Assembly: GCA_046757025.1 (NCBI GenBank)
Contig: JBHHXN010000053.1
Location: 1-30,172 of the forward strand
From: a bacterium
GTDB taxonomy: Bacteria; Zhuqueibacterota; Zhuqueibacteria; Oceanimicrobiales; Oceanimicrobiaceae
Reading direction: 5' to 3'
DNA length: 30,172 nucleotides
Positions within the stretch are counted from its first letter, which is position 1; each line of letters opens with the position of its first letter. Shown here piece by piece: positions 1 through 30,172 of the stretch. The position numbers and the translations under genes were made by a program. The notes under the pieces were generated by a model. The model was not told the origin of the DNA. It saw only the letters and a list, made by a program, of their open reading frames with translations, and did no database searches.

Positions 1-1
1 T

Positions 2-562
2 TACGTCGCGCAAGTGGATGATCCAGCACATCCTGACCCCCAGAACAAATTCTGGTCCGACCTGCAGGCAGAGCTTGGGGAAGAGGCGACCTCCAGGCTG
101 AGGAGTGGGTTTGACGGTCTGATCGAATCATCGAAGGCGTCCTACGTTCACCGCCGCTTCGACCTTTCGTACGATGCCGAAAACGCATCTTCGAGCGCGG
201 AGCCTATGCTGCTTACCCACACGGACTGGTATTATTTCGACCCTGGTTCGTTCGATGAAGCCATAGCTCTGGCAAAGGAATTCAAAGCGCTGTGGAAGAA
301 AAACAAGGTCGACCGCTCATATCGGCTCTACTTCGGAGGGGTTGGTACTGAACGCCCCATGTTTTTGGTGGCACAGAATGCAAAGAGCGAAAGCGACTAC
401 TACAGCTATGCCGAGGAGCGCAATGCTGCCATGGGCGAGGAGCCGCTAAACAGCCTGTTGAGTCGGCTCTGGGCCATAACCAGGAAGTTCGAGCATTCCA
501 ATTCCACGCTCAGGCCGGACTTGTCGAATGGTGAACCTGCGAAGATCCTGACAGCGAAGTAA
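2..562 (+). CDS. Hypothetical protein, NIPSNAP/dimeric alpha+beta-barrel-like; 5'-truncated by the window edge
   Basis: Frame is open from base 2 (YVAQVDDP...). Two halves end in related motifs (RRFDLSY, LRPDLSN). FDPGSFDEAIALAKEF...YRLYFGGVG resembles NIPSNAP-type repeats. Fold assignment is inference. Confidence 0.6.
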   Translation, partial: YVAQVDDPAHPDPQNKFWSDLQAELGEEATSRLRSGFDGLIESSKASYVHRRFDLSYDAENASSSAEPMLLTHTDWYYFDPGSFDEAIALAKEFKALWKKNKVDRSYRLYFGGVGTERPMFLVAQNAKSESDYYSYAEERNAAMGEEPLNSLLSRLWAITRKFEHSNSTLRPDLSNGEPAKILTAK

Positions 563-730
563 CCAACAGGTTTCGCAGCAACGGAGGAGCGACGCGAGAA
601 CGCGGAATTCTCAGTTCATTGCCAATGAGGCTGATTCATATTTATACTTAGAAATTTTGCCGTACCATTTCAATTTTATTCTCTGGGTTCAATAAAGAGC
701 CAGAGTAACTTAATTTAAGGAGTATTGTTC

Positions 731-1177
731 ATGAAAAACAATATCATTCATTTTGTATTAACGCTCTCGGTTTGTATTCTGTTGTTTAATATTCGAGCAA
801 CGTTTGGACAGGAAGAGGAAGAAGTGCGACACATCTTCACGATATCCACCTGGAAAGCTGCTGCCATGCCGGAAGGCGGAAGCGCCGCTGAAAGAGATTC
901 GCTCATGATGATCTCGGTTGAGCTGCAGAATATGAATCCAAAGTACCTGAGTGCAAAAGTCCTTCGCCATAGCTGGGGCAGCGATTTTCGCGATTGGGTT
1001 TTCATAACAGAATACGCAACATGGGCAGACATAGAAGAGGCAGCAAAAATCGATGAGACGAATTTTAAAAAGAAATGGCCGGATAAGAACTGGGAAGCAT
1101 ATCTTCGCATGTTTGGAAGGTACTTTACCACCCATTCAGATGAGATTTATACGGAACGGCCAAAGTATGGAAAGTAA
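731..1177 (+). CDS. Secreted hypothetical protein, probable alpha+beta barrel (NIPSNAP-like)
   Basis: AAGGAG RBS at 717-722, ATG at 731, Sec signal peptide MKNNIIHFVLTLSVCILLF..., motif VFITEYATWADIEEA...HSDEIY. Confidence 0.65.
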   Translation: MKNNIIHFVLTLSVCILLFNIRATFGQEEEEVRHIFTISTWKAAAMPEGGSAAERDSLMMISVELQNMNPKYLSAKVLRHSWGSDFRDWVFITEYATWADIEEAAKIDETNFKKKWPDKNWEAYLRMFGRYFTTHSDEIYTERPKYGK

Positions 1178-1240
1178 GGTGTGACGAGATAACGGTATGG
1201 CTAACAAATCCTAACGCAGCAGAGCCGCAAATGAATCGAA

Positions 1241-1317
1241 CACGGATTTAACTGATAGAACAGATGACTTCGACACATTCCGTTAAGTCCAATCTGTTCA
1301 GATCCGTTAAATCTGTG
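1241..1317. repeat. Imperfect inverted repeat (REP/MITE-like CACGGAT/CAGAT...ATCTGTG element)
   Basis: 1241-1265 cacggatttaactgatagaacagat is near-complementary to 1292-1317 atctgttcagatccgttaaatctgtg. Confidence 0.6.
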
Positions 1318-1378
1318 CAATCCGCGTTCTTTGTTTTGGCACTTTTTTGCAAGAGCTTGAAGATAATAAGGAGACACG

Positions 1379-1873
1379 ATGAGTGGACAAATTGTAAAGC
1401 TTTTCCTTAGCCTGTATTTTTGCGCGTGCACCCATACCGTCAAAATCCGTCAAGATTCAACAAATTCAGATGTCGAAAGAGCAAACGAGAAGGTCTCAAA
1501 ACAGGTGGCCATATTTACTTTAGCTAACGGTTCCCAATTTAGTGCGGAACAAATTCTGATTGCACCGGATTCGACCACTTATTACGACCTGGATTCCCAC
1601 CAGATGAAAACGATATCAAATAGACGAATTAGACACATTGTGATTAAGAGGCTAGGAAGGGGTGCATTGGAAGGGATAGGTTTAGGATTCCTTGCGGCAG
1701 TACCTATTGGTTTCGCGCTTGGAGCGGCCTCCTATGATGAAAATGACTTCAACATTTTCACTCGAGAACAAACGGCTCTGCTTTCTGGCGGGATGGTTGG
1801 CGTAGTAGGTGCACTAATTGGGATACCGATTGGCATGGGACTCAAAAGTAAAGATAAGATTGAAATGTATTGA
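1379..1873 (+). CDS. Putative lipoprotein with C-terminal glycine-zipper membrane helices
   Basis: AAGGAG RBS; short signal ending FCAC; C-terminal GALEGIGLGFLAAVPIGFALG and GGMVGVVGALIGIPIG. Confidence 0.7.
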   Translation: MSGQIVKLFLSLYFCACTHTVKIRQDSTNSDVERANEKVSKQVAIFTLANGSQFSAEQILIAPDSTTYYDLDSHQMKTISNRRIRHIVIKRLGRGALEGIGLGFLAAVPIGFALGAASYDENDFNIFTREQTALLSGGMVGVVGALIGIPIGMGLKSKDKIEMY

Positions 1874-2019
1874 GGTGCTCATTCGTCCCCGTGGGTCGAG
1901 CATCTTCTAAGAGTGCAAAACCAGGCTCATGAGAGCAACACCGTACTCATTGGTTGAGGTTTTGCGCTGTGGCATCTTATCGCTTTATCACTAATCACTA
2001 TTCTTAAAAGGAGAATAAT

Positions 2020-2910
2020 ATGAGCGTCATATTGATCACCGGCTGTAGCTCTGGCTTTGGCTTCTTAGCAGCGAAACGCCTCGCTGCCAGAGGGGAGCGG
2101 GTTTTCGCCACCATGCGCGACCCGAACGGCAAGAACCGTGCGCCAGCGGAAGAGCTGCGTGCGATCACCGCTGCAAACGAGGCGAACATCGAGGTGCTGG
2201 ATCTCGACGTCACTTCAGACGCGTCGGTGGAAGCCGCTGCATCTACCGTGCTGGAAAAGGCCGGAGCGCCGGACGTCATTATCAATAACGCCGGCCAGAT
2301 GTACGTCGGCCTGGCCGAAGCGTTCACAGCAGAGGAATTGAGCCGGCAGTTAGACGTGAACGTGGTGGGCATTCATCGCGTGTGCCGGGCGTTTCTGTCG
2401 TCCATGCGAGAGCGCGGTGCCGGCCTGATCATCAACGTTAGCTCCGTGGCTGGGCGCATCGCGGTGCCCTTTTTCGCGGTGTACCACGCCAGCAAATGGG
2501 GCGTAGAGGGTTACTCGCTCGCCGCACGCCGGGAATTGGCCTGCGCCGGCGTGGACGTGGTGGTGGTGGAGCCGGGGCCGTTCACCACCCAGCTCTTTCC
2601 ACAAAGCCCGCGACCGCAAGACCAGGACCAACGCACGCAAAGCTACCCGGCGGCCGCGCATCAAACGTTCGAAGGCATGGGCGCAGCCTTCGAAGGGATG
2701 TTCAATGACCCGCAGGTGCCCACCGACCCGGCCGACGTCGTCGACCGCTTTGTGGAGCTCATCGACATGGCTCCGGGCACACGTCCGTTTCGCAGCGTCG
2801 TGGGAGTCGATATGGGCGTGACGCAACGCAACGCCACCGACGAAGCGCATGAGGCGCCGTTCCTCCAAGCTATGGGACTGGAAGAATTCGTTCAGCTCCG
2901 CACGAGTTGA
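2020..2910 (+). CDS. Short-chain dehydrogenase/reductase (SDR) family oxidoreductase
   Basis: TGCSSGFG Rossmann motif, NNAG, catalytic YHASK, EPG; AAGGAG RBS. Confidence 0.93.
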   Translation: MSVILITGCSSGFGFLAAKRLAARGERVFATMRDPNGKNRAPAEELRAITAANEANIEVLDLDVTSDASVEAAASTVLEKAGAPDVIINNAGQMYVGLAEAFTAEELSRQLDVNVVGIHRVCRAFLSSMRERGAGLIINVSSVAGRIAVPFFAVYHASKWGVEGYSLAARRELACAGVDVVVVEPGPFTTQLFPQSPRPQDQDQRTQSYPAAAHQTFEGMGAAFEGMFNDPQVPTDPADVVDRFVELIDMAPGTRPFRSVVGVDMGVTQRNATDEAHEAPFLQAMGLEEFVQLRTS

Positions 2911-2989
2911 CCCGACATGGGATAATACGACGTGACCATCGCACTTGCACTTGAACAAATAGAACAAATGCTCGCACAACTGCCTTGAG

Positions 2990-5758
2990 ATGCCGACTAT
3001 GATTGGACAAACCGTTTTACACTATCAAATATTGGAAAAGTTAGGTGAAGGCGGGATGGGTGTGGTTTACAAAGCCCACGACTCAAAGCTTAAGCGGGAC
3101 GTAGCCGTGAAATTCCTGCCGCGTCACATTTCGAGCAATGAGGAAGAACGCGCCCGCTTTAAGATTGAAGCCCAGGCGGCAGCCGCCCTGAACCACCCAA
3201 ACATTGCTCATGTTCACGCCATCGAAGAACATGGTGACGAAATGTTCATCGTGATGGAATGTATCGAAGGTAAAGAGCTGCGGGATTTCATAATTCATAG
3301 TTTGCAATTCGAAATTCACAACTGTCTGGAGCTCGCCACCCAGATCGCTGCCGGCCTGCAGACCGCTCATAAAAAGGGCATCGTCCACCGCGACATCAAG
3401 AGCAGCAACATCATGATCACCGCAGAAGAGCAAGTCAAAATCATGGATTTCGGTCTCGCTAAAGTTCACGGTGGAACACTGGTTACCAAGGTCGGCACGA
3501 CGCTTGGTACCGTGGCCTACATGTCGCCGGAGCAGGCGCGCGGCGAAGAGGTGGACCATCGCACCGATATCTGGTCCTTTGGCGTGGTGCTGTATGAGAT
3601 GCTCTGCGGCCATCCCCCTTTCCAGGGAGACTACGAACTGTCGATGCTCTATTCTATCCTGAATGAAGACCCGAAGCCGGTACAAACAGAGCGGGCCGAT
3701 GTGCCCGATGACCTGGACAAACTGGTACAGCACGCACTCACCAAGGATCGTGAAAAGCGCTACCAGGAGTTCGATGCGGTTCTCTCCGACCTGAACGCTT
3801 TGCAGCACAACCAAGTCTCACCTTCTCCGCCCCGGCGCAAAGCAGCACGGTGGGCACTTTTCCCGCACGGTTGGCGGTTGACGACTATTGTTTTGCTCGT
3901 CCTGAGTGTAGCGGCGCTGTTTTTCCTGTTCCGCTCAAAACAGCAGGAGTCCGGGTCACTGGTCTCCATCGTGGTCATGCCCTTTGAATTCGAGGGATCG
4001 GAGGAGAACTGGAACTGGCTCGGGGCGGCCGTAACGGATTTAATCGGTACCGAGTTGGCCAAATACCCGCAAGTGCGAGTTGTGGGAGCGCAACAAAAAG
4101 TGAGAATCATGTTTTCACTCGGGATTCACGGCAAGAATATTGGAATTGCTCAGGCCAGTCAGGTTGCCCGCAAAGCCAAAGCAAAGAACATCCTGTTGGG
4201 TAATCTCGAGAAAAAAGGACAAACCATTCGGGTACAGGCACGAATTTACCAGGCCGGGGACGGCTCGCTGCTGGCTCAGCTGCGACCGGTTGAGGGCCCG
4301 CCCGCCAATCTTTACGAAATTGCGGGCGACCTCTCCTTGCAATTGTTTAACACCTTTCATATCGGCTCGACCACCGACCGCCCGGCTGGCAGCGCAGCAC
4401 AACGAACCATTGCATCGCTGGACGCCTTCCGCTACTTTGTCGAAGGCAAAGATGCGGCCCTGGATAACCGCTATCAAGAGGCCATTCCAAAGTTGAAAAA
4501 AGCCCTCACCCTGGATTCGACCTATGTCCGCGCGTACTATTACCTGGCGTGGCAATATTCGCAAATTGGAGACGATAGAAAAGCCAGAGCGACGCTGGTG
4601 GCCGGCAAGCCGTACGTTTCCGGGTTGTCGTTGCCAGACCGTCTGGAATATCTGTGTGAGGAAGCCAAGTACGATGATCGCTGGCGAGATTACGCCACTC
4701 ATCTTGAACAACTGCTGCGGATCGATCCCTTTGATGCCACAGTTCACTTTCGTTACGGGTGGACGCAGTTTCACAAATTCCGCCGTTTAGATGAAGGGAT
4801 TCGGGCCATGGAAAAATCCCTAGAGCTGGATTCAACCAACGGCTGGGCTGTGAACAGTCTCGGCTATGCTTACCTCAGCCGCGGCGACGTGCAAAAAGCG
4901 CTGGCCATGATCGAGAAGTATATTGCCCTCAATCCCACGGATGTCAATCCGCTCGATTCAAAAGCCGAAATCCAGATGCTCGTGGGTCAGTACGACGAGG
5001 CCCTCCGCAATTGCGAACGCATTCTCACCACTCAGCCCGATTTTCTCTCGGCTCGAATCATCCTGGCCCGAACCTACGTGGCCCAGGGCAGATATTCTCA
5101 GGCCCTCGCAACCGTGCGTGAGTACATGCCGATAGCTGGCAATTCGCGTTTTAAAGCAAAAGGCCATGCCGTCGAATCCGAAGTGCTGATTCGGCGCGGT
5201 GAGTTTCACAAAGCCCTCGACTCTGCGGAGCTGGCGATTGCCGCCGACTCCACCAATCTCCGAGCCCATTGGAGCAAGGGGCGAATACTGCTGCAATTAA
5301 ACCAGCAGCCTGCACTGGACGCTGAGCTGGCTACGCAGCGGCGCCAGCTTCAGGCTCAGGGCGGTCTGGACGGAAGGTGGTTTCTGCATCATTTACAGGG
5401 GGAAATTGCTCTCCAGAGTCAGAACTTTGACCAGGCCATCGAATCATTCGAAAGGGCGCTGAGTCTGGGACCGCTGGACCGGTCTTTTTATCTTGCGGCG
5501 TTGGCACAGGCTTATAAGCGAGCGGGTCGCACACAGCCGGCGGTGAAAAAGTACCAGGAAGCCCTGTCTTTCAATCCCAACAACGCCTGGGCCGTTCTCG
5601 GACTTGCGCGCGTTTACGAACAGCAGGGGAAGGCCACCGCAGCCGCCCGCGCTTACCGTCGGGTGCTTGCCCTTTGGAGCCGAGCCGACCGCGATTTACC
5701 AGAACTGCAGTACGCCCAGGCGCAACGGGCAAGAATTGTTGGGAAGCCGGTCAGGTAA
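2990..5758 (+). CDS. Hanks-type Ser/Thr protein kinase with TM helix, TolB-N/FlgO-like domain and TPR repeats (alternative start 2999)
   Basis: GEGGMG, VAVK, HRDIKSSN, DFG, YMSPE, DIWSFG; TM segment IVLLVLSVAALFFLF; SIVVMPF domain; many TPR-like units (e.g. AVNSLGYAYLSRGDVQKALAMIEKYIALNP). Confidence 0.93.
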   Translation: MPTMIGQTVLHYQILEKLGEGGMGVVYKAHDSKLKRDVAVKFLPRHISSNEEERARFKIEAQAAAALNHPNIAHVHAIEEHGDEMFIVMECIEGKELRDFIIHSLQFEIHNCLELATQIAAGLQTAHKKGIVHRDIKSSNIMITAEEQVKIMDFGLAKVHGGTLVTKVGTTLGTVAYMSPEQARGEEVDHRTDIWSFGVVLYEMLCGHPPFQGDYELSMLYSILNEDPKPVQTERADVPDDLDKLVQHALTKDREKRYQEFDAVLSDLNALQHNQVSPSPPRRKAARWALFPHGWRLTTIVLLVLSVAALFFLFRSKQQESGSLVSIVVMPFEFEGSEENWNWLGAAVTDLIGTELAKYPQVRVVGAQQKVRIMFSLGIHGKNIGIAQASQVARKAKAKNILLGNLEKKGQTIRVQARIYQAGDGSLLAQLRPVEGPPANLYEIAGDLSLQLFNTFHIGSTTDRPAGSAAQRTIASLDAFRYFVEGKDAALDNRYQEAIPKLKKALTLDSTYVRAYYYLAWQYSQIGDDRKARATLVAGKPYVSGLSLPDRLEYLCEEAKYDDRWRDYATHLEQLLRIDPFDATVHFRYGWTQFHKFRRLDEGIRAMEKSLELDSTNGWAVNSLGYAYLSRGDVQKALAMIEKYIALNPTDVNPLDSKAEIQMLVGQYDEALRNCERILTTQPDFLSARIILARTYVAQGRYSQALATVREYMPIAGNSRFKAKGHAVESEVLIRRGEFHKALDSAELAIAADSTNLRAHWSKGRILLQLNQQPALDAELATQRRQLQAQGGLDGRWFLHHLQGEIALQSQNFDQAIESFERALSLGPLDRSFYLAALAQAYKRAGRTQPAVKKYQEALSFNPNNAWAVLGLARVYEQQGKATAAARAYRRVLALWSRADRDLPELQYAQAQRARIVGKPVR

Positions 5759-6129
5759 CCCACGCGCGGGTCGCGTCCCTGCAGGTCTCACTCACGTCCC
5801 TCATAGAGCCGGATCAGCCAGTGTGAGCCGAACTCTCCATGCTCCAACCCGTTATCTTTTGTAAACAGGCGGTTTTCTGAATTGCTTCAGTAAATGGCCT
5901 ACCCCTTTTTATGTTTAAAATAAGCAGCCTTTCAATTTTTTCAGTTACACCGTACAAGGTGGTTATATTTCAAAACAATTCGACCGATACTAAAAGTTAT
6001 AATCAGCACTTAAAACAGGTAGATAGTATTTTAATTATATTATGAGCCGAAAGGTTTTAGGGGTGGGAAAAAAATCAGGGAAGTTGACATTGAAAAATTG
6101 TAAATAGTATGAAATAAGCAAGATTTCAC

Positions 6130-6158
6130 TTGACTGTGTGTGAATATTTCTTTATAAT
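6130..6158 (+). promoter_or_regulatory. Sigma70-type promoter for the DUF151 gene
   Basis: TTGACT (6130-6135), 17-nt spacer, TATAAT (6153-6158). Confidence 0.65.
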
Positions 6159-6235
6159 GAATAATCAAGAAAATTGAAAATCTGCAATACAATTTCTGTC
6201 ACAAATGAATCGTTAAGCAGTGCGGAGATTTAAAA

Positions 6236-6793
6236 ATGTTAATTGCTGTAAGAGTCGATCGCGTTACTTTAGATACACACACAAATAGATTTGTTGTGAT
6301 TTTAAAGGATGATGTGAGCAGTCGCTGGCTGCCAATTGTGGTTGGCAACACCGAAGCTCAGGCCATTGCCCTCCAACTGGAACAAATTACGCCTCCGCGG
6401 CCACTAACTCATGACTTGATTAAAAATCTATTAGATTCTTTAGAAGCGAAAATTGCCAGAGTTGTGGTGAATGAGCTCAGGGAAAACACCTATTATGCGC
6501 TCATTAGTTTGAAACTGAACAGTCATAAAACGGATATTGACGCGCGCCCCAGTGATGCCATTGCACTGGCGCTCAGAATGCACGCCCCCATTTTTGTGGA
6601 AGAAGAAGTGATGAACAAGGCTTCGGTGAATGATAAGGATTCGGATATCGACGATTTGCCTTCCGAAGAATTGGATGAGCTTGAGAAACTCGAGTTGGAT
6701 ATGCAGAAAGCCATTTCCGATGAAAGATACGAAGATGCTGCCCGACTGCGGGATGAAATAAACGACATCAAAAAAAAACGTTATGAGGAATAA
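6236..6793 (+). CDS. Bifunctional nuclease family protein (DUF151/BFN) with C-terminal UVR domain
   Basis: LPIVVGNTEAQAI, RPLTHDL, DARPSDAIALA; C-terminal AISDERYEDAARLRDEI (UvrB/C motif). Confidence 0.92.
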   Translation: MLIAVRVDRVTLDTHTNRFVVILKDDVSSRWLPIVVGNTEAQAIALQLEQITPPRPLTHDLIKNLLDSLEAKIARVVVNELRENTYYALISLKLNSHKTDIDARPSDAIALALRMHAPIFVEEEVMNKASVNDKDSDIDDLPSEELDELEKLELDMQKAISDERYEDAARLRDEINDIKKKRYEE

Positions 6794-6817
6794 TTTAATT
6801 TTTTATTGAAGAGATTC

Positions 6818-6850
6818 AGGCGTGACTGAGCAATTGGTTACGCCTTTTTT
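6818..6850 (+). terminator. Intrinsic terminator
   Basis: Hairpin AGGCGTGACTGA-GCAA-TTGGTTACGCCT followed by a T run. Confidence 0.8.
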
Positions 6851-6958
6851 ATTTTCTCAAAATATTAAGGGGCCAGAAATTCCACATTCCAGTGATTCCA
6901 CTTCCTACATTTTTTTTGATTTTCCTTGAATTTTACTCGAAAATATCTTAATAAAAAT

Positions 6959-7053
6959 GGATGCAGGTTCGATTTTACACAAATGAATTCTCCGGGTATT
7001 TCATTCCGAGCCGTGGGATGAAATCTTGCTGTTGTTTAAATCAAACCTGCACC
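6959..7053. repeat. Long nested inverted repeat (MITE/REP-like, or structured rnr leader)
   Basis: Outer arms tgcaggttcgattttacaca / tgtttaaatcaaacctgca; inner stem atttcattcc-gagccgt-gggatgaaat. Confidence 0.6.
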
Positions 7054-7132
7054 TATAAAATTAATCTAAAAGCGATCAAAACGACCGCGATAATAATCGT
7101 TAACGTCAATCACCTAATTATGGTGTGTTAAA

Positions 7133-9247
7133 ATGAAAAAAGACCCATTGAACCAAATAGAAGCATTCCTGTCTAAATCTCCTCTTCGAACTTACAAAGC
7201 TAAAGAATTAGCCAAACAAATTGGCATCAATAAAAAACACTACCCTGAATTCAGGCAGGCTTTAAGGAATTTAGCGGAACAGGGCAAAATCGCCCGATAC
7301 AAACACAGTCGCTACGGCTTTATTAAAAAGGCAACCATCATCGAAGGGGAGCTCCACGTAAAAACGCAAGGGTATGGCTTTCTTATCACCGAAGAAGGCC
7401 AGGATGATGTTTTTATCAGCCAGAAAAATATGGGTACCGCACTGCACAAGGATTTGGTGCGCGTGCTGCTATTTGCCCGCACTAGCGGACAAAGTCCGGA
7501 AGGTCGCGTGGTCGAAGTTGTGAAAAGGGCGCGCAATCAAATTGTGGGCACTTACAAAAAGAGTAAAAAATTTGGATTCGTCATTCCCGATGATATGAAA
7601 ATTACCCGAGATATCTATATTAACGAAGGGGATGACTTAAAAGCCCAATCCGGGCAGAAAGTGGTGGTGAAAATTGCGAATTGGCAGGATGAAAGATTGA
7701 ATCCCGAGGGAGAGGTAACCGAAATTTTGGGTTTTCCTGGCGAGCCCGGCGTGGATGTGATTTCCGTGGTGAAAGCCTTTGATTTGCCGGTACTGTTCCC
7801 CAAAGCGGTGGAAAAGGACGCAAACTTAATTCCCGATACCATTCCTGCGGATGAAATTGCTCGCCGTCTGGATTTGAGGGAAAGCGTCTGCCTGACCATC
7901 GACCCCGAAGATGCCAAAGATTTTGATGACGCGGTTTCCATCAAATTGCTCGATAATGGCCATTTTGAACTCGGCGTGCATATTGCAGATGTCAGCTATT
8001 ATGTTAAAGAAAATTCAGTGCTTGATAAAGAAGCGTTGAAGCGCGGCACCTCAATTTATCTGGTTGACCGTGTAATTCCCATGCTGCCGGAAAAACTCAG
8101 CAATCAACTGTGTAGCTTACGACCAAATGAAGATCGACTTACCATGAGCTGTATCATGGAGGTGAACTCAAAAGGCATCGTGGTTTCTTATCGCATTCAT
8201 GAATCGGTGATTCACAGCAAAAGACGGTTCAGCTATGTAGAAGTGCAGGACATTATCGAGAATAAAAAATCCCGGGATGCGCTATCGAAAGAAATCCAGC
8301 AGCTTTATGCTTTGAGCAAAATTTTGATCAAGCGGCGAGGAAAGCTGGGCAGCCTGGATTTTGATTTGCCAGAAGTCAAAGTGCAATTGGATGACACGGG
8401 GATGCCTATTGCGATAAACAAACAACCGCGTCTGGACAGTCATCGCCTGGTAGAAGAGTGCATGCTTCTGGCCAATCAAACGGTGACGGAACACGTGGCC
8501 ATTAACTTGAAAAAAGAACAAAGAAAAAGGCCGTTCATTTATCGAATTCATGAGGAGCCGGATTCAGTTAAAATGGATGATTTTAGAAAATTTGTTCATG
8601 CCCTGGGCCATCCGCTTGAACCTCACAAGAAGGTTTCCGCCAAATTGTTGAACAAATTTTTAGCCAGCTTAAAAGGAAAGCCGGAAGAAATCATTGTGCA
8701 AGAGTTGATGCTGCGCACCTTGATGAAAGCGAAATATGCTACTAAGAATGTGGGGCATTTTGGCTTGGCGTTTGCTCACTACACCCATTTTACTTCACCT
8801 ATCCGCCGCTATCCGGATCTGGCGGTACATCGGCTTTTGAAAAAATACCAATCTCCATGTGATGACGACACTCTCAAAAAAATTAGCCGCAAATTGGAAA
8901 TTATCGCTAAACTTTCTTCCGAACGAGAAATTGTCGCACTCGAAGCCGAAAGAGAGTCCATTAAATTGAAAAAAGTAGAATATATGCAACGGCATCTGGG
9001 TGATGAATTCGAGGCAGTGATTTCAGGAGTGATGTCATTTGGGATTTTCGTTGAAATTTCTGACTTGCTGGTAGAAGGCCTCGTGCACATTTCCGATCTC
9101 GAAGATGATTTTTATTTTCATGATGAAAAAAACTATCGGTTGATCGGTCAGAACACACAGAAAACTTATCGACTGGGCGATCCGGTCAAAGTCCGAGTTG
9201 TGCGTGTGGACGCAGATGAGCGAATTGTCGATTTTGTATTAGTTTGA
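7133..9247 (+). CDS. rnr: Ribonuclease R
   Basis: N-terminal HTH, cold-shock domains (GYGFL, KFGFVIPD), RNB motifs TIDPEDAKDFDDAVS and YTHFTSPIRRYPDLAVHR, C-terminal S1 domain. Confidence 0.96.
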   Translation: MKKDPLNQIEAFLSKSPLRTYKAKELAKQIGINKKHYPEFRQALRNLAEQGKIARYKHSRYGFIKKATIIEGELHVKTQGYGFLITEEGQDDVFISQKNMGTALHKDLVRVLLFARTSGQSPEGRVVEVVKRARNQIVGTYKKSKKFGFVIPDDMKITRDIYINEGDDLKAQSGQKVVVKIANWQDERLNPEGEVTEILGFPGEPGVDVISVVKAFDLPVLFPKAVEKDANLIPDTIPADEIARRLDLRESVCLTIDPEDAKDFDDAVSIKLLDNGHFELGVHIADVSYYVKENSVLDKEALKRGTSIYLVDRVIPMLPEKLSNQLCSLRPNEDRLTMSCIMEVNSKGIVVSYRIHESVIHSKRRFSYVEVQDIIENKKSRDALSKEIQQLYALSKILIKRRGKLGSLDFDLPEVKVQLDDTGMPIAINKQPRLDSHRLVEECMLLANQTVTEHVAINLKKEQRKRPFIYRIHEEPDSVKMDDFRKFVHALGHPLEPHKKVSAKLLNKFLASLKGKPEEIIVQELMLRTLMKAKYATKNVGHFGLAFAHYTHFTSPIRRYPDLAVHRLLKKYQSPCDDDTLKKISRKLEIIAKLSSEREIVALEAERESIKLKKVEYMQRHLGDEFEAVISGVMSFGIFVEISDLLVEGLVHISDLEDDFYFHDEKNYRLIGQNTQKTYRLGDPVKVRVVRVDADERIVDFVLV

Positions 9248-9554
9248 GGAAATCGCAAAAGATTCGTCTTTGAACGGTTTTGAGTAAATTCTCATTCCAA
9301 CTTACAAGTGCTATTATATTAAGCATGATAAATCTCACCTCTTTATTTTCCTTCAGCTTGTTCGTATTGGCTTTTAATACAGCAATTTTGGAAATAAATT
9401 TCCAAACGAAAGGTGTTTAATAAACTGCCGTTAATTGGAAAGGTCGCGGGTACGGACAGTATTTATATTTCAAGATGCTGAAACACTCCATTAATTCTTC
9501 CGTAATTAATGGTCATGGTTGTAAAAGTCTCATTAATAATTACAGGAGATTCAG

Positions 9555-10319
9555 ATGTTTGTCAATAAATCGGGTCGTTTTGGAGCGTTGCTAAATACGG
9601 AATCCAGTGCGGAAAGTGATTTGAACAAAAGTACCAGAGAGTATTTTTCAAATACCGTGAATGCCGCTGAGCTGGTAAAAAGAAAAAATGCAGAGGCTAA
9701 TTTGAAATTACAGAGCAAAAAAGTATTCGAAATTGCGTTTACTTTTACGCTCTTGTTTTTGATTGCAGCATTTCAGTTGGCCAGACAATTCTCCCTGGCT
9801 GCCGCCGCGGTGGATTCGGTCGATGTCAAAATAGAAGTGGCGGACATACCGGTGACGGAACAATTCAAGAAACCGCCGCCGCCAGTACGACCGACTATTC
9901 CCATTCCCACTGAAGAAGAGTCGATTCCCGAAGACCTGACAATTGCTTCCACCGAAATCGACTTGTCCAACATTCCGCCTCCGCCGGCGCCACCGGAGGA
10001 AGGTGAACTTCCTATTTTTGTGGCTTACGATGAACCGCCTGAAATTATTGGTGGTTTGGGTACTTTACAGAAATATTTGAAATACCCGCGATTGGCCCAA
10101 ACCGCGGGCGTGGAAGGGGTGGTTTATGTGAAAGTGCTGGTTGGTGTCGACGGCCGTTCGGAACGGTCAGAAATAATCCGTGCCAAACCAGCTAATATGG
10201 GATTTGAAGAATCCGCCATGAACGCGGTAATGAAAGTGAAATGGCATCCTGCAAAGCAAAGAGATAGAAACATCCGAGTTTGGGTTTCCATTCCGGTGCA
10301 GTTTAAGATAGCGAGTTAG
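9555..10319 (+). CDS. tonB: Energy transducer TonB
   Basis: N-terminal TM helix, Pro-rich linker, TonB_C motif YPRLAQTAGVEGVVYVKVLVGVDG...WHPAKQ...IPVQF. Confidence 0.9.
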   Translation: MFVNKSGRFGALLNTESSAESDLNKSTREYFSNTVNAAELVKRKNAEANLKLQSKKVFEIAFTFTLLFLIAAFQLARQFSLAAAAVDSVDVKIEVADIPVTEQFKKPPPPVRPTIPIPTEEESIPEDLTIASTEIDLSNIPPPPAPPEEGELPIFVAYDEPPEIIGGLGTLQKYLKYPRLAQTAGVEGVVYVKVLVGVDGRSERSEIIRAKPANMGFEESAMNAVMKVKWHPAKQRDRNIRVWVSIPVQFKIAS

Positions 10320-10338
10320 TGAAGGGCAGTTAATTGAA

Positions 10339-10380
10339 AAAGCCCGTGAGACGCAGCAGGTCCACGGGCTTTGCTTTTTT
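10339..10380. terminator. Bidirectional intrinsic terminator between convergent genes
   Basis: AAAGCCCGTG...CACGGGCTTT stem flanked by A and T runs. Confidence 0.75.
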
Positions 10381-10397
10381 ATTTGGCGGTGGATTGG

Positions 10398-11759
10398 CTA
10401 CTTGCTTCCAAGTAACTCCAGGGCCGCAGCCGTCATGGTTTGGACGCCGGTTTTGATGGACAATTCTGGATCCGGGGCAAAAAGGCTGGAATGCAACGAG
10501 GGAAACGAAACTTCCTCAATTTGATTTTTTTCGAACCGTTCTGGTGTGACGGCGCCCAACCAAAAAATACAGATAGGAATGTTTGGTGCCACTTGACCGT
10601 AGCGTGAAAAATCTTCTCCCGCCATGATGGGCTCAACTTTCAGGACGTTTTTTTCTCCCAACACTTTTTCAAACACCGTTTTCAATTTCTCTGTCATCTC
10701 GGGATCGTTGTAAGTTGCCGGCGTAAATTCATCCTGGACGGTTACGGTGGGGAGCCGGTCCAGCGGCACCCCCGCGGCTTCTGCAATGCCTTTGCAAATT
10801 CTTTCAATGGCTGAAATGATTTGGTTGCGTACCTTGTCGGAATAGGAGCGTAAAGTGAGCTGCAAATGCACTTCGTCGGAGATGATGTTGTGTTTGGTAC
10901 CGCCATGAATGGAACCCACCGTAACCACGGCCGGTTCGATGGGTTTGATCTCCCGACTGACGATGGTTTGTAACGCTAAAATGGTTTGAGCGGCAATGAC
11001 GACGGGATCCTTGGTATCGTGAGGAAGCGCGCCATGTCCTCCGACACCGCGAATGACTATATCTACGGCATCGACATTGGCTAAGGCGAATCCTTTGCAG
11101 TAGCCGACGGTTCCGGCTGGCATACCCGAATTTACGTGCAATGCCAGGCAATAGTCCGGTCGTGGAAACCGGCTGAACAAACCATCCGCCAGCATGGCTT
11201 TGGCGCCGGCGCCTTTTTCTTCAGCGGGCTGGCCGATCATCACCAGCGTGCCCTGCCACTGGTCGCGGATTTGGCTGAGCAAGCGAGCGGTGCCGGTGAA
11301 CACGGTCATGTGCACGTCGTGACCACAGGCGTGCATAATCCCCACCTCATCACCTTTCTCGTTTCTGATCTTAACTTTGCTGGCGTATTTCAGGCCGGTT
11401 TGTTCAATTATGGGCAGCGCATCCAAATCGGTACGAATCAAAACGATTGGTCCGGCGCCATTTTTCAAAACCCCAACCAGACCATGCCCCCCAACGTTTT
11501 GCGTAACTTCATATCCCTGAATGGATAGTTCGTTGGCTAATTTTGCCGCCGTATTGGCTTCCTGAAAAGAAAGCTCCGGGTGGCGGTGAAGATATTTGTA
11601 GAGATTAGCCAGATAATCGTAATCCTGTTCCACGCGCTTGATAATTTCGTCGAAAAGAGTTGATTGGGTATTTCCGATATTTTGCGCTTGAAGAGGATAA
11701 ACCGAGGCAAATAGGGCGACCAGCAGGATGGGGGTGGTGATTTTACGTAAATTCATCAT
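10398..11759 (-). CDS. M20D family amidohydrolase/peptidase with signal peptide
   Basis: HPELSFQE, RTDLDALP, MHACGHDVH, QPAEE, EDFS, LHS motifs; AAGGAG RBS before ATG 11759; signal ending LQA. Confidence 0.92.
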   Translation of the reverse strand: MMNLRKITTPILLVALFASVYPLQAQNIGNTQSTLFDEIIKRVEQDYDYLANLYKYLHRHPELSFQEANTAAKLANELSIQGYEVTQNVGGHGLVGVLKNGAGPIVLIRTDLDALPIIEQTGLKYASKVKIRNEKGDEVGIMHACGHDVHMTVFTGTARLLSQIRDQWQGTLVMIGQPAEEKGAGAKAMLADGLFSRFPRPDYCLALHVNSGMPAGTVGYCKGFALANVDAVDIVIRGVGGHGALPHDTKDPVVIAAQTILALQTIVSREIKPIEPAVVTVGSIHGGTKHNIISDEVHLQLTLRSYSDKVRNQIISAIERICKGIAEAAGVPLDRLPTVTVQDEFTPATYNDPEMTEKLKTVFEKVLGEKNVLKVEPIMAGEDFSRYGQVAPNIPICIFWLGAVTPERFEKNQIEEVSFPSLHSSLFAPDPELSIKTGVQTMTAAALELLGSK

Positions 11760-11870
11760 ACCGTCTCCTTCTAAATGATTCAAAAGTGCACATTTTAGTT
11801 TACAGATGGCTGTACCGCATCAAAAACGTAATTTCAGAGTAAGGGGAAGAATAAAAGCTGGATTTCTAAT

Positions 11871-12007
11871 TTAGTGTCTGAAGGAAAACCACTCTGTTTT
11901 CCCGAAGGCCTCGTGGCCGAGAATGAACTCCTGCTTGGCTCGGCGGGGACGCCTTCGCGAAGAGGTTTAGATATCGAGCATTTCTCTAGTTTTCGTTCAA
12001 ACACTAA
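11871..12007. mobile_element. MITE-like element with 19-bp terminal inverted repeats
   Basis: TTAGTGTCTGAAGGAAAAC (11871-11889) vs reverse complement of 11989-12007 (TTAGTGTTTGAACGAAAAC): 17/19 identical. Internal GC hairpin cgaaggc...gccgag/ctcggc...gccttcg. Confidence 0.65.
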
Positions 12008-12044
12008 TTCAGATTGAAAATGGCCTATTTTAGCTTAATTTAGC

Positions 12045-12896
12045 CTATTGACCAGATGGCGGCTCCGGAGGGCGCGGCAATCCTCGAGGTGCTTCTTCTC
12101 CTCCGCCGGCCACCAAAATGGCTGTGGTGACGGTTCCGCCAAGTAAGCTGCCGCCAACCGCCCAAATCCAGGTGGCGATGCCGCCGCTTTTTTCACGCCA
12201 TTTTTTCTGCAAGTTAATGGGTTTGAACCATTCAGAAATGATCGGTTGGATCACACGCGATTTAACTGCCAGCGTAATATTGCCCTGTTCGGTGGATTCA
12301 AAATCATCGCTTACAATCAAGCCAATCATATTGCCTTTATTATCGATCAACGGGGCTCCGTCGATACCAGTTTGGTGGCCGGTGTCGAAGGCAAAATGAT
12401 TTTCATTTGAATCGGTTAATTCAACAGGAATGGAAATCCAATCGTAATCGGTGGCGTGCCCCAGAATGGTAAAGGTTTTACCCGGATGCGCCGACTTGGA
12501 CTCGCCAAAAACGATGGCGGGCTGGGTAAAGGGGAAATTTTTCACAGCAACGATAGCCAAATCCGAATCGAAATCGATCCACCGGTCCACAATAAGACCG
12601 AGCAGCGGATCCGGATAGTCTCTCAGAATGACCGCCACCTTTTCCCTGCCGGCCACCATGCTGTAGGAAGTTAGAACGAAGCCGGCGCCATCTTTGTGAA
12701 TGCCCAAAACCACCCCGGCGCCTATTTTTTTTCCTTCATCCGCAATGAGTTTCACCACGGCGGGGGCTGTTTTGTCATAGCCTTTTTGTGTTAAAACGGC
12801 TTGCGGCGCGGAGGGTTCCGACTGTTCCTGTGCCAACGCATTTTGTAAAAAGAAAGAAACGGTGAGGGCAATGGCTAATTTTATTGTAATATTCAT
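12045..12896 (-). CDS. Secreted trypsin-like (S1/HtrA-type) domain protein, catalytic His and Ser substituted, C-terminal membrane anchor
   Basis: PAVVKL..GAGVVL, GFVLTSYSMV, DSDLAIV, GIDGAPLIDNKGNMIGL; GGAG RBS before ATG 12896; signal peptide ending ALA. Confidence 0.8.
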   Translation of the reverse strand: MNITIKLAIALTVSFFLQNALAQEQSEPSAPQAVLTQKGYDKTAPAVVKLIADEGKKIGAGVVLGIHKDGAGFVLTSYSMVAGREKVAVILRDYPDPLLGLIVDRWIDFDSDLAIVAVKNFPFTQPAIVFGESKSAHPGKTFTILGHATDYDWISIPVELTDSNENHFAFDTGHQTGIDGAPLIDNKGNMIGLIVSDDFESTEQGNITLAVKSRVIQPIISEWFKPINLQKKWREKSGGIATWIWAVGGSLLGGTVTTAILVAGGGEEAPRGLPRPPEPPSGQ

Positions 12897-12934
12897 GTTA
12901 TTCTCCACGAATTGATATTTTACAGCCAATTCAG

Positions 12935-15900
12935 TTACTTGACCAGAATCATTTTGCGAGTCTGCGAAAAGTCACCGGCAATGATTTGGTAAATGTACAG
13001 TCCGCTGGCGACGGCCCGGCCGTGGTTGTCCTGTCCATTCCAGGTGACAATATGAAAGCCCGTTTCTTTCGGCTCCTCATCGAGCAGCGTGGCCACAAGC
13101 CTTCCTAAGAGATCATAAACCTGTAAACTGACTTTTCCCGAGCTTGGCAAACCAAAGCGAATGGTCGTCGTCGGGTTGAACGGATTCGGGAAATTCTGGG
13201 AAAGTTCGAATTCTTTAGGAATCAACGCGTCGTCGGCAGTTTCATCTGCCATGAAGCCAGATTTGCCCACCAGCAGCTTGAGGGTTTTGACGCTGCCGTA
13301 TTGCCCGGTTGGAAACGAGTACTCATTTTCCCGGCGGAGATTTTGCAGGATGTTCAACTTTTCATCCAGCAACCTGATTTCCAGGTCGCTGGGCAAAACC
13401 TCCAGCCCTGCAATGTGAATCTTAGCCTCCGCGTTGGCAATATTTGATTTCACCTGGAAACTCCAGGTCTGGCCTTCGCCGATTTGCTTTCGATAGTCCG
13501 TGGTGTAATTGCCCGGAAACGTCGGCCACTCTTTCCTTGGAAACAAAATGGAAATGTAGTCGCCAATGGGAGGAGGTTCTGTGTAATCCCACGGATCCCA
13601 GGTGTCGGAAGCGAATTCGATGATTCCAATGTAATTGAATTCGTCCCGGGCCTGCCCGCAAATCGCTTTGAGTTGGAGCGCCCAGTCGGGGGTGGATGCG
13701 TTGGCTCGTGCAAGTGAACGATTAACGCCTTCGGAAGCCACCGGCGGGATCTCGATTTCGACTTCGGAGCGGCCGCGATTAAAGATGAAATATCCTTTGT
13801 ATGGTTGCAATTTCTCAGCGATGCCGTAAGTGTCTTCGTAGAGAAATGGTGCCTGGACGAGTGTGTCACTTTCGGCTGGGATGAGCACCGAATCCCAGTC
13901 CACGTCGAAAGCAAAGGGATGCCCGACTTGATTCCAACCGGGCTTTAAAGACAAAACGTAATTCGTGTCCGCGCGTAAGGATTTTCCTGCACCAAAATCA
14001 ATGACTCGGTCTCTGGCCGAGATCAACCAGTAAGCCTTTCCCGGAGTAAATGTGAAGGTGTTGGCGTTGAGTGAGTCGCGTTCCACATACACGTTGTCCC
14101 GGTAATAAAACAACCGCCAGCTTGTGGTATCGTAAACGCCAAATCCGGAGGCGTCGAAAATCGAATCGGCGCTGGATTCGGTTAGCAGATTGGGCGCGGA
14201 AATCATCCGGTAAGCGGTTTGGGAAGAACCCCGGGTTATTTGTCTGGTCTGTACCGCACTTCCAAAATTCACCACCACAAAAAAGGTGTCTGATGTGGCA
14301 CTATTTAACAAGGTGTCCTGGCTGCTTACGAAATATTCCAGTCCTCTTTCAGTAATAAATGATTCGGGAAAGGCGGTTCTAAAAGTGTCTGCCGCCACTG
14401 CACTCATCGCGAAGGATTCAAAGTTGCCTGCGCCGCCCTTGCGAATATTTAGCATGACATTTTTTATCGGAGTATTGTCGATGGCGCTTGCGGTTACCTG
14501 AATAGAGTCGCCCACGCTGATTTCTTTGGCGGTGTCCGACAGGGCGATTGTCGGCCCGGCAGCGGCGGCGATGGTAAAAGTCTGCTCGCTTTCATCAAAT
14601 ATGAATCCAGCATTGCTGGCGCTGATTTTAATTTTACAGTCTGTTTTTGCCGGTCCCGTTACTTCATAAAAAAATCGTTCATCCAGGATAGCGACGGCTC
14701 GGGCGATCACCTCCTGGTAAGTTGTTCCGCCATCGCGCGACAATTCAATGGAAATGCTGTCTAATTCACCCTGAGAGGTCCATTTAATTTCTTGTGTACT
14801 GCCGATTTCCCAGACGGCGGTGGAGGTATCCGGACTCAGAAGTGTGACGTTTCGATTTTCACCGGGTATTCCCGGTTTGCTTATTCTTTGTAAATATATA
14901 TCGTAATGGCTGCCACTGCGCCGGTCTTCCCAGACCACGATGGCGCCGCCCAGGTTGTCGTCGATGAGCGTGGGATTTTGCTGGATGTTGGCGGCGGTTG
15001 AAACCGCGATACCATTCTCCCCCCAGTCGGTTTTACCGTTAGGCTCGATGAGTTGTGCATAGATGTCGGTTTGACCTGCGCGATCGTCTTCCCAGGCCAC
15101 GATGATGCCATCTCTTTTGTTGGAAATCAACACGGGATTTTCCTGGTCGCCGATAGCTCTCACAATATCGAACTCTGATTCGATTTCCTGGCCCATTGAA
15201 TTTAATCTCTGGATACGGACATCCCGGTCCTGGCCCGAGCCGAGGTCGATCCAGAGTACACAGATGGTATCGGCGTTTACTCGCACGATTTTGACATCTT
15301 CCTTTTTGCCGGCGCTGTTCGAGATGGTTCTGCCGAAATTATCCCATTGGATCATGCCTTGTGAATTGATGCGCTGAACTTTTATTTCATGATTTGTGCT
15401 CAATGTTTCGGATGGGGCAATCCAGGCGACAATGGCCCCGCCCCTGCCATCTGCTATGGCGGCAGGTACTGTATTATTCTCTAATGAAGAACTTAAAGCG
15501 ACTTCAGTGCCCGGCCAAACAGGGTTCATGCTTCCGTCTAATCGTGCAGCATAAACTTGTAAACTGGCCGGATTGCGCTGGTCCGCCCACACAACGATGA
15601 CACCTCTATTTTCATCGGAGATAATGGTTGGCGGTTGCTCGGGTTGCGTGACTTTGTGATTTTCGTTTAGTTTGCTAAAAGATGGCCATTGCGGGCTGCC
15701 TTTATTATCTAATTTTTGTAGAAAAATAAGGTGGTTGCCATCCCGAAAAGTGTAGGACGCCACGATCGCGCCGAAGATGCTGTCGCGAATGATGTTCGGA
15801 AATACGTAGTTGTTGCCTGTTTGAATGCGGGCGCCGTTGACGCCGTTAGGGCCCCAATGCCCCTGCCCTAAAGGTAGGCTGATTTTTTGAGCGTAAATGT

Positions 15901-16291
15901 CAAAATTGGAGCCGATGGAGTTGCGATCGTCCTGCCAGGTTACAAAAGCGCCTGTATCTCCATTTGCAACCAGAGTCGGGGCGATTTGGCTGCCTTGTAA
16001 AACGGCAATGTCATTGTTGAAATCATCGTCAAGCTGACCAGACGCTTTAATTCTCGCCATAAAGATATCGTCATTACCATTGCGATCGTCCTGCCAAACA
16101 ATGATCGCGCCTCCGTTGCCATCGGAGATTACACGGGCATTGGTTTGATTGCCTTCAAAAACTGCAATTCCGTTGTTCACAGCTGCATTATTTGACCACT
16201 GAGCAGGTGCCTGGCCAAATGCCAAAATCAAAATAACGGTTTCCAACACCCCTTTATGCTTCATGAATTTACTCTTGCTTTTGAATCGCAT
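12935..16291 (-). CDS. Large secreted protein: 8 propeller-like repeats, Ig-like domains, C-terminal T9SS-A/FlgD-Ig-like domain
   Basis: Repeats of type DGxGGAIIVWxDxR...DIYAQRI; C-terminus FELSQNFPNPFNPTTTIRF...WNGQDNHGRAVASGLYIY...RKMILVK. Confidence 0.88.
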   Translation of the reverse strand: MRFKSKSKFMKHKGVLETVILILAFGQAPAQWSNNAAVNNGIAVFEGNQTNARVISDGNGGAIIVWQDDRNGNDDIFMARIKASGQLDDDFNNDIAVLQGSQIAPTLVANGDTGAFVTWQDDRNSIGSNFDIYAQKISLPLGQGHWGPNGVNGARIQTGNNYVFPNIIRDSIFGAIVASYTFRDGNHLIFLQKLDNKGSPQWPSFSKLNENHKVTQPEQPPTIISDENRGVIVVWADQRNPASLQVYAARLDGSMNPVWPGTEVALSSSLENNTVPAAIADGRGGAIVAWIAPSETLSTNHEIKVQRINSQGMIQWDNFGRTISNSAGKKEDVKIVRVNADTICVLWIDLGSGQDRDVRIQRLNSMGQEIESEFDIVRAIGDQENPVLISNKRDGIIVAWEDDRAGQTDIYAQLIEPNGKTDWGENGIAVSTAANIQQNPTLIDDNLGGAIVVWEDRRSGSHYDIYLQRISKPGIPGENRNVTLLSPDTSTAVWEIGSTQEIKWTSQGELDSISIELSRDGGTTYQEVIARAVAILDERFFYEVTGPAKTDCKIKISASNAGFIFDESEQTFTIAAAAGPTIALSDTAKEISVGDSIQVTASAIDNTPIKNVMLNIRKGGAGNFESFAMSAVAADTFRTAFPESFITERGLEYFVSSQDTLLNSATSDTFFVVVNFGSAVQTRQITRGSSQTAYRMISAPNLLTESSADSIFDASGFGVYDTTSWRLFYYRDNVYVERDSLNANTFTFTPGKAYWLISARDRVIDFGAGKSLRADTNYVLSLKPGWNQVGHPFAFDVDWDSVLIPAESDTLVQAPFLYEDTYGIAEKLQPYKGYFIFNRGRSEVEIEIPPVASEGVNRSLARANASTPDWALQLKAICGQARDEFNYIGIIEFASDTWDPWDYTEPPPIGDYISILFPRKEWPTFPGNYTTDYRKQIGEGQTWSFQVKSNIANAEAKIHIAGLEVLPSDLEIRLLDEKLNILQNLRRENEYSFPTGQYGSVKTLKLLVGKSGFMADETADDALIPKEFELSQNFPNPFNPTTTIRFGLPSSGKVSLQVYDLLGRLVATLLDEEPKETGFHIVTWNGQDNHGRAVASGLYIYQIIAGDFSQTRKMILVK

Positions 16292-16491
16292 AAGTCATCT
16301 CTTACTTTTGTTAGAGTTTAATTTTTATTTTCAACCCTGAACATTGGTTTAAAATCGTAGTTTCTAAAATAAAAAAGATAAGATAGTTAATTTGCGTTAT
16401 GAGCCATTTGCTAAGAAAGGATATTTTGGCAGGCATGGTGTATATTTGCAATAATCCCTTTTCCATAGTAATTTATTAAAATATGGAAATT

Positions 16492-16520
16492 AATATATAT
16501 TTTTCGCAAAAAATTGTCAA
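16492..16520 (-). promoter_or_regulatory. Sigma70-type promoter for the 16291 gene
   Basis: Minus strand TTGACA (16520-16515), 17-nt spacer, TATATT (16497-16492). Confidence 0.55.
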
Positions 16521-16839
16521 GAGAATTCTGATATGTTTTTAAACTTTAATAAATTATAGAGATATGTGACAAAACGATGATTTCTGAAAAGAGGTGGGTA
16601 ATTTTTAACGTTGTTTTTCAAATACAATTTTACATACATTTAAATCAGGGTCAATTCTACTCAATGAGATTTTGGAATTCTCCCGACCAGATTGGTGCAA
16701 GTTACGATTTGGGCAACGAAAAACGGAGTCGTAAAAATGGGTGTCTCAGCGAAAGAACGGTGAATTTTAATGGCGCGATGCCATTGCTGCAGAAAATGGA
16801 TAAATAGATGATTCGCAGAACAGAAGGGTAATGAATCTC

Positions 16840-18399
16840 TTAGTTTGCAATCAAAATGCGCAACGTCGATTCCAGCTCTTTGTGCCTGGAATTGTCTTCA
16901 TTGTAGGTGATAACGATATCACACTTTTTGTCTGAATTGAGGTGCATGGCTCGAACCATTTCGCCGTTTTGAGGGAGATGTGTTAAGTATTTTGCGCTAA
17001 CTTTTGAATCGAGGATTTTTTCGCTGCCCCAGAAAAAGATCAGCATTTTTTCATCGAGGCTACTCAAAATGTCCAGCAAACCGTCGCCATTAAAGTCTGC
17101 GATTTCGTACACCGGCGAAGTCGCCCCGCCGCGATATGAAAATCGTACCACCAGACTGTTTTTCATGTCCGGCTTTTCCGGATAAAATCCACGTTTGTTC
17201 ATCAGATAAACTTCTGCCTGGATTTCCACGCTTTTGGTGAGCAGCATGCTGATGATGTTTTTCAGGCCAACATTGACCACGGGTATGATCAAATCGTATC
17301 GGCCATCCCGATTCAAATCCAGAATATCCAGAACCAACTGCGTGCCGCCAGGCTGGATGATTTGATCCGGCTCTTTTTCAAAGAACACCCGGTCAATTGA
17401 GTCGGTGCTGTCTTTTTTTCCGAGATGGATTCGTACTTCGTTGTAGGGATTGACAAAGCTCTTTTTGGTTGAAACACGAATGCTCACCACATCCAAAAGG
17501 CCGTCGTGGTTTAAATCGAGGATTTTTTTAAGAAATGTCCTCTCACTTTTATCTCCAATTCGGGTACGCTGAATTTTGGCGCCTTTCCAGATTTCTCCAA
17601 AAAACAAATCGATTTTGTGATGGCACTCTTTTGCAAAATAACCTAGGTTGTCCTGGCAGTAAACCACCAGACTATCCTGATAGATTCCTATCAAATCTTT
17701 TCGGCCATCGGCGTTAAAATCTTGTAGAGCGATATACGGCATGGCGTATTGCGCTTCGGTTTTATTGCCGACTGAAAAACGTGGATCGTAAAAACCGCTT
17801 ACTTTTGTTTCCGCACGTAAGGGCACTTCATTGATCAACCAATTGCGGCTTTCCGGGTTGCGGAAGTAAATATCGCACCTTGTGAAATGCGGTACGATGA
17901 CTTCATCGACAAAGTCGCCATTCAAATCGGCCACAAAATTCCAGTTCTGCAGTCGGTTTTTGTTCGAAAGCATAAAAATCGATTGTGCGGCAAACAATCT
18001 TTGCGGCGTCAGATCCAATTGATTCTGTTTAAATGGATAAAAATAAACCCCGCTGCTGGTAAAAAAAACAAACTCCTTTTGAAAATCACCCTGTACATCG
18101 CCAATGTCGTAGAGAATGATGTCGTCCGAAACTTTAAATTCCTGCGACGGCTTTCCGTCAAACCCGTTTGGTTTTTGTAAATAAACCGAAATCCATCTTT
18201 CCTGTCCAGGATTTTCCGCCTTTTTCTTTAATATGAGCAGAATATCTTTCAGGCCGTCATTATTCAAATCTTCGATGTGGTAGGACCCTAACTCGCCCTC
18301 AAATTGCAGGTCATAAGTATGATATAATTCCTTAACTGATTTTGCACTGCTGAGCAGGTTAAAATTTATCAAAAGAGTGAATAAACATAGATGCATCAT
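16840..18399 (-). CDS. Secreted FG-GAP/VCBS repeat protein
   Basis: Ca-binding blades DLNNDGLKD, DLNGDFVDE, DFNADGRKD, DLNHDGLLD, DLNRDGRYD, DFNGDGLLD; signal peptide. Confidence 0.88.
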   Translation of the reverse strand: MMHLCLFTLLINFNLLSSAKSVKELYHTYDLQFEGELGSYHIEDLNNDGLKDILLILKKKAENPGQERWISVYLQKPNGFDGKPSQEFKVSDDIILYDIGDVQGDFQKEFVFFTSSGVYFYPFKQNQLDLTPQRLFAAQSIFMLSNKNRLQNWNFVADLNGDFVDEVIVPHFTRCDIYFRNPESRNWLINEVPLRAETKVSGFYDPRFSVGNKTEAQYAMPYIALQDFNADGRKDLIGIYQDSLVVYCQDNLGYFAKECHHKIDLFFGEIWKGAKIQRTRIGDKSERTFLKKILDLNHDGLLDVVSIRVSTKKSFVNPYNEVRIHLGKKDSTDSIDRVFFEKEPDQIIQPGGTQLVLDILDLNRDGRYDLIIPVVNVGLKNIISMLLTKSVEIQAEVYLMNKRGFYPEKPDMKNSLVVRFSYRGGATSPVYEIADFNGDGLLDILSSLDEKMLIFFWGSEKILDSKVSAKYLTHLPQNGEMVRAMHLNSDKKCDIVITYNEDNSRHKELESTLRILIAN

Positions 18400-18444
18400 T
18401 TCAATGCCTTCTTCGGTCAGAATGAATAAAAAAAGATAAGTCTA

Positions 18445-18473
18445 AATATAGAGACTTCGGGCGGGTATGGCAA
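18445..18473 (-). promoter_or_regulatory. Sigma70-type promoter for the FG-GAP gene
   Basis: Minus strand TTGCCA (18473-18468), 17-nt spacer, TATATT (18450-18445). Confidence 0.5.
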
Positions 18474-18684
18474 GTACTTTTCTAAAATTTCATTAAATTG
18501 AGGAGTTGGTTTCAAATTTGAATTACAATTTCAGGAGAGGAGCCGTTCAAAAAGGCGCAGTTTGCTTGCCTATTAGACACCTGGGCAAATTCTAACCACT
18601 ATTATTCTGCCGAATTATCAACAACCGTGCTTTTTTATGTCAATTCTACTGTAAAAATTTACAAATATTATACAATCGCTCAAT

Positions 18685-18699
18685 TGGCATGTATGTTGC
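18685..18699 (+). promoter_or_regulatory. Sigma54 (RpoN) -24/-12 promoter
   Basis: TGGCATGTATGTTGC matches TGGCACG-N4-TTGC at all but one fixed position, with exact GG-N10-GC spacing. Confidence 0.55.
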
Positions 18700-18831
18700 G
18701 CAGAGCTTTCTTCAAACAGATGAATAAAATAGCGGGAGTGGGTAATATTTACCACAAAATGTTTTTAGAGGAGCAGGGCCAACAAAAAAACGGTTACAAT
18801 TTTTTTCAGGGATTTTAAACTGTTCTGGGTT

Positions 18832-19425
18832 TTGGTTTTCGTTTTGGGTAACTGGAACACCACCTGGGGTCAATCAAAAATAACTAAATGGCAATTACAG
18901 AGCTCCATCGGATGGTGGTTTTACGATCAGGCTTTTACGTTCGATGGAAGTCCCGGTTTTGGGTTAGGCATTGGCTATCGCACACATGATTTTCTTCAGC
19001 TTAACCTGGATTTCAAGTTCAGTCCTACCCAAAAACGCATTTCTACGGCCATATCACATTTGCACTTAAAAATGTTGATTTACAACTATTCATTGAACCT
19101 GAAAATGTCAAAACATTTCTTCCACGTAAATAAGTTGCAGCCGTTTCTGAACCTGGGCGTGGGAGGCGTGTTAATGCAGCCCCTCGAGAGAACCGTCGAT
19201 TTTGGGGTTTTGAAAAAAATTGATTTGAACCTTTCACCCGATTATAAATGGGCTTTTAATTTTGGAATAGGTATGATATTAACCATCATGCCAAAACTGA
19301 GATTGCAAGTGCTTTATCAAAGATATTATTTTTTAGCAAATCGAATAATCAATGAAGAACCGGGTGACAAGTCGAAAGTTCACCGAAATCATTATTTGGG
19401 AATCGGCTTAGCCACTTCATTTTAA
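18832..19425 (+). CDS. Outer-membrane beta-barrel protein (OmpA/OmpW-like 8-strand type); start uncertain
   Basis: Amphipathic strands (GFGLGIGY, PFLNLGVGG, AFNFGIG), C-terminal Phe (GLATSF). Confidence 0.7.
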   Translation: MVFVLGNWNTTWGQSKITKWQLQSSIGWWFYDQAFTFDGSPGFGLGIGYRTHDFLQLNLDFKFSPTQKRISTAISHLHLKMLIYNYSLNLKMSKHFFHVNKLQPFLNLGVGGVLMQPLERTVDFGVLKKIDLNLSPDYKWAFNFGIGMILTIMPKLRLQVLYQRYYFLANRIINEEPGDKSKVHRNHYLGIGLATSF

Positions 19426-19441
19426 TCAACGAAAGTAACTA

Positions 19442-20326
19442 TTGAACTCGAATCAATTGAAATTGTTTGTCTTGAATCATCATTTCATCATCATTCACTT
19501 ATTTTTGTCCTGGTTGATGATAATCCTTTGTGCCAATCACCTGTTTGCTCAAAAAGCGGTTATTGCTATGAACGAAGTCCAAATCTATGCCTTACCGCTG
19601 GAGGACAGTGAATCGGTGGCCCGGCTTGCCAAAGGCCACATCGTGACCATTGTTGGCAAGCGCGGCGATTGGGTTAAAGTCGCTTTTAATGATGGCCAAA
19701 AGGGCTGGATGAAATTGCTGGCGCCGCAAAAATTGTCAAAACAGAATCAAAAATCGACTAACGATTCCCATCAAAACGGAGTACACAAAATAACTGCCAA
19801 AAACGGCCAATTGCGGGAGCATGGCGAAATCAACAGTAAAGAATTCGTAGATAAATTGCGTGAGCAACCGCAGAGTCCAGGCGATTCGGACGATCACGTT
19901 TACCGTCGATTCGGCTATGCCTTTGGCATGGGCTTGATCCAGTCGGATTATACCTATAGTTGGAAATTTGTTTTTCACTCGCAACCCCGATTGGCCTTAG
20001 AGGGATCGTTTAAGCACGTTCTGGGAGGCGCTGCGGATTCCTATTTTATCCTGGCAAATTTATCTTATCTATTTCGGGAGCGCAAAAAATTCGTGCCTTT
20101 TGCCACCGCCGGCCTGGGCGTGATCAACACGGCGCCGGTGCGCAGCATCGACTCGCAAACCGTTTCCAATATGGCGGTGAATTTTGGAGTCGGTGCGCGC
20201 AAATACATGCGGAAAAATTTATCCCTGGTGCTGAACACCAGTCTGTTCACGGCGTTTGTGGGAAAAGGCATTCGAATATATCCAGAGATCACCGTAAGTC
20301 TGTTAATCGGCAAATTCTGGCAATAA
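19442..20326 (+). CDS. SH3b-domain plus outer-membrane beta-barrel protein
   Basis: Signal ending LFA; SH3b-like VARLAKGHIVTIVGKRGDWVKV...KGWM; barrel strands PFATAGLG, AVNFGVGA. Confidence 0.78.
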   Translation: MNSNQLKLFVLNHHFIIIHLFLSWLMIILCANHLFAQKAVIAMNEVQIYALPLEDSESVARLAKGHIVTIVGKRGDWVKVAFNDGQKGWMKLLAPQKLSKQNQKSTNDSHQNGVHKITAKNGQLREHGEINSKEFVDKLREQPQSPGDSDDHVYRRFGYAFGMGLIQSDYTYSWKFVFHSQPRLALEGSFKHVLGGAADSYFILANLSYLFRERKKFVPFATAGLGVINTAPVRSIDSQTVSNMAVNFGVGARKYMRKNLSLVLNTSLFTAFVGKGIRIYPEITVSLLIGKFWQ

Positions 20327-20340
20327 TCAGGAAAACGATC

Positions 20341-20880
20341 ATGAACAATCGTATTGGATACTTAACCATTTTGATATTGCAGCTTTTCTGGGATTCGCTG
20401 TTTGGTCAGAATATTTCTCGGGAACACGAGCTGTTCCCATTTGTGGGCTTTTATGCCCCGGACCGCTTTCAGAACTCATTGACACTGGGCGTCCGCTACG
20501 AAAATCATCTGGATAGGCGTTTCGCATTTGGCGCCACGGTGGGATTCGCCAAAGCCGGTCAGGATTTTTTTCAAAAAGCGGTGGGGGCCGCAGCCGAACA
20601 GGGCAGCGCCACGGTTATTTTCTACGATGGTCGGTTAACTTATGCCATGAGAATGAACGAGGTCATCCCCTACGGTGTGTTTGGTCTGGGAGTCACACGG
20701 CAGCATTCGGAGTCGAATCTGACCCTCAGTCTCGGTGTGGGGATCAAATTTCCAGCCGGTGAAAAGTCCTATTGGCGATTCGAAATAAATGATCACATTT
20801 TTTCCAGCGGCCAGGGGAATACTTCCTGGACCAACAACAATCTGGAAATTTCTGGTGGAATTTCATTCTATTTACAGTAG
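20341..20880 (+). CDS. Outer-membrane beta-barrel protein
   Basis: Signal ending LFG; ELFPFVGFY, PYGVFGLG, WRFEINDHI, NNLEISGGISF. Confidence 0.8.
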   Translation: MNNRIGYLTILILQLFWDSLFGQNISREHELFPFVGFYAPDRFQNSLTLGVRYENHLDRRFAFGATVGFAKAGQDFFQKAVGAAAEQGSATVIFYDGRLTYAMRMNEVIPYGVFGLGVTRQHSESNLTLSLGVGIKFPAGEKSYWRFEINDHIFSSGQGNTSWTNNNLEISGGISFYLQ

Positions 20881-21052
20881 GTAAAATGATGAGTTGAAAA
20901 CGATTTGATGGCGCATTAAAATTCGTTGATTCTAAGAACTTACCGTTCCATTTTTGAATTTATCAAGACGACCTAATTGAAAAATTATGGAATGCTTGTA
21001 ATAAGTTCTGGATGGGATATGGAGTTTAAACTTTACAACAGGAGGTGCATCT

Positions 21053-22945
21053 ATGATCAAACTCCATCGCCTGAATAGAAACAACGAGCGAGGAAGAAAA
21101 TTAAGACACATCATTTTTTTGGTTGGGTTGTGCAACTGGCAATTCATGAACTGTACCGGCAGCGTACCGGATGATCTGATCCTGGAATCGCAGCCGGCAG
21201 GCATCATTTTTGTCAAGGCCACCCGCACGAATACCCTGAACAGTTTTTCACGCGGCGGCAATCTTTTTTCGCTAATACCGGCCTCCCCGGATGGTAAATT
21301 GACCAATCTCACCAATTTGGAGGCGGGCGACGTGGCCGATCCGGAGATTTCCTTCGATGGCCTGAAAGTTCTGTTTGCAATGCGCCGAAACAGCGGTGAG
21401 CGCTTTCATATCCACGAAATGAACGTGGACGGTTCTGGGCTGCGTCAGCTCACTTTTGACGCGGTGCGGGATGATTTCGACCCCACTTACCTGCCCAACG
21501 GCAAAATCCTATTCACGTCTAATCGCCCCGGTTTTATCGATGAATATAACAAGCAAAATGCGGAGGTCATGCACGTCATGGAGGTGGACGGCTCGAATAT
21601 CGAGCAGATATCGTTCAATGCCAGCGACGATTTCGATCCCATCGTCACCAAAACCGGGCACGTTGTTTACACGCGCTGGGAGCATCATGGGCCCATCAAC
21701 CGATTCCCATTGTTCATCACCAATCCCGATGGCCACGGTACGTTTACCTTTTTCAGTCCGCACAATCATCGAACTTTTTTCCATCCGCGGGAGCTGGCCG
21801 ATGGTTCCATCATCGCGGTGAAATCGAATATGGTTAACGGCGATCGCGGGCCGCTGGTCATCATAAAAAATACTTCTACGGCTGGCGAGCCGTTGGAAGA
21901 GGGGTTCATGGAAATCATCACGCCAGAAATCGAATTGAACGGCCCGCCCTACAGCAAAGGCGTATTTAAATATCCCCATCCCCTGCCCGATGGCCGGATC
22001 TTGGTGTCGTATTCTCCGCCGCACACCAGCAGTGAGGAGGCGGACTACGGTCTTTACACCCTCAACACGGATGGCAGCGATTTAAAACTGCTCTACAATG
22101 ACCCGCAATTTCAGGAGTTCGACGCCGTGGTCATCGGCGACCGCGCTATTCCGCCGGTCATCAATTCGAAGCTGGACAAAGCGCAAACCACCGGCGTGTT
22201 CACGGTGCAGAATGCTTATTTCCGTCAGGAGCGAGACGGCCAGGTGCGCCCCGATCAAACCATCCGAGAAATCCGACAGGTCATGGTGATCGAGGGGATG
22301 GTGCGCCCCAAAGGCGACCGCGCGCCTATCGGAATGACCAATTTCGAACAGAAACGTATTTTGGGTGTGGCGCCCGTGCAAACGGACGGCTCCTTCTCCA
22401 TCAGAGTGCCGGCCAATATTCCGCTGTCGTTCAATACGCTGGATTCACTGGGCCGAGCCCTGGTGGTGAAACGAAACTGGGTCACTATTCGACCGGGAGA
22501 ACATTTCGAAAAGTGCAGCGGCTGCCACGGACCCCGCGGACGCAGCTCGAACAATCCGAATCCGCTGGCAGCCTCTTTGCCGCCCACCGACCTGAACGTA
22601 CCGGCGGCGCAGCGAGAGGATGTCAGTTTTGGCACGGCTATCGAGCCCATCATCGCGGCAAAATGCACCGGCTGCCACAGCGGGGCGGCGCCCGCCGCCA
22701 ATTTACCGCTGACTTTGACGAAAGATGAAAATGACGGGGCCTTCTCAGTAGCGTACGTTCGTCTACTGGAAGACAGCGGTTATGTGCGAGCGCCCTTTTC
22801 GCGCAGAAGCAAATTGATCGAACGATTGCTGGGGCTGGGCGACTACCAGGCCAGAGGGCCACATCCGGCGGGAGAACAGACATTAAATTCGGACGAAGTA
22901 CGCAAATTCATTAACTGGATCGACCTGGGCGGGCAATATCGATAG
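21053..22945 (+). CDS. Hydrazine-synthase-alpha (HzsA)-related lipoprotein: PD40/TolB propeller, HzsA middle domain, two CxxCH heme motifs
   Basis: AGGAGG RBS; probable lipobox FMNC; DPEISFDG, DFDPTYLPNGKILFTSNR, YTRWEH; LGVAPVQTDGSFSIRVPANIPL...LDSLGRA; CSGCH (22514-22528) and CTGCH (22664-22678); C-terminal WIDLG. Confidence 0.85.
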   Translation: MIKLHRLNRNNERGRKLRHIIFLVGLCNWQFMNCTGSVPDDLILESQPAGIIFVKATRTNTLNSFSRGGNLFSLIPASPDGKLTNLTNLEAGDVADPEISFDGLKVLFAMRRNSGERFHIHEMNVDGSGLRQLTFDAVRDDFDPTYLPNGKILFTSNRPGFIDEYNKQNAEVMHVMEVDGSNIEQISFNASDDFDPIVTKTGHVVYTRWEHHGPINRFPLFITNPDGHGTFTFFSPHNHRTFFHPRELADGSIIAVKSNMVNGDRGPLVIIKNTSTAGEPLEEGFMEIITPEIELNGPPYSKGVFKYPHPLPDGRILVSYSPPHTSSEEADYGLYTLNTDGSDLKLLYNDPQFQEFDAVVIGDRAIPPVINSKLDKAQTTGVFTVQNAYFRQERDGQVRPDQTIREIRQVMVIEGMVRPKGDRAPIGMTNFEQKRILGVAPVQTDGSFSIRVPANIPLSFNTLDSLGRALVVKRNWVTIRPGEHFEKCSGCHGPRGRSSNNPNPLAASLPPTDLNVPAAQREDVSFGTAIEPIIAAKCTGCHSGAAPAANLPLTLTKDENDGAFSVAYVRLLEDSGYVRAPFSRRSKLIERLLGLGDYQARGPHPAGEQTLNSDEVRKFINWIDLGGQYR

Positions 22946-22983
22946 GCTTTTTATATTTCGCTATTTCCGTTTCAAAAAAAAAT

Positions 22984-23135
22984 AAACTTGTGTAAAAACT
23001 CAGTACATCGAATGAAAAAGAGACACCCCTATTGTCATTCTGGAAGAATCTTTTTAATAAACAGCACCTTGCGACAAATTTAATAAGTTACTTTCAGAAT
23101 AACAAAAACGAAGGTTATGGGTTTTTACGCAGTCT
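22984..23135. mobile_element. Degenerate MITE-like element with terminal and internal inverted repeats
   Basis: aaacttgtgtaaaaactc vs reverse complement of 23119-23135 (agactgcgtaaaaaccc); inner tgtcattctggaag (23033-23046) / ctttcagaataaca (23091-23104), 12/14 complementary. Confidence 0.5.
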
Positions 23136-23208
23136 GAAATAATGTGGAATTATATCAATCATGAAAACATTCGATTACTCTGATACTGAAATATTTTCAA
23201 ATAAAAAA

Positions 23209-23448
23209 ATGCACACCACGCAATTGACTAAACTCCTATTTTGGTTTATTTCGTTTATACTTTCGATTTTGTTCGTCCTGAACGGCTGTGCCGCCGTGCG
23301 ACCCTATGAGCGCGAATACCTGGCGGATCGCATCATGCGGTTTGATTCCGACCGCGAAGAAATGGTGATGGAGCGGCATTTTATCGAAACGCGCGAAGGC
23401 AGCATTGGCGGTTTCGGCGGCGCGGGCGGCGGCTGTGCTTGCAATTAG
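23209..23448 (+). CDS. DUF4266 family lipoprotein (alternative start 23161)
   Basis: Lipobox LNGC, VRPYEREYLADRIM, REGSIGG and terminal GGGCACN, all characteristic of DUF4266. Confidence 0.88.
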   Translation: MHTTQLTKLLFWFISFILSILFVLNGCAAVRPYEREYLADRIMRFDSDREEMVMERHFIETREGSIGGFGGAGGGCACN

Positions 23449-23503
23449 AAAAGTGTCTAAATAAAAGGCAGTTTAGTTATAAATGGATTATTAGAAAAAA
23501 AAT

Positions 23504-24616
23504 ATGCAAAAAGTCGTGCTCAAATATTCAGTGGTCTGTTCAGCTGTCCTGTTCTGGGTCTCAACCCTGCAATCAGACGATAAAATCAGTCTGCGCACCA
23601 ATATTTTCAATGACAATTCCGGTACATCGGTGCACTCACCGACAGTGGAAATTGTCAAAGATATTTTGCTGAACAGCCTGCTTTCTGTTCGCTACAGTCT
23701 GGACCGGGTGCTGATTCCACCGGTGCGGGGTCTTTCTGCCACGCCATCGCCGGTGGATGGCGTGACTGGAGCCTCCCGGCCCATCAGCCAGGACCAGCCC
23801 GGCAACCAATCGTTTGTCAAAGAACGCAATGAAATCATCGTCGGCCTTACGGCGCCGGGTTTTGATCTTAGTTACTACTTTAGCAAGGAGAACGATTATG
23901 TGGGTCAAATGGCCACGTTGGCCGCGAATTTTGATTTCAATCAGAAAAATAGCAACCTGTCGCTCAGTTATGGTTACGGCTGGGATCGCATTGAACCCCT
24001 GGGCGCCGATACCCTGCACACGAAATCCACGCATCATTTCAATTTAACCGTGACGCAGGTTTTGAACAAAAAAGTCATCGCTCGTGTCGGCGCCGATCTG
24101 TCGCTGGTGTCGGGTTTTCAAAGCAATCCGTATCGGTCGGTTTTTGCGGAAGGACAGCATCGTTTGGAAATTCATCCGGTGAATCGCAAACGCGCAGCCG
24201 TTTATTTAAAGGTAAACCGGTACTTCAAAACCAGAACGTCTCTCAACATGGGTTACCGCTTTTATCGAGATAACTGGCAAATTCAGTCGCACACCGTGGA
24301 TATATTTTATCACCAATACTTCAGTGAAATCGTTCTCATTCGCTATCGTTATCGGTACTACGTTCAGTCCGCGGCTTATTTTTATCGCAGCGCGTACACC
24401 GTTTCACAGGCGTTTATGACTTCGGATTATAAGCTGGAACCGTTTACCTCACACTTGTTCGGTTTAAAACTGGAGTACCGTCTGCAGGATCTGGTTCAGA
24501 ACAGTCTTTTGAATTTTCTCGCAAAGGCCACTTTTGACGCCAAGTACGAGCGTTATTTTTCATCCAATGAGTTTACAGCGGATGTTTATCAGATCGGGCT
24601 GGTATTCAATTATTAA
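23504..24616 (+). CDS. DUF3570 family outer-membrane beta-barrel protein
   Basis: VDGVTGAS, SKENDY, GFQSNPYR, YRFYRDNWQIQSHT, RYRYYVQSAAYFY, SDYKL; directly downstream of DUF4266; C-terminal aromatic residue. Confidence 0.85.
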   Translation: MQKVVLKYSVVCSAVLFWVSTLQSDDKISLRTNIFNDNSGTSVHSPTVEIVKDILLNSLLSVRYSLDRVLIPPVRGLSATPSPVDGVTGASRPISQDQPGNQSFVKERNEIIVGLTAPGFDLSYYFSKENDYVGQMATLAANFDFNQKNSNLSLSYGYGWDRIEPLGADTLHTKSTHHFNLTVTQVLNKKVIARVGADLSLVSGFQSNPYRSVFAEGQHRLEIHPVNRKRAAVYLKVNRYFKTRTSLNMGYRFYRDNWQIQSHTVDIFYHQYFSEIVLIRYRYRYYVQSAAYFYRSAYTVSQAFMTSDYKLEPFTSHLFGLKLEYRLQDLVQNSLLNFLAKATFDAKYERYFSSNEFTADVYQIGLVFNY

Positions 24617-24635
24617 CATCTGAGGAATGTAAATC

Positions 24636-27263
24636 ATGAAGAAGAAATATACATTTGGATTTGCAATTATGGCCGTTTTGTTGATGGCGGCTTTTGGGTT
24701 GTATGCTTTCAAAAAGGGCCATCCGACTTCACTGGGATTTTTACAGGCGCAAATCGACGACCGCGGCCTGCTGGAGCTGGCAGTGGATGAGTTGCGTTCG
24801 GACTTAAAAACGGTCGAACCAGCGCTTTTGAGATCCATCTCTCCGCTAATTACTGCAGAGCTGAATAGATCATCTGATTGGGAAAACAGCTCACTTTCTT
24901 ACCTTGCCAATTTTCAAGTAAACAGCGGTAAGAAAATCACGGCCTTTCATTTTGAAGTTGACTTCATCGAAATGGACAACCTTCATACCGTGGTGCACGG
25001 TACGGTTCGTACTGAGCAGCAACGTAAACAGAGATTCAAGCTTATTTTTAATAAAGAAGATAGCCGATGGAAATTGATCGATTCCCGTAACTTTTTCTCG
25101 CTCTGGATGGAAATGCTTCAAAAAGACGCCTTTGAGAATTTGGCAAGCCACCCCACACGTGAGTTTGTGATCTACGATGAGCCGTCAGCATCTGACGAGA
25201 ACACGTTAACGCGCATACCCATCAGCGAAGAGCACGATATCGATCGTCTGACGCAATCCACCACTTTACATAAATTAAACCGGCAGCTTTTCCAGAAACC
25301 TTATTCCGGAGTCCTTTATTCAACGATTACACAATTTAACGAGGCGCCCTTTATTAGCGCACGCTATGTTCAGCTCGTCACCGACCCTGCCTGGAATCGG
25401 GTGGTGTACGGCGATTATGATGGCTGGCTCAAAGCGTATGGCAATACGGGTGCGGGCTCGGAGGATCTCAATCGTCCCCACGGATTGGATCGCGACATTG
25501 AAGGAAATATCTACGTTGCAGATACCGGAAATCACCGCATCGTGGTTTTGAGGTTAGTTGGAAACGGAAAAGACACCGAGCTGAAATTTCAGTTTGCTTT
25601 TGGCTCGGGGCAATTGTTGCGCCCTTATGATGTAGCATGGGATGACGCAGGGACGCCGTTTGACCGTGCAGATGACATCGTTTGGGTGGCGGACACCGGA
25701 CAGGACCGCATCGTTGGCTACGCCGTAAATGACCGGCAAGCCTCGGTGGCTTACCTGTATGGTCAACCTGGAAAAGCTGCTGGTAACTTTTTTGAACCCC
25801 AAGCCCTGGCTGTGGGTAAATTTGACGGTCGCTCCAACGGCAAACTGTACGTCGCGGATACAGGCAATCGCCGGCTTGTGCAGCTCGCCGTATTCGATGA
25901 TCGACTAGAGTGGGTAGCGGAATTCGCAGGAAAGCCGGAAAGTCAGTTTACTTCCATCGATGTGGATCACTGGGGCAACCTGTATGTGGCTGACCGCAGT
26001 TATGGCGAGCTCTGGAAACTCACCGCGGATTTTGAACCGCTTGCTGCCATTCACAGCGATAACGAAGCACACATGCAGCCAGTGAATTTGCATGTCACTT
26101 TTGGTCAGTTTATTTCGCAATCGGAAGGAACGCGCTATTGGGCGGGTTTTGACCAGGCGTTTGTGCTGGGAGACTGGTCGCACGATTCGGGTGCCGAGCG
26201 TTATAAGCTCGGACTGGATTTGAACCATTTTTATGTGGTGCTGGCCTCAGAACTGGATAAAGTGTGTGTGCGTGCCAGACTGACGGACCATGCCCGTGTA
26301 GCATTGAATGTCATCGATACCCGCACTGGCCTAACGCTGCGACATTTGCCCGCGCGCTGGATGGTGCCCGGCGACAAGGAGTTTTTCTGGGACCGAAGCG
26401 ATGACATCGGCTGGCAGGTGGAAGCGGGCTACTATCGTTTACAATTGGTTGCCGAATCGAGTTACGGCAATTTTATTGCCATCAAAGAAACGCCGGAATT
26501 CTATTTGCCTTTGTACTACTGGGAAGACTGCGGAGGCGTGGTGCAGGGGGACGCCCATTTAGTTCAGGGCACTCGAGATGCCGATTGGGGTACGCTCCCT
26601 CATCAGACCATAGTAAAACATCCTTCGGAAGTTGTGTACCGTTTCACTGATTTAAATCCCACTGTTGACTATGAATTAAAAGCCCAATTTTTCAACAAGG
26701 TTGGCGCCTATCTGAAGCAAAAAATCATTGTTAACGATCTGATTATATTCGACGAGTTCGAAGTTGTGTCGGGACTTTCAGATGTGAATTGGTTGCAGCT
26801 TCCGAAGCATTTATATGCGGATGGCAAGATAGAAATCCGCATTGTCAAAACCGCAGGCGACGAGGACGCCCTCATTTCACAGCTCTGGCTGCGGGAAGCG
26901 GCATTTGACCCGGCACGTCCACCGGTGCTGCACGAGAGCGGAGAGCAGAAACCAGATGCATTTTCGTTGTCACAGAATTATCCCAATCCGTTCAACCCTT
27001 CCACCACCATTGAATTTGGCGTACCCTCCGGCAATACTGGCAGGGTCTCTTTGAAGATTCTAAATATTCTCGGCCAGACCGTTAAAACGCTGGTGGACGA
27101 ATATCTGCCGGGGGGGCGCCATTTGGTTATCTGGAATGGACGCAACCAAAGCAATCGGCCGGTCGCAAGCGGGGTGTATTTTTATCAATTGAGCACAATT
27201 GATCCCGTAAAACTATCTCGACAGGAAATCCTGGCAGTGAAAAAATTGCTATTGATCAAGTAA
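24636..27263 (+). CDS. Secreted NHL-repeat protein with internal FlgD-Ig-like domain and C-terminal T9SS-A/FlgD-like domain
   Basis: NHL repeats LNRPHGL..GNIYVADTGNHRI, VWVADTGQDRI, LYVADTGNRRL, GNLYVADR; C-terminus FSLSQNYPNPFNPSTTIEF...WNGRNQSNRPVASGVYFY...KKLLLIK. Confidence 0.85.
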   Translation: MKKKYTFGFAIMAVLLMAAFGLYAFKKGHPTSLGFLQAQIDDRGLLELAVDELRSDLKTVEPALLRSISPLITAELNRSSDWENSSLSYLANFQVNSGKKITAFHFEVDFIEMDNLHTVVHGTVRTEQQRKQRFKLIFNKEDSRWKLIDSRNFFSLWMEMLQKDAFENLASHPTREFVIYDEPSASDENTLTRIPISEEHDIDRLTQSTTLHKLNRQLFQKPYSGVLYSTITQFNEAPFISARYVQLVTDPAWNRVVYGDYDGWLKAYGNTGAGSEDLNRPHGLDRDIEGNIYVADTGNHRIVVLRLVGNGKDTELKFQFAFGSGQLLRPYDVAWDDAGTPFDRADDIVWVADTGQDRIVGYAVNDRQASVAYLYGQPGKAAGNFFEPQALAVGKFDGRSNGKLYVADTGNRRLVQLAVFDDRLEWVAEFAGKPESQFTSIDVDHWGNLYVADRSYGELWKLTADFEPLAAIHSDNEAHMQPVNLHVTFGQFISQSEGTRYWAGFDQAFVLGDWSHDSGAERYKLGLDLNHFYVVLASELDKVCVRARLTDHARVALNVIDTRTGLTLRHLPARWMVPGDKEFFWDRSDDIGWQVEAGYYRLQLVAESSYGNFIAIKETPEFYLPLYYWEDCGGVVQGDAHLVQGTRDADWGTLPHQTIVKHPSEVVYRFTDLNPTVDYELKAQFFNKVGAYLKQKIIVNDLIIFDEFEVVSGLSDVNWLQLPKHLYADGKIEIRIVKTAGDEDALISQLWLREAAFDPARPPVLHESGEQKPDAFSLSQNYPNPFNPSTTIEFGVPSGNTGRVSLKILNILGQTVKTLVDEYLPGGRHLVIWNGRNQSNRPVASGVYFYQLSTIDPVKLSRQEILAVKKLLLIK

Positions 27264-27325
27264 AGACACGTTTCATTTAAAAGACTTTTAAGAGCCCCCT
27301 TTATCCCTCCTCCTAATTGAGCCAG

Positions 27326-27351
27326 AGGCCCGGGTCATCCGATTCGGGCCT
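27326..27351. terminator. Hairpin between convergent genes (probable terminator)
   Basis: AGGCCCGGGT-CATCCG-ATTCGGGCCT, 10-bp stem including two G-U pairs, followed by AT-rich sequence. Confidence 0.45.
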
Positions 27352-27492
27352 TAAATTTTAATTGAATTATTTTTTGAGCAGCCGTTTAGAAAGAACGGTT
27401 CCTGCTTTCAAGAGTCCTGCGTATTACCATCTCCACATAGTCAGTTTTATTTGATATCAACAAACTGGAATGAAGGTGAGAAGTTGCAACCG

Positions 27493-28164
27493 TTATTTTT
27501 GAGAAAGGTCGGGTTCTTCGCCGGTCTCCTTGTATTGCGTCAGCCATTTTTCGGTTTCCTCCAAAGCCGGTTTGAATCCCCACGGTCCGCGTGCCGCCGC
27601 AACCGCCAGTTTGCCGTCTTTGCGCACGAGGTACAAACGATCGGGATGGGCTCGATAGGCTTGGCTCACTTTGTTATCCATATTGTCGATGAGGCAAGGA
27701 ATGGTCACTTTTTCTTCTTTCATCATCATCTCGGCGGTGGTGCAGCGCTGACTGTAGTCTTTGGCCTCGTTGATTCCCAGGTCAATGGCATAAGGCACCG
27801 GCCGGCTGTCGTCAGCGGCATGCGCTTCGTTAATGTACACGATGCGGAATTCTGCGATATCCTTGTAGTCGGTGTACATTTTTTGCATTTTCCCCAACTG
27901 GGAACGAAACGGCGGTCAGGTATAGCTGCCGAAAAAAAGCACCACCGGCCGCTTATTTCTGAAACTGGCCAGGTCGGTTTCATCTTTACCATCCAGAGAG
28001 AGCAGTTTAAAGAGCGGCGCCGTGTCGCCGACTTTGGGGGCGTCGTCATTTCGGTTCGTTCGTCCTGGTCTTGCGGGCCGTTTAAAATTGCGTTGCGCAA
28101 AAACCTCGTCGCTGACGTATGTTGCGGCAAGAAAAAATATGAATAAATAAACGAAATGTTTCAT
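27493..28164 (-). CDS. Iodothyronine-deiodinase-like (thioredoxin-fold) selenoprotein, 223 aa, in-frame UGA = Sec at codon 83
   Basis: ORFs 27916-28197 and 27493-27897 are in the same frame and separated only by TGA (27918-27916). Read-through gives KRPVVLFFGSYT-U-PPFRSQL, then VYINEAH, DNMDN..AY.AHPDRLYLV and GPWGF, all deiodinase motifs. GGAG RBS before ATG 28164; signal peptide. Confidence 0.9.
27888..27909 (-). promoter_or_regulatory. Bacterial SECIS-like hairpin
   Basis: After UGA-CCGCCG: UUU(CG)UUCCC-AGUU-GGGGAAAA; 16 nt separate the UGA from the apical loop, which has G at its second position. Confidence 0.65.
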
Positions 28165-28278
28165 GGTCCATTTCTCCGGCATCAATTTAAAAAACAAAGC
28201 TTATTAGGACAGTTCAGGTTTCTAATTAGACACTGGTTTCGTCAATTTTATTTAAGCGATTTGAATATAGATGGTATT

Positions 28279-29001
28279 TTATTGATCGATTTCTCGGCCT
28301 TTTAAACCAGTAGCCTTTTCTACCGCCCATACTCCGAGATAGCACAGCGGCGTATCCAGTGCCGCAATCACGACTTTGATGAGGTAAACCCCCAGTATGA
28401 TGTGCATCAAATCAGCAAAATTGCCGTTGAAAACCGTTGGGTTTTTATAGAGGAAAACGGTGTTCACCGTGAACGAATCCACAAATTGCGAGAGCATGGT
28501 GGAACCGTTATTTCGCAGCCAGAGATGTTTGCCTTTTGTCTGGCGTTTCCAGAAATGAAACAGGCGCACATCGATGAGCTGTGCCAAAAGGTAGGCAGCC
28601 ATGGAGCCAAAGAGCAGCCGCCAGATGGGGCCAAAGATGTTGGTGTAATCCTTCTGTAGGGGATAAAAACGGGCCACGGGCAGCGCGATGCCGATCAAAG
28701 AAAACAGCAACAAAATCACGCTCATGCAGAATCCCATAATGACCAGAAAGCGCGCCCGCCTGGCGCCATACATTTCCGAAACAATGTCCGTAACCAGAAA
28801 CGTCAAAGGGTACCAGATGATGCTCACGGGTAAGGTACGACCGTAAATGGTGAACAGTTTTACCCCGACGGTGTTGGTCAAAATCACAAACGTCACGAAC
28901 ACCGCCATCATTCCCGCGAAAATAATCTCGTAGCGGTTGGCTAAAGCGGGTGAGTCGAAGGCCGGATAGAGAAGTGGTCTCTGTGTCGTGCCCTTGTTCA
29001 A
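28279..29001 (-). CDS. yhhQ: Queuosine precursor transporter (YhhQ/DUF165, Vut_1 family)
   Basis: YPLTFLVTDIVSEMYGARRAR, SMAAYLLAQLIDV, LWLRNNGSTMLSQFVDS, KVVIAALDTP; multiple TM helices; GGAG RBS before TTG. Confidence 0.9.
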   Translation of the reverse strand: MNKGTTQRPLLYPAFDSPALANRYEIIFAGMMAVFVTFVILTNTVGVKLFTIYGRTLPVSIIWYPLTFLVTDIVSEMYGARRARFLVIMGFCMSVILLLFSLIGIALPVARFYPLQKDYTNIFGPIWRLLFGSMAAYLLAQLIDVRLFHFWKRQTKGKHLWLRNNGSTMLSQFVDSFTVNTVFLYKNPTVFNGNFADLMHIILGVYLIKVVIAALDTPLCYLGVWAVEKATGLKGREIDQ

Positions 29002-29018
29002 GAATCGTTACTCCGTAT

Positions 29019-29576
29019 TTAGTAGAGCCGTTCTTCCAGAAGCCGCGGTAGAGCCAGCGGTTTTTTCAGAAACCGGCGCAGGGTTAAGATTTGACTGAGG
29101 TGGCGTTCGCCGTGGTCGGCATACATTTCCAGCAGGTTTCTCAGCGTCAAGAGTCCCCATTCGGGATGGCAGCCGCTTTTCTGCCAGTCCTCGGAGTTGG
29201 CCTGTTGAAATAACTTGCTGTTGTTGAGTCGCACGCTATCGAACAAAATCAGGTAGCTGTAGAACGATTTGCTGTTGAGCTCCCGGTAATTCAAGGCTTT
29301 GGCCCAGGCATCTTGATCGTAAACCGAAAATGTACAGCCCGGTTCGGCATAAGTTTGTTTGATGCGGGCAGCGCCCATAATTTCGGCATCCGCCAGGTGG
29401 ATGACCAGCTCCTGAATGCACCATTTGTCGGGCACCGGTCGCATTTTGAGCTCGGACTCGGTTAACCCCTCCACAGCTTGCCGCAGCCTTTCCGGAGCGG
29501 CTGCATAAACCGACAGCAATTCATCGTGGCGGTATTTTTCATAGGTTTGCGGATATTTGGGATTTTTAACACTCAA
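29019..29576 (-). CDS. DinB family protein
   Basis: RPVPDKWCIQELVIHLADAE, YDQDAWA, HPEWG, HGERHLSQI; AAGGAG RBS favours TTG at 29576. Confidence 0.88.
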   Translation of the reverse strand: MSVKNPKYPQTYEKYRHDELLSVYAAAPERLRQAVEGLTESELKMRPVPDKWCIQELVIHLADAEIMGAARIKQTYAEPGCTFSVYDQDAWAKALNYRELNSKSFYSYLILFDSVRLNNSKLFQQANSEDWQKSGCHPEWGLLTLRNLLEMYADHGERHLSQILTLRRFLKKPLALPRLLEERLY

Positions 29577-29650
29577 AAGTAAAACTCCTTTTATTTGCAA
29601 TTTGAAAATTGATTTGGTGAGTTGATTACTTCGCTTCAACTCTGCTGTAA

Positions 29651-30085
29651 TTATTTTTTGAGCTTCTCCAGTTCTAAAATGCGATTTTTAATTTCAGCAG
29701 GCAGCGATGCTTTTCTGTTTTCTTGGTAGTTGAAAGAAACGATGGTGCCTTCTCCTTCTGCGGCGATTTTTTGCCTGTTCTGACTGATGATGCAATACTC
29801 CATAAAAAATCGATCAGATTCGACATTTGCTGCTCTTGCACAAGCATAAACCCGGTCGGGATAAGACAAGGGAAATATGAATTTGCAGCGAGTGGAAGCT
29901 AAAATCGGTCCTATGCCGGTTTGCTGCATGATATCCATATATTTAATTTTTTCAAAATAAGCGATGCGGACACTTTCAAAATATCGAAAATACACGATAT
30001 TGTTCACGTGTTGGAACGCGTCCATTTCGCCCCAGGCAACCGGTATCTCGATAACAACAGGGTACTTCGTTAAAATTTCAAGCAT
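29651..30085 (-). CDS. Acyl-CoA thioesterase (4HBT/YbgC hot-dog fold)
   Basis: VAWGEMDAFQHVNNIVYFRYFE motif; AGGAAGG RBS before ATG 30085. Confidence 0.9.
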   Translation of the reverse strand: MLEILTKYPVVIEIPVAWGEMDAFQHVNNIVYFRYFESVRIAYFEKIKYMDIMQQTGIGPILASTRCKFIFPLSYPDRVYACARAANVESDRFFMEYCIISQNRQKIAAEGEGTIVSFNYQENRKASLPAEIKNRILELEKLKK

Positions 30086-30172
30086 GATGAACCTTCCTGA
30101 GTGTAAATACATTAAATTGCTTCCGCATACTGCGTGGGAATCCAGCACGAGAGATAAGCCTGGCCGCTGCTG

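Follow-up and report, generated by a model that had tools for sequence, protein, structure and literature searches.

A conserved cell-envelope operon combining a predicted DUF3570-DUF4266 flavin module with a dihaem HzsA-like protein

Here we describe a cluster of seven co-oriented open reading frames on the forward strand (18832-27263) of the window, the 30,172-nt stretch of DNA that was analysed, from a genome that is 94.8% complete in 374 contigs. In order, they encode three small barrels (B1, B2 and B3), an HzsA-like protein, a DUF4266 lipoprotein, a DUF3570 protein and an NHL protein (Table 1). A sequence-only reading of the same DNA had claimed seven co-oriented genes, all of which were found, with several gaps below 20 nt; this holds for three of the six gaps, which measure 16, 14, 172, 215, 55 and 19 nt from B1 to NHL, and fails for those of 172, 215 and 55 nt. 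It had also placed the start of the cluster at 18685, which is upstream of any B1 reading frame, the stop-to-stop frame beginning at 18769. B1, for which no ATG or GTG start yields a full signal peptide, is the most divergent gene of the cluster (23-36% identity to relatives), and among the three small barrels the OMP_b-brl and TIGR04565 cut-offs are passed by B3 only. The DUF4266 gene may alternatively start at 23209. Signal peptides and lipoboxes were assessed by eye, and promoters and terminators were called by consensus matching alone, with 8 terminator-like matches where shuffled sequence gave 13.1. Rfam gave no match within the window. As the sequence-only reading had stated, neither tlpA nor apbE was found in the cluster.

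Table 1 Features of the cluster and its surroundings
Feature	Position	Strand	Evidence or remark
B1, small outer-membrane barrel	18832..19425	+	PF13505 E 7e-5, below cut-off
B2, SH3 domain and small outer-membrane barrel	19442..20326	+	SH3_3 E 1e-8; TIGR04565 weak
B3, small outer-membrane barrel, TIGR04565 type	20341..20880	+	61.5 bits, cut-off 60
HzsA-like dihaem protein, predicted lipoprotein (Cys34)	21053..22945	+	PF18582 E 8e-20
Haem motif 1, CSGCH, aa 488, HzsA haem alpha-I position	22514..22528	+	Tyr591 equivalent absent
Haem motif 2, CTGCH, aa 538, HzsA haem alpha-II position	22664..22678	+	
Dispersed palindromic intergenic repeat	23024..23140 (approximate ends)		83 matches on 65 contigs
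DUF4266 lipoprotein, Gly-rich C-terminal CxC tail, ends GGGCACN	23161..23448	+	E 1.5e-17
DUF3570, predicted 16-stranded outer-membrane barrel	23504..24616	+	PF12094 E 1.2e-43
DGVTGAS, predicted ApbE flavinylation site, aa 85-91	23756..23776	+	Motif from PMC8238504 (partial text)
NHL beta-propeller protein, FlgD-like domains, T9SS type A-like C-terminal tail	24636..27263	+	
Terminator-like hairpin, 12 pairs, 3' of NHL gene	27325..27352	+	Consensus match only
Deiodinase-like selenoprotein, convergent neighbour	27493..28164	-	Excluded from system

The HzsA-like protein consists of a propeller, an HZS_alpha middle domain and the two CxxCH motifs already noted in the sequence-only reading. Its model (pLDDT 93.7) matches the hydrazine synthase alpha subunit, HzsA, over the full length (5c2v_A, TM 0.82, E 3e-38, 21% identity). 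The position of HzsA Tyr591 falls in a two-residue gap, and the catalytic Cys303 aligns with His237, which, like DEY (163) and RW.H (RWEHH, 208), is invariant in 21/21 aligned proteins; His604, within about 3 residues of the HzsA His772 position, is kept in 19/21. The genome holds four cytochrome c assembly genes. The fold match and both haem motifs might suggest that the locus encodes hydrazine synthase or an anammox-like reaction, but we consider this vanishingly improbable: Tyr591 has no equivalent and His stands for Cys303, the NF052339 score is 117 bits against a cut-off of 800, no hzsB or hzsC lies in the cluster, PF03150 has no match in the 94.8% complete genome, and published analyses reject this function for such homologues (PMC12758564, PMC10732223). 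Other substrates have been suggested for HzsA-like proteins outside anammox, which are widespread (PMC10732223).

The DUF3570 model comprises 16 strands (pLDDT 90.9), with DGVTGAS in the long loop joining strands 3 and 4. Profile search found no solved homologue; the closest folds are PelB (Z 19.5, rmsd 3.5, 256 aligned), BcsC (Z 19.4) and a polysaccharide secretin (Z 18.2), these exporter matches having 6-10% identity and unrelated porins coming next at Z 17.3, and MtrB matches at Z 13.7 with an rmsd of 8.0. The strict flavinylation motif is present in 16/16 KSB1-type DUF3570 proteins, and D-x-x-[ST]-x-A-S in 39/39 from metagenomes. The strict form [ST]GA[ST] occurs in only 12 of these 39, and where apbE lies in cis the DUF3570 proteins carry T[TSAN]AS variants, which are putative flavin sites; both points count against the redox reading set out below. 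DUF3570 proteins linked to HzsA-like genes have one flavin site (16/16 KSB1-type, 39/39 metagenome) and the 13 apbE-linked type A paralogues have two. ApbE flavinylation of DUF3570 has been demonstrated for a Chlorobium protein (PMC8238504, partial text). The genome contains two apbE genes, DsbD on contig C82 (PF02683 E 7e-51), not in cis, and a second cluster with the composition TlpA-DUF4266-DUF3570-ApbE. Judged by motif and gene content, the DUF3570 protein is likely flavin-tagged by an ApbE encoded elsewhere in the genome.

Structure modelling predicts that DUF4266 is the plug of the DUF3570 barrel. The interface that had been anticipated between the two was predicted with a complex score of 0.66, against 0.01 for the best of three controls; the mark used for this score is reached by 116/157 solved complexes and 2/215 mismatched pairs, and the runs share at least 70% of their contacts, with a partner pLDDT of at least 61. 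In the model, DUF4266 spans the barrel lumen between its periplasmic and outer rims, and its CxC tail points outward, to the side on which the flavin loop is placed; tail residues 45-53 are placed without confidence. The tail cysteines C50 and C52 are invariant in 16/16. The NHL protein scores 23.1 bits with TIGR04183 (cut-off 23), falls below the cut-off for Por_Secre_tail and exceeds that for FlgD_ig, and a search of the genome for T9SS components found SprA and a PorV-like protein at 237 bits versus 250. An atlas search with the NHL protein gave no feature match, its structure matches being unnamed NHL+FlgD clusters, and a PDB profile search returned generic NHL propellers, HzsB not being among the best 60 of 62 matches.

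On the evidence of comparative gene context, the seven genes are a genuine, conserved cell-envelope operon. Their combination is not due to chance, since it is met again in 23 relative genomes and persists where the gene order has changed; conservation in other genomes, on which the sequence-only reading had made its envelope redox module depend, is therefore borne out, and metagenome loci extend it. Among the relatives, DUF3570 lies on the same contig in 20/23 and NHL in 21/23, the remainder being cut by contig ends, and tlpA adjoins the hzsA-like gene in 21/21 readable genomes, in every gene order. In metagenome loci, tlpA is adjacent to the hzsA-like gene in 47/50, TlpA, DUF4266 and DUF3570 occur in 30/33, and the NHL protein, a stable member, in 22/23. 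The apbE gene lies in the same locus in 16/80 metagenome loci, together with hzsA-like, tlpA and DUF3570 in 13/80, and in none of 24 KSB1-type loci; it was found elsewhere in the genome in all 17 operon-bearing genomes tested. Distant loci carry extra barrels and a TPR protein of roughly 950 aa (10 loci), and profile search found no clear counterparts of these TPR and accessory families in KSB1 loci. The genome studied here gave candidate matches to the profiles of the TPR family and of family F9. The gene-context survey of contigs reached lineages down to about 40% identity (5 loci in a one-protein scan).

The tlpA gene that relatives carry between hzsA-like and DUF4266 is absent from this assembly, and a dispersed palindromic repeat occupies the gap. 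No tlpA remnant was found in the gap by profile or DNA comparison, and no orthologous tlpA anywhere in the assembly; the best match in the genome to the lost gene is the TlpA of the second cluster (32-48%), and the TlpA on contig C184 falls in a separate paralogous clade in a quick version of the tree. Two repeat copies flanking tlpA might have collapsed in assembly, so that the organism would have an ordinary eight-gene operon. Contigs of all four DNA runs, from one study and with two possibly the source, end inside the repeat, with no independent contig bridging it, two relatives (L039 and L040) carry a member of this repeat family between their hzsA-like and tlpA genes, and the genome is incomplete and in many contigs. 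Such an artefact is nevertheless distinctly improbable, as the breaks are explained by 31-mers common to other repeat copies, the shared repeat core is just 47 nt and shorter than the read length, the gap reads as one complete element whose right arm is unique, the assembly has no orthologous tlpA, and the distant locus L081 likewise has DUF4266 directly 3' of its hzsA-like gene. It would touch the tlpA gap alone and could hold alongside any of the other readings. The main value of this copy is as a naturally occurring variant without tlpA; it is no evidence for a haem-for-flavin swap.

The deiodinase-like selenoprotein gene lies beside the operon by chance. Its gene has an in-frame TGA (27916-27918) within FGSYT-U-PPF, the genome has tRNA-Sec, and the terminator-like hairpin separates it from the NHL gene. 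The suggestion that it could fill the thioredoxin role did not survive comparison: it is present in 0/24 KSB1-type and 0/80 metagenome loci, it occurs in 5/17 operon genomes versus 3/11 others, and it has SxxU, versus WCxxC in 13/13 cluster TlpAs examined. BLAST of its C-terminal half, leaving out the active-site half, gave no match to one cluster TlpA.

We read the operon, with a probability of roughly 0.45, as a thiol-flavin-haem redox module in which a likely flavinylated barrel with a predicted plug would exchange electrons with a putative catalytic part, the dihaem HzsA-like protein. DsbD would reduce a TlpA in the periplasm, for which the contig C184 paralogue is the likely candidate here; this TlpA would then reduce the CxC of the DUF4266 plug, which would pass two electrons to the single FMN on DUF3570, and the FMN would hand them singly to haem. 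Within the HzsA-like protein, one haem would likely serve for electron entry, bis-His with His604, and the other would likely be the active-site haem beside the conserved DEY/RWEHH/His237 pocket, while the NHL protein and the small barrels would likely be surface or scaffold partners. A relay from thiol to FMN to haem would explain why the three kinds of part travel together, and since relatives keep tlpA, though it is absent here, flavin and thiols are likely partners of the haem protein and not parts for which it stands in. As the plug tail is predicted to point outward and TlpA is periplasmic, the TlpA-to-CxC step would need a mobile tail or would have to precede assembly. Against the relay stand the separate clade of the C184 TlpA, which makes its cross-talk with this cluster an assumption, and the occurrence of the HzsA-like gene without the module (2/33 loci) and of the module without the HzsA-like gene (13 type A loci). 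In a bolder form, which we find fairly unlikely, DUF3570-DUF4266 would be a haem-free trans-outer-membrane device where a CxC, borne by a lipoprotein threaded through the 16-stranded barrel, meets a covalent FMN at the surface, so that thiol electron pairs from DsbD-TlpA would be split and delivered singly to a dihaem enzyme of a family ancestral to hydrazine synthase alpha; if this were true, identifying the substrate of the HzsA-like protein would show what the HzsA fold did before anammox. Two orphan families, the flavinylated DUF3570 system and the non-anammox HzsA-like proteins, gain testable partners, and the predicted barrel-plug geometry opens direct experiments on the FMN site, CxC exposure and TlpA trapping.

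TlpA could instead serve maturation and not catalysis, reducing the CxxCH of the apo-HzsA-like protein or keeping the DUF4266 CxC metal-ready, and the flavin-bearing plugged barrel would then serve the reductive uptake of iron or copper, as a reductase at the surface or as a gated entry. We hold this doubtful, though deserving real weight. ResA, which has a role in cytochrome c maturation, is the best NCBIfam match of the cluster TlpA (E 5e-34, below cut-off), tlpA lies directly 3' of the hzsA-like gene in every gene order, and the predicted outward CxC and outer flavin loop would suit a surface metal site; on the other hand, TlpA also accompanies DUF4266 in clusters without an HzsA-like gene, and this tlpA-less copy retains both haem motifs. 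The VIT1 iron transporter is reported in 25 DUF3570 clusters (PMC8238504, partial text), but the 22 largest gene families that recur across the 80 loci include no iron or copper transporter.

We regard as improbable a platform or export channel of the outer membrane that uses flavin, thiols and haem as a redox switch or sensor and not as an electron conduit. The small barrels, the surface NHL protein and, in distant lineages, the large TPR scaffold would be its parts. Such a platform would fit the nearest DUF3570 folds, which are exporters, the further barrels and TPR protein of the 10 distant loci, and B3, which passes TIGR04565; yet those fold matches are at 6-10% identity with unrelated porins close behind at Z 17.3, the model has the barrel lumen filled, clear counterparts of the TPR and accessory families were not found in KSB1 loci, and the window cluster revealed no polymer synthesis genes. 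The sequence-only reading had the haem protein replacing flavinylation and TlpA, with the selenoprotein as thioredoxin, and we now rate this very unlikely. Both tlpA and apbE are indeed missing from this cluster, apbE is in 0/24 KSB1-type loci, HzsA-linked DUF3570s have one flavin site and not two, and other systems provide examples of flavin/cytochrome substitution (PMC8238504, partial text). Surveyed as alternatives in gene neighbourhoods, however, the HzsA-like protein and tlpA or apbE co-occur (tlpA 21/21 and 47/50; apbE 16/80 in the locus and 17/17 elsewhere), so that replacement is, on this sequence comparison, largely refuted; the DUF3570 flavinylation motif is conserved, with DGVTGAS kept here, and the distribution and SxxU of the deiodinase-like protein tell against its part. 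The one-site DUF3570 found with HzsA-like genes is the one surviving trace of the haem-for-flavin idea.

LptD-LptE is a lipoprotein-plugged barrel and resembles the present pair in that a lipoprotein is predicted in the barrel lumen, but the DUF3570 barrel and its plug are much smaller and bear redox-type motifs (CxC and the FMN site). MtrAB-type porin-cytochrome conduits, in which a large barrel sheathes a multihaem (decahaem) cytochrome, resemble the operon in that genes for an outer-membrane barrel and a c-type cytochrome lie together, and in possible electron passage across the outer membrane. Here, in contrast, the predicted plug of the 16-stranded barrel lacks haem, the partner is enzyme-like with two haem motifs and not a decahaem wire, and MtrB is matched only at the Z and rmsd given above. 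With HzsA (PMC12758564; Suarez et al. 2023, PMC10732223) the HzsA-like protein shares the propeller, the middle domain, two c-haem motifs, the overall fold at 21% identity and a His near the His772 position; it differs in lacking Tyr591, in His for Cys303, in its polar pocket (RWEHH), and in being partnered with a flavin barrel module without beta or gamma subunits. The partial text of PMC8238504 names no HzsA-like, NHL or small-barrel partners and presents neither a barrel form of DUF3570 nor a plug role of DUF4266 ('beta-barrel' 0, 'porin' 0), three of its small supplements contain no HZS_alpha, and we found no paper on HzsA-like and NHL partners of the flavinylation system. With the ApbE/DUF3570/thioredoxin-like/DUF4266 'DsbD systems' (Meheust et al. 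2021, PMC8238504, partial text) the operon shares a DUF3570 [S/T]GA[S/T] site beside a CxC-tailed DUF4266, TlpA in the clusters of relatives, and ApbE and DsbD in the genome. It departs from them in having one DUF3570 flavin site and not two, in apbE not being in cis in this lineage and tlpA missing from this copy, and in adding the HzsA-like dihaem protein, the NHL protein and three small barrels. The operon is a variant of this published flavinylation system, and the locus adds detail to it and does not constitute a separate new system.

The seven co-oriented genes are a genuine and conserved variant within a known type of system, present here in a copy that lacks tlpA. Re-reading of the window bore out each of the seven ORFs together with its domains, as well as the two haem motifs; of the six gaps, three are shorter than 20 nt and the others measure 172, 215 and 55 nt. 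This stretch is present in four hydrothermal vent metagenome runs of one study, and the region of B1, the first small barrel, contained no indel in any of them. B1 has no standard start yielding a full signal peptide; no other gene of the operon is as divergent, and it appears broken in loci L033 and L050.

Features of the operon and its surroundings in the window
Feature	Position (nt)	Strand	Remarks
ORF	14-562		No Pfam match
ORF	725-1177		No Pfam match; looks exported by eye
ORF	1379-1873		No Pfam match; looks exported by eye
FG-GAP protein, 1118-aa T9SS-tailed protein, trypsin-like protein	12045-18399	minus	Divergent trio
B1 barrel (open frame)	18769-19425
HzsA-like dihaem protein	21053-22945
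Palindromic intergenic repeat	23024-23140		83 matches on 65 contigs
DUF4266 lipoprotein	23161-23448
DUF3570 barrel	23504-24616
NHL protein	24636-27263
Deiodinase-like selenoprotein	27493-28164		Exported; in-frame TGA in SYT-U-PPF

Full-length orthologues of the HzsA-like protein are encoded by 16 of 60 relatives and by 22 of 133 genomes of the phylum (own genome counted), spread over three families, and proteins 58-72% identical occur on five named contigs, four from KSB1 (Zhuqueibacterota) and one from Calditrichaceae. Neighbourhoods were counted among 24 loci from 23 relative genomes, which are kin and so not independent. The tlpA gene directly follows the hzsA-like gene in 21/21 genomes with readable DNA there; for the two remaining relatives, tlpA opens the next contig in one and the contig ends in the other. 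DUF3570 shares a contig with the hzsA-like gene in 20/23 relatives, and 21/23 carry the NHL gene; in the remainder the contig ends first. Another family carries the same members reordered (barrels, DUF3570, NHL, HzsA-like, TlpA, DUF4266), except that L037 is without small barrels. No apbE was found in cis at the 24 loci; it is encoded somewhere in the genome in 17/17 operon-bearing genomes tested, those collected before the last seven. A strong COX1 match occurs in 22/22 operon-bearing genomes versus any COX1 match in 75/133, an association that rests on three families and is only a lead. The divergent trio lies upstream of the operon, whole or in part, in seven same-family loci and was not seen in the loci of other families; its constant place probably reflects shared ancestry.

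The metagenome survey, made by profile scans, covered the best 80 of 512 confirmed loci, to which the locus counts in this paragraph refer; these include eight pairs at ≥95% identity, and some may duplicate relative genomes. Where the sequence continues for 800 nt or more behind the hzsA-like gene, 47/50 loci have TlpA; with 2.5 kb, 30/33 have TlpA, DUF4266 and DUF3570 together, and with 4.5 kb, 22/23 have NHL. In 2/33 loci the HzsA-like gene stands without the module. A same-strand apbE lies upstream in 16/80 and, where 3.5 kb upstream is available, in 12/20 distant versus 0/12 close loci. All four of apbE, hzsA-like, tlpA and DUF3570 are present in 13 loci, and the haem protein therefore accompanies the flavin and thiol parts. 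The sequence-only reading had it standing in for ApbE and TlpA, which these loci and the tlpA counts in relatives and metagenomes contradict. A distant high-GC group (L073, L076, L090, L095, L100, L104, L109) has a longer operon, ordered apbE, small lipoprotein (one CX3-5CH motif; 42 loci), barrel, core, another lipoprotein, a pair of barrels, two unknown proteins and a TPR protein of ~950 aa. At L042:9034-15620 and L043:9206-12636, HzsA-like genes at 30-34% identity adjoin multihaem proteins (10 and 3 CxxCH, respectively) in the DUF3570 module's stead.

No tlpA remnant was found at 22946-23160. Contigs from all four runs end inside the palindromic repeat, related copies of which lie within the same operon in L039 and L040. 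Such breaks are expected because its 31-mers are common to other repeat copies (47-nt core), so the loss of tlpA from the assembled copy is likely real. A second, independent tlpA-less locus, L081:9146-12207 of the metagenome survey, has DUF4266 directly behind the HzsA-like gene. In the own genome, the closest match to the relatives' cluster TlpA is that of contig C184, which falls in the paralogous type A clade (12/64 rows, support 99, quick tree). The C184 cluster (L004:476-4580) encodes a small haem-motif lipoprotein, TlpA, DUF4266, DUF3570, a NusG-II-domain protein and, last, ApbE. Modules of this type are conserved in the lineage (L004, L135, L137-L147), with a DUF4266 ending in GGCGCG and a two-site DUF3570; their small lipoprotein, which matches no Pfam family and bears a CX4CH and a CXXCH motif, is present in 8/13 loci. 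The genome encodes two apbE genes, DsbD and four cytochrome c assembly genes.

The deiodinase-like protein is a genuine selenoprotein, its TGA being joined by a tRNA-Sec; among PF00837 matches in 28 genomes, 7/8 have an in-frame TGA. Its suggested role as the missing thioredoxin found no backing in co-occurrence: the gene is at the operon in 0/24 relative loci, nine of which share the window's gene order and extend at least 1.7 kb beyond NHL, and in 0/80 metagenome loci (best 80 of 512), and at genome level it occurs in 5/17 operon-bearing versus 3/11 other genomes.

The DUF3570 protein carries DGVTGAS at aa 85-91; ApbE was shown to flavinylate a motif of this type in the Chlorobium protein (PMC8238504). 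HzsA-linked DUF3570s have one flavin site (16/16, and 39/39 from the best 80 of 512 metagenome loci; in the latter the motif is strict in 12/39 and T[TSAN]AS in 27/39), 13 type A paralogues have two, and of two proteins belonging to another subtype one has a single site and the other none. The model is a barrel (pLDDT 90.9; 16 strands read from the DSSP list), with other outer-membrane barrels as nearest folds (6-12% identity). The motif lies in the loop joining strands 3 and 4, which is disordered and, going by strand parity, faces outward. An interface with DUF4266 was predicted (score 0.66 versus 0.01 for the best control); 116/157 solved complexes and 2/215 mismatched pairs reach this mark, which applies roughly as own alignments were used. 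Runs share ≥70% of contacts, with partner pLDDT ≥61. On most strands the modelled contacts involve every other residue, a pattern that indicates the lumen; DUF4266 is thus a predicted plug, with residues 16-17 at the periplasmic rim, 37-39 at the outer rim and the CxC tail unplaced.

Thiols transfer electrons in pairs and haems one at a time, whereas flavins can do either. The operon is best read as a thiol-to-flavin-to-haem module, in which we infer every electron-transfer step: electrons would pass from DsbD to TlpA, the plug CxC, FMN and the dihaem protein. The predicted outward plug tail would fit awkwardly with a periplasmic TlpA. We consider it unlikely that the operon serves maturation plus metal uptake, and a redox-gated platform distinctly improbable.

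The core DUF3570 system is already published (PMC8238504), and hzs-like genes were noted in KSB1 assemblies without operon context (PMC10732223). Full-text search, with most subscription papers outside its reach, found no literature joining HzsA-like genes with DUF3570/DUF4266, and the combination was not met in passages of 10.1101/2023.06.07.544157, 10.1101/2024.03.13.584918 and PMC11683472. The HzsA-like model (pLDDT 93.7) matches HzsA with a TM of 0.82. DEY and RW[ED]H occur in 79/80 metagenome proteins (best 80 of 512), selected through nearby conserved patterns, but among 85 broader homologues their share is just one half to two thirds, approximately, which points to a subfamily-specific pocket. 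Compared with hydrazine synthase HzsA, where Tyr591, Cys303 and His772 have roles described in PMC12758564 and PMC12607021, the protein lacks Tyr591, carries His237 in place of Cys303, the zinc ligand, and has a histidine, His604, close to the position of His772.

Follow-up and report, generated by a model that had tools for sequence, protein, structure and literature searches.

Bacterial deiodinase-like selenoproteins entered the literature in 2005, with bacterial SECIS elements, Cys homologues and a suggested redox role (Zhang, Fomenko, Gladyshev; PMC1088965). Another 22 sequences followed from GOS in 2008, in a table that gives no motif (PMC2398784); an EF-hand fusion was described in 2021 (PMC9402790), and a Dictyostelium homologue is known (PMC2375036). 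Reviews list the family under the motif UxxC and give its function as unknown (PMC9312934, PMC13188914), in agreement with the initial annotation of the locus described here, which called such proteins known yet uncharacterised. The accessible portions of the literature on bacterial deiodinase-like proteins make no mention of export, of a helix-D cysteine or of abundance in Planctomycetota and KSB1, and those of three further papers (PMC1976440, PMC8143656, PMC13326102) hold nothing specific on the present protein.

The window, a stretch of 30,172 nucleotides analysed as a whole, contains a gene whose product, judged from its sequence, is a new member of this known group of PF00837 selenoproteins. 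It shares with the described bacterial proteins the PF00837 domain, a UGA at the catalytic column, a bacterial SECIS (bSECIS) in the coding region, Cys homologues and, among its relatives, EF-hand fusions. It differs in having U-P-P-F where UxxC is listed; this clade may already be among the catalogued sequences, and UxxC is perhaps not defining for that family because the 2008 table gives no motif. With DIO1-3 (PDB 4TR3, 9H48) the protein has in common the D-insertion fold, S-x-T-U-P-P-F, the Tyr/Glu/His relay and the Arg positions of the substrate-site floor and clamp. Like DIO2, it has no proximal Cys and has a Cys at the helix-D column; like DIO1, it has a Pro opposite Sec. Unlike the animal enzymes, to which it is about 26-29% identical, it has a predicted cleavable signal peptide rather than a membrane anchor, lacks the loop-D Trp, has its distal Cys shifted by two residues, carries the SECIS in the coding region and stands in no thyroid hormone context. 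Peroxiredoxins of the Tpx/PrxQ (alpha3) type and 1-Cys AhpE share the Prx fold, an aligned catalytic residue and Arg and, probably, a second Cys in the helix after the second Trx strand, whereas the present protein lacks the Pro of Pxxx(T/S)xxC and has a long loop D with an invariant Y-x-x-E-x-H, a Sec and a predicted export signal. It cannot be filed as an iodothyronine deiodinase or as a peroxiredoxin. To the published picture our comparison would add an active site of U-P-P-F rather than UxxC, relay positions that appear kept or replaced by tolerated residues, a helix-D cysteine that nearly always accompanies the absence of the proximal one, and an occurrence in 88/301 Planctomycetota genomes, nearly all with genes apparently split by UGA.

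The gene and its reading frame

On the minus strand, a frame of 223 codons runs from an ATG at 28164 to a TAA at 27493 (27493..28164), and its translation meets a single internal stop, a TGA at 27918-27916, at residue 83. The initial annotation gave no strand; the plus-strand frame over the same interval has no meaningful product and was rejected. The ORF finder returns two ORFs of 93 aa and 134 aa at the locus, and translation bears out the earlier description of same-frame ORFs joined by one TGA within FGSYT*PPF. The other motifs named there, VYINEAH, DNMDN...AYRAHPDRLY and GPWGF, are present as well, except that four residues, not two, separate DNMDN from AY. A putative Shine-Dalgarno sequence, GGAGA, lies 8 nt before the ATG (28173..28177, minus strand). 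A sequencing error at the TGA had been named as a possible refutation. Contigs of 4/4 runs cover the TGA with the coding region unchanged, all four coming from one study and one possibly being the source of the window itself. The runs holding this DNA are hydrothermal-vent metagenomes from that single study, and no RNA run is among those listed. Promoter and terminator scans at the locus gave results at chance level. A 12-bp inverted repeat at 27325-27352 of the window, between convergent genes, is terminator-like on the plus strand, the count of such repeats being at chance level.

The read-through protein scores 108.5 bits against Pfam PF00837 (T4_deiodinase; gathering cut-off 27, profile positions 70-236), the search by which the initial annotation had suggested its assignment be checked. 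The part downstream of the TGA scores 73.4 bits, the part upstream has no Pfam hit, and the AhpC-TSA score of the read-through protein is 40.7. Among solved structures, mouse Dio3 (E 7e-20) and Dio2 (E 4e-19) are nearest in sequence, with the next at 2e-4, and the TGA falls on the Sec column of these two enzymes. An AlphaFold2 model built from a 92-row alignment (pLDDT 87.7) has the Trx/Prx fold with the deiodinase D-insertion. Its first fold matches are PDB 4TR3 and 9H48 (Dio3 and Dio2; Foldseek E 1e-14 and 4e-13), with fold Z values of 22.3 and 21.3 and the next match at 17.1. The best NCBIfam match, NF038285 (deiodinase family protein, a hypothetical equivalog of 347 positions), reaches 149.2 bits over profile positions 174-334, below its cut-off of 250; the N-terminal half of that model is missing from this protein. 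An Atlas search that started from a natural Cys homologue (P0011) gave PF00837 clusters with automatic names and nothing else. In a quick tree of 150 bacterial rows, built without animal sequences, the clade of this protein comprises 82 rows with an SH-aLRT value of 98. Frame, Pfam assignment, conservation and sel machinery together uphold the initial proposal of one 223-aa deiodinase-fold protein with Sec at the UGA.

Selenocysteine decoding

Sequence comparison indicates that the in-frame UGA (27916..27918, minus strand) is almost certainly read as selenocysteine, Sec83, at the catalytic column of Dio3 Sec170 and Dio2 Sec130. We examined 89 loci: this one, five from the family, three from other genomes and the best 80 of 413 metagenome matches. 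The catalytic column holds TGA in 87/89 and TGC in 2/89, the latter being Cys homologues of the kind that the initial annotation had proposed to look for. Close orthologues in five other genomes of the family all have TGA. The sel genes, the other check proposed at the outset, are present in the host genome (94.8% complete), which encodes selA, selB, two selD and one tRNA-Sec (selC), the last being its sole tRNA with a UCA anticodon. One of the two selD genes (G000:C73:3532-4455 and C344:1415-2341) has an in-frame TGA and lies beside selB; the other is of the Cys type and lies inside a 755-aa frame, probably a fusion. Four of the five family genomes have selA, and the fifth (G002) shows selB and tRNA-Sec. 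In 4/30 loci scanned, the homologue is preceded by a tRNA-Sec that has selA and/or selB next to it. Further homologues lie beside tRNA-Sec, selA or selB (L091, L099, L134, G167:C113); at L134 a selA-like gene is nearby though the homologue has Cys.

A candidate bSECIS hairpin follows the UGA (27890..27904, minus strand), with a 5-bp stem that pairs +12..+16 with +22..+26, a loop AGUU(G) starting 16 nt after the UGA and G at +18 (27898). The published consensus has a stem of 4 bp or more and a loop 16-37 nt after the UGA with G[G/U] within its first two nucleotides (PMC13188914), and the hairpin matches it in loop distance, loop G and stem length. Taken alone the element is weak: its MFE is -7.2 kcal/mol for 36 nt and -8.4 for 56-63 nt, against -7.5 for the consensus model (PMC13188914), and in short windows its folding (z 0.2 to 1.05) is not unusually stable. 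Across homologues the signal is strong. G at +18 occurs in 78/80 distinct TGA-downstream sequences, compared with a mean of 46.9 and a maximum of 59 in 1000 rounds of synonymous recoding, and a Gln codon at this site is always CAG (69/69), whereas CAA makes up 122/346 elsewhere. A stem of at least 4 bp closing a loop from +17 is found in 76/80 (recoding mean 16.5, maximum 29, 1000 rounds), and stem and G together in 74/80 distinct homologues vs 10.2 in recoding. All 6/6 stem pairs have two-sided changes, and covariation is 0.504 vs 0.221 in shuffled and at most 0.202 in slid alignments, the shuffle test being inflated by relatedness and the structure derived from the same sequences. Both loci with the Cys codon TGC are without the stem.

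These data bear on the alternative that the TGA is a true stop, in a pseudogene, between two small genes or through sequencing error, or is read as Trp, which we consider very improbable. In its favour, the local hairpin falls just short of the consensus energy at a z of 0.2, and patterns of this kind are common by chance, a genome-wide screen for TGA plus hairpin having returned at least 1518 loose hits, too noisy to count selenoproteins. One genome (G169; 3.2 Mb, completeness not given) has the TGA form with no selB over the cut-off and no tRNA-Sec, and two database proteins (P0129, P0167) have Trp at the catalytic column, possibly where a gene caller translated TGA under another code. Neither a stop nor Trp decoding would account for a column confined to TGA and TGC across the 89 loci, for the G at +18 with its invariant CAG, for a covarying stem that both Cys loci have lost, or for a host with selA, selB, selD and a tRNA-Sec as its only UCA-anticodon tRNA. 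One homologue within the clade (P0013) has Ser at the catalytic column and is probably inactive. Among the noisy screen hits of the host genome, other plausible Sec sites lie at G000:C2:8374(+), C6:86952(-), C10:48533(-) and C23:38396(-), which may be GrdB/UGSC-like, in a U-G-C motif, AhpD-like and arsenite-methyltransferase-like, respectively.

Active site, helix-D cysteine and export

Residue numbers relative to Dio3 and Dio2 were assigned by hand, with Sec170 and Sec130 as the fixed points of the sequence alignments. The active site reads U-P-P-F, and no row with Cys at +3 (UxxC or CxxC) occurs among two sets of homologues (0/150 and 0/90). Ser80, Thr82, Tyr110, Glu113 and His115 match the proton relay proposed for deiodinases (PMC11592359); the last three lie in YINEAH (residues 110-115; 27820..27837, minus strand) and correspond to Dio3 Tyr197, Glu200 and His202. 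In 87 close homologues Ser80, Tyr110 and Glu113 are invariant, His115 is kept in 86/87, and position 82 is Thr in 83 and Ser in 4. Tyr110, Glu113 and His115 are also kept in 90/90 distant Cys-form representatives, a circular count in that the motif was used to pick the rows; Y-x-x-E-x-H occurs in none of 15 Tpx sequences examined. Position 134, the column of the solvent-facing His (Dio3 His219, DIO1 His174), is Ala here and, in the close homologues, His in 73, Ala in 7, Pro in 6 and Ser in 1. In human DIO1, T125S and H174A are active while T125A and H174Q are dead (PMC9141512), so the natural substitutions at 82 and 134 match tolerated ones. Ala134 as an argument against deiodinase chemistry was therefore dropped, H174A being active.

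Pro174-Asp175-Arg176 (27637..27645, minus strand) matches Dio1 Pro213-Glu214-Arg215 (PMC11592359) at the floor of the substrate site. Pro174, at the thioredoxin cis-Pro column, and Arg176, which aligns with the active-site Arg of Tpx, are each kept in 85/85 non-gap rows. Dio3 has Phe258 where this protein has Pro174; this too was dropped as an argument against deiodinase chemistry, DIO1 having Pro there. Arg192 (27589..27591, minus strand) matches Dio3 Arg275, a proposed carboxylate clamp (PMC11592359), and is Arg in 59/87 close homologues. In rows beyond the close clade, Pro predominates at position 134 (26/29 Planctomycetota loci; 60/90 distant representatives) and position 192 is variable, so the fullest likeness to deiodinases lies in this clade. 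Dio3 Trp207 of loop D is implicated in closure of the substrate site (PMC11592359); Ser120/Arg121 stand at this position here, and the neighbouring column is Trp in 43/87. Ile155 occupies the distal-Cys column of the animal enzymes, with a variable Cys157 (27694..27696, minus strand; 47/87) two residues on.

Tyr81 stands at the proximal-Cys position, two residues before Sec, as the initial annotation observed. Its further statement that the protein lacks a proximal resolving Cys, as DIO2 does, holds; a candidate resolving Cys is nevertheless present, namely Cys141 in helix D (residues 137-150; Cys141 at 27742..27744, minus strand), and Cys157 is another. In 147 aligned rows the catalytic residue is Sec or Cys. 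Of these, 93 carry only the helix-D Cys (137-151), 44 carry only the proximal Cys, 5 carry both and 5 carry neither. A further set of Planctomycetota loci has the helix-D Cys alone throughout (29/29). From 145 distant representatives, 49 that do not span the site and 6 with another residue there were removed; of the 90 used, 3 have the proximal Cys, and 76/87 rows without it have a helix-D Cys. The proximal-Cys label changes twice on the quick tree, so this complementarity rests on few independent events. The helix-D Cys occupies column 147 in most of the family and column 141 in this clade, where mouse Dio2, which has no proximal Cys, has Cys189 and Dio3, which has one, has Val.

We think it probable, if well short of certain, that the helix-D Cys, here Cys141, acts as the resolving cysteine. 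More than 95% of Tpx have their resolving Cys in helix alpha3 (PMC4749874); hhalign to Tpx gives a homology probability of 96% but misaligns the helix-D region, leaving helix D without a match to the Tpx resolving Cys. A structural Cys141-Cys157 disulfide was considered and is unsupported, Cys141 occurring without Cys157 in 36/76. Extra conserved Cys residues in such proteins were noted earlier with no role assigned (PMC9402790). DIO2 has no proximal Cys and no identified physiological reductant (PMC11592359), and a search that covered mostly literature other than subscription papers or supplements found no discussion of Dio2 Cys189/Cys192. The helix-D cysteine offers a specific and inexpensive way to probe how DIO2 might be resolved.

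Export to the periplasm or surface is predicted from the sequence with high confidence. The N-terminus has a basic start, a hydrophobic core and V-F-A|Q at residues 21-24, a pattern consistent with the cleavable signal peptide (residues 1-23; 28096..28164, minus strand) that the initial annotation had recognised. Of 75 homologues with a closed 5' end, 71 show an 11-mer with a hydrophobicity of 2.0 or more ahead of the core, compared with 0/75 for a C-terminal core control; the count is a heuristic rather than the output of a trained predictor. Some relatives are apparent lipoproteins. Relatives also carry EF-hands, TPR-like repeats, YceI or DUF3179 (26/44 long frames scanned) and a small beta domain; accessory domains are lacking in this protein and in most of its close relatives. 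The host genome has a DsbD-family gene whose product could supply electrons outside the cytoplasm.

Candidate functions and distribution

The initial annotation had suggested either a periplasmic reductive dehalogenase for iodo- or bromo-aromatics or a peroxidase. As the best of the readings considered here, though possible rather than probable, we tentatively propose that the physiological reaction is the reductive dehalogenation of an aromatic substrate: the catalytic residues and the likely recycling cysteine are kept, so the enzyme may strip iodine or bromine from aromatics. SelB, bound to the hairpin 16 nt after the UGA, would insert Sec83, and the signal peptide would take the protein to the periplasm or surface. 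There the selenolate could halogen-bond to the substrate and abstract I+ or Br+, while Thr82/Ser80, fed by Glu113, would protonate the ring; Glu113 would be open to water because position 134 is Ala. Cys141, possibly handing on to Cys157, could then take the part of the Dio1/Dio3 proximal Cys in resolving the oxidised Sec, and a thioredoxin outside the cytoplasm, supplied with electrons by a membrane protein of the DsbD family, would re-reduce it. Debromination of PBDEs by deiodinases has been reported in fish (PMC7144113). Several points count against dehalogenation. The family is very common and often multi-copy, so a general redox job would fit better than a rare substrate; the loop-D Trp is replaced, and outside the clade position 134 is mostly Pro and position 192 varies; no gene of halogen metabolism or aromatic catabolism recurs in the neighbourhoods surveyed (below); animal deiodinases need a membrane anchor and a dimer, whereas the N-terminus here, known from sequence alone, resembles a cleavable signal; and the authors of the 2005 paper anticipated that the bacterial members do something else, probably redox chemistry (PMC1088965). 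The same literature search found no assay of the activity of any bacterial member.

An alternative is an exported selenium peroxidase resembling an atypical 2-Cys peroxiredoxin (Tpx), with hydroperoxides or hypohalous acids reduced at Sec83 and the helix-D Cys as its resolving residue. We regard this as rather unlikely, though the fold is Prx-like (AhpE, Bcp and Tpx at Z 15-17), the Prx Thr/Ser and Arg have aligned counterparts here in the Ser at -3 and the conserved Arg176, and helix D appears to follow the same strand as the helix alpha3 that bears the Tpx resolving Cys. The wide, multi-copy distribution would suit a peroxidase, and some JGI names, which are automatic labels, read peroxiredoxin. 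Yet the deiodinases score 4-5 Z units above any Prx, the invariant Y-x-x-E-x-H and long loop D have no role in peroxiredoxins, and the essential Pxxx(T/S)xxC (PMC4749874) lacks its Pro, replaced by Leu76 (Leu in 81/87), though Ser80 meets the T/S. Somewhat more doubtful is an envelope thiol or selenol oxidoreductase, aimed by accessory domains at the repair of disulfides, sulfenic acids, sulfoxides or N-halamines. Homologues fused to EF-hands, TPR-like repeats, a small beta domain, YceI or DUF3179, two of them with a second in-frame TGA in DUF3179, would fit such a reductase, as would the kept cis-Pro column and ResA/TlpA-type folds at Z about 16. It would leave the relay residues unexplained, the CxxC/UxxC motif is absent from both sets of rows, and neither this protein nor most close relatives have an accessory domain.

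As a gene this is an unremarkable member of a known selenoprotein family, obscured by a UGA, and its value is as a test object: the protein is small, single-domain and probably soluble, with its catalytic residues intact, so one assay can address the function of bacterial deiodinase-like proteins, a question dating from 2005. Were it to dehalogenate, the cycling of marine iodine and bromine would gain a new enzyme class, in lineages that carry relatives in some 3 of 10 sampled genomes (88/301), and the protein would point to the origin of animal deiodinases. A more speculative proposal, which we consider unlikely, is that marine and sediment KSB1 and Planctomycetota carry a large and mostly unannotated set of exported, Se-dependent reductive dehalogenases that de-iodinate or de-brominate natural aromatics free of cobalamin and flavin and are recycled through the helix-D Cys, the same Cys of DIO2 (mouse Cys189) possibly being an overlooked resolving residue. 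The Planctomycetota genomes hold 118 matches, with up to 5 copies per genome; a TGA lies within 112/118 by table count, its position having been checked in 29. In the phylum of the host, relatives occur in 12/167 genomes, and 906 clusters were found at E<=1e-10. As the initial annotation predicted, gene callers fragment these genes: 118 of the 120 database matches listed start downstream of the UGA and are fragments without the active site, and the catalytic column of the remaining two holds Cys in one and Ser in the other.

No halogen-metabolism or aromatic-catabolism gene recurs beside the homologues (296 neighbouring ORFs clustered, 78 adjacent ORFs scanned), and the same survey found no conserved partner besides sel genes. 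Upstream of the gene, 28279-30148 of the window (minus strand) encodes a thioesterase, a DinB/YfiT-like thiol transferase and a Vut_1 queuosine-precursor transporter, none of which recurs near homologues in the first clusters of the 296 ORFs or among the 78 adjacent ORFs. Elsewhere in the host genome, PF13486, a family of reductive dehalogenases, partially matches G000:C8:65205-65498 (31.9 bits, profile 207-306), which may encode no more than a related iron-sulfur protein.

Several relatives merit separate mention. Two loci (L079:5932-7848 and L085:4770-6700, plus strand) encode a signal peptide, a deiodinase-like domain with TGA, a small beta domain and a DUF3179 with a second in-frame TGA, directly downstream of selB-selA-tRNA-Sec. 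The second TGA has its own hairpin and 104-111 further codons, and the DUF3179 score rises from 59 bits to 134 on read-through. DUF3179 appears among the catalogued selenoprotein families with the motif UxxC/T (PMC13188914); its motif in these two proteins is U-P-L-V, and the fusion is absent from the selenoprotein table in the accessible part of that paper. One bacterial Sec homologue (L051; G168:C7:18806-19294) combines a signal peptide with complete motifs of the animal type (proximal Cys, EAHPxDGW) and is, by its motifs, the best candidate for true iodothyronine-like activity. At another locus (L035; G058:C68), a peroxiredoxin-like frame has an in-frame TGA in a U-x-x-C motif. In the window itself, positions 21053-24616 (plus strand) encode a 630-aa protein that has c-type heme motifs and, in its middle, a hydrazine-synthase-alpha domain; genes for DUF4266 and DUF3570 proteins come next.
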